The translations under genes were made by a program, and so were the position numbers. DNA of 39,568 nt, from positions 1 through 39,568 of the IMG/VR virus record IMGVR_UViG_3300045988_104095; one strand, given 5' to 3'. Source of the stretch: a virus. A model generated the notes under the pieces. The model ran no database searches and was not told the origin of the DNA. It worked only from the letters and a program-made list of their open reading frames with translations. This document shows, one piece after another, positions 1-39,568 of this stretch (positions within the stretch are counted from its first letter, which is position 1; every line of letters begins with the position of its first letter).

Positions 1-55
1 GAACCACGGTATTATTAACAATGTACCAATTAACCGACGTTTGGAGGTTGTACAC
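1..55. repeat. Terminal direct repeat, copy 1 of 2. Exact duplicate of 39514..39568, consistent with the overlap of a circular assembly.
   Basis: Bases 1-55 and 39514-39568 read identically (gaaccacggtattattaacaatgtaccaattaaccgacgtttggaggttgtacac). A minus-strand reading frame continues in phase across the implied junction 39513|1. Confidence 0.95.
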
Positions 56-1750
56 ATGTCCAAAAAATTCACGGAATCGCACTTCGCTCACGCGGCTAAG
101 GCCGTATCCGAAGGCAAGCGCCTCATTCAAATCGCAAAAGAGATCGGGTTTTCCGCCGACATCATCAGCAAGCACCTTCGGAAGCGAGGAATAGAAATCC
201 CCGTTTACCGCCGCACGGGCGATCGCATCCAGCTGCCCGAGGATGAAATCGTCACCATGTACCAAAGCGGACAATCCGAGCAGGCTATTGCCAAGCATTT
301 CAACGTTGCCCGTCATGCCATCCGACGAAGGCTCGAAAGAGCTGGGATCAAAATGCGCGGGATTCAAGAGGCACAGCTTTTGCGTTTTGCTCAAGCTTCT
401 GAAGAAGCTCGAAAAGCGATCACAAAGGCCGCTAATCTTGCCGTCACTGGAATTACTTGGCCGCACAATGAACGCGTCCGATGGGCGCAATCCCGAGAGC
501 AAACGGGCAAAGTCGGCCGCTTCGGCAAAGGAGAGGCCGAATTTGCCACATACCTGACTCAGCTCGGCATAGACTTCGTTCGTCAGAAGGCCGTAGACGT
601 CTATAACGTCGACTTCGCCGTCGGCCCCGTCGCCGTGGAATTGACCTGCGGAACCCTCAAATACCGAGGCGGGAACGCCGTCGAGAACAAGCGCATCAAA
701 AAGCTCCTCGAATGTGGGTACAACCCAATCTGCGTTGAGTTCTCTGATGAGGGAGCAATCTGTCCGCTTTTTATGGATCAAATAATCTCCCTTGTCGAGA
801 AGGCGTACAGGCTTCCACCCTTTAAGCGTGAGTACTGGGTGATTCGGTGTCGCACTACACACTGTGCCGTCGTCCGTAATGAACTCGGCCAATTTTCCCG
901 TGTAGAGACGCCGATACAGCTTCATTGGGAATGGAAGATCGTTAAGCTTTGATTCCCCAACAAAACACCCCGGCAACTCCCCGGGCAGTACGTAGCGCCC
1001 AACATCGCTGTCGTACAGGCCTTTTTTTAGGTCGAACTTTTTGCCGTCCATCGCCTTGTGCGTCTCGCGGCTCGTGTGCTTGCCGGGTACGTGAATCCAT
1101 TCGCCCTGTTCAACGCCAACCTCTAAATCGTTCGCGCGGCACAGGGCTTCGGTCGCCTTATTGCACTGATCGCGAGCAATGAAGTCCGCCCGGCGCTGTG
1201 TGATGTCGTAGCGCTTAGATAACTCGGACTTAAGCCCCGCCACGTCTCGCCCGTCGGTCACAGCCCGCATGACAAGCCCCTCGACCTCCTGAAGGTATCG
1301 GGAGCTGATGGACTTGATAAGCGACGTGTTGGCGTTCACAAGCGCGTCAAAAGCGTCTTGCGAAATCTGCCCTTTGTCAAAACGAAGGTCGAACGCCTCG
1401 AACCCCGAAGCCCGAAGCGCTGAGTTCTGCGCCCGGTCGACGTGGTCGCGCGTCTTCCTTACGAACCAGTCCGCCGTGTCTTCGGCAAAGTCCTGCGAAT
1501 ATTCTTCCCACTTCTTGCGCATCCGATCAATGATCTTTTGCAAGCGCTCGGCAGGGGACTCGGCCCTTGCGTCCTTCGCAATCCGCGGCTCTACCTTGCG
1601 ATAAAGCCCCTCAAGCTCTTTGGCGACGTCTTGCGCCATCTGACGCACGAGCGACCGCAGTTTGCTCGCGTACGCCTTCCGAAGCCCTGCATTAGGCCGC
1701 ACGGCTCGGATACGCACGTCAGTAGACTGCGCCCGCCTTGTCGCTGTCAT
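1..1750 (-). CDS. Head morphogenesis protein precursor (Mu gpF / SPP1 gp7 family): N-extein 1750..968 plus intein 967..1. The gene continues across the circular junction and ends at 39452.
   Basis: Absent from the ORF track because the frame has no stop before the window edge. By hand translation, ATG at 1750 follows GGAGGA after a 5-nt spacer. The product starts MTATRRAQSTDVRIRAVRPNAGLRKAYASKL and continues ...RYDITQRRADFIARDQCNKATEALCRANDLEVGVEQGEWIHVPGKHTSRETHKAMDGKKFDLKKGLYDSDVGRYVLPGELPG. This is the Mu_F-type C-terminal region, found immediately downstream of the portal gene. I checked every in-frame triplet from 1750 to 1 and found no stop. Confidence 0.85.
   Translation of the reverse strand, partial: MTATRRAQSTDVRIRAVRPNAGLRKAYASKLRSLVRQMAQDVAKELEGLYRKVEPRIAKDARAESPAERLQKIIDRMRKKWEEYSQDFAEDTADWFVRKTRDHVDRAQNSALRASGFEAFDLRFDKGQISQDAFDALVNANTSLIKSISSRYLQEVEGLVMRAVTDGRDVAGLKSELSKRYDITQRRADFIARDQCNKATEALCRANDLEVGVEQGEWIHVPGKHTSRETHKAMDGKKFDLKKGLYDSDVGRYVLPGELPGCFVGESKLNDLPFPMKLYRRLYTGKLAEFITDDGTVCSATPNHPVLTLKGWKPVRLLDKGDYLIHKKRTDCSLIRELNADWVVPTFEELFDALVLDGVPASVFEGSAGQFHGDGADGEVDVIDVYGLLTNEVYAELSQVCGKFGLSFAEAADFARLLSGLRPSDAFIVRPSNSSDGKISGLCDRFSSFFRSLSKTQKLCLLNPAHFDPSSFEPSSDGMTGNVEMLGNSLLGLSALVHGDDFILGQLDAIARAAVNGDFYSSLPKVLADDVGGKPDLFCDLNEALAFGYGLSRVSEVRFREFFGHVYNLQTSVNWYIVNNTVV
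56..952 (+). CDS. Homing-endonuclease-like protein (298 aa) with two HTH motifs and a Vsr/DUF559-like PD-(D/E)xK-type nuclease domain, encoded antisense inside the intein
   Basis: ATG at 56 follows GGAGG (43-47) after an 8-nt spacer. Two HTH-like segments: GKRLIQIAKEIGFSADIISKHLRKRGI and GQSEQAIAKHFNVARHAIRRRLERAGI. EAEFATYLTQLGIDFVRQKAVDVYNVDFAVGPVAVELTCG...NKRIKKLLECGYNPICVEF follows the DUF559/Vsr-like layout (E..L...G..F.RQ....Y.VDF....VAVE..G....R...L...G). This frame has mostly C/G-ending codons and purine-rich first positions. Confidence 0.75.
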   Translation: MSKKFTESHFAHAAKAVSEGKRLIQIAKEIGFSADIISKHLRKRGIEIPVYRRTGDRIQLPEDEIVTMYQSGQSEQAIAKHFNVARHAIRRRLERAGIKMRGIQEAQLLRFAQASEEARKAITKAANLAVTGITWPHNERVRWAQSREQTGKVGRFGKGEAEFATYLTQLGIDFVRQKAVDVYNVDFAVGPVAVELTCGTLKYRGGNAVENKRIKKLLECGYNPICVEFSDEGAICPLFMDQIISLVEKAYRLPPFKREYWVIRCRTTHCAVVRNELGQFSRVETPIQLHWEWKIVKL

Positions 1751-3206
1751 CGCGCTCCTCCGTGGTCGTGCTGCTCATTTGGCCGAACGGGTCTTCAGGA
1801 GCACCCGGGGCCTCACCCTCAAGGTCGCCAAAGGGATGATCCTTGGCATTACTCAACGCCATGCGCACCTCGTCCTCTGAGAGCACGCCGCGATCAAGGT
1901 AGACGGCGGCCGTGTCGGCCATCATCTTCTTGACCTCTGCCGTCGTGCGCTCGTCATCTTCGTCGAGTGAGCAGAATTCAAAGCTAAGGCTAGGATCAAT
2001 GTCGCCAAAGAGATTGATCTGCAGAATGCGCAGTATCTCTTCAAGCGGGCGCCGCAGAATCTTCTCCTGCCGCGTGGCGATTAAGTCGGCCTGTAGCTTG
2101 ATGTCGCTCTCGCCCGTGGCGTTAAAGCCCGAAGGCGACAGCCCGAGCGTCTTCACCACGCCGCTTTGGTTGACGGACACCACGAACTCAAGCGACTGGC
2201 GCACAATGTCCGTCAGGCCGGTAATCGGCGTGTTGACCTGAACGAAGTCTTCTTTGTCCTTGTCGAGGAGGCCAACGCCGTTATTGTCGCGGAACTTCGC
2301 AAAGAACTTCACGCGGTCGCTCACAGGTTGCCACGACTTGCGAGCAAAGAGCTGAGCGCCCAAATCGGTTTTAATGAAGCTCGTCGAGAACTTTGTCAGA
2401 AGCGTGTTCACTTCCTCGCGGTTCTTGCGGAAGTGCGTCACGTAGTCCGAAAGCAACTGCGCCTGAGCGATGCCGAAAAAGTTGTACGAGGGTTTGAGTA
2501 AGTCCGGTACCTCGTTTTCCACAAGGCGGATCAGGCGCGACGCGTGCACCGCCGTGCCCATGATGTAGAACACAGCGGGCTTGTAAAAGTCTTCTTTCAG
2601 CGGGTCGGACGCGTTAAAGCTCTGCGGCGTCGTAAAGATCGGATCAATCACACGGAACGATACGCGGTCTTTAAGCTCCGTCGATCGTGCCGTCTTGTTG
2701 AGTACTTCGTCCGGCTTGGCGTGCCCCGTGTCAACAAACAGGAAGGCGCCGCCCATCAGACCCATAGTCGTGAGCGCCTTGTAAAGCGTATCGCGCAAGC
2801 CGATGCGGTCAATCTCTTCCTCTAGTGCCTTCTTTCGCTTGTCGTCGTCACACTTGATTTCAATCCACGCCCGCAGCATCTCATCGGTTCGTGTTTGAAT
2901 GCACAGGCGAATCAGCGCATCCTGCGAAAGCTGTTGCAAAACGCCGTAGCCGACAAAGCTGACAAGGCTTGAAATCGCAGACCATTCGAACTTAGGCACG
3001 ATGCCGCCAGCAAAAGCCGCGTCCATGGCGCCGTCAAGCTGTTTGTAGTGCGCTTTTGTCCCTGCGAGTGACCGCGCGGGCTTAAGCAGTTCGCGAATGT
3101 CCTTTTCCTGCGGGATCGCGTCGACCACCGTTGTGGTGCCGTCGTATTCGCCGGTGACCTCAAATCCAGAGGTCGGGCGTTTCGTCTTCCGAGATTTTGA
3201 AGCCAT
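1719..3206 (-). CDS. Portal protein
   Basis: A 495-aa ORF immediately downstream of the large terminase and upstream of the Mu gpF-like gene. Size and position are typical of portals. Confidence 0.8.
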   Translation of the reverse strand: MASKSRKTKRPTSGFEVTGEYDGTTTVVDAIPQEKDIRELLKPARSLAGTKAHYKQLDGAMDAAFAGGIVPKFEWSAISSLVSFVGYGVLQQLSQDALIRLCIQTRTDEMLRAWIEIKCDDDKRKKALEEEIDRIGLRDTLYKALTTMGLMGGAFLFVDTGHAKPDEVLNKTARSTELKDRVSFRVIDPIFTTPQSFNASDPLKEDFYKPAVFYIMGTAVHASRLIRLVENEVPDLLKPSYNFFGIAQAQLLSDYVTHFRKNREEVNTLLTKFSTSFIKTDLGAQLFARKSWQPVSDRVKFFAKFRDNNGVGLLDKDKEDFVQVNTPITGLTDIVRQSLEFVVSVNQSGVVKTLGLSPSGFNATGESDIKLQADLIATRQEKILRRPLEEILRILQINLFGDIDPSLSFEFCSLDEDDERTTAEVKKMMADTAAVYLDRGVLSEDEVRMALSNAKDHPFGDLEGEAPGAPEDPFGQMSSTTTEERDDSDKAGAVY

Positions 3207-4374
3207 AACCGCGAGCCTTTATGTAATCGGATAGGCTATACCTAAGTCCGTCAATTATATGATTGTTTTTATCTAAGACAACTGGCAGAACCTCACCAGT
3301 CAGTCTATCCGTTTTGTAAGCGTAAAGCCTGAACTCGTCCGCCGTGTGCACACATCGCGGGTCGATAACGACCTTGTCAAAGCTACGGATAAAGCTAATG
3401 CCTTCCTCGATGCTCTCGGGCCATTTCTCAGCGCCCTCGATGTTGAATCCGTGGCGTTTCAGATAGCTGATTGTCTCAGGCCGAGCGCAGTCCGCCTTAA
3501 TTGGCCATTTCGTTGACTCGGGCACCGAACGATACAGCTGAGGCAATTCGTCGATTTCAACCCCGACGCCGTAAGCCTCATAGTCAATATACAGGCGATT
3601 ATCCAAGATGAAGCACCGAACCAGCGTCGACGGGTCACGCGCAAAGCCGAAGTCGGCGCCGAAGAAGAGCCGGTCGGCCTGTTTCCAAAGATCCTCCGGA
3701 ATCGCCTCGACGACGTACTTGCCGCGGAAAATCTGCGCCCCGCTGATGGTGAGCGGGAAGCCCTCCCAAATGTGCTGATACTTCTCGTAATCGTTCGCCT
3801 TGTCCCATTCCATCTGCTCGCGCAAGACTTCAGGAAAATACGGGTTATCCGTATAGTTGACCTTGCGAACGTAGGCGCCCGGCGGGGGTGCCTCTAGGAA
3901 ATCATTCGTTGGGTCGTCGACCGTGAGCGGGTTGAACGTCAGCCACAATTCCGACCCGGGTTTGCGGATTGTCGGAATCAGCACGTCCCACGACTTGCGC
4001 GAGACGGACGACGCTTCTTCAATCCAACAGATGTCAATGCCTTCCTTTGACCTAATCGAGTTCTCATTACGCAACAGGCCGGAGAAGATAAAGCGGCTCC
4101 CGGTGCGCTTATGCTCAATCTCCGACTCCTTGAAGTCGAACCGGTCAAATAAGCCCATGCGCTCCGCGGTATCTTTCAGCGTCTGATACGACGAATCGCG
4201 GATAGAGTTCTGCACCTCTCGACAGCACAAAATCCGCACCCGCCCGAAATCTGCCATAGCGATAAGCGCGCGTGCAACTGCCCAGCTCTTGCCACTTCCT
4301 CGGCCGCCGTAAAAGACTTTGTATCGGTGCGGCCTATACAGTTCCGCGAATGGGTCGGCGCTTCCGTTTGTCAT
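3160..4374 (-). CDS. terL: Terminase large subunit (PBSX/Terminase_3-like)
   Basis: Walker A motif YGGRGSGKSWAVARALI near the N-terminus. 404 aa, following terS with a 4-nt overlap. Confidence 0.9.
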   Translation of the reverse strand: MTNGSADPFAELYRPHRYKVFYGGRGSGKSWAVARALIAMADFGRVRILCCREVQNSIRDSSYQTLKDTAERMGLFDRFDFKESEIEHKRTGSRFIFSGLLRNENSIRSKEGIDICWIEEASSVSRKSWDVLIPTIRKPGSELWLTFNPLTVDDPTNDFLEAPPPGAYVRKVNYTDNPYFPEVLREQMEWDKANDYEKYQHIWEGFPLTISGAQIFRGKYVVEAIPEDLWKQADRLFFGADFGFARDPSTLVRCFILDNRLYIDYEAYGVGVEIDELPQLYRSVPESTKWPIKADCARPETISYLKRHGFNIEGAEKWPESIEEGISFIRSFDKVVIDPRCVHTADEFRLYAYKTDRLTGEVLPVVLDKNNHIIDGLRYSLSDYIKARGYGFKISEDETPDLWI

Positions 4375-4784
4375 TGCTTGGAGCCGCGGGCCAGCGCGTT
4401 ATAAATATCCTGTAAGCCCTCGGGCGGTTTCGCTGTTGTGGTCAGGTCGCCTTCGAGGCGCTGAGTTTCCTTCCAGCCGCACCGGGACTTAAGATAGAAA
4501 ATCGTCGCGGCAATGTTTCCGTTCTTGATTTGATCCATCAGCTTCCCGCCGACGAACACATTGGCCTTGGCCTTGCCTCTTTTAATGGCGGCCGCAAATT
4601 CCGCATAGTTCTGCTTGCGACGCGTCAACGTGTCCTGAGAAATCCCCAACGCGAGGGCGATTTCCTCCTCGTTGTCGCAGACTTGCGCGTACTCCTCAAC
4701 CTTTTTCAGGTCGATTTCAATCGGTCTGCGGCCTAACGGCTTCGGCATTCTTTCGCCATTTTTGGAGTGAGGATTTTCGGCCAT
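4371..4784 (-). CDS. terS: Terminase small subunit
   Basis: HTH-like EEEIALALGISQDTLTRRKQNYAEF followed by GGKLMDQIKNGNIAATIFYLKSRCGWKE, typical of small terminases. First gene of the packaging module. Confidence 0.85.
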   Translation of the reverse strand: MAENPHSKNGERMPKPLGRRPIEIDLKKVEEYAQVCDNEEEIALALGISQDTLTRRKQNYAEFAAAIKRGKAKANVFVGGKLMDQIKNGNIAATIFYLKSRCGWKETQRLEGDLTTTAKPPEGLQDIYNALARGSKQ

Positions 4785-4820
4785 AAAAAAAGGCCATCAG
4801 GAGGGAGCTTCCTGATGGCT
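4785..4820 (-). terminator. Intrinsic terminator directly abutting the terS ATG
   Basis: The minus strand reads GCCATCAGGA-AGCTCCC-TCCTGATGGC C TTTTTTT ATG. This is a 10-bp stem (4793-4802 / 4810-4819), a 7-nt loop and a 7-T tract (4785-4791). Confidence 0.8.
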
Positions 4821-4956
4821 TAAATCGGAGAACAATTCCTACGGAGTTTCAGAAAACCACCGGAAAGCGAGATGCTGCGTTTCTGTCAGGTGCGAAAACG
4901 CAGGCCACAGCCTGCATTCCACCCGCTGATACACAGCTTCCAATTTTCCATAACGC

Positions 4957-4986
4957 ATTATACAGGTCTCAGCCCTCAGAAGGCTA
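4957..4986 (-). promoter_or_regulatory. Candidate late promoter (perfect TATAAT, weak -35) upstream of a ~165-nt leader
   Basis: The minus strand reads TAGCCT-N18-TATAAT, with the -10 at 4962..4957. It lies in the 218-nt gap between the Q-like gene and terS. Confidence 0.45.
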
Positions 4987-5002
4987 ATTTGAAACGTACG
5001 GG

Positions 5003-5428
5003 CTAATCGTACGGATTTCGGCCTTCGGCTCGGCATATGGCCGCCTGAATTTGCTCAAGCGCCTGACGTAAGCGCTCCTGAATCGTACGCAGATTGACGC
5101 CGAGAAGGCGCCCTAAAAGCGCCCTATCCCGCACGCTATAGACGTACCACGCGAGCAACAGGTCTTTCGATCGTGCGTCTTTCATGCTTTGCCACGCGGC
5201 ATCAATCAGCCAGCCTTCTGCGTAGTCCCCCCGCGAGAGTGCCCGGGCCTCGGCCTCCTCATCGTCCGGCCAGCGACGTTGATCGTCCTTCCCGAAAAGT
5301 TTCATATGCCGGTAAAGCATCGTTTCTTCGTAATGCGGGCGGTCTTTGACGACGCGGCCCCAAATCTCAAGGCGCTGATCTAAGGCGGCGAAGTCGGTCG
5401 GGATTTGCAGGACGATGTAGCGCGGCAT
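5003..5428 (-). CDS. Putative late-gene antiterminator (Q-like, QuuD/Phage_antitermQ-type architecture)
   Basis: I prefer the start at 5428 (TAATG overlap with the rusA stop). It has the LEIWGRVV motif near the N-terminus and a C-terminal DLLLAWYVYSVRDRALLGRLLGVNLRTIQERLRQALEQI HTH-like segment. It is the last gene before the late promoter and terminator, and follows rusA as in lambdoid nin regions. Confidence 0.5.
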   Translation of the reverse strand: MPRYIVLQIPTDFAALDQRLEIWGRVVKDRPHYEETMLYRHMKLFGKDDQRRWPDDEEAEARALSRGDYAEGWLIDAAWQSMKDARSKDLLLAWYVYSVRDRALLGRLLGVNLRTIQERLRQALEQIQAAICRAEGRNPYD

Positions 5429-5859
5429 TAGCGGGTGACCTCGTAAAGCGTTATGTCTGCTCGGCTCGCAACAGAATACAGCTTTGTCGCGGTTTCTGAG
5501 CATATGCGCTTATCGTCATCGTACGCGACGCCGTTTAGTGCGTCCTTCACGATCTTAAGCAGGTTGTCGCCATCAGGCTTTTGGTCGTACGGCGCCAAAT
5601 CGGCGGCCTCGGTGCGGCGCTTTTTGCTCCACGACTTCGGCGGCTCGAAGAAGAATTCGCACTTAATCGCAAGCGGCACCCCGACGCGCTTTTGTACGCC
5701 CTGCGCCTTCATGGCCTCGATGCACGCGGCGCGGACAGCGGCCTCATATCGAACGGTCTTCTCCGGCGTGTAGGCGAACCCGCGTCGGGTAAAGCGCGGG
5801 CGGGCCTTCCCGACCGGCTTCCCCTCGACGGTGAACCGAAGGATTTCAGTAAGCTGCAT
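5428..5859 (-). CDS. rusA: RusA-family Holliday junction resolvase
   Basis: FTVEGKPVGKARPRFTRRGFAYTPEKTVRYE ... PDGDNLLKIVKDALNGVAYDDDKRI. I prefer ATG 5859, which follows GGAGG after a 6-nt spacer. Confidence 0.9.
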   Translation of the reverse strand: MQLTEILRFTVEGKPVGKARPRFTRRGFAYTPEKTVRYEAAVRAACIEAMKAQGVQKRVGVPLAIKCEFFFEPPKSWSKKRRTEAADLAPYDQKPDGDNLLKIVKDALNGVAYDDDKRICSETATKLYSVASRADITLYEVTR

Positions 5860-6130
5860 TGACGTCCTCCGGTCGCTGAGCATATCGCGCGACCTTCCGA
5901 GCACTCACAAAGCGCCCGTATAGCTCCAACAGGAATGCCGGGCCGTCGTCGATGTTCATGCGCACGAGCTTTCCGAAGGCGCGAAACGGCACCGGCTGAG
6001 CGGGCGTCGTGCGGAATTCGAGCAAAACGCGCTCGCCGTATTCCGGAAGGTTTTGCAGGCGCTCTTTTCGGTCCTTCGTGATCTCCTTCCATACCGTAAA
6101 GTTTTGTTTTGCGACCCTAATCATCGTCAT
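5846..6130 (-). CDS. Hypothetical protein (94 aa)
   Basis: ORF track. Start and stop overlap the same-strand neighbours. No motif recognised. Confidence 0.55.
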   Translation of the reverse strand: MTMIRVAKQNFTVWKEITKDRKERLQNLPEYGERVLLEFRTTPAQPVPFRAFGKLVRMNIDDGPAFLLELYGRFVSARKVARYAQRPEDVNAAY

Positions 6131-6390
6131 GCTGCCCCCAGTGTTCGTGATTCTCTGAACTCGTCAACGATGGCCCGAGCCTCTTCGGGCGTAATGTCCG
6201 CCTCGTCGTGCCAGTGACCAGCGTCCTCAAGCTCTCCGGCCTTTCCCGTCTTATCGACGCGGTATAGGTGCCAGTCTTTGGACGGAAAGAACTTGATGAC
6301 GTACTTTCGCCCGGCCTCGTCCGTGACCTCAAAGGCCGTTTCAATGCTGTATCTCACCTTAGCCCCTTTGCCGGTCTCGACCGGCTTCAT
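6127..6390 (-). CDS. Hypothetical protein (87 aa)
   Basis: ORF track. 4-nt overlap with the downstream gene. No motif recognised. Confidence 0.55.
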   Translation of the reverse strand: MKPVETGKGAKVRYSIETAFEVTDEAGRKYVIKFFPSKDWHLYRVDKTGKAGELEDAGHWHDEADITPEEARAIVDEFRESRTLGAA

Positions 6391-6712
6391 GGGTAATTCT
6401 GCGTTCGTTTGCGCGTAATGCCGACTTCACGCGGTCGGCTACACGTGCCATCCCGCCCGTTATCGTATCGTCATTGGCCTGCCTGATCTCGGAACACGTG
6501 CAAAGCCGAATCAGCGCTAGAAACGTTTCGCGGGTGCCTTCCCCGGCAACGATCTGCGTCAGCATCCGGCGGGCGTCGTAGGCGTCCATGATAAGCTCCG
6601 TGTCGCGCGTATCATCGGCCGCCCGGCGCACGGCTTCGAGCAGTAAGAGTTCTTCATCAAAATAGCCCGATGGCACGTCGTACGGCTCTTCAAATCGCGG
6701 ACTGGCGTTCAT
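6359..6712 (-). CDS. Hypothetical protein (117 aa)
   Basis: ORF track. Coupled to its neighbours. No motif recognised. Confidence 0.55.
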   Translation of the reverse strand: MNASPRFEEPYDVPSGYFDEELLLLEAVRRAADDTRDTELIMDAYDARRMLTQIVAGEGTRETFLALIRLCTCSEIRQANDDTITGGMARVADRVKSALRANERRITHEAGRDRQRG

Positions 6713-6939
6713 ACCCGACCCCCGAAAACAGACTTAAAAAATTCGTCGATCCTTTGGCTTTCTGCGTTTTTGAGAGCTTTCGGCGCCCCCTGCATCCAAA
6801 GCGTGCGCACGGCCTGAGCGCGTTGGTTTTGAATCTGTCGGTCAATGTCAGCGGCCAAATCGTCCAGCCCCGCGCGTTTTAGCGCACTCACAAGGTCTAT
6901 AGCCCTTTGCCCGTCTATTTCGATTTTGTAGGTTGTCAT
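6709..6939 (-). CDS. Hypothetical protein (76 aa)
   Basis: ORF track. ATGA-type overlaps on both sides. Confidence 0.55.
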   Translation of the reverse strand: MTTYKIEIDGQRAIDLVSALKRAGLDDLAADIDRQIQNQRAQAVRTLWMQGAPKALKNAESQRIDEFFKSVFGGRV

Positions 6940-7268
6940 GCTTCAGTCTCCTCAGGTTCGTAAGGCGTCGGGATGAGCCGCCACGCCTGAACGCTATACC
7001 GGCTCCAGTCGCCCGCAAACCCCTTCCCGGCTTCAAACGGCCTGACCTCCACGCTTAGATGCCCTGTCGGCCCTTTCAGCGTCACAAGGTAACCCCCGTC
7101 CTTTGCCGGATGCGTCGCCTCGTCGGTTTTGTCGTACCTATGCCAGCCCTCCACGCCTCGGCTTTCCAGCACCGATTCCAAGGCCTGAGCGACTTCCCGC
7201 AGCGTTCTTAACGCCGCTGTCAGTTTGTATTCAAGCACGCGCGGCGCCATTCTTTTCCTGTCTGTCAT
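6936..7268 (-). CDS. Hypothetical protein (110 aa)
   Basis: ORF track. Lies downstream of the helicase gene. Confidence 0.55.
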   Translation of the reverse strand: MTDRKRMAPRVLEYKLTAALRTLREVAQALESVLESRGVEGWHRYDKTDEATHPAKDGGYLVTLKGPTGHLSVEVRPFEAGKGFAGDWSRYSVQAWRLIPTPYEPEETEA

Positions 7269-7280
7269 TTTTCCATTCTC

Positions 7281-8267
7281 CTAGATTTCGCGTCCGTCAA
7301 AACAATCGGCGGGCAGTGCGCTGTCGGGCAAAAGCCGCGGCAGTGCCCTGTCCGGGCTGGTACAGAACACGGTGCCTCTCTTGTCAAACCACAGCGGAAC
7401 AAGGCCCATGAAATCGCCGTTTCGTTGTTTAGAAATACGCAGGAGTGAGTCAGCGGCGTCCTGATCCTCGGTCGGCGTGAGTTCGCGCTGTTCTGCCAGT
7501 CGCTCCTTGTCAAGGTTCCGACGAATCAAAACGAGGTTGTCAATTTGGTCAACGATCGCAGACGAACCGCGCACCGCGAATTTGTCAATCTCGTCCTTTT
7601 CGCTCCCGCCCTTTCTGACGTGATGGACAATGTGAATATGCACAGAAAGCTCGCGGGCAATCTGACAGCACCCCTGCACAAATTCCTTCTGCCCCGTGTA
7701 ATCGTCCTCGGCGTGCACTACCTTCATGAGATTGTCAATGAAGATGTGTTTACAGCCGAATTCTTTGGCCATTACCACAGACACGCCTAAGACGCCTTCA
7801 ATCGTGATCGCTTGCTTCTCGTTTGAAAGGAGCAGCCCAGCGTCCCGGCAGTACTTCAAGAAGGCTTGTATTTTCTTCTCGTTCGCCTGCGCGTCATATT
7901 TCGTAGGCAGACGCCCCCAGCCCTGCCGCAGCATTCGATAAAGCGTCCTTGCGGGCGTCATCTCAAAAGACTGAATGCCGACCTTCTGCCCGGCGGCTAA
8001 AAGCTGTAAGGCGACCTGCCCAGTGAGAAGGCTCTTGCCGTTGCCGTTCTGACCGGCCCACATCGTCACTTCGCCTTCTCTGAAGGCAAGACGCTTGTCA
8101 AACACGCACGGCGTGCCCGCTAAGCGCCCTTCGATGATGCCAAATAGCGGGTCTTCAAAGTGGTCAGGCCGATAGATCACGTTGCGGGCGGACTGTTGCC
8201 ACGCGGCGAACGCGGGCGAGTAGTCACGCGGTTGCATCGTCATTTCACTTATTGTCTTGTCTTGCAT
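7281..8267 (-). CDS. DnaB_C/AAA_25-type replicative helicase-like ATPase
   Basis: Walker A is WAGQNGNGKSLL and Walker B is KHIFIDNL, followed by HIHIVHHVRKG and RGSSAIVDQIDNLVLI. Located in the replication module. Confidence 0.75.
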   Translation of the reverse strand: MQDKTISEMTMQPRDYSPAFAAWQQSARNVIYRPDHFEDPLFGIIEGRLAGTPCVFDKRLAFREGEVTMWAGQNGNGKSLLTGQVALQLLAAGQKVGIQSFEMTPARTLYRMLRQGWGRLPTKYDAQANEKKIQAFLKYCRDAGLLLSNEKQAITIEGVLGVSVVMAKEFGCKHIFIDNLMKVVHAEDDYTGQKEFVQGCCQIARELSVHIHIVHHVRKGGSEKDEIDKFAVRGSSAIVDQIDNLVLIRRNLDKERLAEQRELTPTEDQDAADSLLRISKQRNGDFMGLVPLWFDKRGTVFCTSPDRALPRLLPDSALPADCFDGREI

Positions 8268-8679
8268 AGGGTAGTTCTCCGAATTTCTTCCAATGTTTGT
8301 TTTTTAGGTGAACTAAAGCGCCGTCAGGCGTCCAGTAAAACGAATTGTCTCGTGCCTTGTCTCGGATCATCATCGCCAATTGGCGTGCTCTCCTCTCTGA
8401 GCCGCGAACGTATTCGATTTGACACGTCCGGTCTGCCCAAACATCCGGCGGAATGTCTGCAATGTTGTCGCTCTCTCGAATGTAGAAGTTAAGGACGCCA
8501 AAGCAAGGACTCTTGCCGTCACCGCACTCAAAGCCATCGCGGATAAGGCAGTATGCCGGGGCGAGTACGAACCTGATCTGTTGTTGTTCTCTCGGTCTGT
8601 ATACGCCTATTTTTGCCTCGCTGTCTTCAAAGTACCTACGGGAATTAAAGAAAGCATCAATTTCTTCGGGCGTCAGCAT
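8245..8679 (-). CDS. Hypothetical protein (144 aa)
   Basis: ORF track. Lies between the initiator and the helicase. No motif recognised. Confidence 0.55.
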   Translation of the reverse strand: MLTPEEIDAFFNSRRYFEDSEAKIGVYRPREQQQIRFVLAPAYCLIRDGFECGDGKSPCFGVLNFYIRESDNIADIPPDVWADRTCQIEYVRGSERRARQLAMMIRDKARDNSFYWTPDGALVHLKNKHWKKFGELPYARQDNK

Positions 8680-8681
8680 GA

Positions 8682-9578
8682 TTATCCAAAAAGCAGCTCA
8701 GCTGCTTCGGCCTCCTCTTCTTCTTCGGGCTTTCGCGTTGAACCAGCCGCACGCTTAAACTCATCAACTGCCTGAGCCTGCGTGACCGGTCTGTGCCCTC
8801 CGTTCGCTCCGAACTGGTTGCTTCTTCTGATCCAGTTTCGCCATGTGGCTGGCCAATCACGTTTTACTGCTCCTGCCCCTGCTTTCGCTCTCCAGTAGTC
8901 AAGAAAGCAATCGAACTCAAAAGCTATTTGATCAGGGGATAAGTCAGGACGTACTTTATTCGCCTGCTCCCTGAGTTCGTCAGTCAGCTCTGTGAATGTG
9001 ATGCGACTGCCTTTTTTATTTTCGGGTTTAGGGGTAACGTCGTTACCCGTAACGTCGTTTCGGGTAGGCTCGTTGTGCGAGACAGGATCGAGCACAAGAG
9101 GAGCGTCAGCGTACTCTTCCCTTTCTTTCCTTTTCTTATTCCTTATCCCACCCACATTTTGTACGCTACCCGTCACGTACGTTTTGTACGCTACCCCATG
9201 TACGTTTTGTACGTTACCCCCGTTTTGGGGGTTACCCCCGTTTTGTACGTTACCCCCGTTTTGGGGGTTACCCCCGTTTTGTACGTTACCCTCATCCTCT
9301 AACCCTACGATTTCATACCAGTTCAACAGTCCAGATTTGCAGGCGCGTTTAACCGAGCGGATATAGCCGCCTTCTCTGAGTTCCTTCAGGGCGCGTTCAA
9401 CCCTTCTCAGCGAGCAGGGCGCATTCTCCGAGTGGAAAAACTCACGGATGGTTTCGCGGCTCGGATTGCATTGGCCTGTGTCTGCGTTGTGGCAGAAGGC
9501 GAGAAAGAGCAAGACGGCTTGCGCAAACCCTCCGGCACGCGCCTGGTCTTTCACGTAGTTAATGGCTTTGATACTCAT
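8682..9578 (-). CDS. Replication initiator/organiser: N-terminal winged HTH, internal NGGN(V/P)Q repeats, W-rich C-terminal domain
   Basis: The N-terminus reads FAQAVLLFLAFCHNADTGQCNPSRETIREF...LRRVERALKELREGGYI (wHTH-like). The C-terminus reads FDCFLDYWRAKAGAGAVKRDWPATWRNWIRR. The gene contains the iteron array. Confidence 0.7.
   Translation of the reverse strand: MSIKAINYVKDQARAGGFAQAVLLFLAFCHNADTGQCNPSRETIREFFHSENAPCSLRRVERALKELREGGYIRSVKRACKSGLLNWYEIVGLEDEGNVQNGGNPQNGGNVQNGGNPQNGGNVQNVHGVAYKTYVTGSVQNVGGIRNKKRKEREEYADAPLVLDPVSHNEPTRNDVTGNDVTPKPENKKGSRITFTELTDELREQANKVRPDLSPDQIAFEFDCFLDYWRAKAGAGAVKRDWPATWRNWIRRSNQFGANGGHRPVTQAQAVDEFKRAAGSTRKPEEEEEAEAAELLFG
9157..9292. repeat. Iteron array (7 copies of GTTTTG-nnn-G-n-TACCC(C)) inside the initiator gene; candidate origin of replication
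   Basis: Copies start at 9157, 9181, 9204, 9222, 9240, 9258 and 9276. The last five are contiguous with an exact 18-bp period, alternating between gttttgtacgttaccccc and gttttgggggttaccccc. A pyrimidine-rich, AT-rich tract lies at about 9107-9150. Confidence 0.7.
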
Positions 9579-9632
9579 GGAGCGCCTCGGTCAACAAAGT
9601 GCGCTCGGAGCTGTGCCGAGCGTACTTGTATT

Positions 9633-9953
9633 CTACTCTCTCCTGCAGTTTTTTGCAGGGGTGCCGTTCGATTGGGAAGGCACGAATGAATGAACTTTTT
9701 CCCCATCAATCAGGAAATAGCGACGCTTCCCGGGGGCCTGAGTAGAAGAAATCCACGCTCCCTGCTTCAGTTCCTTCAACGCCCTCATCACGGTGCGTGG
9801 GTGTAGATGTGCTTCCTTCGCTATGCGAGCGGTCTCCGGGGAGCACTCCCCGGCGTCGTTCGCGTGTCGGCAGAGCACAACAAGGACAGAATGAGCTGAG
9901 AAGCTCATTTCGACGTCCATGTCTATGCAGTCTTGCATCAGCTGTAAAGACAT
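9633..9953 (-). CDS. Winged-helix DNA-binding protein
   Basis: HSVLVVLCRHANDAGECSPETARIAKEAHLHPRTVMRALKELKQGAWI. I prefer ATG 9953, just after the upstream stop at 9956. Confidence 0.6.
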   Translation of the reverse strand: MSLQLMQDCIDMDVEMSFSAHSVLVVLCRHANDAGECSPETARIAKEAHLHPRTVMRALKELKQGAWISSTQAPGKRRYFLIDGEKVHSFVPSQSNGTPAKNCRRE

Positions 9954-9955
9954 AA

Positions 9956-10201
9956 TCACACCCCTCGGGGCAAGCCCTTCCATGCTTCAAGCTTCGGGTA
10001 CTTCAGCATGAAATAGGGCACGCGGCTTTTAGGAATGCCGCTCCGCTTCCATCGACTAATGGCCGGGGATGTGACGCCGAAATACGCGGCCATCTCGCTT
10101 AATGTTGAAAACTTCTTTTCGATCTCTTCGAAAGCCTTCTTTCTGCGCGCCGTCATTCTTGCGATTTCTATCATTTCTGTCATTTCTGTGTTTTCTGTCA
10201 T
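9956..10201 (-). CDS. Cro/YdaS-like HTH regulator; first gene of the minus-strand early operon
   Basis: LSEMAAYFGVTSPAISRWKRSGIPKSRVPYF. It is divergent from the plus-strand operon. Several in-frame ATGs lie in its 5' repeat region. Confidence 0.7.
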   Translation of the reverse strand: MTENTEMTEMIEIARMTARRKKAFEEIEKKFSTLSEMAAYFGVTSPAISRWKRSGIPKSRVPYFMLKYPKLEAWKGLPRGV

Positions 10202-10206
10202 TTCTG
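10153..10206. repeat. Tandem 9-bp repeats (TCATTTCTG and variants) across the 5' end of the cro-like gene
   Basis: Units: tcatttctg at 10171, 10180 and 10198; tgttttctg at 10189; degenerate units at 10153 and 10162. On the coding strand these read CAGAAATGA, which gives repeated in-frame ATG codons. Confidence 0.7.
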
Positions 10207-10239
10207 ATTTCCTTTTAGGAAGTTGATCACCCTATTAGT

Positions 10240-10253
10240 TTAACGCGCGTTAA
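10240..10253. promoter_or_regulatory. Perfect 14-bp palindrome TTAACGCGCGTTAA in the divergent intergenic region; candidate operator
   Basis: Read directly. It lies between the cro-like gene (start 10201) and the plus-strand operon (start 10353). Confidence 0.4.
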
Positions 10254-10352
10254 GACGCTTGTAAAGCCCATGCGCGCCATTGTGGCTTCACGCCTGTTCA
10301 GGCGTAGCGGTGCCGTGCTACAGTACATAGCAAACAACCTTGAGGCGGTGTC

Positions 10353-10802
10353 ATGGAATTTAGTAGCTCCAGTGTTATGGCCTACATCCTCTATAAAGGA
10401 AAGAAGGCCGGTCATTCGATAAGCAAAACGCAGGCGCAGAAACTTCTTTACTGTTGCTATGGCATTGTCTTGGCCGCGCTCGATGAGCGATTAACAGACG
10501 AGCATCCTAAGGCATGGCCCGGCGGCCCTGTCTTCCCTCGCGCACTGATCGTTGATAACGGGGATCGCCTCACCACGTGCATGGCTGAAAGATTTATCGA
10601 CTCATGCCCGGCAGACTGGCTGAAACTGATGGATAAGACGCTTGACAGGTTTTGGGGCTACTCGGCCACGGCGCTGGAAACTTGGTCGCAGCGCAAGGGC
10701 ACACCGTGGGACAAGGCTGACCCGCTTGCATCGCTAGACGACAGAGAGATACAGAAATACTTTCAAAAGTTCGTGCCAATTATCCAAGGCGCCGCCGCAT
10801 GA
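10353..10802 (+). CDS. Panacea/DUF4065 (SocA/GepA-like) domain protein
   Basis: VMAYILYKGKKAGHSISKTQAQKLLYCCYGIVLAALDERLTDEHPKAWPGGPVFPRAL follows the DUF4065 layout (..KLQKLLY...G.......L....F.AW..GPV). GAGG lies 7 nt upstream of the ATG. Confidence 0.7.
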   Translation: MEFSSSSVMAYILYKGKKAGHSISKTQAQKLLYCCYGIVLAALDERLTDEHPKAWPGGPVFPRALIVDNGDRLTTCMAERFIDSCPADWLKLMDKTLDRFWGYSATALETWSQRKGTPWDKADPLASLDDREIQKYFQKFVPIIQGAAA

Positions 10803-10971
10803 ATGAAGCCGTCGCCGGGGTTCGGTTTTTACCTTAGTGTTTCTACTAGTGAAATAATTGACGGCTCCCCCTTTACTTTCCCCTTCACTTTGGTTAATAT
10901 GCTGTCAATGGTTGAGGTTAATCCTCTGCCGACTTTAAGACTTGCCCACACGGGCCGTAAGGAGTGAAAAA

Positions 10972-11298
10972 ATGACACAGACTCTTATCAACGTATCCGC
11001 CGCTAAAGCCGAGGCACTTTCCGAGTTCCTTGGCGCCATCAACGAAGCCGCCGCAAAAAATTCTTCCCAGTTTTTTAATCAGTTCGGAGGCTCAACCCTC
11101 CCCGCCCTCGGTGTGGAGCAAAAGATTGAAATCGCGGCGGCTTGCTTCCGCCTGATCCGGTCAGTGCTGACCGACGAGAAGGCGCGTGAAGACTTCCCGG
11201 CGCTCGCCGGGTGGGTCAATGAAGCCCTCGCCGATCGTATCGACGATATTGTCTTAGAGCAGTTGCACGCTGCTCCGGACTACCCGGAGGTTATCTAA
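10972..11298 (+). CDS. Hypothetical acidic protein (108 aa)
   Basis: ATG 10972 is preceded by AAGGAG. It is the same frame as ORF-track entry 10942..11298. Confidence 0.6.
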   Translation: MTQTLINVSAAKAEALSEFLGAINEAAAKNSSQFFNQFGGSTLPALGVEQKIEIAAACFRLIRSVLTDEKAREDFPALAGWVNEALADRIDDIVLEQLHAAPDYPEVI

Positions 11299-11688
11299 AT
11301 GCGATTCACGACCTACAGCAGGGCGGCTAGTAACGCCGCCTACGAAGCGGCTCAGGCCGCATGGGATGGCATGAGTCCCGAAGAGTTCGACCCGTGCCCT
11401 CGTGATCCGGAACAGTGGGAGGAGTGGTGTGCCAAGCTCTCCCAGTCGTTAGAAGTGATCTGCGACTGGCCTGCATACGGCATCCAGTTGGAGAGCGTCA
11501 CGCTGGATGACATGGCCGCCGATTTGCTCGGCTCGGCCTACGAGGAATTAAGCCACGACGCCCCGGGCGCCATTGCCGCGTATTGCCCGCGCAATTCGCC
11601 TTTATGGGCCGCCATACAGCGCGTGTATGCGCTGGAATATGTCGGCGTGCCTGCCGACGCCGTGGACGGCTATATAGCCACACACTGA
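11299..11688 (+). CDS. Hypothetical acidic protein (129 aa)
   Basis: ORF track. The start abuts the upstream stop. Confidence 0.6.
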   Translation: MRFTTYSRAASNAAYEAAQAAWDGMSPEEFDPCPRDPEQWEEWCAKLSQSLEVICDWPAYGIQLESVTLDDMAADLLGSAYEELSHDAPGAIAAYCPRNSPLWAAIQRVYALEYVGVPADAVDGYIATH

Positions 11689-11760
11689 GCATAAAAACGC
11701 TCGGGAAAGCGTCCAGCTTAAACCCGAGCGAAATCACTTAAGGATCAAATAGAGGATAAC

Positions 11761-12426
11761 ATGACAACAGACAAAACCACAACCCCGGCCTCGGCTGAGA
11801 ACATCTATGCCGCCCTTGCGGCGGCTCAGGCTGAGTTTAAGACGGTCGCGAAGAACTGCGTAAACCCGGCTTTTAATTCGAAGTATGCCGATCTGCAAAG
11901 CATTCTAGACGCAACCCGCCCGGCGCTCAATCGCCACGGCCTTTTTCTCTTCCAGCGCGTGACGTCGTCCAAAGACGGCGTAAGCGTTGAAACGGTCGTC
12001 TCCCACTCGTCAGGAGAAACGCTCTCAAGCGGCGTTCTGTTTCTCCCTGTTATCAGTCCTAAGAACCCGTCGCAGGCGTTCGGCAGTGCTGAGACATACG
12101 CCCGGCGTTACAGCCTGAGCGCCTTCCTCGGCGTGAGCGCCGACGAGGATGACGACGGCAACGGCGCAAAGGTAGATGAACAGACGCTGACGAATGAGCG
12201 TTTAGCCTCTGCGCTGGTGGACGTCGCCACAGAGGCCGCGCACCGCGGCATGACGGCATACAAGGAATTTTATGAATACTTAACGCCCGCGGCCCGAAAA
12301 GCGCTCAATGCTGCTGGCATTCATAGCGAGTTGAAAGTCGTCGCGGAAAGCGTAGACGAAAAAGCACAGGCGCAGGCCATCCAGCAGGCCGCCGCCGCCG
12401 AAATTGAAACTAAATCAGAGGAGTAA
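11761..12426 (+). CDS. erf: ERF-family single-strand annealing protein
   Basis: KNCVNPAFNSKYADLQSILDATRPALNRHGLFLFQ ... AFGSAETYARRYSLSAFLGV. Adjacent to SSB. Confidence 0.8.
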   Translation: MTTDKTTTPASAENIYAALAAAQAEFKTVAKNCVNPAFNSKYADLQSILDATRPALNRHGLFLFQRVTSSKDGVSVETVVSHSSGETLSSGVLFLPVISPKNPSQAFGSAETYARRYSLSAFLGVSADEDDDGNGAKVDEQTLTNERLASALVDVATEAAHRGMTAYKEFYEYLTPAARKALNAAGIHSELKVVAESVDEKAQAQAIQQAAAAEIETKSEE

Positions 12427-12429
12427 AAA

Positions 12430-12870
12430 ATGACCATTTATATGAACAAAGTAATCCTGATCGGTAACGTGGGCAAGAAGCCCGAGCTGAAAGAATCGAA
12501 GTCAGGGCCTGTGTGCCGCGTGAGCCTCGCGACCACGCGGCATTGGACTGATGCGCAGGGTCAAAGGCAGTCCGAAACCGAATGGCATAACTGCACTGCC
12601 TTCGGTCGTGTCGCTGAAATCTTCGCCGAGTACCTTGACAAGGGCACGCAGTTGATGGTCGAAGGCCGGTTACGCACGCGCGAATACACAGACGCTCAGG
12701 GCGTCAAACGGTGCTCGACTGAGGTATTGGTTGAGCGCCAGCAGTTTGGTAGCCGCGGCACCTCGGACGGCCAGCCCCAGCGCCCGGCCGCGAAGCCTGC
12801 CAGCGCTCCGGCGGCGAAGAAGTCCGCGCCTGTGAACGCCGCTGACATTGATGAGGATTGTCCGTTTTAA
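12430..12870 (+). CDS. ssb: Single-stranded DNA-binding protein
   Basis: NKVILIGNVGKKPELKESKSGPVCRVSLATTRHW...TEWHNCTAFGRVAEIFAEYLDKGTQLMVEGRLRTREY, with the acidic tail DIDEDCPF. Confidence 0.95.
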   Translation: MTIYMNKVILIGNVGKKPELKESKSGPVCRVSLATTRHWTDAQGQRQSETEWHNCTAFGRVAEIFAEYLDKGTQLMVEGRLRTREYTDAQGVKRCSTEVLVERQQFGSRGTSDGQPQRPAAKPASAPAAKKSAPVNAADIDEDCPF

Positions 12871-12882
12871 GGAGTGCGAACC

Positions 12883-13494
12883 ATGTTCGTTGATATGAAG
12901 AAAGACCCCGACGCGCCGAAGGCAACGGCGCTTGACTTGCGCGAAGCCGTGCGCCAAGCGGCTGAGGCCGTCGAAGTCGACCCTGAGACGGGGGAAATTA
13001 CGGGCCTCGACAAGCTGCGTGAGGCCGAAGGCAAGGAGGCTGACAAGGTCGCGGCGCTTGCCCGCGTGGTGCGTGCCGTGCGCCGTGAGGCCGCCGCAGT
13101 CTCCGAGCACATTGAGGCCGAGAAAGCGATTTTGAAGCGGCTGGAAACGAAGGCCGATAAGCTCTCTGACTTCCTCGCTCAGTTCATGCTGAGCGGCAAG
13201 ATCAATCGGATAACGGACGTTGATATTGAGGTTAAGGCACTCGCCGGGCGTGAGTCCGTTGCCGTGCTCGATATTGAGGCCGTCCCCTCGGACTTCATCA
13301 AAGTGACTGCGATTAAGTGCCCGCCTACCCTGTCTTACACGGATGCGCGTCGGCTTGCTAGGTCGATGGGCGCGGGCGCTGAGGTCGTGCGCTCAGTCGA
13401 CAAGATTGCCGTCATGAACGAATGGAAGCTAGGCAAGAACACGATCACCGGAACGGCGATTTTCCGCACGCCGGGACTCAAGATTTCAGCGTGA
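12883..13494 (+). CDS. Siphovirus Gp157-like protein
   Basis: I prefer ATG 12883 (AAGGAG 7 nt upstream). It has a DPETGEI motif, a coiled-coil centre (EAEKAILKRLETKADKLSDFL) and a C-terminal VPSDFIKV segment, matching the Gp157 layout. Confidence 0.55.
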   Translation: MFVDMKKDPDAPKATALDLREAVRQAAEAVEVDPETGEITGLDKLREAEGKEADKVAALARVVRAVRREAAAVSEHIEAEKAILKRLETKADKLSDFLAQFMLSGKINRITDVDIEVKALAGRESVAVLDIEAVPSDFIKVTAIKCPPTLSYTDARRLARSMGAGAEVVRSVDKIAVMNEWKLGKNTITGTAIFRTPGLKISA

Positions 13495-13502
13495 GGGTCG
13501 TC

Positions 13503-13604
13503 ATGATACTTGATCGCATTTTGGACTTACTGGCCGCCCTTGCGCTCGTAGCCCTTCTGCTGGCGCCGGGGATGCTCGTCGGCTTTTTCATTTGGGGCTT
13601 GTAA
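13503..13604 (+). CDS. Possible small membrane protein (33 aa)
   Basis: MILDRILDLLAALALVALLLAPGMLVGFFIWGL contains a single hydrophobic helix. GAGGG lies upstream of ATG 13503. Confidence 0.35.
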   Translation: MILDRILDLLAALALVALLLAPGMLVGFFIWGL

Positions 13605-13622
13605 GTCCCCGGAGTATAAGAA

Positions 13623-14120
13623 ATGGATACATCTTTCTTCCCGATTCTCTCCGCCACGACCGCGAAGATTACAGCGACGGCCTCGGAGTGGAAAGCATTA
13701 CTAAGGCTTCTGCCGCCTGCGCGTGCAGCTCGACCGGTTTTGAGAAAAGCGGCGGATGGTGCGCGGTTTTTCGAGTATTCCCGGCTCATGAATGACTACA
13801 TCGGCGCCCGGCTTCTTGTCGAAAGTTGCGCAGCTCATCGCGACGTTGTCGGCACCTGCGCGTTCAATGTCGGACAGCGTGCCGCCCTGACGTTCGTTAT
13901 CTCTGCGCATCCGAAGGAATTTATAACGCCACAAAAAAATATGGTGTCTCGCGTTCTCCTTAAGGCAAGAGAAATCTGTGATCCGGTGAATGACCTGCTT
14001 TATGACCTCGCAATCAATACGGACAATGTGCGGGCTGATGATATTCGTCTCGATGCGTTGATGTCAGCTCAACAGCTCTCTATCGATATAACCGAATTTT
14101 CGAGGATGTCAAATGATTGA
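13623..14120 (+). CDS. Hypothetical protein (165 aa)
   Basis: ORF track, continuing the same-strand operon. The start is uncertain. Confidence 0.5.
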   Translation: MDTSFFPILSATTAKITATASEWKALLRLLPPARAARPVLRKAADGARFFEYSRLMNDYIGARLLVESCAAHRDVVGTCAFNVGQRAALTFVISAHPKEFITPQKNMVSRVLLKAREICDPVNDLLYDLAINTDNVRADDIRLDALMSAQQLSIDITEFSRMSND

Positions 14121-14343
14121 CCTAAAGAAAACAAAAATGGTGATTCGCGAGATGAAGGCCGATCACATCTTCTCAAAGAGTGAGGCCACACAGCTCTCGA
14201 TCCTTGTTGATCGCGTCAAGGAAGGCAAGGACGACGAAGCGATTCAGCTCGCGCATGGCCTCGCGGCCGAAATCGCTTTGAAGGTGCTTGCCGTGAAGAA
14301 GCTAGAGGGCTTTTTGAGGGGCGCGGAGGAGTGCCATGAGTAG
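14113..14343 (+). CDS. Hypothetical protein (76 aa)
   Basis: ORF track. Overlaps both neighbours by 8 nt. Confidence 0.55.
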   Translation: MIDLKKTKMVIREMKADHIFSKSEATQLSILVDRVKEGKDDEAIQLAHGLAAEIALKVLAVKKLEGFLRGAEECHE

Positions 14344-14902
14344 AGCACTGAGGAGGCTGGCGAAGCGTGCAGAGCGCAAGCCCGGCCGAAAAAAGCAATG
14401 CCACTACGCAGGGGATGATTTGATCGTGCGCAGGGGTTATGGCGCACTGGCCCGCGTCATCCCGGTGACAGAAACAGAACAGCACAAATACTGTCTTGGT
14501 TTTTACGCGTTATTGGAGCGCTGTCGCTCAGGCGAGCCGGAGAAGGAAGGTAGTTGCTGGTCTGACTTGATGGGCGTTCTTATCACCGGCTTTATCTGCG
14601 CACGCGCCACGACGCAACCGGTTAACCTCTCGCGGCAGTTTCAGGCCGCCGGGGCGCTGCTTGATTCGGCCTATGTGCACTGGCAGAAAACGCATCAGAT
14701 ACTAGAAGCGAATTTCGAGGTCGTGCATCAGGCGATTGATGACCTTTGCGATATTGTCATGCAGTTGCGCAGGGATGAGCTTATGCGCGTCAACGAAACG
14801 ATGCGAAACGACACGATCGGCATCTATCGCGACTTCTTCAATGACCCGCGCGCGTTTACTGAAGATGACAAGGCGCTTCAGGCGTGGTTGGCGCGTCAGT
14901 AG
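14336..14902 (+). CDS. Hypothetical protein (188 aa)
   Basis: ORF track. Last gene before a terminator. Confidence 0.6.
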   Translation: MSRALRRLAKRAERKPGRKKQCHYAGDDLIVRRGYGALARVIPVTETEQHKYCLGFYALLERCRSGEPEKEGSCWSDLMGVLITGFICARATTQPVNLSRQFQAAGALLDSAYVHWQKTHQILEANFEVVHQAIDDLCDIVMQLRRDELMRVNETMRNDTIGIYRDFFNDPRAFTEDDKALQAWLARQ

Positions 14903-14912
14903 TAGGCAAAAG

Positions 14913-14935
14913 AAAAGCCGCATTAAGCGGCTTTT
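14913..14935 (+). terminator. Intrinsic terminator ending the main early-left operon
   Basis: AAAAGCCGC-ATTAA-GCGGCTTTT: a GC core at 14917-21 / 14927-31, followed by TTTT. Confidence 0.6.
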
Positions 14936-15140
14936 CCCCCTGCGTCCGATTCGGTCACACAGAGTGTACGGCGTGGCCATGTCCACCCGCGTTTATATCG
15001 TATCCGCAGGCCTCAAGCCTGTCAAGTATCCACCGGCTTTCTTGCTTATTAGCGTAAATACTAATTTACGTACGTTACTAACTAGCCTAACATACGGGTT
15101 ATCAGAAACAACAAAGCCCGTAGGGCTTCGGAGATAAAAA

Positions 15141-15887
15141 ATGAGAACCACCGCCAACATCGTCATTTCCACGTATACGACGTTTTCCCGCCACGGCGAA
15201 TACGCTCGCGGGGAGCACTACATTACTTGCGTCGTTGACGAGCTTCTTTCGCTCGAAAGCGGCGAACTCGTCGCGCACGGGCAGGCTCAGCTGTGCACCG
15301 GCGAGCTGCCGGATGCCGTCAGCTACGACTTTTATAAGGATTTGACCGTCAAGGTCGCCTACTCGAAAGAAAAAGCGAAGTGGATCGCCACAACCGCGTG
15401 GCAAGAAGAATGGCTCGATGAATTTGGCCATCCGATGCCCAAGGACGTGGAAGAAGTCGTGTGCGCGGCCGACGGGCTGGCCTTCGGTGAGGCGAAGGCT
15501 ATCGACGAATTCCAGCGCGAAGCGCAGGACGTGGCGGATAACATGGAGTTCGTGCTCTATGTGAACGAACTGACGGGGGCCGAAAAACTCGCATTCGTCA
15601 ACGGCTGGGCGGCGGCTGGCGGCCCTGTTGACGCCCTCGGTCATGAGGAAGCGGACTGCACGCCTTGGGTGCAGAACAACACAATCAGTGTATCGGCTTT
15701 CGAGCTGGATTTTCTGCCGAAGACGGCAGAGGAATGGGGCCGGGCTTACTGGCTTGATAACCGCGCTCGTATCATTAACGAGCTGGCCTACTGGTTCAAA
15801 CAGGCGAGCGGGATTGAACGGTCCTTGTGGGCAAAGGAACATCCGCTGCTCGCGGACGACGTGGCGAGGCGTGCCAATGGACTCTAA
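15141..15887 (+). CDS. Hypothetical acidic protein (248 aa); first gene of the terminal cassette
   Basis: ATG is preceded by GGAG and an A-rich spacer. The D/E-rich sequence looks protein-like, whereas the register-aligned antisense ORF 15102..15842 is R/P/L-rich. Confidence 0.6.
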   Translation: MRTTANIVISTYTTFSRHGEYARGEHYITCVVDELLSLESGELVAHGQAQLCTGELPDAVSYDFYKDLTVKVAYSKEKAKWIATTAWQEEWLDEFGHPMPKDVEEVVCAADGLAFGEAKAIDEFQREAQDVADNMEFVLYVNELTGAEKLAFVNGWAAAGGPVDALGHEEADCTPWVQNNTISVSAFELDFLPKTAEEWGRAYWLDNRARIINELAYWFKQASGIERSLWAKEHPLLADDVARRANGL

Positions 15888-16065
15888 TAAAAAGAACCTC
15901 GGAGGCAGGCCGAGGCTTTATGAAGGCGGATCACGCAACGTCACGATCAGCCTGCCGGTCGGACTTGCGGCCCTCCTGAAGGAACTCGGAGGGTCGCACT
16001 GGATACGCGATCGCCTCAGGGAAGTTCAGAAGGCGGGCGAAAAGCCGAAAGATAAGGTACAATGA
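15877..16065 (+). CDS. Small DNA-binding protein (62 aa), possibly ribbon-helix-helix-like
   Basis: MDSNKKNLGGRPRLYEGGSRNVTISLPVGLAALLKELGG. GAGG lies 7 nt upstream. It overlaps the upstream stop by 11 nt. Confidence 0.5.
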   Translation: MDSNKKNLGGRPRLYEGGSRNVTISLPVGLAALLKELGGSHWIRDRLREVQKAGEKPKDKVQ

Positions 16066-16105
16066 CCCCCGCGAAAACAGTCTATGCGGTCGGTTTTCTG
16101 AAAAG

Positions 16106-16143
16106 CCTCGTGGTGATCTCCAGACGCCACGGGGTTTTTCTTT
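16106..16143. terminator. Hairpin terminator between the convergent plus and minus transcription units; probably bidirectional
   Basis: CCTCGTGG (16106-13), a 13-nt loop, then CCACGGGG (16127-34), then TTTTTCTTT. On the opposite strand the stem is followed by CTTTTC. Confidence 0.55.
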
Positions 16144-16241
16144 GCCTTTAACACCGCATGGCAAGCCTATGCCGGCGCTGGTTTGAAACGTTTTTTGTGC
16201 GCATTAAACACCGGGGGGAGTTGACGCTATTTTTTTGTGCG

Positions 16242-16688
16242 TCACGGTTTCAGGGCTTTGCGGACGGCGTTTCGGTCTGCGCTGAGGCCGCCGACCAGTC
16301 CGCCGCCTTCGATAAGTAGCTCCGCACCCTCTGCAAGTAAGCGTTTACAGTCTGCGACTTGTCGTTCACAAGAGAGGCAGGCACTACCGGCGCCGGGGGG
16401 CACTCCACCACTGCAGGCGCTTGCGGCACGGCGCAGGCGCTCAACATCGTCACGCATACCAGCGAGCTGAGAGCCAAGCGCATCAATCTCGGCCTGCTTC
16501 TTGTCGACTGCGTCGGCGAGCTTCTTCGCATTGTCAGCCTCCCTTTTCGTTAGCTTCGCTTGATACTCCTGAGCGGCCTGCGCGTAATCGGCTTTAAGGC
16601 GCTGGATGTCCGCAGTGCGCAGAGCGTCCGCAAAGGCGTATCCGGCGCCGAAGACGACCACGCCCGCAGCAAGGTAGAGCCATTTCAT
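16242..16688 (-). CDS. i-spanin (Rz-like)
   Basis: I prefer the start at 16688 (ATGA overlap with the upstream stop). It has an N-terminal TM helix (MKWLYLAAGVVVFGAGYAFA) followed by a charged coiled-coil region. The o-spanin is embedded within it. Confidence 0.75.
   Translation of the reverse strand: MKWLYLAAGVVVFGAGYAFADALRTADIQRLKADYAQAAQEYQAKLTKREADNAKKLADAVDKKQAEIDALGSQLAGMRDDVERLRRAASACSGGVPPGAGSACLSCERQVADCKRLLAEGAELLIEGGGLVGGLSADRNAVRKALKP
16250..16483 (-). CDS. o-spanin (Rz1-like lipoprotein) embedded out of frame in the i-spanin gene
   Basis: MRLALSSLVCVTMLSAC has the lipobox LSAC. The mature part is proline-rich (AVPQAPAVVECPPAPVVP). Confidence 0.75.
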   Translation of the reverse strand: MRLALSSLVCVTMLSACAVPQAPAVVECPPAPVVPASLVNDKSQTVNAYLQRVRSYLSKAADWSAASAQTETPSAKP

Positions 16689-16942
16689 CAGAAGAACAAG
16701 TGACCCAGCCCAAGGCCGATGAAGAAAGTCACGACCGACACGGTAGCCCAAAAGAGACGGCACTTGCGGCGCGTCTCTGTATCCATTTTGGCTTTTTCGG
16801 CCTTGAGTTTTTCGTAGGCGTCACGCGTGAGGTCTTCGGCCTTCACGCCGATTTTCTTAAGCCATTCTCGAAAGTCTTCGCTGTTCATCACATACTCCTT
16901 GAAAAATTTAAAAACGTATTTGATGATCTCTGCCTTGGTCAT
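16688..16942 (-). CDS. Small C-terminally anchored membrane protein in the lysis cassette (84 aa)
   Basis: A charged N-terminal part is followed by LFWATVSVVTFFIGLGLGHLFF. It has ATGA-type overlaps with the endolysin and spanin genes. Confidence 0.6.
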   Translation of the reverse strand: MTKAEIIKYVFKFFKEYVMNSEDFREWLKKIGVKAEDLTRDAYEKLKAEKAKMDTETRRKCRLFWATVSVVTFFIGLGLGHLFF

Positions 16943-17310
16943 TTTTTGCGGTTGTCCCAGCGCGCTTTGAAGCCCCGGGCGTCAACATGGACAAAGCTGT
17001 CATACAGCCCTACACCTCCGTCTGTGTTAAGGTCTAAACAGAGGTCTTGCAGTTCGGGCAGGTCTTCTTGATGCTCCGGACGGATATCAGCCGCGAGGCC
17101 CTGAACGTGGTAAGAGTTCTCCACGCCGCCAACGGCGCGATTGTGCTCAGGCGAGCGATAGGCGCTGTTGACAATGATCGGGCGGCCCCATACCGTCCGA
17201 ATTCGATTCAATAGAAAAAGCAGCTCCGATCTGACCTGTTGCTCCCCGAACGGAGAGCGCTGGCCGTCCTTGCTTGCAAGCTCTTTTGTGTCAAAGTATC
17301 CGATTTTCAT
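16939..17310 (-). CDS. Endolysin, peptidase M15 (VanY / M15_3-like)
   Basis: SAYRSPEHNRAVGGVENSYHVQGLAADI ... FVHVDARG, the H..D...H zinc-peptidase layout. The start could be 17310 or 17319. Confidence 0.85.
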   Translation of the reverse strand: MKIGYFDTKELASKDGQRSPFGEQQVRSELLFLLNRIRTVWGRPIIVNSAYRSPEHNRAVGGVENSYHVQGLAADIRPEHQEDLPELQDLCLDLNTDGGVGLYDSFVHVDARGFKARWDNRKK

Positions 17311-17788
17311 TTTTGCCATCCTTCGGCTTGTTGCCGATCTCATCAACGGTCTCATCTAACCGCGCATTGATCTGTTTGAGTGCCTTACGAAGGATTGCAG
17401 GAATGCACCCTCCGAGGTTCATGCGGTCAAGGTTCTCGATGATGCTCATGAACTCTGTGAAGCCGTAGGCCGCGATGACAATGCCTTGAAACACTGCGAG
17501 ATAGTTCAGCGTGTAGGAAAACTGCACATCAAGGCCGTGCGCGAAGCCTACGACAATAAATATCAGGCCCTTTTTCAAAAGCCCACGCGAGACGCATCGG
17601 CTTTCGAAGTCACGATTAACGAACGCGGCCGCCATGCCGGTCACGATGTCAGCGGCGATAAAGATCGCGAGCCAAATAATGAGCGGCTTTGTGTCGAGTC
17701 CGAAGAAAAACGAAAGGGCGCCGGTGAGGGCGCCCACTGCCGCGGCCACGATTTTCTCGGTGCCTTCCGGCAAGAAGTCAGTCGTCAT
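17291..17788 (-). CDS. Holin (Phage_holin_4_1-like)
   Basis: Several TM helices, with FIAADIVTGMAAAFVNRDFESRCVSRGLLKKG ... FTEFMSIIENLDRMN. I prefer ATG 17788, preceded by GGAGAGG. An upstream in-frame ATG at 17806 has no SD. Confidence 0.75.
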   Translation of the reverse strand: MTTDFLPEGTEKIVAAAVGALTGALSFFFGLDTKPLIIWLAIFIAADIVTGMAAAFVNRDFESRCVSRGLLKKGLIFIVVGFAHGLDVQFSYTLNYLAVFQGIVIAAYGFTEFMSIIENLDRMNLGGCIPAILRKALKQINARLDETVDEIGNKPKDGKNENRIL

Positions 17789-17809
17789 GTGCACCCTCTC
17801 CGGCATTGA

Positions 17810-18373
17810 TTACTTGTTTCGGCCTGAGCCTTTCATTGGGTGGAAATACACCCAGTGTTGACCGTAGACGTTACCGGGGACGGGATCACCCCAAATCTTC
17901 CAACCGGCGCCGATCCGAACGCACTTCCACACGCCAAAGATTCGGTAGTGCTTTACGTAGTAAAACTGCCAGCAGACAGGCTTTCCTGCCCGGTAGACTT
18001 TCCACCGGCACACGCCCGAAATGCCCGACGTGTCGCCGATTGCCGGATCGCCATAGACCCGCTTCACGTCTCCGGCCTGATGCTTAAATCCGATCACGTC
18101 AATGTTGAAGCCATAGCCGCAGTTTCGCCAAAGCCACGCTACCCGCCTGACGTATGTCGCCAGCGGGGCGGTTGATATGCCCCACCGCGCAAAGTGACCG
18201 GCGTCGCCGTCAATGGGGTTGTCCGGCGTCTGCCACCACCAAAGCCAAGACGGCAACCAGCCGTCTTTGTCGGCAAAGAGAACGACGAGCGGCGTTAGAA
18301 GACGTCCGAAAACGTCGAAGGCTATGGACGCTGGTAAATAACAAAGCCATCTCATGTACATGGCAACACCCAT
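17810..18373 (-). CDS. Hypothetical Trp-rich membrane-associated protein
   Basis: An N-terminal hydrophobic segment is followed by DGWLPSWLWWWQTPDNPIDGD. I prefer ATG 18373 because the first five ORF-track codons lie inside the terminator hairpin. Confidence 0.55.
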   Translation of the reverse strand: MGVAMYMRWLCYLPASIAFDVFGRLLTPLVVLFADKDGWLPSWLWWWQTPDNPIDGDAGHFARWGISTAPLATYVRRVAWLWRNCGYGFNIDVIGFKHQAGDVKRVYGDPAIGDTSGISGVCRWKVYRAGKPVCWQFYYVKHYRIFGVWKCVRIGAGWKIWGDPVPGNVYGQHWVYFHPMKGSGRNK

Positions 18374-18398
18374 AAAAAAGCCCCTCACGTGGAGGGGC
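18374..18398 (-). terminator. Strong intrinsic terminator abutting the next ATG
   Basis: The minus strand reads GCCCCTC-CACGT-GAGGGGC TTTTTT ATG. The stem is 18380-86 / 18392-98 and the T tract is 18374-79. Confidence 0.75.
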
Positions 18399-18466
18399 GT
18401 AGCAGTCAGGGTACAAAACGTACCCCAGCTGAGTGGTTAACAAAAAAGGGCGGCACCCACCTCCCT

Positions 18467-18496
18467 AAAACTTCCCCACTCTTTTCAGGGTGGGGA
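18467..18496 (-). terminator. Terminator-like hairpin downstream of the Kelch-like gene
   Basis: TCCCCAC (18473-79) pairs with GTGGGGA (18490-96) around a 10-nt loop. It is followed on the minus strand by AAGTTTT. Confidence 0.4.
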
Positions 18497-18505
18497 GATT
18501 GACTC

Positions 18506-19681
18506 TCAAACTACAGTGTAGGCGTCTACGATGGAAGAACGAGCAGGATTATCATCAGGGTCATAGTAGTGACCACCACCAAAAATCCCGTAATTCCCCA
18601 CCGTCGTCGCGGCTAAACCGTACCTACGTTGACTCAGACGCGTAGGGGTGCTACGAACTAATGTCGCACTATAGGCATCTACCATGTTTTGATCAGCGAC
18701 GCCGCCCGAATACAGGCCTCCGCCAAACAGTCCATAATTGCCTACTGTTGTTGCTGCTAACTCTCTTCTTTTGGTACCCAGGGCTGTAGGGGTGCTACGA
18801 ACTAATGTCGCACTATAGGCATCTACTGTGTCTGTCGAATTGGTCGACCCCTGCGCTAAGTCCATTTCCCCGCCGCCAAACAGTGCAAAATTTCCCACAG
18901 TAGTCGCGGCCGATAGATACCTAACATTTTTCATAGGCGTAGGAGTGCTTCGCACGAGAGATGTGGAGTATGCGTCTACCGAGCTTAGAAAATCTCCATA
19001 CGCATACCCACCGCCAAACAATCCATAATTTCCCACAGATGTAGCGGCTAATCCTTCCCTTACATGGCTTAACTCGGTAGGGGTGCTACGAACTAATGTC
19101 GCACTATAGGCGGATACATAGCTTAGGAATCCGCTGTCTCCATAGCCTCCGCCAAACAGCGCAAAATTTCCTACTGTAGTAGCCGCCAATGACCTTGAGT
19201 ATGTTATTAACTTTGCCGGATTGCTACGAACTAATGTCGTACTATAGGCATCTACTGTGTCTGATTGAGATCTATCCCCCCCACCTAATGATAAAACCCC
19301 CCCGCCAAACAGTCCATAATTGCCTACTGTTGTTGCTGCCATGTTATATTTTCTTTCTGTTAGCGCTGTCGGAGTGCTTCTCACTAAAGAAGCACTGTAT
19401 GCGTCTACCGTGTTCCTGAAATAGTAAGTCATGTAACCGCCACCGACAAACAGTCCATAATTGCCTACTGTTGTTGCTGCTAAGTCGCCCCGCGCTACGC
19501 TTAATGGCGTCGCTGTCCCATAGTACGATAGTTTCTGCTCCGCGGAGTAAAACAGCCGCGCTTTTCCACCCACACCAACGTAGGCTTTTTTAACTTTGCG
19601 CGCCTTGTTGGCGACCCCGGTGTAGATTTTTTTGACCTTGCGAGCCTTACCGGCCACGCCAACATAGCACGCTTTAGTCAT
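18506..19681 (-). CDS. Seven-blade Kelch-like beta-propeller protein with an N-terminal G-x-x-KARKVKK-x-Y repeat
   Basis: There are seven repeats of about 48-50 aa of the form LAATTVGN(Y/F)(G/A)LFGGG....VDAYS(A/T)(T/S)LVRSTPT.L. The N-terminus reads YVGVAGKARKVKKIYTGVANKARKVKKAYVGVGGKARLFY. Confidence 0.8.
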   Translation of the reverse strand: MTKACYVGVAGKARKVKKIYTGVANKARKVKKAYVGVGGKARLFYSAEQKLSYYGTATPLSVARGDLAATTVGNYGLFVGGGYMTYYFRNTVDAYSASLVRSTPTALTERKYNMAATTVGNYGLFGGGVLSLGGGDRSQSDTVDAYSTTLVRSNPAKLITYSRSLAATTVGNFALFGGGYGDSGFLSYVSAYSATLVRSTPTELSHVREGLAATSVGNYGLFGGGYAYGDFLSSVDAYSTSLVRSTPTPMKNVRYLSAATTVGNFALFGGGEMDLAQGSTNSTDTVDAYSATLVRSTPTALGTKRRELAATTVGNYGLFGGGLYSGGVADQNMVDAYSATLVRSTPTRLSQRRYGLAATTVGNYGIFGGGHYYDPDDNPARSSIVDAYTVV

Positions 19682-19682
19682 G

Positions 19683-19811
19683 TTAGTAGTCCTGCCCCGT
19701 GATTTCCTTAAACTGCTCTTTCGTGATGACGCCTTTTCTCACAGCGAGGCGCACCATCTGAGCCGTCCAAAGGCCTCTGTCAAAGTTCCGTTTTACAAGC
19801 TCGTAAGTCAT
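19683..19811 (-). CDS. xkdX: XkdX-family small protein (42 aa), below the ORF-track size cutoff
   Basis: Hand translation gives MTYELVKRNFDRGLWTAQMVRLAVRKGVITKEQFKEITGQDY. There is an ATGA overlap with the upstream gene, and TAACATG leads into the next gene. Confidence 0.7.
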   Translation of the reverse strand: MTYELVKRNFDRGLWTAQMVRLAVRKGVITKEQFKEITGQDY

Positions 19812-20149
19812 GCCACGTCTCCCATAGATGCAAGGTTCTGATATTCAAGTGCCGCCGCAATACGTTCTTCTGCCGACGGCGTCGTGTCCACTTTGGGTTC
19901 CGTGTTGATGATTTCTTCAATCTTCGCAAGAGCCTCAGATTCAGAGAGCGCCGCGTCGATCTTATACATCGTGCGCATCGCAGATAAATTCTGAAATGCC
20001 CACATCACCTCACCGTTTTCGTCCGTTTCAACGTAGTGCACGAATGCCAAAGCGGCGGGGAACTGTTCAAGAACTGCGTCCTTCGTCGCTAAGGCACCGT
20101 TGGGGAACATATATGTCTTTTCCCCGGTGTACTTTTCTACCTTCTTCAT
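19808..20149 (-). CDS. Hypothetical protein (113 aa), in the XkdW-like position
   Basis: ORF track. Directly precedes the XkdX-like gene. Confidence 0.6.
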   Translation of the reverse strand: MKKVEKYTGEKTYMFPNGALATKDAVLEQFPAALAFVHYVETDENGEVMWAFQNLSAMRTMYKIDAALSESEALAKIEEIINTEPKVDTTPSAEERIAAALEYQNLASMGDVA

Positions 20150-20160
20150 GTTTACTCCTT

Positions 20161-20502
20161 TTATTCGTAAACCAAATAAATCTCGCCAGTCGGTAATGGG
20201 GAAGTTCCTGCCGTCAGGTCAGTGGTGCCGCTCGTGGCCTTGACGTACCCCGAGTCATTTGTCAGCTGAGATGTCTTCGTCGGAATATCGCCCCTGAGGT
20301 TCGTGATGGCCGCCGCGCTGTCGTTCGCCTTCTTCTCGACTGCCGTCAGGCGCGTGCCCTGCGAAGTCACGTCAGCCGCAGAACCAGCGCCAATATTAGC
20401 GCGAGCTTGAGTTTGCTTTTCCTGACTCAATGTTTGCGGAATCACAGATAGTTTTGAATTAAAGGCCTCTCTCAATGCGGCCTGTACTGGTGTATCTGCC
20501 AT
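20161..20502 (-). CDS. Tail-fibre-like protein (113 aa)
   Basis: I prefer the start at 20502 (TAATG overlap). Motifs: QEKQTQARANIGAGS and SQLTNDSGY. Confidence 0.6.
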   Translation of the reverse strand: MADTPVQAALREAFNSKLSVIPQTLSQEKQTQARANIGAGSAADVTSQGTRLTAVEKKANDSAAAITNLRGDIPTKTSQLTNDSGYVKATSGTTDLTAGTSPLPTGEIYLVYE

Positions 20503-20696
20503 TAGTTTTCCTCGCTTAAATTGTTGACCTGCCTTGTTTGAGTTCCTGAAGCAATGTCGTTGCAAACGGCAATGATTTGCGATTCAAGCGAACTCAAATT
20601 GCTCGCATTGGTTTTCGTCTGGCTTTCAAGATTCGTCAGGCGCTGCTGAATGTTTGAGCCGATCTGGCTCATGTCAGGTAGTGTCGTTGCCATCAA
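20502..20696 (-). CDS. Small coiled-coil protein (64 aa)
   Basis: ORF track. Coupled on both sides. Confidence 0.5.
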   Translation of the reverse strand: MMATTLPDMSQIGSNIQQRLTNLESQTKTNASNLSSLESQIIAVCNDIASGTQTRQVNNLSEEN

Positions 20697-20956
20697 GCCG
20701 CTCCGGCGTTATACGCCTCACCAAAGGAGTAAAAGGCATTTAGTGCGTCGCTTGTCGTGTTCCCAAGATAATCTCGGTAATCGCGCGACGTTCCTTCGTA
20801 TCCGTTATAAAAAGCAATGAGCTGCTGGATTATTTCGGTTGCAGGAAGGTCGGTCTTCAACGCGAATTTCCCGTTGTTTTCGATGTCCTGAGCAATCTGA
20901 TCCTGCGCAATCTTGCGAGCGAGCGCGACAACACCACCGCTCATCGTTGTTGCCAT
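20693..20956 (-). CDS. Hypothetical protein (87 aa)
   Basis: ORF track, within the fibre module. Confidence 0.55.
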   Translation of the reverse strand: MATTMSGGVVALARKIAQDQIAQDIENNGKFALKTDLPATEIIQQLIAFYNGYEGTSRDYRDYLGNTTSDALNAFYSFGEAYNAGAA

Positions 20957-20968
20957 CGCTCACCTCCA

Positions 20969-21781
20969 TCAGGATGCGGTCGTGCCGTTACGGGCTGCTG
21001 TGTAAACGGCCACAAAGTCAGTCTGCGTGTCGCCAACATTCGCAGAGAGCGTGTTCACCGAGCTTTGCGCCGCGTCTGCAGAAGACTGTGCGGCGGTGGC
21101 CGCATTCTGGGCAGCCGTCGCAGTGCTCTGCGCCTTCTGCGCCGAAGAGGCCGCGCCATCAGCCGTCGTCTTGACTTCGTTAATCGCAGAAACCAAGTCC
21201 GTCTGCGTCGCCGTCTTCAGGCTGGTGAGAGTTCCGATAGATGCAGTGTTCTTACCGATGGAGGCGGTATTCTTGGAGACGGTGCCCGAAAGCGTCGTGA
21301 CCGTTCCCTGAAGCGTCGTCAAGTCGGATGCGGCGGCCGCCCCAATGTTCGTGCGTGCCTGAGCCTGCTGCTCTGCCGTCAGCTGCTGCGCCGCATCATA
21401 CTTGACGTGACCGGCCGCAATACTCTGAAGGGCGCTGATGGCGTCCTGATTGGTTTCGATAGCCGCAGCCAATTCCTGCAGCGTATCGAGCGCCGAGGGC
21501 GCGCCGTTAATTAGGGCGTTGATAGCCGAGGTAATGGCGGAGTTGATTTTCTCGCTCGACCACGTGGTCGTCGCGCCGGTTTCGCTGTCGTTGATCTGCG
21601 CGCCGAGATTTTTTTCGACCTGAGCAATTGCGGCCTTCAGGGAGTTGATTGCTACGACGAGCGAAGCTTTCTGATCGGTCGTCAGGTCGTCAAGGCTGCC
21701 GATATTGGCGAGAATGGTTTTAACGTCACTTCCGACCTGTGTAGCGAGTGCGCTGATTTGAGCGCTAAGAGTCGTTGCCAT
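20969..21781 (-). CDS. Ala/Thr-rich fibrous tail-fibre-like protein
   Basis: Low-complexity coiled-coil sequence containing the LTAEQQAQARTNIGAAAASD motif. Confidence 0.65.
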   Translation of the reverse strand: MATTLSAQISALATQVGSDVKTILANIGSLDDLTTDQKASLVVAINSLKAAIAQVEKNLGAQINDSETGATTTWSSEKINSAITSAINALINGAPSALDTLQELAAAIETNQDAISALQSIAAGHVKYDAAQQLTAEQQAQARTNIGAAAASDLTTLQGTVTTLSGTVSKNTASIGKNTASIGTLTSLKTATQTDLVSAINEVKTTADGAASSAQKAQSTATAAQNAATAAQSSADAAQSSVNTLSANVGDTQTDFVAVYTAARNGTTAS

Positions 21782-21980
21782 TTGGGAAATTTCCTCTTGC
21801 AGAAAGATAGATCTCTAAAGGGTCAACATCGAGCGGCTTGTCCGCTGATGATGCCCCTTGAATGCCCGGCACTAAAACTTTTACGACGGGCAGTTGTACC
21901 GGCTCAGGCACTTTCACCGACACCGGCTTTTCTAAAATTACCGTCACCGTGCACGGATTGTATGACGATTTTTCATACAC
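21765..21980 (-). CDS. Hypothetical protein (71 aa)
   Basis: ORF track. Overlaps both neighbours. Confidence 0.45.
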   Translation of the reverse strand: MYEKSSYNPCTVTVILEKPVSVKVPEPVQLPVVKVLVPGIQGASSADKPLDVDPLEIYLSARGNFPNGNDS

Positions 21981-22320
21981 GTGTAACCTCCGCAGAAACG
22001 ACGGCTTTACCCTGAACGATCCGGGTTATTTCGCCGCCTGAAGATGTAATCTCAAGATCGTAAACAAGCGTTTTCACGGGGTATTTTTCGGTAGATTCAT
22101 GCGGGAAACTGCAGGTTATTTTCCCGGCCGCCGCGTCAATCAAGATTCGCCCGTTGTCGGTCGTGAGCGTGTCCACCGCCTGCGCCGCCGTGACCAATAC
22201 CCTCAACTGCATGGCGGCCGTATAGCCGCTTAGATTGATCGGCGTTTCGTCACCGTTTTGAAGGACGAAAGGCAGGGTCAAGTCCGTGCCCTGAGGGATG
22301 CAAAAGTTGTAGACAATCAC
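21973..22320 (-). CDS. Small beta-rich protein (115 aa), possibly a BppU_N/Ig-like fibre accessory
   Basis: IPQGTDLTLPFVLQNGDETPINLSGYTAAMQL pattern. ATGA overlap with the upstream gene. Confidence 0.5.
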   Translation of the reverse strand: MIVYNFCIPQGTDLTLPFVLQNGDETPINLSGYTAAMQLRVLVTAAQAVDTLTTDNGRILIDAAAGKITCSFPHESTEKYPVKTLVYDLEITSSGGEITRIVQGKAVVSAEVTRV

Positions 22321-23513
22321 GCCGTCACCCCCGCGATTTCATTGCAAAGCGCGATTATTTCCGCCGCATTCGCCGCGTCGATGTTCGCGCACGCCTGAGA
22401 CTGCTGCTCAGCCGTCAGGGTCTGCTCGGAGTACAGAACGGCAGTCGCGTTTTGCTGCGCGTACTGTTCGGCCTCGTCGCGGGCGCTTTCTGCTGCGGTC
22501 TGCGCGGCCTGCGCGGCACTGGCTGAACCCGCCGCCGCGGTTGCGCTAGAAGCCGCCTGCGCGGCACTGGTTGCCGCCGCTGACGCGCTCGATGCTGCGG
22601 CCGACGCGCTCGATGCCGCCGCGGTCTGAGAAGCCTTCGCCGCATCGGCTGATGCCTTCGCCGCGCTGTTCGAACTCCCGGACTGCTGAGCGTAGTACTT
22701 CGCCGAGTAGTCGATCTCAGCGCCATCGGGCAGGTTGTTTTCCGTCACCTTGCCGTCAGTCTTCACAGCCCAAGCCTGAGCGAGCTGAGCATTCCATTTG
22801 GACGAATAGCCGGCACTGTCGACGGCGCCCGTCATCAATGTCGCCCAGCGCTTAGACAGGTCGCTACTAGCCTTCGATTCGCCAGCAGAAGCCGCAGAAT
22901 TCTGCGCCTGAGTCGTGTCCTCTGTGACCTTCTCGGTCATCACGGCCATGTTCTGATTGATTTCCTCGCGGATGGCGTCCGTATCGGTCACGGCTTGCTG
23001 AGCAATTCTCTTCGCATCTGCCGCTGTCGCGTTCGCAGCATTGGCCGTTCCAACGGCTTGTGTCGCCGCGGCATTCGCATTATTTGCCGTCGTCTTCGCG
23101 GCATTGGCCGTCGTGACAGCCTGCTGAGCCGTCGCCTTCGCGGCATTGGACGTTGTTACGGCCTGAGCGGCATTATTAGACGCCTCAGTCGCCGTAGTGA
23201 CGGCATTGGCGGCATTACTTTCCGCTGTCTTAATACGGCCGTCAAACGTGTTAACAGTAGCGGTTAAGGTGTTGACCTTGCCAATTGCAGAGTTCGCGGT
23301 AGAAAGCGCCTCGGCCGCGTTCTGCTGAGCGGTGTTTGCCGTGTTGAGCGCTTCAGTCGCCTTGTTCAGCGCCTCAGTCGCATCGCCCGTTGCCTCGACC
23401 ATATAGTCGCCGAGGTTGTTAATCGCGTCTTCTGTCTGCGTAAGGACAGACTGCCCGCTGATTGCACCGGTCGGCGTCTTGACGTAATGGAAACGAAATT
23501 CTTTTGATGTCAT
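22317..23513 (-). CDS. Ala-rich fibrous tail fibre protein
   Basis: 398 aa of long low-complexity A/T/S/Q coiled-coil sequence. The C-terminal motif is LTAEQQSQACANIDAANAAE. Confidence 0.7.
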   Translation of the reverse strand: MTSKEFRFHYVKTPTGAISGQSVLTQTEDAINNLGDYMVEATGDATEALNKATEALNTANTAQQNAAEALSTANSAIGKVNTLTATVNTFDGRIKTAESNAANAVTTATEASNNAAQAVTTSNAAKATAQQAVTTANAAKTTANNANAAATQAVGTANAANATAADAKRIAQQAVTDTDAIREEINQNMAVMTEKVTEDTTQAQNSAASAGESKASSDLSKRWATLMTGAVDSAGYSSKWNAQLAQAWAVKTDGKVTENNLPDGAEIDYSAKYYAQQSGSSNSAAKASADAAKASQTAAASSASAAASSASAAATSAAQAASSATAAAGSASAAQAAQTAAESARDEAEQYAQQNATAVLYSEQTLTAEQQSQACANIDAANAAEIIALCNEIAGVTA

Positions 23514-23517
23514 GGCT

Positions 23518-24573
23518 TTACTCCGGCAACTTCACAAAATAGGCAAGCCGATAGAACGGCGGGCGGTCTAGCGTGAGCGTCTGCGTCTCAGACGAGCTGG
23601 TGATTGTGTGCGTGTGCCCTTTGCCTCCGCCCGTGTTATTAAGGTTCATGCTGTGGCTGTGGGTTCCGTCATATGAAGTGTATCCAGTCCAAGACCGCGA
23701 TGCGGCAAAGCTCATATGTCCCCCCAGCGCATCATTCTTGCAACCGGCCTGACTGCCTGCGCTGGAATAGAACGCGCCTTGAGCACCTTCCGCAGCTTCG
23801 TTATCAGTTGGCCAGCTGCCTGTAATCTCCATCGTCCCGCGCCCGTGCGCATGGCTTCCCGCCGTAGACGTTGACCCGGTGTGTGAGTGCGCCGGAATTT
23901 GATCAATCGTCAGAACCGTTTCGCCGACAGTGCCGTTTACCGTGACGCCCGGAACCTGAAGGCTCAAACCGCCGCCGGTCTTGCCTGCATCAGTAACACG
24001 GCTCGGGAGCAAAAACTTGTCGATGAGATTCGGCACATTCCCGCCGCGGCCATCGGAACCGCCGTCGCAGAGGACGTAAGACTCATATGCGTCTGTACTG
24101 CCCCACGGGATGAGCCTTCTGCCGTCAGAGCCGCCCAGCTTGCAGTTGTAAAACGGCGTGACCTGACCGGCCAAGACGCTTGGCAAGTCCTGATTGCTCC
24201 AAACAGTTTTGTCAGCCGAGGGGTTGACAACGCCCTTGGCAGTCCCCGGGCCGTTGGCGACAAGACAGCGATACTTCACGCCGCCCGAAAAAACTTCATT
24301 ATTCGGCTCATAATCGAGCGTGGCGGTGTATTGCATGATGCCGCCCTGCTGGAACCAGCAGATGTAAGTCGAGAGAAGGTAGAGAACCGAATTAAAGTCT
24401 TCTCGGCGAGGCGGGATCCCCCCTTCACCTATAGGCAAAGAGTTCCATTTCCCCCAACCTTCTTCTTGCGAAAGACGGCCTGTACCTGCCTGCAATGCAG
24501 TAACTGGAACCGCGCTTTTATCGCCGTTTTGGGCAATAGGGCATGAAAGTAAGTTTTGAGGATAATTGCTCAT
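23518..24573 (-). CDS. Tail fibre / receptor-binding protein with HxH repeats
   Basis: A collar-like segment (YVLCDGGSDGRGGNVPNLIDKFLLP) and the histidine-pair motifs HSHTGS, GSHAHG, GTHSHS and GHTHT. Confidence 0.65.
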   Translation of the reverse strand: MSNYPQNLLSCPIAQNGDKSAVPVTALQAGTGRLSQEEGWGKWNSLPIGEGGIPPRREDFNSVLYLLSTYICWFQQGGIMQYTATLDYEPNNEVFSGGVKYRCLVANGPGTAKGVVNPSADKTVWSNQDLPSVLAGQVTPFYNCKLGGSDGRRLIPWGSTDAYESYVLCDGGSDGRGGNVPNLIDKFLLPSRVTDAGKTGGGLSLQVPGVTVNGTVGETVLTIDQIPAHSHTGSTSTAGSHAHGRGTMEITGSWPTDNEAAEGAQGAFYSSAGSQAGCKNDALGGHMSFAASRSWTGYTSYDGTHSHSMNLNNTGGGKGHTHTITSSSETQTLTLDRPPFYRLAYFVKLPE

Positions 24574-24585
24574 TTATTGGCTCAC

Positions 24586-24617
24586 AAAGAAAACCCCGTG
24601 AGAAACTTCCCACGAGG
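24586..24617 (-). terminator. Intrinsic terminator between the HNH-like gene and the tail fibre gene
   Basis: The minus strand reads CCTCGTG-GGAAGTTTCT-CACGGGG TTTTCTTT. Its arms and tail are nearly identical to the terminator at 16106..16143. Confidence 0.6.
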
Positions 24618-24623
24618 CGTTGT

Positions 24624-25265
24624 TTACTTCTGTTGTCTTGAAGGTTTAGAGAGATTTTCTTCGCTACAGTTGTTGCGAATCCTTTGGTATATCAGTCCTC
24701 TTGATAGACCCGTTATTTCAGCTATTTCTGTAATTGTCCTCTGCTCCCCTCTGAATGTCACTCTGATCGTATCACTGCGATTTTGTGCGTTCTCTAGGCT
24801 CGTTACAAACCGACAGTTTTCAGGCGAATAACCTTTGTCGTTGTCGATTCGATCTAATTGCAATCCTTCCTTGTATCCGTTTTTCAACGCCCAATCTCTG
24901 AACGTTACATAATCGGTCGCCCACTCTGCGCACACAGATATTCCGCGTTGACCGTAGTTTTTGTACTCTACGTGTCGTTTGCAGGTGCATCGGTTTTTCA
25001 TGCCGCCCCATACCATGTACAGCTTTGCAGCCTTTTTCCCAAATGGTGCGTCCCCGTGTTTTAAGTGCGTTTCTCTAGCCCTTTTAGGTTGCAAACAACC
25101 GCAAGAGCGCGTGTTGCCCGAGGTGAGTGAGGATGTCGCAACATCGCACTCGTTTCCGCACTCGCATTTACAGCGCCACATATAACGACCTTCTTTGTTT
25201 TTGCCGTTCCGATACAACGCTGTAAGCAATCCGAACTTCTGTCCCGTTAAATCAGCAGGCTTCAT
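24624..25265 (-). CDS. Zinc-ribbon + degenerate HNH_3/AP2-like + C-terminal HTH protein; free-standing homing-endonuclease-type gene
   Basis: GQKFGLLTALYR...WRCKCECGNECDVATSSLTSGNTRSCGC, then YMVWGGMKNRC...YKNYGQRGISVCAEW...LDRIDNDKGYSPENCRFVTSLENAQN, then TITEIAEITGLSRGLIYQRI. G+C is visibly lower than the flanks. I prefer the start at 25265; 25298 is possible. Confidence 0.65.
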   Translation of the reverse strand: MKPADLTGQKFGLLTALYRNGKNKEGRYMWRCKCECGNECDVATSSLTSGNTRSCGCLQPKRARETHLKHGDAPFGKKAAKLYMVWGGMKNRCTCKRHVEYKNYGQRGISVCAEWATDYVTFRDWALKNGYKEGLQLDRIDNDKGYSPENCRFVTSLENAQNRSDTIRVTFRGEQRTITEIAEITGLSRGLIYQRIRNNCSEENLSKPSRQQK

Positions 25266-25311
25266 CGCTTTCCGTTTGAGTGAACACGAGGATAACGACA
25301 TTTTATCACGG

Positions 25312-25953
25312 TCAGGATCTATCGCCAGAGATCGTCCGGCCCGGATTAAAAACCCCCTGATCGAACGGCAACAGGTCAGACCCTTCAAACCCAAAAATCT
25401 GCTCATTCGGATAGATGATAAGGAAATTGGTCATCACGCCTGCAGGCCTATTGAGCAAACCATATTCCTGAAGAACCGTCGCTTGCAAGTCTGAAATTGA
25501 ACCAACTACAACAATGGATTGGATTCGCATATTCTGGTAATCCACTGCAAACACCTTGGTATCCGTCAACCGGCTGAGCATTCGATTCATCGTGGCGCAC
25601 GTCGAATCCGACACGTTGCAGACCGCGCGATACATCAGCAGGAAACGAAAATAGTCGTCATCGAATCGGACATATTCGTCTTTGACCTTAATATAGCGGT
25701 CAATGCCGATGCGCTTGCCCCACCAGTCAAGAAATACGCCCTTTGCCGTCTGTACGTCGGCAACCTGCACCGCGATATCATCGAGCTGATCCGTCGCGTC
25801 AATCTCGTCTTGCAAAATCTTTCCGACGGCGTTCATGCGCGGGGCGTGAGCGTACTGGCTTTGCATGGCCACAGACGCGCGACTTGTCACGTCGGCCATT
25901 TCGCGCACGTCTTCGGCAGATTCAAAGTTCTGCCAAGTCTGTGAATCGCTCAT
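25312..25953 (-). CDS. Baseplate/tail protein downstream of baseplate J (Mu gp48-position, DUF2612-like)
   Basis: Assigned by position after the J-like gene. It contains a KGVFLDWWGKRIGIDR motif. Confidence 0.5.
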   Translation of the reverse strand: MSDSQTWQNFESAEDVREMADVTSRASVAMQSQYAHAPRMNAVGKILQDEIDATDQLDDIAVQVADVQTAKGVFLDWWGKRIGIDRYIKVKDEYVRFDDDYFRFLLMYRAVCNVSDSTCATMNRMLSRLTDTKVFAVDYQNMRIQSIVVVGSISDLQATVLQEYGLLNRPAGVMTNFLIIYPNEQIFGFEGSDLLPFDQGVFNPGRTISGDRS

Positions 25954-25955
25954 GG

Positions 25956-27164
25956 CTAACCTCCAAATGTCAGCGTAATCGTTTCAGGCGAGATTGTCGG
26001 CGACTCGTTCGCAGGCACCTCAACCGAGGCCCCTAGTGCGCCCTCGTTCAGCCCCACCGTAATGGCCTTGACCGGCGACGTCGTAACGGCCTGCACGCAT
26101 TTATAAAAGCGGGAGGCGTAAACCGTGCTCGCGAGAGTCACGCGCGAGTTATCAAGCTCGCCTAGGAAGTCTTTAACAATGGCCTCCTTGACGGCGGTCT
26201 GTGTCTCGGCATTCATGTCTGCGCTGAAAAATTCGACCTTAACGCGGAAATCGACTGCCGTCGGGCGGACGATGCGATACGTGTACAAGGCGTTAAAGTG
26301 CTCTTTGTCGACGTGCTTGACTTCCGTCTCGCCATTTGTCCCGCAACCCCCGGACTTGCGCTCAAAGATCACGCGGGCAATGTCCGCGTCTTCGCCGCCA
26401 ACGATGCACACCGCAATGGAATGCGGTTCAAGTTCAAGGGCGTATTGTGTCTTTTTTAAGTTCGTGTAGTTCTCTAAAACGACACAATCGAGTACGCCGT
26501 CAAGCTGCGACAAATTAGCCTGAATATTGGACACAGTGCCGTTTGCGTTCATCGCGTAGGACTCTTTCATTCGGTTGCGCAACTCGCCATCCGGCTCAAT
26601 GTCTCGGCCCGTGGCGCCCGCGGCGGCATTGTTGACGGTATCCCACCCGGCGACCACGGTCACGATCTTCGTCACGGTTTCCGGGCCGATTTCAATCGGC
26701 CCGTGCTCAACTGTTGCAAAGGTCGTTTCCAGCGTGCCCGCGTCTCCGATCGCGGCACCCGCCACGGCAATGTGGCGCAGTTTATTGCCGTTCGCATCCT
26801 CGACGATTGCGCCGTACGGTATCACCGTTCCGCGCAGGCCCGTGCACGTGCAGACTACGACAGTCGGCTCGGATACCTTGCGTTGAAGACCGTAAAGGTT
26901 CGCCAGTGCGTCGAGAAAGATGCCATGAGCAACATCGGGGTTGTATTGATTCGCTAAAAATCCGACTTCGGAATTCTTAGCCTCAACCTCTGCCGTCGTC
27001 AGGTCGACAATCTGCCCGAGCGGCGAAGTTGAATCGACGTTGACGGGATCGCCGTTGGCGGCGGCAGGCATCGCGTCCTGCACGGCCCTCGCCAAATCCT
27101 CGCGCACTTCACGCGTCGACGGAACCATTACGCCCGTTTTCTGATTAAATGTAACTTGTGCCAT
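25956..27164 (-). CDS. Baseplate J-like protein (Mu gp47 / P2 gpJ type)
   Basis: About 400 aa, placed between the W-like and gp48-like genes. The ORF-track start at 27188 is TTG; I prefer ATG 27164. Confidence 0.7.
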   Translation of the reverse strand: MAQVTFNQKTGVMVPSTREVREDLARAVQDAMPAAANGDPVNVDSTSPLGQIVDLTTAEVEAKNSEVGFLANQYNPDVAHGIFLDALANLYGLQRKVSEPTVVVCTCTGLRGTVIPYGAIVEDANGNKLRHIAVAGAAIGDAGTLETTFATVEHGPIEIGPETVTKIVTVVAGWDTVNNAAAGATGRDIEPDGELRNRMKESYAMNANGTVSNIQANLSQLDGVLDCVVLENYTNLKKTQYALELEPHSIAVCIVGGEDADIARVIFERKSGGCGTNGETEVKHVDKEHFNALYTYRIVRPTAVDFRVKVEFFSADMNAETQTAVKEAIVKDFLGELDNSRVTLASTVYASRFYKCVQAVTTSPVKAITVGLNEGALGASVEVPANESPTISPETITLTFGG

Positions 27165-27507
27165 GGCCGTACTCAGTTTCGATTTCAATTGTCCCGCGCA
27201 AGGTGCGCGATTTCTTGTCCATCACTTCAAGGTTGATCGCCGTCACCGCCAGCACGCCCGGCACGCTGAGCGCCGCCCGACGCAATCGGTCGGTGACAAT
27301 TGCAACTTGCAACGGGCGGCCCAGCTGATCCGTGAACCAGTCGATGCCCTCATCGTAGCGAAAGTATGCATCATGAAGGAACAACCGGCATTCGTTGCAG
27401 ACGTTCTGACAGATCGCATCAGCTTTATCCAGCATCTTCAAATTGCCATTGGCGTCGAACTGCAAGTCCCAGTCTGAAGAAAGCCCTAAAGTCTTCTGAG
27501 TGTGCAT
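27145..27507 (-). CDS. Baseplate wedge protein (gpW/gp25-like, Mu gp46 position)
   Basis: 120 aa between the spike and J-like genes. Contains the pattern DWDLQFDANGNLKMLDKADAICQNVCNECRLF. Confidence 0.6.
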   Translation of the reverse strand: MHTQKTLGLSSDWDLQFDANGNLKMLDKADAICQNVCNECRLFLHDAYFRYDEGIDWFTDQLGRPLQVAIVTDRLRRAALSVPGVLAVTAINLEVMDKKSRTLRGTIEIETEYGHGTSYI

Positions 27508-27516
27508 CTCGCCCCC

Positions 27517-28359
27517 TTAGTGTGGCCCTGACGTTTCTTTCCCATCGCCTTGCTCGGTGTGGGTGTGACTCGTGAGGCTGATACCGCTCGCCGTAACGTC
27601 ATCAGAAACCTTAATCGAACCTTGGAATGTAGCAGTCGCGCCCCCGGTGCCGCCCGTAATGCTCATGCCGGACGTGCCGGAGATGTGGCCCGTGACCGTC
27701 AGGTTCTTTTGAATCGCGACGTTGCCCGTGAAGGTGCTTTGAGGGCTGTCGACCGTCAGCGAACTCGATGCATTCACTTTGGCGGTCTTCGTCACAACGG
27801 TTGCCGAGTCCTTCGCGTTCACCGTGACGGTTTCGCAATCAACGATCACCGTCGGGCTTTCCAAATGGTGCTGCTTCGGTGCGACGACATGAATCGTCCC
27901 TTCTTCTTCGATGTGAATGAAGGTCTTCGGCACCTGTCCCCAAAAGCCGCCGATGTAAAAGCCGTCGGACATATCAAAGCATCGGAACGTACCCGGCGCT
28001 ACAGGCGTATTGCCGCCCGTCAGCCGTGAACAATCCTGCTGAGCAAAAATCGCTAGCCCAATATCGCCCACGACCGGATCACAAATCACAGCGGCGGTGC
28101 CGTGCTGAAGTCTGAAATACGGCAGGTGCGGAATGCTCACCGGCTCCAACACATTGCCGTCGGCACCCGTCTGACACACAAGGGGCGTCGCGTCAACGTA
28201 CAGGGCGCCGCTACCGTCAGCGGCCCGCTCGACAACGTCAACGCGGACGGGGATGGCGGTACTCACCATCTGTTTGACGATCGAACGCGTGAAAAATTCC
28301 TGTGCGTTGAGTTCCGACCCTAAGGACGATACCCGCGCATTGGTTTTAAGCTCAGTCAT
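27517..28359 (-). CDS. Baseplate central spike (gpV / Mu gp45-like)
   Basis: The N-terminal OB-like part reads IPVRVDVVERAADGSGALYVDATPLV ... GDIGLAIFAQQD. The C-terminal beta-helix tip reads SGISLTSHTHTEQGDGKETSGP. Confidence 0.75.
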   Translation of the reverse strand: MTELKTNARVSSLGSELNAQEFFTRSIVKQMVSTAIPVRVDVVERAADGSGALYVDATPLVCQTGADGNVLEPVSIPHLPYFRLQHGTAAVICDPVVGDIGLAIFAQQDCSRLTGGNTPVAPGTFRCFDMSDGFYIGGFWGQVPKTFIHIEEEGTIHVVAPKQHHLESPTVIVDCETVTVNAKDSATVVTKTAKVNASSSLTVDSPQSTFTGNVAIQKNLTVTGHISGTSGMSITGGTGGATATFQGSIKVSDDVTASGISLTSHTHTEQGDGKETSGPH

Positions 28360-29216
28360 CTGTCAACCCAAGTTCCTGCGATTTCTGTACGCCACGCGCC
28401 TCCGTTCGGAAGGTTGGCGGCTATGTCGTGCGTCACGCTGTAAATTTTCCAAACCCCCGTGGCTCGCGGCATCGAGCTTTCAATTCGGCACAATCCACAG
28501 ACCATCAGGGCGGGATTAAACAAGCACACCGCCCGAATGCCCAGCGAGTCGAAGCTAGGGTATCCGATCTCCCCGGTTTGCGGGTTGATGACATCAATGG
28601 CCACGGCCTCGCCGCGTGAACTGTCGGGGCCGACCAGCACCATTTTTTGATCGTCAATAACGAGATCGGCGCCGATTGTGTCGGCTACCCACTTGCTTTT
28701 TGTGATCGGGTCGCCGTTAATCGTGCAATTCGTCAGGCTCGATGTTATGCCTGCCGATTCGTATTGCAGTCCCGCCTCACCCGCAAAAGCCTGCATCAGG
28801 CTGTCAACAGTCTGCTCCCCCTTCACTGCCACGGGAGGTGACGGGATCAGCTTCGGATAGGCGGCTGAAATGGCTTCAAGCCGCATCACCGGGGACGGTG
28901 CCGCATTCATGTCCGGCGCCGCGTTCATGATCTCGCCTTGAAAGACAACGGCCAACTCGCGCCCCTCTTCGCCTGCGGCAATCTCAAGCACGTTCCGGCG
29001 TAACGACAGCGCATCAAAAGACAGCATCGTGAGCTGCGTCATTTGATCCTGCGACAGGCCCCAAATCGCAACCTGCGCCTTCGGAAGTTCGGGCGCCCCC
29101 TGCTTCTGAATCCGAACGGCTATCGCGTTCTCCGTGAACGTCATCTGCGAGCCGCTTGAGCCGCCATCATCCATCGTGATGCGGATGCGGATAATCTTTC
29201 GCGTGTAGCTACTCAT
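28356..29216 (-). CDS. Baseplate hub protein (Mu gp44 / gpD-like position)
   Basis: I prefer ATG 29216, preceded by GAGG. Assigned by position upstream of the spike. Confidence 0.55.
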   Translation of the reverse strand: MSSYTRKIIRIRITMDDGGSSGSQMTFTENAIAVRIQKQGAPELPKAQVAIWGLSQDQMTQLTMLSFDALSLRRNVLEIAAGEEGRELAVVFQGEIMNAAPDMNAAPSPVMRLEAISAAYPKLIPSPPVAVKGEQTVDSLMQAFAGEAGLQYESAGITSSLTNCTINGDPITKSKWVADTIGADLVIDDQKMVLVGPDSSRGEAVAIDVINPQTGEIGYPSFDSLGIRAVCLFNPALMVCGLCRIESSMPRATGVWKIYSVTHDIAANLPNGGAWRTEIAGTWVDR

Positions 29217-29511
29217 TGGCCGCCTCGTAGACCAAAATCCACCGGTCGCCCAGTCCGCCATACTGCGGGCGGTCGTTGCCCTGCGTGTCAACCCAATAGA
29301 GCCTAGTCCGCGCCACGGTCTGCGCGAAAGGGATCACGCGCCCGCGTGCAACCGCCAGCGCGTTATCGACAACCCGCACGCCGTCAACCATCAACGAGGT
29401 ATAAATAAATGCCCCGTTTTGGCGTACCGTCACGCGATAATTTTGCCCGTTGACGACAGCGCTCACCGTCTGAAACGGCACGGCAGACAGAGGAATTTGC
29501 ATCCAGCTCAT
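29209..29511 (-). CDS. Small tail/baseplate protein (100 aa)
   Basis: I prefer the start at 29511 (ATGA overlap with the upstream stop). Confidence 0.5.
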   Translation of the reverse strand: MSWMQIPLSAVPFQTVSAVVNGQNYRVTVRQNGAFIYTSLMVDGVRVVDNALAVARGRVIPFAQTVARTRLYWVDTQGNDRPQYGGLGDRWILVYEAANE

Positions 29512-30023
29512 AAAAGGCCCTCGGCAAGTTTTGCGGCCAGCGTCTTCGGTTGCACCTTCCCGGTGCTCACTTCGTCCGAACTCGTCGGATTGCGCGGCGA
29601 CCAAACGACTTTTCGCGTGCCGGTCTGAACCGCCCGGATCGTGATAAAGCCCAGTTCGACGATCAGAGAGCTTGCGTTCTGCGTTACCGATCGCGACTGG
29701 CTGATTGTCTCAAGCGCGAGATTTTCGACCACGAAATACGGCGTCACGAGTTTGCAAAGCGAATCGGTGCCAATGGCCTGCTTCAGACTCCGCAGCGCAT
29801 TTAGGGCTTGTGTCTGAATCGACGGATCACCGTCAAGCGCAAGCGATAGCGACACGGCATCAGGTGCCTGCACCTTGTTATAAGCCGCAAGGTTGCCGCC
29901 TTCTAAAGGCTCCGTAAGCACGCGTGCGGCCTCCGCAAGCGAGCAGGACACAATGCCGACGTAATCGCAAACAGGCCGATCAGAAGCGTTGAGAATCGCC
30001 CACGTTGAAAAGTCCTGAGCCAT
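29508..30023 (-). CDS. Tail protein downstream of the tape measure (171 aa)
   Basis: ORF track, assigned by position. Confidence 0.55.
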   Translation of the reverse strand: MAQDFSTWAILNASDRPVCDYVGIVSCSLAEAARVLTEPLEGGNLAAYNKVQAPDAVSLSLALDGDPSIQTQALNALRSLKQAIGTDSLCKLVTPYFVVENLALETISQSRSVTQNASSLIVELGFITIRAVQTGTRKVVWSPRNPTSSDEVSTGKVQPKTLAAKLAEGLL

Positions 30024-30031
30024 TCAGTCCC

Positions 30032-31750
30032 TCACTTCAAATTGACGCCGCGCGTCGACTGGCCGATAAGTTCCGCCTGACGGTTGAAGCCTCCTGCGAC
30101 CGTGGCGCCGATGGCTCGGCTGATCGCCTGCGCGTTGTCTCTTGTCTCGATGTTGTTCACGACATTCATGCTCGCGTTAGTGACGACGTTGGGAGCCGCG
30201 GCCTTATATGCCGCCTGCTTCACTACGACAATCTCACGCTCGCGGGTGCTCGTGGGCTGTTTCTTCTCCTCGTCGCCGGCCTTGTCGCCGCTGAAACCGA
30301 GGAATTTCCCGATGCCGCCAAAGAGCCCTTTAATAGGTTCGCCAATCTTCTTTTTAATGAGATCGGCGGCGTCATCGAACCACCCTGTGAGCGTCTGCCA
30401 TGCCGTCTTAAGCGCCTCAATGATCGCGTCCGGGATAGCCGTAAAGACTGAGGCGATGCCCTTGCCGACCTTTTTCGCCGTCCGCCAAAGCGTGTTAAAG
30501 CCGATCACAACGCCGTTAATGGCGGCTACCAGCCCGACGATAACGACCGAAACGGCCTTAAAGACAAGCGTCAGGGCGCCGCCTAAAAGCGGCTTGATCT
30601 TGTCCCACAGCCAAGAAAAGCCCTCGCCGAGCGTCTTCAGGCTCTCGCGCAACTCTTCGATGTCGGCGGCACCGGCGCCCATCTTCTTAAGCATTCGCTC
30701 AATAAGGCTGTCGGCGCCTTGGGCGAACCCAATCAGGTCGTCAATAGCGAGCACTAGGGCCGCTACGCCTGCCGCGATTACCGTTACCGGCAGGGCCGCC
30801 ATCTTGACGGCCACGCCAAAGGCTCGCACGGCAATAATCGCGTTCTTAATTGCATTCAGGTTTTTAAGCCCAAACACAAGACCGAACCCGACCGCGAGCA
30901 GGGCAAAGGCGCGGGCGTTCTCGCGGATAATCCCGACAAGGCCGCTTAAGCCGTCAAGCACCTTTGTGACGCCCGGAAGCACCAGCCGCACGAACACATT
31001 GCCGACGTCTTGCGCCGCAATCTTAAAGTCCATCCACGCGACTTTGAACGCGCGGGCGTTTCGACTGTCCTGCGCGGTAAAAGCCGTCTTGCGGTACTTC
31101 GCCATTAAGGCATCAAGCGCCTTTTGTCCTTGCAGGAAAATGGGAATGGCATCGAGCGCCACGCCCTGCGCCTGTAAGAAGCGCTGAGCCGCCCCGCGAC
31201 TCATCCCCTCGACTTTGCTCGCAAGCTGAAACACTTCCTCAGCCGGTCGCCCGGACTGCTGGTAGTAAGCCTTCATCGAGGCAAAGATTGATTCGGCAGA
31301 ACCCCCGGCGGCCTCTGCGGCCTTCCCGAATGCGTCAAGCTCGCGCACCGACACGCCGAGTTGCATCGACAGCCTAGCAAGCGATTCCGACTTATCGACA
31401 TAGTTGCTGAATGTCTGCGCACCACCGGCCACCAGCCCGAAGGTAGCGGCCAACAGTCCGAGCTTCGAGCGCACCAGCTCAATGGCGGGCGCAGCACCCT
31501 TGAAGGAGTCGGAGATAGCCGCGGCGGCTTCTTTCGACGCTTCACCGAGCTTTTGCACGCGTTCGCCAGCACGCGAGAACGAGAGCGCAGAAACGGCGCC
31601 CGTGTCTTTCGACTGCGTGCCGACCGCTTCAAATTGCTCCTTTGCCTTTGTCGCAAAGCTCTCGACCTTCCCACGAACGGCATCGACGCCCTTGGCAAAC
31701 TCCTTCGCGTCAAGCCCGATGGAAATCAGTAATTCGTCAATGACAGACAT
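30032..31750 (-). CDS. Tail tape measure protein
   Basis: About 570 aa, helix-rich and Ala-rich with central hydrophobic segments. It follows the chaperone pair. ATG is at 31750; the ORF track begins at a TTG at 31753. Confidence 0.85.
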   Translation of the reverse strand: MSVIDELLISIGLDAKEFAKGVDAVRGKVESFATKAKEQFEAVGTQSKDTGAVSALSFSRAGERVQKLGEASKEAAAAISDSFKGAAPAIELVRSKLGLLAATFGLVAGGAQTFSNYVDKSESLARLSMQLGVSVRELDAFGKAAEAAGGSAESIFASMKAYYQQSGRPAEEVFQLASKVEGMSRGAAQRFLQAQGVALDAIPIFLQGQKALDALMAKYRKTAFTAQDSRNARAFKVAWMDFKIAAQDVGNVFVRLVLPGVTKVLDGLSGLVGIIRENARAFALLAVGFGLVFGLKNLNAIKNAIIAVRAFGVAVKMAALPVTVIAAGVAALVLAIDDLIGFAQGADSLIERMLKKMGAGAADIEELRESLKTLGEGFSWLWDKIKPLLGGALTLVFKAVSVVIVGLVAAINGVVIGFNTLWRTAKKVGKGIASVFTAIPDAIIEALKTAWQTLTGWFDDAADLIKKKIGEPIKGLFGGIGKFLGFSGDKAGDEEKKQPTSTREREIVVVKQAAYKAAAPNVVTNASMNVVNNIETRDNAQAISRAIGATVAGGFNRQAELIGQSTRGVNLK

Positions 31751-32345
31751 CAATCATCCCTGCGGCTTGCAAGCCATTCGTGATAGTTCTGCAAGGTCAA
31801 AACCTCGTCGAGGTCGTAGACGTCTTGCAGGCTGTAATAGGTTTGAACCTCCCGCAGGCTCGCGAGCCGCGAGGAAACGGCACGACCGCAAACCGGCGGG
31901 AGATTCGCTAGTGCCGACGTTCCTTTGACTTTTAGCAGGTCAGAACGCCACGCATCGTGGAGAGGAAGTTCGAGAACCCGCCTTTGCCGAAAAAACCGAA
32001 ATTCGCCTGTACGGCCGCCGTCTTCAGAAGAAAGACGGTCGTCGGGTAGTCAATCTTCCCGTCAAGCGTGTCGGCGTCAACCGGAATGGTCGCCCCGCCC
32101 TGCACGATCTCACAGCACGAAAGCAGCTCATCCCAAAGCGGCGCAACCTTGTCATAGTCGACGGAGGAAAGCGCCTTGACGATCTCCGTCGCGTCGGCGT
32201 CTTTCGTCAAAGACGACAGGCCGCCGCCCAGCGCGAACGCCGCACGGATCAGCCAACGTTCCGCCTTAAGGGCAGACATCGGCGTAATCTTGAACGTAAA
32301 TTTGCGCTCTCCGTCTTGGAGTGTGATGGTTTTGGCCTCGCGCAT
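31750..32345 (-). CDS. Tail assembly chaperone -1 frameshift fusion (gpGT-like; 119 + 79 aa)
   Basis: After the T TTT TTC slip, the -1 frame is open for 79 codons (RQRRVLELPLHDAWRSDLLKVKG...EVQTYYSLQDVYDLDEVLTLQNYHEWLASRRDD). It stops at TGA 31752..31750, overlapping the tape-measure ATG as TGATG. Confidence 0.75.
31932..32345 (-). CDS. Tail assembly chaperone (gpG-like, zero-frame product)
   Basis: 137 aa between the tube and tape measure genes. The slippery site lies 19 codons before its stop. Confidence 0.8.
   Translation of the reverse strand: MREAKTITLQDGERKFTFKITPMSALKAERWLIRAAFALGGGLSSLTKDADATEIVKALSSVDYDKVAPLWDELLSCCEIVQGGATIPVDADTLDGKIDYPTTVFLLKTAAVQANFGFFGKGGFSNFLSTMRGVLTC
31989..31995 (-). 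other. Slippery heptamer T_TTT_TTC for a programmed -1 frameshift
   Basis: The plus strand reads gaaaaaa at 31989..31995. The zero frame reads GGT TTT TTC GGC. Confidence 0.75.
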
Positions 32346-32770
32346 TACTGGCAGTCCTCAAACGTCATTTGAACCGTCACCGGGTCTTGCACGCGGTTGG
32401 CGGCAGGCATCGGCATCATCTGAGTAAAGACGCCGTTGACGAACTGATAGGTGCGGTCAGTCGCCGGGTAATACACCGTCAGTTCGACGCCAAGTGGCGT
32501 TTTAAGTGACTTCTGCAGGGCCTGAGCCTCGCGCAGATAGGCAATCGCGGGCGCGGTCGGCTGAAGCGTCAGATTGACCACATAGGGATTCGGCGTGTAG
32601 CCCTTAACGAGATGGCCGTCAAGCGTCATGTCCGCCTGCACTTCCTGCACGGCGTCGGCGGCAATACCGGCATCCGTCGAGAACTGCGTCAGCTGAATGC
32701 CCGACGGGCAGACGTTTTCGATTTTGAGCCATGCGACTACGTTCGCTGAGGTCTTGTTATTGAACGGCAT
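32345..32770 (-). CDS. Tail tube protein
   Basis: 141 aa directly after the sheath gene and before the chaperone. AGGAG RBS is present. Confidence 0.7.
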   Translation of the reverse strand: MPFNNKTSANVVAWLKIENVCPSGIQLTQFSTDAGIAADAVQEVQADMTLDGHLVKGYTPNPYVVNLTLQPTAPAIAYLREAQALQKSLKTPLGVELTVYYPATDRTYQFVNGVFTQMMPMPAANRVQDPVTVQMTFEDCQ

Positions 32771-32782
32771 TTATATGCTCCT

Positions 32783-32806
32783 AAAAGGCCGCTCCGAAAA
32801 GCGGCC
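32783..32806 (-). terminator. Hairpin/terminator between the sheath and tube genes
   Basis: The minus strand reads GGCCGCT-TTTCGG-AGCGGCC TTTT AGGAGCATATAA ATG. Confidence 0.55.
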
Positions 32807-32815
32807 ATGTGACAT

Positions 32816-34318
32816 TTACAGGGCTGCGGTTACCGGCAGGTCGACCTTCTGAATCGAACCGCCGTAAGCGTAATAAAGCTGAGAGATCGGGGCGCCGCGC
32901 TGAGCGCGAACGGACGCGCCCGGATCGAGCACCTGCAAGAAATATCCCTTGCTTTGCAGTTCGCGCGGTGCCTCTTCGTTGCCCGTTTCCTGCATGATCT
33001 GAGCTTTCTGACTGTCGCTCAGGCTGATGCCCGCGTCAATGACGCCCGCATTCAATGCCTGCGTGATCGGGTCTTGGCACCACGATTTGAGCATAGTGTA
33101 GCCCGTCGCATTGTAGGGCGCACGGTTGACCGTAGCGAAGCCCTTCATAATCGAGGTCTGCAACTTGGAGCGAAGCCAAATAGAGCCGATCAACGTGTCA
33201 TAAAACCCGTACATAGCCGGGTTGCAGAGGGCGCCGCGGTTCGTGAACTGGAACTGATCATTACGCGTGGCAAACTGGCCGATATAGGAAACGGAAAGAG
33301 CGTCAAGCGCCTGAGCTTCCTGCTCTGTCGTCACCGTCGGCGTCAGGCCGCTTGCCGTCTTGCCGAAGATAACCTTCATGCCCTGCGTCGCATCCCATTT
33401 GATCGTGGCAGGGTAGGCCACGGCAAAAGCCGCCGTCACGTTGTTCTGCGCGTAGATCGGGAAGGTGCAGTTATAGCGATCCTTCATCGCGTAGGCGATA
33501 GTCGATTCCTGCGTGAGGGTGCTCGTCATCTTCGTGTCGCTCGACCAAAAGACATACACAAAATCGTCTTCGATGTCGGCCCACGCGGCATAGGCTTCGG
33601 CCTCGGCCTTTTCCGTGACTTCCCACAGGGTCGTGAACTGCGCCCAGTTGGACGTGACGGAGCGGACGGCGTCAAGTGTAGCCGCTTCGGTCTGAGCCGC
33701 AGCACCCTGCGAAAGGACGGCACCCGCGGCCTGCGTCAGATTGAGCTTCGCAGAGAGGTCAGTACCACCTTCGCCCGCCGAGGCATAGCCCACGGTAGAC
33801 GTGGCGCCCTTCGTCGTCGATGTGAACGTAAATGTCTGCGTGTTCGAATCGTAAGATCCCGTGCAACCGGTCAGGGCCGTGGCAATCTTCGTAGCGACAT
33901 CCGAGAGAGATGTGGCGCCCGAGAGATCAACCGTTGCGGCGGTCTTTTCTGCGCCGTCAATGGTGAGCTTCATGGCGCCGTCTTTGATGGCCTTGAATGC
34001 GGCCAAGTCGGCGGAAACCCTTGCGCCTCGAATCCACGCGGCGCAATCTTCATTGATGCGGCGCCCAATCACGAGCGCAGTCGGTGCCTTCTGCTGATTC
34101 GTCAGGCCCGTGAAGTACTGCTGAGAAAAGCGAGCTTCATCGGAGTCCGGGCCGAAGAAATCGGACACGGCGGAGGCTGAGGCGAAGGCGACGGCCGGGG
34201 CCCCGGTCGGCAGCAGTGCGCTCTTTGTGAGCACCATGCCGTTCGTTTCAAGATCGGAAGCGCCCGCGCTGATGGTGCGCGGCGTGATCGCGACAAGATA
34301 ACCAGCTGGAATTGACAT
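32816..34318 (-). CDS. Tail sheath protein
   Basis: 500 aa immediately upstream of the tube gene. Size and position are typical of sheath proteins. Confidence 0.75.
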   Translation of the reverse strand: MSIPAGYLVAITPRTISAGASDLETNGMVLTKSALLPTGAPAVAFASASAVSDFFGPDSDEARFSQQYFTGLTNQQKAPTALVIGRRINEDCAAWIRGARVSADLAAFKAIKDGAMKLTIDGAEKTAATVDLSGATSLSDVATKIATALTGCTGSYDSNTQTFTFTSTTKGATSTVGYASAGEGGTDLSAKLNLTQAAGAVLSQGAAAQTEAATLDAVRSVTSNWAQFTTLWEVTEKAEAEAYAAWADIEDDFVYVFWSSDTKMTSTLTQESTIAYAMKDRYNCTFPIYAQNNVTAAFAVAYPATIKWDATQGMKVIFGKTASGLTPTVTTEQEAQALDALSVSYIGQFATRNDQFQFTNRGALCNPAMYGFYDTLIGSIWLRSKLQTSIMKGFATVNRAPYNATGYTMLKSWCQDPITQALNAGVIDAGISLSDSQKAQIMQETGNEEAPRELQSKGYFLQVLDPGASVRAQRGAPISQLYYAYGGSIQKVDLPVTAAL

Positions 34319-34326
34319 TTTTTACC

Positions 34327-34878
34327 TCATGGTTTGAATTTCGTGTCGACGTTTATCACATCGACAATTGCGGTTTTGAAAAAATCCTGCGCGAGTTTCA
34401 CGCGCTTCCAATAGCCCAAGTGCAGAACGAGAGTCCACCGGCTCACGTACTGTTTGGAATCCATCACGGCGGTCAGGTTCTGAACGTTTTCGGCAAATAA
34501 ACAGTCAATGCCGAACGCTAAGAAGTGTTGCACGCCGAAATCAGAACGTGCGACCGTTTCATAGGTCTGAGCACGCTCCAATGCGTCGAATATGTTCGTC
34601 GAATAGACGTCAATCTGAATATCTAGATTGACGTACTCGGCAAGCTCCATCACCTCATCGCCGTCAGGCTTCCAGCTCTCAATGTTTGAGCCGCTTCGGG
34701 ACTGGCGAATCGGGGTAACAATGCAGAAGTCGTTGCCGTCCTTCGGGAGCGTTCTATTGTTGCCGAACCCGTCAAGGACGTGCATCTCGTCCGTGATGGC
34801 CGGGGCCGCGAAGTTGTAGCAGAACTTAATGCACGCGTTCAGTATGTCGGCCTGCGATATGTCTTTAACTGCCGCCAT
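34327..34878 (-). CDS. Tail completion / sheath-proximal protein (183 aa)
   Basis: ORF track, assigned by position. Confidence 0.5.
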   Translation of the reverse strand: MAAVKDISQADILNACIKFCYNFAAPAITDEMHVLDGFGNNRTLPKDGNDFCIVTPIRQSRSGSNIESWKPDGDEVMELAEYVNLDIQIDVYSTNIFDALERAQTYETVARSDFGVQHFLAFGIDCLFAENVQNLTAVMDSKQYVSRWTLVLHLGYWKRVKLAQDFFKTAIVDVINVDTKFKP

Positions 34879-35305
34879 AGGCTGGCTCCTTTACTTTGAA
34901 GCGCGGCGGCACCGTCTGCAAAACGGCCTGCACGCATACCCATCCTTCATGCGTGAAATCCTCAATCACGGCATCGACCAGCCAAAAGGCTCCGCGATCG
35001 TCCTTGAGCAAATCCCCCGACCTGCCGAGCAGGCGCCACGACGCCCACGGGCGCGAAGAAGCGTCATCCGTCGCGCGAAGGTATACCCTGCGAACGGTCG
35101 TCGCCTCATTGATGCGCTCGGTCTTAATGATCTCGTCGGCCTTGATGCTCTGCCATTGGCCAAGCACCGGCACCGGCCCAGCGAACACGGGGAGTAAGTC
35201 GCCGCGCTCTCCGCGCTCCTGCTCCCCCGTCATCGTGTAAAGCTCGGCGGGTAGATCGCGAGCGACGGCGGTTATCGCGCCCCGCACCACAGCGTGTAAA
35301 TTCAT
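34865..35305 (-). CDS. Head-tail joining/neck protein (146 aa)
   Basis: ORF track, assigned by position. Confidence 0.5.
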   Translation of the reverse strand: MNLHAVVRGAITAVARDLPAELYTMTGEQERGERGDLLPVFAGPVPVLGQWQSIKADEIIKTERINEATTVRRVYLRATDDASSRPWASWRLLGRSGDLLKDDRGAFWLVDAVIEDFTHEGWVCVQAVLQTVPPRFKVKEPAYGGS

Positions 35306-35766
35306 TTCTTCCGAACCTCGCTGCTAATCGACCTAATCAGGGATGTTGTGTCAATCAAGGGCGCCGCCGGGTTCTCCCTGCGCTTGCGCTCCTTGGCTTC
35401 AATCGTCTCGGGTGAAAGCGGCTCAAAGTCGCCGCGCTTAATCGTTGCGATTATGTCCGCACGCATCACGCGCCCAACAACGCCTAACACTTCCTCGGCC
35501 CTTCTGATGCCTCGTCTCTTCACACCTATGGCGAGCTGTTCGCGCCACTCCGTTTTGTGGCCCTCGACCGTTTGCCGAAGGAAGGGACGCGCAGGCATCT
35601 TTGATGTGCCGTATTCAAGCGCCAGCCCGTAGGCGGCCACGCTTTCCCCTGTGTCGGAATTTGTGGCGCCACCAAGCACCCCCGCAACGACTTCCAGCTT
35701 GCCTTTTCGGGCGGCCTTCGCAAGCTCTTGCAAGCCGCCCTTCGAGTAGACGACCTTGACGCGCAT
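35302..35766 (-). CDS. HK97 gp10-family head-tail component
   Basis: LEYGTSKMPARPFLRQTVEGHK motif, in the expected position. Confidence 0.7.
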   Translation of the reverse strand: MRVKVVYSKGGLQELAKAARKGKLEVVAGVLGGATNSDTGESVAAYGLALEYGTSKMPARPFLRQTVEGHKTEWREQLAIGVKRRGIRRAEEVLGVVGRVMRADIIATIKRGDFEPLSPETIEAKERKRRENPAAPLIDTTSLIRSISSEVRKK

Positions 35767-36198
35767 TTAACCACCCATATAGATGGGCTGGACGCCAAAA
35801 TACAGCGGCCCTTGTGCATAGCGCTTGAGAATTACCCACGCCTGCGCCCCGCACTTCGTCGAGTTCCACCACGCGGGGTTGGAGGTGTCGACCATGCCGC
35901 CAAACCCGGCGCTCACGGAGCCTTCGCCAGCAGTCTGCAAAGGCCCCGCCTGCTGATCGCCCCAAATGTATGACTGCGTGGCGATGTGGCAGGTCAGGAG
36001 GGTGAGAACAACCGCCCGCGTTTTAATGGGCGGCTGTGCGTCGGGATCGTAAGGAATCGCGCTGTCGTCGTCGTTGCCGATCAGCTCCGCCGCCTGATCA
36101 AAGCACGCTTCAAGCATCTCATCAGTAAAGCGCGTGATATCGGAAAATGCGGGGTATACCTCTCGGAAGGTCTCGGGATCGAACACGACGGCAGTCAT
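35767..36198 (-). CDS. DUF4054-like head-tail connector protein
   Basis: I prefer ATG 36198. Motifs: FDPETFREVYPAFSDITRFTDEMLEACFDQAAELI and LTLLTCHIATQ. Confidence 0.6.
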   Translation of the reverse strand: MTAVVFDPETFREVYPAFSDITRFTDEMLEACFDQAAELIGNDDDSAIPYDPDAQPPIKTRAVVLTLLTCHIATQSYIWGDQQAGPLQTAGEGSVSAGFGGMVDTSNPAWWNSTKCGAQAWVILKRYAQGPLYFGVQPIYMGG

Positions 36199-36202
36199 TG
36201 CG

Positions 36203-36640
36203 TTATTCCTTGTGTGAATTCTTTTGAGGCATCGGGTCGTCGCCCGTCTTTTCGTCGGCGTGGTCAATCGCGAAATTCAAGCCCTGCGCCTCGCTCTTCT
36301 TTTCCTTAATGCGCCCGGATGCGAACCACGGGCCATAAGCCTGACCGAGTTCGGCCTTCACCTGCTCCCATAACGCACGATCGACAACCGTCACGCCGTA
36401 ACCACCGGCAGGCAGTGCGCCGCCCGAAGCGTTCGCGAGATATACGCCGTTGCCGTTAATGGTGACGCTCTTGCCGTTACTCAGCGTGAACTTCTGAGAG
36501 ATGCGGGAGCGGAAAAGGATCGTGACTGTATCCGACGTCTTGGCAGTGTTGCCGACGCTCACCGTGGCGCCGTCTTCGCTGATTACCTTGACTTTCGGAG
36601 CGCTCGGAGCACGCTTTACTTTAGTTTCCTGATTGGCCAT
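36203..36640 (-). CDS. Hypothetical head-associated protein (145 aa)
   Basis: ORF track. Follows the major capsid gene. Confidence 0.55.
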   Translation of the reverse strand: MANQETKVKRAPSAPKVKVISEDGATVSVGNTAKTSDTVTILFRSRISQKFTLSNGKSVTINGNGVYLANASGGALPAGGYGVTVVDRALWEQVKAELGQAYGPWFASGRIKEKKSEAQGLNFAIDHADEKTGDDPMPQKNSHKE

Positions 36641-36665
36641 TTTTTCTGTTTCCTTAAAAATTGAA

Positions 36666-36689
36666 CGGGGAGAGCGTCAGCCCTCCCCG
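36666..36689 (-). terminator. Hairpin downstream of the major capsid gene; possibly a partial terminator
   Basis: CGGGGAG (36666-72) pairs with CTCCCCG (36683-89) around a 10-nt loop. On the minus strand it is followed by TTCAATTTTTAAGG. Confidence 0.4.
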
Positions 36690-36731
36690 GGGCATGATCA
36701 ATCTGACAACCTTGTCAAATTGATCCGGTCA

Positions 36732-37757
36732 TTACGACTTCTGAATACCCGTCATCGTCGCAACAGCGAACGGACGGAACAGCAGACAGCCGGTCGTAGA
36801 CGATGCCCACTTCTGAGACATGGAAGAGTGCTCGACGAGAACCGGATAGGTCTTCAGTTTTTCGAGGAAGCCGAATTTAGCCGTCGGCCGCCCTGCGATT
36901 TCCGTCGCGATCAGCATGGCTTTGCACACGCCTTCTTCATCCTGAAGCTGCGGGAGAGAAATAATCTCAAGGCTCGGGAAGAAGCCCTTAAGGGTCTGCA
37001 GAACCGGCGCGACGCCGAGCGTCGTCGTCTTGGCGAGCTGTCCCATAATGGACGGCGGCACCACCAGCTTGAGTTTGCTGTTAAAGCTCACATAGCCATT
37101 GGACGCGGCGGCGATCTGATTGAACATCGAAAGGATGTCGTTATAAATCTCGTTCGCGTCCTTGTCGGCCCATGCCGTTTTATTCGTGCCGACGGTAGCG
37201 GGCGACAGTGCGGCGGGCAGTGCCGGGTCGTTCAGCAGGCCATAAATAGACATACCGCTCACGCCAAACAAGTTGTAATTGTTGGCGTCGATTTCGATCG
37301 CGGTTGCCGCGGCGCGCTGTTTTTCAGACAGCAGATTGATCTTCTGAGCCGTCGCGATGTCTTCTTCCAAGTCGCCGATCTGAATAAAGGTCTGGAACTT
37401 GTAGGTTTCGCGGGTCACCTGCTCGATGTTGGCTTCAGACAGCAGGCCGCGACCGTAGTCGCTGTATGCCGTCGTCTGACCAACGTATTCAACGGCCGGG
37501 AACATCGTCTGAACGTCCTTCCAGTCGCCGCGCTTTTCTTCGGAGAAAATCTCCGTAGAGTTGCGGGGAGCCTGAAGGATTTCGACAATCTCAGGGCTAT
37601 AGTAGGTTGCAAACAGAGCAGGGGTCTGCACGTTGGCGACGGTCTGCAAAGCAGCATCCATCGCGATCTCGGCAGTGCCGTTCTGAGTCGGAAGAAAACG
37701 CCCGTTGCCCTTGCACAGGTCAAAGCCGAGGCGTTCCATGGTTTCACTTCGTGCCAT
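36732..37757 (-). CDS. Major capsid protein
   Basis: 341 aa in the capsid position, after the scaffold and a small structural protein. No lysine/arginine bias of the antisense type. Confidence 0.75.
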   Translation of the reverse strand: MARSETMERLGFDLCKGNGRFLPTQNGTAEIAMDAALQTVANVQTPALFATYYSPEIVEILQAPRNSTEIFSEEKRGDWKDVQTMFPAVEYVGQTTAYSDYGRGLLSEANIEQVTRETYKFQTFIQIGDLEEDIATAQKINLLSEKQRAAATAIEIDANNYNLFGVSGMSIYGLLNDPALPAALSPATVGTNKTAWADKDANEIYNDILSMFNQIAAASNGYVSFNSKLKLVVPPSIMGQLAKTTTLGVAPVLQTLKGFFPSLEIISLPQLQDEEGVCKAMLIATEIAGRPTAKFGFLEKLKTYPVLVEHSSMSQKWASSTTGCLLFRPFAVATMTGIQKS

Positions 37758-37781
37758 TTCAAATCCACCTTCAAAAAAAGA

Positions 37782-38297
37782 TTAAGACGCGGCCATCGGA
37801 GGCACGACATTGGGCTGCTGGTTGCTGATCAGCACAAGGGACTTCGCTTCCGTGCCCAGCACATTTTCAACGACGAAATTCGTCATCGTGTAGCCATCCT
37901 TCTTGGCGTTGCCCGTCTGCGTCGTGACAGAGCCGTCAGTCTGCGAGGCGAGCACGTAATCGCCCACCTTGGCGCTAGCGTTCTGCGCGACAACCCAAAA
38001 CTTGCCATTCGTGGCGATCTGCGCGAAGGCGCCTTTAGGAACGACCATCGCATTCGCAGCAGTCACTTCGCCCGTGATGTACTGGCGGGTGTAAACGACG
38101 ATGCCGCGCAGGATGCCGGTTCCGGCCTTGTTGACCTTCGTGCCGCCGGCGGTGCCGTCTGCGAAGCAGAAATTACCAACCGTCAGATCAGAGGCGGCCT
38201 GATAGGTCTGCGCCGTGTAGTGCGTTTCAACAACGCTCGCGGGCATACCCGCAATCGCGGGGGCAAGCCCCACATTTACTTTGGACTGGAGAGCCAT
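37782..38297 (-). CDS. Head decoration/cement-like structural protein (171 aa)
   Basis: Assigned by position between the scaffold and capsid genes. Gly/Ala/Thr/Val-rich, beta-type sequence. Confidence 0.5.
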   Translation of the reverse strand: MALQSKVNVGLAPAIAGMPASVVETHYTAQTYQAASDLTVGNFCFADGTAGGTKVNKAGTGILRGIVVYTRQYITGEVTAANAMVVPKGAFAQIATNGKFWVVAQNASAKVGDYVLASQTDGSVTTQTGNAKKDGYTMTNFVVENVLGTEAKSLVLISNQQPNVVPPMAAS

Positions 38298-38309
38298 TTG
38301 CCCATCTCC

Positions 38310-39470
38310 TTATCGAATGAACTGCTTCAAAAAATCCTCGTCGCTCTTGGGCGCCGAATCCATTGCACCGCTCGGGGCGGCGGTCTTGACCGACTGCAAA
38401 GCGGCAAAGACGTGTTTGGCGGCGCTGGCCGGGACGTTCTTGACGCCCATCGCCTTGACGGCGTCGAGATAGATCGCGTCGGCGCTGTCGTATGCCATCG
38501 GGTCGACGTTGCCCAGCACGGACTTGACTTCGGTCGCCGCGCGGTACTGAGCAGACAACTGCCCGCGCACCGTCTTGGCAATCATGGCCGCGTCCATGGC
38601 GCCGCCTTCGGGCTTGGCTTCGCCCGCGTCTTCGTCTTCGGCCTTGGCTTCGTCCTTAGGCTCGTCAGCGTCTTCGGCGCCTTCGGGCTTGGCAGGCTCT
38701 TCGTCTCGCGTGCCTTCCGTTTCCTGCACGGCCGCATCGGCCTTGCTTTCTTCGAACTTCGCGTGAGATTCAGCAAAAGCGCGCACCAGTGCGTCCTTCT
38801 GCTCGGGCGTCAGTTCAACGCCTGACTCGTCGATAGTCTTGCGTGCAAACTCCGTGAAGTCGTCACACGCCCCATCAACCTTTGTTTCTTCACTCATGGT
38901 GATTCCTCTAGGTTTTTCGTCAGAGACATAGCAGTAGGGAGCTCTACCCTCGTGAACAAGTGCAACGTGATTGCAAGCGAGATCGCGCATCACGAAGTCA
39001 TAAGCAAGCCCGTCCGGAGTCTCCCCGGGCGTGAAATCGGGCTTATATCGGTATCCGCAACTGAGGTCGCGCAGTGTGCCGTCCTCAATCGCGGAAATTG
39101 CTTTTTCATCCCACACGCTCAGCGCGTTGGTTATGTACGGCGGCTCCCACTTCGCGCTGGTGCCGACGGTGCCAACGCGAAGCTCCTTGTTCGGGTGCTC
39201 CGCGCTGTCAAACTTGTGTTCGATCAAAAGCGGCACGCCGTTGAACGTCGACAGTGCCGCCTTAAGCTCGTCAGGGTTACGCCAGCCGTAATAGATTCGG
39301 TCAGGGTCTAACTGCCGCTCTTCCCATCCCGGAATCTCGCGCCCGTAGTATGGCGCCACGTGGTCGCGGGTTAAATTCGATGTCTTGACCTGCAAAAAGC
39401 CGTTTTTGTCGCGCGTCCGCGCTGACTCCATAACGACCTTCTCATCAAGCGCTAAGAGTTCTTTTTCCAT
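38310..39470 (-). CDS. Prohead scaffold/protease-like protein (DUF2213-like N-domain with acidic C-terminal half)
   Basis: LQVKTSNLTRDHVAPYYGREIPG ... GVPLLIEHK ... LSCGYRY ... ACNHVALVHEGRA. This is followed by a D/E/K/A-rich region. The gene comes first after the Mu gpF-like gene. Confidence 0.65.
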   Translation of the reverse strand: MEKELLALDEKVVMESARTRDKNGFLQVKTSNLTRDHVAPYYGREIPGWEERQLDPDRIYYGWRNPDELKAALSTFNGVPLLIEHKFDSAEHPNKELRVGTVGTSAKWEPPYITNALSVWDEKAISAIEDGTLRDLSCGYRYKPDFTPGETPDGLAYDFVMRDLACNHVALVHEGRAPYCYVSDEKPRGITMSEETKVDGACDDFTEFARKTIDESGVELTPEQKDALVRAFAESHAKFEESKADAAVQETEGTRDEEPAKPEGAEDADEPKDEAKAEDEDAGEAKPEGGAMDAAMIAKTVRGQLSAQYRAATEVKSVLGNVDPMAYDSADAIYLDAVKAMGVKNVPASAAKHVFAALQSVKTAAPSGAMDSAPKSDEDFLKQFIR

Positions 39471-39568
39471 AGCTTTCTACTCAATAGTGGACGATACGTA
39501 CATTGGCAATTGTGAACCACGGTATTATTAACAATGTACCAATTAACCGACGTTTGGAGGTTGTACAC
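39452..39568 (-). CDS. 3' end of the same head morphogenesis gene: last intein residues (...GHVYNLQTSVNWYIVNNTVVHN) plus the C-extein CQCTYRPLLSRKLWKKNS and stop
   Basis: Continuing the frame from position 1 (= 39514) gives H (39514..39512), N (39511..39509), then C Q C T Y R P L L S R K L W K K N S and TAG at 39454..39452. Joined to the N-extein this restores PGELPG-CQCT, the conserved C-x-C end of Mu_F-type proteins. Confidence 0.85.
   Translation of the reverse strand: MYNLQTSVNWYIVNNTVVHNCQCTYRPLLSRKLWKKNS
39503..39531 (+). promoter_or_regulatory. Candidate sigma70-type promoter for the antisense endonuclease gene (TTGGCA-N17-TATTAA)
   Basis: TTGGCA lies at 39503..39508 and TATTAA at 39526..39531 (= 13..18 of the left copy), about 25 nt upstream of the GGAGG/ATG of CDS 56..952. 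It sits in a locally AT-rich stretch. Confidence 0.35.
39514..39568. repeat. Terminal direct repeat, copy 2 of 2 (duplicate of 1..55)
   Basis: Exact 55-nt identity with the window start. Confidence 0.95.

What the first reader, a model, noticed from the sequence alone, without database searches (positions are those of the whole stretch)
1..967. 324-aa intein inserted in the conserved C-x-C tail motif of a Mu gpF/SPP1 gp7-type head morphogenesis protein
The minus frame reads ...DGKKFDLKKGLYDSDVGRYVLPGELPG | CFVGESKL...ATPNHPVLTLKGWKPVRLLDKGDYL...FGHVYNLQTSVNWYIVNNTVVHN | CQCTYRPL.
- Blocks A, B, F and G of a class-1 intein are all present: Cys1, TxxH, terminal HN and a +1 Cys.
- Removing the element restores PG..PG-CQC-T..P, the conserved end of Mu_F-family proteins.

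Inteins are best known in replication, repair, terminase and nucleotide-metabolism genes. A virion morphogenesis protein is an unusual host, and here the +1 nucleophile is the first Cys of the protein's own conserved motif.
Basis: partly seen in the sequence, partly recalled or inferred. Interest (0 to 1): 0.8.

Follow-up and report, generated by a model that had tools for sequence, protein, structure and literature searches.

The report
MuF intein with antisense homing endonuclease
A phage head-assembly gene is interrupted by a self-splicing protein insert (intein) whose middle is really a DNA-cutting "homing" enzyme gene written on the opposite strand; this layout was described in 2025 for actinobacteriophages, and this is a new example from another phage group.

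Summary
The window is a circular 39,513-bp contig, so the gene wraps around its ends. A 603-aa minus-strand precursor is a Mu F/SPP1 gp7 head-morphogenesis protein with a 324-aa class-1 intein placed just before its conserved C-x-C motif. Removing the intein restores a 279-aa protein that passes Pfam Phage_Mu_F.

The host is not unusual. A Mu F intein was published in 2004, GenBank phage records annotate such inteins, and over 200 database proteins resemble this precursor, most listed ones carrying both Pfam domains.

Window 56..952 (+) is a 298-codon gene, codon-for-codon antisense to intein residues 7-304. It encodes two HTH domains and a Vsr-like nuclease.
- Its model is confident (mean pLDDT 86.7), and the best PDB match is the I-Bth0305I homing endonuclease.
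- The sense reading of intein residues 105-285 is mostly low-confidence and not conserved.
- Third-codon-position variation follows the antisense frame in the centre and the sense frame in the splicing blocks.
- Both frames are open in 17 loci studied in detail and in IMG/VR contigs (GC 36-72%).
- A free-standing homologue lies beside an intein-less Mu F gene in Acinetobacter phages.

Antisense Vsr-like endonuclease inteins in minor capsid and terminase genes were reported in a 2025 preprint. This is a new member of a known kind.

The parts
968..1750 (-). N-extein: Mu F/SPP1 gp7-type head morphogenesis protein, residues 1-261 (ATG at 1750, overlapping the end of the portal gene).
   Evidence: Translation. 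Pfam PF04233 E 8.6e-13 and phrog_324 'head morphogenesis' E 2.3e-61 on the spliced product. AlphaFold pLDDT is about 90 over most of this part.
656..967 (-). Intein N-terminal splicing subdomain (intein aa 1-104): Cys1 at 967..965, block A CFVGESKL, block B ATPNHPVLT.
   Evidence: Cys1, Thr40 and His43 are invariant in 92 sequences. pLDDT is mostly 76-94. PDB fold matches are mostly inteins, such as Ssp DnaB, Mtu RecA and Npu DnaB, with probability up to 1.0. For aa 7-75 the most variable codon position is the sense third position.
113..655 (-). Intein 'linker' (intein aa 105-285): an open sense frame that must be translated but shows no sign of being a domain. It is the reverse complement of codons 20-200 of the endonuclease gene.
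   Evidence: pLDDT is mostly 35-50 with a 92-sequence alignment. Sense BLOSUM62 conservation is about 0 for aa 131-230, against about 1.0-1.1 for the antisense frame. Nucleotide identity is lower at sense position 1 (0.30) than at position 3 (0.44), so variation follows the antisense frame. No Pfam endonuclease hit in the sense frame.
1..112 (-). Intein C-terminal splicing subdomain, first part (aa 286-323, with only the first base of codon 323): block F FGHVYNLQ and block G up to ...NNTVV.
   Evidence: Translation. pLDDT is mostly 77-94. The sense frame dominates conservation in aa 305-324.
39509..39513 (-). Last five bases of the intein (the rest of His323 and Asn324), reached by wrapping around the circular contig.
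   Evidence: The terminal Asn is invariant.
39452..39508 (-). C-extein CQCTYRPLLSRKLWKKNS plus the TAG stop. The +1 Cys is 39508..39506. It overlaps the start of the next gene (the 38310..39470 ORF, which I take to be the protease/scaffold gene).
   Evidence: The +1 Cys is invariant. Intein-less alleles read ...N|CRCV..P.
56..952 (+). Antisense homing-endonuclease gene (298 codons plus TGA), codon-for-codon complementary to intein aa 304..7. By model: HTH1 74..184, HTH2 239..340, helical linker, Vsr-like nuclease core 533..808, C-terminal beta hairpin 830..946.
   Evidence: ORF. Pfam HTH_7 above its cut-off, weak DUF559. Homologues called Vsr endonuclease or PF18741. AlphaFold mean pLDDT 86.7. 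Foldseek top hit 3r3p, the I-Bth0305I catalytic domain (E 6e-4, probability 1.0). Profile against PDB sequences: 3r3p E 1.3e-6. E160, Y183, D186 and E195 are invariant. Zero TTA/CTA/TCA sense codons across the overlap in the 15 loci tested.
43..58 (+). Translation start of the endonuclease gene: Shine-Dalgarno GGAGG (43..47), an 8-nt spacer, then ATG (56..58). All of it is built from the reverse complement of the block F codons H-V-Y-N-L-Q.
   Evidence: Sequence. The block F His codon is CAT (= ATG) in 15 of 15 loci, including GC-rich ones. The Leu codon is CTC (= GAG) in 13 of 14 loci that have Leu there.
39514..39568 (.). 55-nt terminal repeat identical to 1..55. It is an assembly signature of a circular contig and duplicates intein codons 305-323.

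Best explanation
The insert is a contiguous class-1 intein in the Mu F-type head morphogenesis gene of an uncharacterised tailed phage. It sits immediately before the first Cys of the conserved C-x-C motif.

Translating the minus strand gives a 603-aa precursor. The two halves of the splicing (Hint) domain are intein aa 1-104 and aa 286-324. They are expected to fold together, excise the 324 aa and join ...ELPG to CQCTY..., giving the 279-aa Mu F protein.

The 181 residues between the two halves are not an in-frame endonuclease domain. They are a tolerated, probably unstructured linker that exists because the opposite strand carries a separate 298-codon gene (56..952, +). That gene encodes two N-terminal HTH DNA-binding modules and a Vsr-like (I-Bth0305I-like) nuclease.

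The two genes are in exact codon-for-codon antisense register.
- The endonuclease start codon is the complement of the block F His codon.
- Its Shine-Dalgarno sequence is the complement of the block F Asn-Leu-Gln codons.
- Its stop codon is the complement of intein Ser6.
- Its last ~100 codons therefore overlap the folded N-terminal splicing subdomain.

The endonuclease most likely cuts intein-less Mu F alleles at or near the C-x-C-coding site. Repair then copies intein and endonuclease gene together (homing), while splicing keeps the invaded essential gene functional.

Shown here: both ORFs; the fold assignments; selection on each frame in different segments; the insertion site; the wide distribution; a free-standing homologue beside the same target.

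Inferred, not shown: splicing, expression of the antisense gene, nuclease activity, target site, ongoing mobility.
For: Extein and insertion site
- The spliced product passes PF04233 across the junction.
- Intein-less homologues P0097 and P0098 read PGQPIN|CRC and PGELPN|CRC.

Intein
- PF14890 E 7.7e-6.
- Invariant C1, T..H, terminal N and C+1 in 92 sequences.
- Canonical junctions in 17 loci.
- The model's PDB matches are mostly inteins.

The antisense gene is real
- An ORF in the same register in all 16 loci first checked, and later in L018 and L019.
- Zero TTA/CTA/TCA sense codons in 272-359 codons, against 1.2-6.5% in the flanking codons of the same gene. P per locus is 2e-2 to 1e-9 in 15 loci.
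- The frame also stays open through the splicing subdomain in loci with GC below 0.53 (joint P about 3e-21).
- The antisense translation is better conserved than the sense one: for Aaphi23, 39.7% identity and 219 bits against 32.1% and 157 bits.
- The codon-position pattern flips to the antisense frame in intein aa 131-230, whichever frame guides the alignment.
- Window against its 95%-identical relative: only 24 of 298 overlapped codons changed, against 56 of 261 extein codons. Linker changes are radical in the sense frame and conservative in the antisense frame.
- AlphaFold mean pLDDT 86.7 for the antisense product, against mostly 35-50 for the sense linker.
- Best PDB match is the I-Bth0305I homing endonuclease.
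- HTH_7 is above its Pfam cut-off.

Start signals
- CAT in 15 of 15 loci and CTC in 13 of 14 loci.

Mobility-type evidence
- Acinetobacter phage IME285 has an intein-less Mu F ending ...LPMCKCRAK.
- A homologous endonuclease gene lies convergent and 7 nt overlapping, and its opposite strand is full of stops.
- Only 3 of 82 related phage records hold the whole stretch with it.
- Its arrival replaced the last ~60 Mu F codons, including the C-x-C region.
- Shorter inteins that keep only the FHGDG remnant exist.
- The same intein/endonuclease pair occurs at a second Mu F site, in a Phage_min_cap2 protein and in a terminase large subunit.
- All 80 IMG/VR loci analysed have an endonuclease-like ORF and an opposite-strand ORF matching the intein profile; 56 hold the complete pair.
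Against: - The window's own intein is below the Pfam gathering score (26.2 against 35.8 bits).
- No promoter was found for the antisense gene, and it would be transcribed against the late operon.
- The full EDxHD catalytic motif of I-Bth0305I is not kept. The position that aligns with its catalytic His lies in GTLKYRGG in the window protein, so activity cannot be assumed.
- All close relatives of the window gene (40% identity or more) carry the intein. Nothing here shows recent homing in this lineage.
- The low divergence of the overlap could reflect double constraint or recent transfer.
- Antisense conservation of the endonuclease tail (intein aa 7-75) is no higher than the by-product level seen in intein aa 305-324, which lies outside the endonuclease ORF.
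Confidence: 0.82

Rival explanations
1. Conventional large intein: the central ~180 residues are an in-frame homing-endonuclease or other folded domain, and the + strand ORF is a meaningless by-product.
For: The sense frame is open throughout. phrog_15127 'head protein' aligns over all 324 residues. The sense motif FHGD is invariant or nearly so in 92 sequences.
Against: - The sense frame has no endonuclease family hit.
- pLDDT is mostly 35-50 with 92 sequences.
- Sense BLOSUM62 conservation is about 0 and the most variable codon position is sense position 1.
- FHGD..GE(V/I)D is simply the complement of the nuclease motif YN.DF..G..AVE.
- The antisense product folds confidently and matches a homing endonuclease.
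- A homologue exists with no open frame opposite it.
Confidence: 0.03
2. The antisense ORF stays open only through codon usage or chance. It is a GC-type artefact of the codon-for-codon frame and encodes no protein.
For: In the same window a 730-codon + strand ORF lies antisense to the capsid genes and has no family hit. The major capsid gene and the gene next to it have no TTA/CTA/TCA codons. Long open antisense frames therefore do arise in this genome without coding.
Against: - The ORF is open in genomes of 36-43% GC, where the three forbidden codons make up 4-7% of flanking codons.
- HTH_7 is above its cut-off.
- Profile match to 3r3p, E 1.3e-6.
- Mean pLDDT 86.7.
- Conserved start signals.
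- The antisense frame is better conserved than the sense frame.
Confidence: 0.02
3. The architecture is as described, but in this lineage the endonuclease is no longer a working homing enzyme. It may be inactive, decaying or put to another use such as DNA binding or regulation, and the intein is inherited vertically as a fixed passenger.
For: - The aligned catalytic His of the EDxHD motif is not kept.
- All relatives at 40% identity or more carry the intein.
- No promoter was found.
- The 2025 preprint also found vertical-looking inheritance for several Vsr-like cases.
- Decayed versions exist elsewhere.
Against: - The ORF is intact.
- Family-invariant E160, Y183, D186 and E195 are present.
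- Changes against the 95% relative are conservative in the antisense frame.
- An unselected antisense ORF should quickly gain stops.
Confidence: 0.25
4. The insert does not splice. It is tolerated as a surface loop in Mu F, like the in-frame 'ShiLan' insertion that hides an out-of-frame HNH gene in phage methylases.
For: There is a precedent for an in-frame insertion with a hidden endonuclease and no splicing domain (PMC11855218).
Against: All splicing residues are invariant, the Hint fold is predicted, and the insertion splits the most conserved motif of the Mu F domain.
Confidence: 0.03

Closest known systems
Inteins with anti-sense VSR-like homing endonucleases in actinobacteriophage minor capsid, terminase, DNA polymerase and thymidylate synthase genes (Gosselin, Arsenault & Gogarten, bioRxiv 10.1101/2025.01.02.630785)
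   Same: Both are contiguous inteins with the endonuclease ORF on the antisense strand. Both have a Vsr-like nuclease with a helical N-terminal region and a match to PDB 3R3P. Both have a minor capsid (IPR006528, the head morphogenesis domain) as host. The preprint notes that its minor-capsid inteins all had non-canonical endonucleases. Gordonia phages Fosterous and Malisha (L010, L011) are homologues of the window element.
   Different: - The window element comes from a phage with no near DNA match among GenBank phages.
- Its closest cultured relatives infect Vibrio and Aggregatibacter (listed as Haemophilus phage Aaphi23); further relatives infect Klebsiella, Edwardsiella, Salmonella and Escherichia.
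[quoted passage not shown]
- Here the ORF covers intein aa 7-304, and the start codon and SD lie in block F.
Intein in Mu F (gp30) of the Mu-like prophage of Methylococcus capsulatus Bath (Ward et al. 2004, PMC517821); annotated inteins in E. coli phages Snoke and KMB36
   Same: The host protein family is the same. [quoted passage not shown] The Snoke record annotates PF14890 and a Cys...Cys intein, and I found the antisense ORF there.
   Different: I did not examine the M. capsulatus sequence, so whether it has an antisense ORF is untested. KMB36 has the element at a different Mu F site, TSTI|CRARDG.
I-Bth0305I / EDxHD (Vsr-like) homing endonucleases and 'fractured genes' (Dassa et al. 2009, PMC2677866; Taylor et al. 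2011, PMC3239194)
   Same: An N-terminal DNA-binding region plus a C-terminal Vsr-like nuclease. This is the best structural and profile match. The family is associated with phages and inteins and has free-standing relatives.
   Different: - In fractured genes, as described there, the broken gene keeps its original orientation and locus. The endonuclease gene lies between two split-intein halves, and its 3' end often overlaps the start of the downstream split-intein gene, so they share a strand.
- Here the intein is contiguous and the gene is antisense and fully overlapped.
- The N-terminal modules are HTH rather than NUMOD-like.
- The His of EDxHD is not conserved.
Anti-sense LAGLIDADG endonuclease inteins (Synechocystis DnaX and others; Gorbalenya 1998 and Gogarten 2002, as cited in the 2025 preprint)
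   Same: The principle is the same: the endonuclease is encoded on the strand opposite an intein.
   Different: A different nuclease family and non-phage hosts. I did not read the original papers.
ShiLan insertion with a hidden out-of-frame HNH endonuclease in phage methylases (Arsenault et al. 2025, PMC11855218)
   Same: An in-frame insertion whose own reading is filler while another frame encodes the homing enzyme.
   Different: ShiLan has no detectable splicing domain. [quoted passage not shown] Here there is a complete Hint domain and the gene is antisense.

Membership tests
Class-1 intein (Hint domain) | N-terminal Cys/Ser nucleophile (block A) | tested here: met
   Cys1 at 967..965, invariant in 92 sequences.
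Class-1 intein (Hint domain) | Block B TxxH | tested here: met
   T40-P-N-H43 (ATPNHPVLT). Thr and His are invariant.
Class-1 intein (Hint domain) | Blocks F and G with a terminal Asn and a +1 Cys/Ser/Thr | tested here: met
   FGHVYNLQ...VVHN|C. Asn and the +1 Cys are invariant. The penultimate His is present here, while relatives have S, K, R or C.
Class-1 intein (Hint domain) | Profile match (Pfam PF14890) at the curated threshold | tested here: inconclusive
   E 7.7e-6 but 26.2 bits against a 35.8-bit cut-off for the window sequence. Many homologues carry a precomputed PF14890 hit.
Class-1 intein (Hint domain) | Hint fold | tested here: met
   In the AlphaFold model of the precursor, pLDDT is mostly 76-94 for intein aa 1-104 and mostly 77-94 for aa 286-324. 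The Foldseek PDB hits are mostly inteins, with probability up to 1.0 but E-values of only about 1e-2 because the query is the whole 603-aa model.
Class-1 intein (Hint domain) | Protein splicing activity | not testable with these tools
   Needs expression and detection of the spliced product.
Phage Mu F / SPP1 gp7 head morphogenesis protein (PF04233) | Profile match above the curated threshold, including the C-terminal C-x-C motif | tested here: met
   The spliced product scores 49.5 bits against a 29.6 cut-off, with profile positions 1-111 of 112 spanning the junction. phrog_324 E 2.3e-61. Gene order terminase-portal-MuF, followed by the neighbouring capsid-region ORFs.
EDxHD / I-Bth0305I-type (Vsr-like) homing endonuclease | Vsr-like nuclease fold at the C-terminus with an N-terminal DNA-binding region | tested here: met
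   Foldseek 3r3p E 6e-4, probability 1.0, TM (target) 0.66. Profile against the 3r3p sequence E 1.3e-6. Two HTH modules at the N-terminus.
EDxHD / I-Bth0305I-type (Vsr-like) homing endonuclease | Conserved E, D, H, D catalytic residues | tested here: inconclusive
   E160 and D186 align with the first E and D and are invariant. E195 is also invariant. The His position aligns within GTLKYRGG in the window protein and is not conserved across the family, although some members keep GGNWHG. The crystal construct carries D196A and H213A, and I took that into account when reading the alignment.
EDxHD / I-Bth0305I-type (Vsr-like) homing endonuclease | Site-specific cleavage of the element-free allele | not testable with these tools
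   The evidence is only circumstantial. A free-standing homologue sits next to the Mu F C-x-C site, with a replaced target region, and only 3 of 82 related phage records hold the whole stretch with it.
Intein with an anti-sense VSR-like homing endonuclease (Gosselin et al. 2025 preprint) | A contiguous intein with the endonuclease ORF on the opposite strand inside the intein | tested here: met
   ORF 56..952 (+) lies inside intein 1..967 (-), in codon-for-codon register.
Intein with an anti-sense VSR-like homing endonuclease (Gosselin et al. 2025 preprint) | The secondary ORF lies outside the splicing domain ('typically', per the preprint) | tested here: not met
   The ORF overlaps intein aa 7-104 (N-terminal splicing subdomain) and aa 286-304 (block F) in the window. 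Its stop maps to intein aa 2-23 in all 17 loci. The authors describe this as a tendency rather than a defining feature, so it does not exclude membership.
Split intein / fractured gene (Dassa et al. 2009) | The host gene is broken into two ORFs, each carrying an intein half | tested here: not met
   A single uninterrupted 603-codon ORF.

The most novel reading that the evidence does not exclude
About 117 codons would encode two folded, functional protein segments at once on opposite strands: intein aa 7-104 and aa 286-304. On the sense strand these are the splicing domain. On the antisense strand they are the C-terminal half of the nuclease and its first helix. The endonuclease's ribosome-binding site and start codon are written into the catalytic block F.

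This would be one of the longest selection-maintained antiparallel dual-coding stretches known in a phage. It would tie splicing and homing together physically, so that neither can be lost or mutated independently. Antisense transcription through the late operon might also time endonuclease expression or modulate Mu F expression.

It would also explain why Mu F inteins were described as lacking an endonuclease.
Probability: 0.4. Interest if true: 0.65.

Novelty: new member of a known kind. Interest (0 to 1): 0.45.

Why it matters

The value lies in what the region adds to a recently described oddity, inteins whose homing endonuclease is encoded antisense.
- The arrangement is not confined to actinobacteriophages. 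It occurs in phages of Salmonella (Jersey-like), Escherichia, Klebsiella, Pseudomonas, Vibrio, Aggregatibacter and Helicobacter, and in IMG/VR contigs.
- The overlap is in strict codon-for-codon register, with start signals embedded in a catalytic intein block.
- Different segments are demonstrably selected in different frames.
- A free-standing relative sits beside the same target site.

Practical consequences:
- Gene callers either annotate one long 'head protein' or truncate Mu F, so they miss one of the two genes.
- Intein surveys will class these as endonuclease-less.
- The system is a clean natural test case for how a free-standing endonuclease and a mini-intein merge.

Tried and rejected
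- I first took the metagenomic homologue P0009 (L005) for a free-standing endonuclease gene, because the ORF listing showed no ORF opposite it. That was wrong. The sense ORF runs off the contig end and is hidden by the tool; translation shows a full intein.
- The search for related loci with the endonuclease alignment failed because no stretch was conserved enough. I replaced it with a degenerate DNA pattern scan.
- Sigma-70 promoter and terminator scans around the endonuclease start and through the intein found nothing useful.
- Single-sequence searches against PDB sequences gave only marginal hits. The profile search and the fold search were needed.
- Literature searches for 'MupF', for 'intein' with 'MuF', for 'antisense strand' and for 'opposite strand' gave nothing relevant. 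The Kelley 2016 mycobacteriophage intein paper does not mention the arrangement. The prior art surfaced only with 'actinobacteriophage'.
- A megablast of 23 kb of the window against GenBank phages found no match.
- I tested whether the free-standing Acinetobacter gene descends from an embedded one. I searched its opposite strand with the intein profile. The hit covers only the part that mirrors the endonuclease, plus a block-F-like HVHSL upstream of the ATG. Blocks A and B are absent. The result is inconclusive.
- The 730-codon antisense ORF over the capsid genes has no Pfam hit and is probably a codon-bias by-product.


Full report
**1. Is the observation there?**

Yes. The minus strand of 1..1750 reads an open frame that starts at ATG 1750 and overlaps the end of the portal gene. 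It runs through ...YVLPGELPG|CFVGESKL...ATPNHPVLTLKGWKPVRLLDKGDYL...FGHVYNLQTSVNWYIVNNTVV to position 2.

Positions 1..55 are identical to 39514..39568, so the window is a circular contig of 39,513 bp. The gene continues at 39513...VVHN|CQCTYRPLLSRKLWKKNS*, with the stop at 39454..39452.

**2. Host protein and insertion point**

- The spliced product matches Pfam Phage_Mu_F (E 8.6e-13, 49.5 bits against a 29.6-bit cut-off). Residues 154-266 align to profile positions 1-111 of 112, so the match runs across the junction at 261/262. It also matches phrog_324 'head morphogenesis' (E 2.3e-61).
- The upstream neighbours are small terminase, large terminase and portal. Downstream lie the 386-aa ORF that I take to be the protease/scaffold gene and a 341-aa ORF whose homologue in L004 carries a major-capsid Pfam domain.
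- Intein-less homologues read ...VLPGQPIN-CRC-VSVP and ...VWPGELPN-CRC-VAIP (P0097, P0098). The insert therefore sits exactly before the first Cys of the family's conserved C-x-C motif.

**3. The insert is an intein**

- Pfam Intein_splicing gives E 7.7e-6 (26.2 bits, below the 35.8-bit gathering score).
- In a 92-sequence alignment of relatives, Cys1, Thr and His of TxxH, the terminal Asn and the +1 Cys are invariant.
- All 17 loci examined in detail have junctions of the form x|C...(H/S/K/R/C)N|C.
- An AlphaFold model of the precursor (92 sequences) gives pLDDT of mostly 76-94 for intein aa 1-104 and mostly 77-94 for aa 286-324. Its PDB fold matches are mostly inteins, such as Ssp DnaB mini-intein, Mtu RecA and Npu DnaB, with probability up to 1.0.

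Cys1 together with the canonical blocks fits class 1.

**4.

The + strand holds an ORF at 41..952, with ATG at 56 (298 codons). It is not noise.

- *Family hits.* It hits HTH_7 above the Pfam cut-off, several other HTH families and, weakly, DUF559.
- *Homologous ORFs.* These lie opposite the intein in Vibrio phage PvVp04, Aggregatibacter phage Aaphi23 (listed as Haemophilus phage Aaphi23) and E. coli phage Snoke. They are found in further loci as well, always in the codon-for-codon antisense frame.
- *Stop avoidance.* An open antisense frame requires the sense frame to avoid TTA, CTA and TCA.
  - There are none in 272-359 intein codons per locus.
  - The same three codons make up 1.2-6.5% of the flanking codons of the same gene.
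  - P per locus is 2e-2 to 1e-9 in 15 loci with GC from 36% to 63%.
- *Conservation.* The antisense translation is better conserved than the sense one. For Aaphi23 it is 39.7% identity and 219 bits against 32.1% and 157 bits. For PvVp04 it is 182 against 161 bits.
- *Codon positions.* I compared all pairs among 16 loci.
  - In the exteins and in intein aa 1-75 and 305-324, the least conserved position is the sense third position.
  - In intein aa 131-230 it is the sense first position, which is the antisense third position (identity 0.30 against 0.44).
  - There, sense BLOSUM62 conservation is about 0 against 1.0-1.1 for the antisense frame.
  - The result is the same whether the sense or the antisense protein guides the alignment.
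- *A close relative.* Against a 95%-identical relative (L022), 56 of 261 extein codons differ, mostly at third positions. Only 24 of 298 overlapped codons differ. The linker changes are radical in the sense frame (Y>N, F>V, P>V, S>P) and conservative in the antisense frame (V>I, L>M, E>D, N>D).
- *Structure.*
  - AlphaFold folds the antisense product with mean pLDDT 86.7 from only 25 sequences.
  - The model has two three-helix HTH modules, a helical linker, an alpha/beta nuclease core and a C-terminal hairpin.
  - The sense reading of intein aa 105-285 has pLDDT of mostly 35-50 with 92 sequences.
- *Closest structure.*
  - The best PDB fold match is 3r3p, the catalytic domain of homing endonuclease I-Bth0305I (E 6e-4, probability 1.0).
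  - Next come a DUF559-like protein and paired/Tc3-type bipartite HTH domains.
  - A sequence profile also finds 3r3p (E 1.3e-6).
  - Database homologues carry the names 'very-short-patch-repair endonuclease' or PF18741.
  - E160, Y183, D186 and E195 are invariant.

**5. Geometry of the overlap**

Endonuclease residue k pairs with intein residue 305-k.
- The ATG (56..58) is the complement of the CAT codon of His304 in block F (GHVYNL).
- GGAGG (43..47) is the complement of the Asn-Leu-Gln codons.
- The TGA stop is the complement of the TCA codon of Ser6.

Across loci the block F His codon is CAT in 15 of 15, including genomes of 62-67% GC. The Leu codon is CTC in 13 of 14 loci that have Leu there. 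This points to selection on the start signals.

The endonuclease stop maps to intein aa 2-23 in all 17 loci, and most often to aa 6. The ORF therefore runs through the whole N-terminal splicing subdomain. For the loci with GC below 0.53, the joint chance of that stretch staying open is about 3e-21.

**6. Distribution and relatives**

- tblastn finds the intein and the endonuclease in 124 GenBank phage records each. These include Jersey-like Salmonella phages, Kagunavirus, Klebsiella, Pseudomonas, Gordonia, Vibrio and a Helicobacter prophage.
- The precursor family has 221 database members at E<1e-5. Most of the 120 listed carry both PF04233 and PF14890.
- A DNA pattern for the nuclease motif retrieved IMG/VR loci, of which I analysed 80.
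  - All have an endonuclease-like ORF and an opposite-strand ORF that matches the intein profile.
  - 56 hold the complete pair. The rest are cut by contig ends or have shorter inteins.
  - GC ranges from 37% to 72%.
- 47 of the 80 hit my own profile of the Mu F extein. Of the rest, one extein tested is a Phage_min_cap2 protein, one a terminase large subunit (phrog_2, E 5e-21) and two hit phrog_1522.
- Phage KMB36 carries the pair at a second Mu F site.
- Shorter inteins that retain only the FHGDG remnant exist (P0050, P0120), as expected for endonuclease decay.

**7. A free-standing relative at the same target**

In Acinetobacter phage IME285 the Mu F gene has no intein and ends ...LPMCKCRAKLIIEIP.... 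A 34%-identical endonuclease gene lies convergent with it and overlaps its end by 7 nt. The strand opposite that gene is full of stops.

Only 3 of 82 related phage records hold the whole stretch with it. I compared it with phage LZ35, which lacks the gene.
- The block that carries the endonuclease also replaced the last ~60 Mu F codons.
- That changed ...GIEINCRCRKK to ...AWLPMCKCRAK.
- Identity is 100% on one flank and 92.8% on the other.

This is the pattern expected of a free-standing homing endonuclease that targets the C-x-C-coding site and protects its own genome. It shows that the protein family exists without any overlapping frame.

**8. Mechanism**

*Shown:*
- two overlapping genes;
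- a complete splicing domain split by a non-conserved linker;
- a confidently folded Vsr-like endonuclease on the other strand;
- segment-specific selection.

*Inferred:*
- the precursor splices to give Mu F;
- the endonuclease is made from its own start in block F;
- it cuts intein-less alleles near the C-x-C site;
- repair copies the composite element.

*Uncertain:*
- No promoter was found.
- The catalytic His of the EDxHD motif is not conserved.
- All close relatives already carry the intein, so current mobility in this lineage is unproven.

**9. What is already known**

- An intein in Mu F of a Mu-like prophage was reported in 2004, with the remark that it 'lacks a recognizable endonuclease sequence' (PMC517821).
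- GenBank records annotate the intein in Snoke and KMB36.
- Vsr-like homing endonucleases were predicted in 'fractured genes' (PMC2677866), and I-Bth0305I was characterised (PMC3239194).
- A 2025 bioRxiv preprint (10.1101/2025.01.02.630785) goes furthest.
  - It reports an HHpred match to 3R3P.
  - It recalls earlier anti-sense LAGLIDADG cases.

The kind is therefore known. This window is a new member from a phage with no near DNA match among GenBank phages.

What this analysis adds, and what I did not find in the sections of that preprint I read:
- the spread well beyond actinophages;
- the strict codon register;
- the overlap with the splicing subdomain;
- the start signals inside block F;
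- the frame-specific selection;
- the free-standing relative beside the same target.

**10. Open points**

The origin and role of the endonuclease tail that overlaps the splicing subdomain are unresolved.
- Its conservation is no higher than the by-product level seen in intein aa 305-324, which lies outside the endonuclease ORF.
- Yet its frame stays open.
- It is modelled as a confident hairpin.
- The free-standing gene keeps a tail of similar length that still aligns to residue 280.

Noticed in passing
window 1..55 and 39514..39568: An identical 55-nt terminal repeat: the window is a complete circular contig of 39,513 bp. It has no tRNA genes and no near DNA match among 50,697 GenBank phage records.
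   Followed up: yes
window 36633..38825 (+): A 730-codon ORF lies codon-for-codon antisense to the 341-aa capsid gene, the adjacent 171-aa gene and part of the 386-aa gene next to them. The first two have no TTA/CTA/TCA codons in 512 codons, against about 1.5-1.8% in the portal and terminase genes. It has no Pfam hit and is probably a codon-bias by-product, though it is statistically odd.
   Followed up: partly
L016 (E. coli phage vB-Eco-KMB36, OR525703.1), sense ORF 1533..3524 (-): A homologous intein with an antisense endonuclease sits at a different Mu F site (TSTI|CRARDG) from the C-x-C site used in the related phage Snoke. The composite element seems to have switched site within one gene.
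   Followed up: partly
L069 (IMGVR_UViG_3300043174_000067, GC 71%): One giant ORF contains two inteins of this type. The first has a +1 Ser (…IVHN|SMQDE) and the second the usual …THN|CRC.
   Followed up: no
L019/L020 (GC 37%), about 3400..4100 (-): The N-terminal part of Mu F (a 140-aa gene) is in a different frame from the ORF that carries the rest of Mu F and the intein. This is so in two independent assemblies, which suggests a real frameshift or split gene rather than a sequencing error.
   Followed up: no
L009 (Acinetobacter phage vB_AbaM_IME285, MH853786.1) 395..1521: A free-standing homologue of the endonuclease lies convergent with an intein-less Mu F. Only 3 of 82 related phage records hold the whole stretch with it. 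Upstream of its ATG the opposite strand still reads a block-F-like ...NHVHSLM*, hinting that it may descend from an intein-embedded copy.
   Followed up: partly
L039, L027, L044, L049, L082 (IMG/VR): The same intein and antisense endonuclease interrupt a gene with a Walker-A motif, at ...FLN|CLTGDARV ... RN|CR.... The L039 extein matches the terminase large subunit family phrog_2 (E 5e-21).
   Followed up: partly
L021 (JGI Ga0642623_19320, GC 70%) 2501..3307: The intein and endonuclease sit in an extein context that differs from the usual junction (…DGPQ|CVMPGG … VAN|CGWTSHDD). A Mu F-like AHPNCQRE motif lies further downstream. The extein was not identified.
   Followed up: no

What the first reader, a model, noticed from the sequence alone, without database searches (positions are those of the whole stretch)
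56..952. Intein whose only recognisable endonuclease is encoded on the opposite strand, codon-aligned with the intein frame
In the plus frame, 56..952 encodes a convincing protein.
- It has two HTH motifs and a Vsr/DUF559-like nuclease core (VDF...VAVEL...KRIKKLLECGY).
- It has its own GGAGG RBS, mostly C/G-ending codons and purine-rich first codon positions.

The same DNA on the minus strand is the central ~190 aa of the intein, between Hint blocks B and F.
- That stretch is S/L/F/G/D-rich, as expected for antisense translation of a K/R/E-rich protein.
- I saw no LAGLIDADG, HNH or GIY-YIG motif in it.
- It must still be translated without a stop for the conserved C-extein (CQCTYRP...) to be made.

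The two frames share codon boundaries, so only plus-strand TTA, CTA or TCA codons would break the intein. I checked all 298 sense codons and none is one of these.

Caveat: these codons are rare throughout this genome, and other register-aligned antisense ORFs exist (for example 36633..38825). The open frame is therefore permissive rather than proof of dual selection.

Fractured genes, in which free-standing Vsr-like endonuclease genes sit between split-intein halves in phage metagenomes, were described by Dassa et al. 2009 (NAR). An unbroken cis-intein with an inverted, nested Vsr-like gene is not an arrangement I know to be described. It could be an intermediate on the route by which free-standing endonucleases invade inteins or break them into split inteins.
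Basis: partly seen in the sequence, partly recalled or inferred. Interest (0 to 1): 0.93.

Follow-up and report, generated by a model that had tools for sequence, protein, structure and literature searches.

The report
Intein with antisense homing-endonuclease gene
A phage head-assembly gene carries a self-splicing protein insert (intein) whose middle is read on the opposite DNA strand as a separate DNA-cutting enzyme gene; this is real and kept by selection, but the layout was already described in 2025.

Summary
Plus ORF 56..952 encodes a 298-aa protein with two HTH domains and a Vsr/DUF559-like nuclease domain. Its AlphaFold model has pLDDT 95, and the best structural match is the I-Bth0305I catalytic domain.

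The same DNA on the minus strand, in the codon-aligned register, is residues 6-304 of a 324-aa class-1 intein. The intein sits at PGELPG|CQC of a MuF-like head morphogenesis protein (603-aa precursor). The intein centre is predicted disordered and matches no nuclease.

In this window alone the double open frame is weak evidence (P about 0.02-0.05). Relatives settle it:
- About 130 loci at 42-68% GC keep both frames open.
- The wobble signature shows selection on the plus frame in the centre and on the minus frame over the Hint lobes.
- A free-standing copy beside an intein-less MuF gene has 12 minus-frame stops.

The novelty claim fails. Gosselin, Arsenault and Gogarten (bioRxiv 2025) describe "VSR -1 ORF" inteins in MuF-like minor capsid proteins of Gordonia phages, and those loci are homologues of this one. 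Antisense LAGLIDADG genes in inteins date from 1998.

Apparently undescribed: the wide spread outside actinophages, translation signals embedded in intein block F, and a 9-12-nt stretch fixed in both frames.

The parts
56..952 (+). Homing-endonuclease-type gene (298 aa + stop). It has two N-terminal HTH domains, a helical linker and a C-terminal Vsr/DUF559-like nuclease domain.
   Evidence: ORF. AlphaFold mean pLDDT 95.0. Foldseek top hit 3r3p, the I-Bth0305I catalytic domain, prob 1.00. Profile hits to 3hrl at E 1.6e-6 and 3r3p at E 1.1e-4. 2,211 representative proteins at E<=1e-30.
43..58 (+). Shine-Dalgarno GGAGG (43-47) and ATG (56-58) of the plus gene. This is the reverse complement of the intein block F codons His-Val-Tyr-Asn-Leu-Gln.
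   Evidence: Sequence. In 50 relatives the His codon is CAT (plus ATG) in 32 and CAC (plus GTG) in 11. The Leu codon is CTC in 36 and the Asn codon is AAC in 37.
74..340 (+). Two helix-turn-helix DNA-binding domains (aa 7-43 and 62-95).
   Evidence: Pfam HTH_7 at aa 63-91, E 2.6e-5. PHROG DNA-binding hits. Model helices. Profile hit to the tandem-HTH structure 2lvs, E 1.5e-7.
518..760 (+). Nuclease core (aa ~155-235). Family-invariant residues are E160, Y183, N184, D186, V192-A193-V194-E195 and R213.
   Evidence: Alignments. Aligned to 3r3p and 3hrl. Plus-frame wobble positions are the freest here.
629..640 (.). GTCGCCGTGGAA, read as V-A-V-E on plus and F-H-G-D on minus (intein residues 110-113). 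It is fixed at all three codon positions.
   Evidence: Identical in 11 of 12 nested phage and metagenome loci found independently of it, at 42-68% GC. It differs in the free-standing copy. FHGDG is invariant in the minus-frame alignment.
761..949 (+). C-terminal tail of the plus ORF (aa 236-298), lying over the Hint N-lobe.
   Evidence: Here plus position 1 (the minus wobble) varies most, and minus-frame identity exceeds plus-frame identity (0.41 vs 0.27). It is modelled as a helix plus a long hairpin at pLDDT ~95.
761..967 (-). Intein N-lobe (residues 1-69). Cys1 codon at 965-967; block B T40-P-N-H43-P.
   Evidence: Translation. Invariant C1, T40, P41, N42, H43, P44 and W51. pLDDT 80-96. Foldseek matches the Mtu RecA intein splicing domain, prob 1.00.
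587..730 (-). Minus-frame residues 80-127: a helix plus strands that include FHGDGxxGEVxV. Model confidence is intermediate and the role is unknown.
   Evidence: pLDDT ~60-83. Conserved motif.
131..586 (-). Intein linker (residues 128-279). It is the antisense translation of the endonuclease gene, rich in L/S/G/D/A/F.
   Evidence: pLDDT 29-48. No structural match other than splicing domains. Minus-frame amino-acid entropy exceeds plus-frame entropy. Composition.
1..130 (-). Intein C-lobe (residues 280-322: ...FFGHVYNLQTSVNWYIVNNTVV). It continues at the window end.
   Evidence: pLDDT 70-97. Blocks F and G.
39452..39514 (-). Last two intein residues His-Asn (39509-39514; position 39514 is position 1), C-extein CQCTYRPLLSRKLWKKNS (39455-39508) and stop (39452-39454).
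   Evidence: Translation of the window end and the 55-nt overlap.
968..1750 (-). N-extein of the MuF-like head morphogenesis protein (261 aa, ends ...VLPGELPG).
   Evidence: Pfam Phage_Mu_F, E 1.9e-10. phrog_324 head morphogenesis, E 1.5e-56.

Best explanation
**What it is**
- This is a mobile intein in the MuF-like head morphogenesis gene of an uncultured, roughly 39.5-kb circular phage.
- The intein is inserted before the conserved Cys of the C-terminal CxC motif.
- The host gene is translated straight through the 324-aa intein. The Hint N-lobe (about residues 1-69, perhaps up to ~127) and C-lobe (about 280-324) fold together and splice.
- The ~150-210 residues between the lobes are a tolerated, largely disordered linker.

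**The nested gene**
- The linker DNA is, on the other strand, a separate gene for a 298-aa endonuclease-type protein of the Vsr/DUF559/I-Bth0305I kind: two HTH domains plus a nuclease domain.
- The gene sits in the codon-aligned antisense register. Keeping the intein frame open then only requires avoiding three sense codons (TTA, CTA, TCA), and each has synonyms.
- Its Shine-Dalgarno sequence and start codon are the reverse complement of the intein block F codons.

**How it most likely works (inferred)**
- The protein is made from a plus-strand transcript.
- It cuts intein-less MuF alleles near the PGELPx|CxC coding site during co-infection.
- Repair of the break copies intein and endonuclease gene together.

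**Shown versus inferred**
- Shown: the anatomy, conservation of both open frames, the strand-specific selection signatures, and the predicted folds.
- Inferred: transcription and translation of the plus gene, nuclease activity, splicing and homing.
For: **Plus gene**
- AlphaFold pLDDT 95.0. Foldseek top hit is the I-Bth0305I catalytic domain, E 2.3e-3, prob 1.00, target TM 0.65.
- Profile hits to 3hrl (DUF559) at E 1.6e-6, 3r3p at E 1.1e-4 and the tandem-HTH structure 2lvs at E 1.5e-7.
- Large family: 2,211 representatives at E<=1e-30.

**Minus frame**
- Canonical C1, TxxH and HN|C.
- Only the Hint lobes are confidently modelled; residues 128-279 have pLDDT 29-48. Only intein splicing domains match.

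**Both frames are kept open**
- 16 of 17 first loci have 0 stops in the plus frame and in the aligned minus frame, against 5-38 stops in other frames.
- All 120 IMG/VR loci retrieved also have both open.
- P(minus open | plus protein, local codon usage) is 3e-6 for Aaphi23, 1e-7 for a Vibrio phage and 2e-4 to 9e-4 for others.
- Natural control: the free-standing copy in Acinetobacter phage IME285 has 12 minus-frame stops next to an intein-less MuF gene.

**Selection signature**
- In 113 sequences non-redundant at 80% identity, plus aa 11-190 have the freest plus wobble and H(+aa) < H(-aa).
- Over plus aa 241-290 the pattern is reversed.
- Against relatives 96-97% identical: 14 plus-synonymous vs 6 minus-synonymous of 26 variant codons in the centre, and 1 vs 6 over the Hint N-lobe.

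**Sporadic distribution**
- 939 phage records hold a homologue of the spliced extein and 883 cover at least 80% of it. The listed best hits are single pieces that run across the splice junction, so they are intein-less.
- Only 119 records hold the endonuclease gene.
- An intein-less allele reads PGELPN|CRC.

**Homology to described cases**
- tblastn hits include Gordonia phages Fosterous, Vivi2, Angelicage, Affeca and Malisha.
- Gosselin et al. list these as "minor capsid, MuF-like, VSR -1 ORF".
Against: - There is no direct evidence that the plus gene is expressed. The simple scan found no sigma-70-like promoter in the regions scanned: window 1-1800 and the last ~1.1 kb, which precede position 1 on the circle.
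- This copy has Lys202 where I-Bth0305I has the general-base His213. His is present in only about half of the family, and the D222 equivalent is not conserved. Nuclease activity is therefore not assured.
- The intein region is only modestly more conserved than its flanks in close relatives (96.7-98.6% vs 90-96%). Dual coding could explain that as well as recent homing could.
- In the window alone, the open minus frame is not statistically compelling.
Confidence: 0.8

Rival explanations
1. The plus-strand gene is real and under selection, but it is no longer a homing nuclease. It would be a DNA-binding or regulatory protein, or a nickase with altered chemistry, and the intein would now be inherited mostly vertically.
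For: Lys202 replaces the EDxHD general-base His, which only 52 of 113 relatives have at the aligned column. The D222 equivalent is not conserved. Gosselin et al. report vertical-looking inheritance for most VSR-type clusters.
Against: E160, D186, E195 and R213 are invariant or nearly so. The element is present in roughly a tenth of MuF homologues among isolates and in several unrelated exteins (MuF, minor capsid protein 2, UDG), which fits mobility.
Confidence: 0.15
2. The minus frame is not translated across the centre. The gene would work as a fractured gene with a split intein, using internal termination and re-initiation.
For: One Aaphi23-like prophage has a single TAA at intein residue 68, with a called gene starting shortly after it.
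Against: The window has no stop, and neither do about 130 relatives, including AT-rich ones where 10 or more stops are expected. The free-standing control does accumulate stops.
Confidence: 0.03
3. The plus ORF is a by-product of a conserved minus-frame protein domain and encodes nothing.
For: Long aligned antisense open frames occur elsewhere in this window.
Against: Those other frames have no family hits. This one models at pLDDT 95 and matches independent nuclease and HTH families. Wobble variation follows the plus frame in the centre. The minus centre is predicted disordered. The ORF also exists free-standing where the minus frame is full of stops.
Confidence: 0.02

Closest known systems
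Anti-sense VSR-like HEN inteins ("VSR -1 ORF") in MuF-like minor capsid proteins of actinobacteriophages (Gosselin, Arsenault and Gogarten, bioRxiv 10.1101/2025.01.02.630785)
   Same: Same host protein family and same insertion type. The intein is full-length and unbroken, with a Vsr-like gene on the antisense strand in the -1 (codon-aligned) frame. The in-frame centre has no recognisable structure. The Gordonia loci they list are detectable homologues of the window's plus ORF (29-33% aa identity).
   Different: This copy is in a roughly 56% GC uncultured phage. Its capsid is at most 42% identical to anything in the phage collection (best hit an unannotated human-faecal phage contig), and the closest named relatives infect Gammaproteobacteria. 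The preprint surveys only PhagesDB. It does not, as far as I read it (abstract, sections 8 and 15, and term searches of the main text and supplements), report the family outside actinophages, the wobble-switch analysis, the block F start signals or the dual-fixed 12-mer.
Antisense LAGLIDADG ORF in the Synechocystis DnaX intein (Gorbalenya 1998; Gogarten 2002), as cited in the preprint
   Same: A homing-endonuclease gene is encoded on the strand opposite an unbroken intein.
   Different: The nuclease family (LAGLIDADG), the host gene and the organism type are all different.
Fractured genes (Dassa et al. 2009, PMC2677866)
   Same: A Vsr-like endonuclease gene lies between the two halves of an intein in phage-like DNA. 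Their model has free-standing endonuclease genes invading inteins.
   Different: [quoted passage not shown] Here the intein is contiguous and the endonuclease gene is inverted and overlapped.
I-Bth0305I, the EDxHD homing endonuclease family (Taylor et al. 2011, PMC3239194)
   Same: The architecture matches: two N-terminal HTH/NUMOD-type motifs and a C-terminal Vsr-like nuclease domain. I-Bth0305I is the best structural match.
   Different: I-Bth0305I is encoded in a group I intron. The window protein lacks the His213 and D222 equivalents.
Free-standing homing endonuclease genes next to their target ("collaborative homing" model of Bonocora and Shub; from my own knowledge)
   Same: Acinetobacter phages IME285, P1068 and BUCT629 carry a member of this endonuclease family (34% aa identity). 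IME285, the one inspected, has it free-standing directly after an intein-less MuF gene.
   Different: In the window the gene is nested inside the intein rather than beside the target gene.

Membership tests
Class 1 intein (Hint domain) | Nucleophilic Cys/Ser at intein position 1 | tested here: met
   Cys1 (codon 965-967, minus strand) after ...PGELPG. It is invariant in the alignment.
Class 1 intein (Hint domain) | Block B TxxH | tested here: met
   T40-P-N-H43-P, invariant.
Class 1 intein (Hint domain) | C-terminal His-Asn followed by Cys/Ser/Thr at +1 | tested here: met
   ...NTVVHN|CQC across the circular junction.
Class 1 intein (Hint domain) | Block F acidic residue (VYDLxV) | tested here: not met
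   Block F reads VYNLQT here. The codon is Asn (AAC or AAT) in 48 of 50 relatives. The canonical motif is from my own knowledge.
Class 1 intein (Hint domain) | Hint fold | tested here: met
   The predicted lobes match the Mtu RecA intein splicing domain (2imz, prob 1.00) and other inteins.
Class 1 intein (Hint domain) | Protein splicing activity | not testable with these tools
   Requires expression of the 603-aa precursor.
Anti-sense VSR-like HEN intein (Gosselin et al. 2025) | Unbroken intein frame across the endonuclease region | tested here: met
   0 stops.
Anti-sense VSR-like HEN intein (Gosselin et al. 2025) | Vsr-like ORF on the antisense strand in the -1 frame | tested here: met
   Codon-aligned plus ORF 56-952. 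Vsr-like fold.
Anti-sense VSR-like HEN intein (Gosselin et al. 2025) | Homology to the described members | tested here: met
   tblastn hits at E 1e-15 to 1e-21 to Fosterous gp12, Vivi2 gp14, Angelicage gp15, Affeca gp15 and Malisha gp5. The preprint lists these as VSR -1 ORF.
EDxHD / Vsr-like homing endonuclease (I-Bth0305I) | Vsr-like nuclease fold with N-terminal HTH/NUMOD DNA-binding region | tested here: met
   Foldseek 3r3p prob 1.00. Profile E 1.1e-4. Two HTH domains.
EDxHD / Vsr-like homing endonuclease (I-Bth0305I) | Composite catalytic motif E, D, H (general base), D | tested here: not met
   E160 and D186 (equivalent to D196) are present. The His213 equivalent is Lys202, and the D222 equivalent is not conserved. 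I file it as Vsr/DUF559-like, not as a strict EDxHD member.
EDxHD / Vsr-like homing endonuclease (I-Bth0305I) | Site-specific cleavage of the element-free allele | not testable with these tools
   Biochemical assay needed.
Fractured gene / split intein (Dassa et al. 2009) | Host gene broken into two separately translated genes by the endonuclease gene | tested here: not met
   A single continuous 603-aa frame. One relative (L140) does carry one stop.
Phage Mu F-like head morphogenesis protein (extein) | Phage_Mu_F domain, located beside the portal gene | tested here: met
   PF04233 at E 1.9e-10, above the cut-off. phrog_324 at E 1.5e-56. The adjacent 495-aa ORF 1719..3206 occupies the place of the annotated portal gene in relatives; I did not scan it myself.

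The most novel reading that the evidence does not exclude
The overlap may be more than a passive linker. The stretch GTCGCCGTG(GAA) would code at once for the nuclease catalytic strand V-A-V-E and for a functionally required H-G-D element of the intein. That element could, for example, supply the acidic or basic residue that this intein family lacks in block F (VYNLQT instead of VYDLxV). Intein and endonuclease would then have co-evolved into an inseparable two-strand unit over about 120 codons.
Probability: 0.25. Interest if true: 0.7.

Novelty: new member of a known kind. Interest (0 to 1): 0.45.

Why it matters
- It is a clean natural case of two proteins read from opposite strands of the same codons. 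The cost of overlap is minimised by the codon-aligned register.
- It bears on how free-standing homing endonuclease genes become part of inteins. The family occurs free-standing beside an intein-less target, nested antisense in an intact intein, and once with the intein frame broken by a single synonymous change.
- The practical gain is scope. The arrangement is not confined to actinophages.
- It is present but unannotated in more than 100 sequenced isolates, including cultivable Aggregatibacter, Salmonella (Jerseyvirus), Klebsiella, Vibrio, Edwardsiella and Pseudomonas phages, and in at least 120 IMG/VR contigs.
- Expression, splicing and homing can therefore be tested directly. Genome annotation pipelines miss the gene in nearly all the records I inspected.

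Tried and rejected
- **Profile-based locus retrieval.** The search for related loci with alignments A1 and A2 failed because no stretch was conserved enough. I used a DNA pattern instead. That pattern fixes the 12-mer, so the IMG/VR set cannot be used to test the 12-mer itself. For that I relied on the tblastn- and protein-derived loci.
- **Promoters and terminators.** Simple scans around the plus gene gave nothing above shuffled expectation.
- **Presence/absence pair.** I hoped Klebsiella phages RCIP0113 (with intein) and RCIP0114 (without) would be a close pair. Their MuF proteins are only distantly related, so they show only the uninterrupted site.
- **Intein versus flank identity in close relatives.** The result was inconclusive for recent transfer.
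- **First codon-usage reference.** It picked the longest ORFs and could have included spurious antisense frames. I repeated it with a curated minus-strand gene set and got the same result.
- **Real plus-frame tail.** I considered that plus aa 236-298 is an ancestral part of the nuclease, because the free-standing copy has the same length. Its identity to that copy in this part is only 14%. I treat the tail as mainly shaped by the Hint coding, despite its high pLDDT.
Full report
**1. What is in the sequence**

The window is a circular contig; its last 55 nt repeat its first 55.

On the minus strand an ORF starts at Met 1750-1748, preceded by GGAGGAG. It encodes a 261-aa MuF-like head morphogenesis N-extein (Pfam Phage_Mu_F E 1.9e-10; phrog_324 E 1.5e-56) that ends ...VLPGELPG.

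A Cys codon at 965-967 opens an intein that runs past position 1. It ends at the window end as ...NTVVHN, followed by the C-extein CQCTYRPLLSRKLWKKNS and a stop. The totals are 261 + 324 + 18 = 603 aa.

On the plus strand, ATG 56 to TGA 950-952 encodes 298 aa, with GGAGG 8 nt upstream. The two frames share codon boundaries: plus residue i lies over intein residue 305-i. The plus ORF has no TTA, CTA or TCA codon.

**2. Which frame encodes a folded protein**

The plus protein:
- With a 74-sequence alignment it models at mean pLDDT 95.0.
- The model has two three-helix HTH units, a helical linker and an alpha/beta nuclease domain.
- The best PDB structural match is the catalytic domain of the homing endonuclease I-Bth0305I (3r3p, E 2.3e-3, prob 1.00, target TM 0.65). 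Bipartite HTH DNA-binding domains follow.
- At sequence-profile level the family hits the DUF559 structure 3hrl (E 1.6e-6), 3r3p (E 1.1e-4) and the tandem-HTH protein 2lvs (E 1.5e-7).

The minus-frame intein:
- It is confidently modelled only at residues 1-69 and 280-322. Residues 128-279 have pLDDT 29-48.
- The model matches intein splicing domains only, such as Mtu RecA 2imz at prob 1.00.
- Canonical class-1 residues are present: C1, T40xxH43, HN|C.

As a control, the window's three other long aligned antisense frames (368, 455 and 730 codons) have no Pfam hits.

**3. Is the double open frame more than chance?**

Within the window, barely:
- TTA+CTA+TCA are 1.75% of codons.
- P(minus open | plus protein) = 0.016.
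- P(plus open | minus translation) = 1.5e-4.

The answer comes from relatives.

tblastn of the plus protein finds 119 phage records. Of the 12 whose annotation I inspected, the match lies antisense to a long annotated head protein CDS in 11:
- Aaphi23
- Vibrio PvVp04
- Klebsiella KpTDp1 and RCIP0113
- Edwardsiella MSW-3
- Gordonia Fosterous and Malisha
- Idiomarinaceae 1N2-2
- Shigella fPSFA
- Salmonella LSPA1
- Pseudomonas CF57a

Counts of open frames:
- In 16 of 17 first loci, the plus frame and the aligned minus frame have 0 stops over the match. Other frames have 5-38 stops.
All of them have both frames open.
- Given local codon usage, the chance of an open minus frame is 3e-6 in Aaphi23 (43% GC), 1e-7 in the Vibrio phage, and 2e-4 to 9e-4 in several others.

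The exception is a natural control. In Acinetobacter phage IME285 the same gene is free-standing. It is convergent with an intein-less MuF gene (...WLPM|CKC...) and overlaps that gene's stop by 7 nt. Its aligned minus frame carries 12 stops, about the number expected.

**4. Which frame is under selection, and where**

In the aligned register, plus codon position 3 is minus position 1. The wobble signature therefore tells the frames apart.

In 113 sequences non-redundant at 80% identity (12-locus version):
- Plus residues 11-190 (intein 115-294) have the freest plus position 3 and lower amino-acid entropy in the plus frame.
- Plus residues 241-290 (intein 15-64, the Hint N-lobe) show the reverse.

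Against relatives 96-97% identical:
- Centre: 26 variant codons, 14 plus-synonymous and 6 minus-synonymous.
- Hint N-lobe: 7 variant codons, 1 plus-synonymous and 6 minus-synonymous.
- N-extein: 125 variant codons, 104 minus-synonymous.

So the endonuclease gene is under purifying selection as a protein. The linker evolves almost freely apart from staying open. The plus ORF's last ~60 codons are dictated mainly by the Hint domain.

**5. Details that tie the two genes together**

- **Start signals.** The plus start codon is the reverse complement of the block F His codon: CAT gives ATG in 32 of 50 relatives, and CAC gives GTG in 11. The Shine-Dalgarno sequence is the reverse complement of Asn-Leu-Gln (AAC CTC CAR).
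- **Dual-fixed 12-mer.** GTCGCCGTGGAA reads V-A-V-E on plus and F-H-G-D on minus. It is identical in 11 of 12 independently found nested loci spanning 42-68% GC. It is also identical in Salmonella LSPA1, the Aaphi23-like prophage and two further metagenomic loci, one at 68% GC.
- **Variants of the 12-mer.** Variants keep at least G-D-G on the minus strand. The free-standing copy reads GTGGCGCTGGAA. FHGDG is invariant in a minus-frame alignment with diverse exteins.
- **Meaning.** This stretch is constrained in both frames. Why the minus frame needs it is unexplained.
- **A possible lead.** Block F here has Asn where canonical inteins have Asp (the canonical motif is from my own knowledge).

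**6. Mobility and origin**

- A spliced-extein query finds 939 phage records, and 883 cover at least 80% of it. The listed best hits are single pieces that run across the splice junction, so they are intein-less. Only 119 records hold the endonuclease gene.
- An intein-less Klebsiella allele reads PGELPN|CRC, almost the window's junction.
- The same intein-plus-antisense-gene unit occurs in MuF (48 of 85 N-exteins), phage minor capsid protein 2 (11 of 85), a UDG and other exteins.
- This fits a mobile element that arose when a free-standing endonuclease gene targeting the MuF CxC region joined an intein at that site.
- In an Aaphi23-like prophage, a single plus-synonymous TTG to TTA change puts a TAA at intein residue 68. 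This could be decay or a nascent split intein.

**7. Comparison with what is known**

Gosselin, Arsenault and Gogarten (bioRxiv 10.1101/2025.01.02.630785, version of 2025-10-20) describe 63 non-canonical actinobacteriophage inteins.
- These include anti-sense VSR-like endonuclease genes in full-length inteins of MuF-like minor capsid proteins.
- Their table lists Malisha gp5, Vivi2 gp14, Angelicage gp15, Affeca gp15 and Fosterous gp12 as "VSR -1 ORF". These are the very loci that the window's protein hits.
- They cite Gorbalenya 1998 and Gogarten 2002 for antisense LAGLIDADG genes in inteins.

Dassa et al. 2009 describe the split, same-orientation "fractured" version.

The protein has the I-Bth0305I architecture. 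However, it lacks the His213 and D222 equivalents: Lys202 in the window, and His in 52 of 113 relatives. I therefore call it Vsr/DUF559-like rather than a strict EDxHD member, and its activity remains to be shown.

**8. Verdict**

- The claim that the arrangement is undescribed is not correct.
- This is a new, non-actinophage member of a recently described kind.
- Additions that I did not find in the literature searched: the breadth of the family (at least 2,211 representative proteins at E<=1e-30), the strand-switching selection signature, the start signals embedded in block F, the dual-fixed motif, and the free-standing and broken variants.

Noticed in passing
window 1-55 and 39514-39568: The two ends of the window are identical over 55 nt. 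The contig is a circular, roughly 39.5-kb phage genome, and the MuF-intein gene spans the junction.
   Followed up: yes
L013 (Acinetobacter phage IME285, MH853786.1) 455-2055: A member of the same endonuclease gene family (34% aa identity) is free-standing here. It is convergent with an intein-less MuF gene (...WLPM|CKC...) and overlaps that gene's stop by 7 nt. The aligned minus frame has 12 stops. Phages P1068 and BUCT629 gave near-identical tblastn hits but I did not inspect their context.
   Followed up: partly
window 629-640: GTCGCCGTGGAA (plus VAVE, minus FHGD) is fixed at all three codon positions in relatives from 42 to 68% GC. Why the minus frame needs H-G-D is unexplained.
   Followed up: partly
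L140 (GCA_021310225.1 prophage) about 3206-3208: This Aaphi23-like prophage differs from Aaphi23 at 5 nt in the endonuclease ORF. One difference, a synonymous TTG to TTA, puts a TAA at intein residue 68, directly after the Hint N-lobe. It could be decay or a nascent split intein.
   Followed up: partly
window 36633-38822, 32813-34177, 30081-31184 (plus strand): Long codon-aligned antisense open frames (730, 455 and 368 codons) lie over capsid and tail-region genes. They have no Pfam hits. The capsid-region genes 36735-38309 contain no TTA, CTA or TCA at all.
   Followed up: partly
window 18509-19738 and 24627-25430 (minus strand): These two genes have GC3 of 0.44 and 0.49, against about 0.67 elsewhere, and many TTA codons. 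They are probably recently acquired. They have no informative Pfam hit.
   Followed up: partly
L021 (IMGVR_UViG_3300025130_000006), minus ORF: The host gene appears to carry a second intein upstream (CVSGDTLV...TPEHHV...HVYDLSV...VHNS) in the same ORF as the antisense-endonuclease intein.
   Followed up: no
window 41-55 and block F of relatives: Block F of this intein family reads VYNLQT, with Asn where canonical inteins have Asp. Its codons double as the Shine-Dalgarno sequence and start codon of the antisense gene.
   Followed up: partly
GenBank records hit (e.g. NC_004827.1, NC_026017.1, NC_020082.1): In 11 of the 12 annotated isolate records I inspected, the antisense endonuclease gene is not annotated; only the long head protein CDS is. 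The Acinetobacter record annotates the gene as a hypothetical protein.
   Followed up: partly
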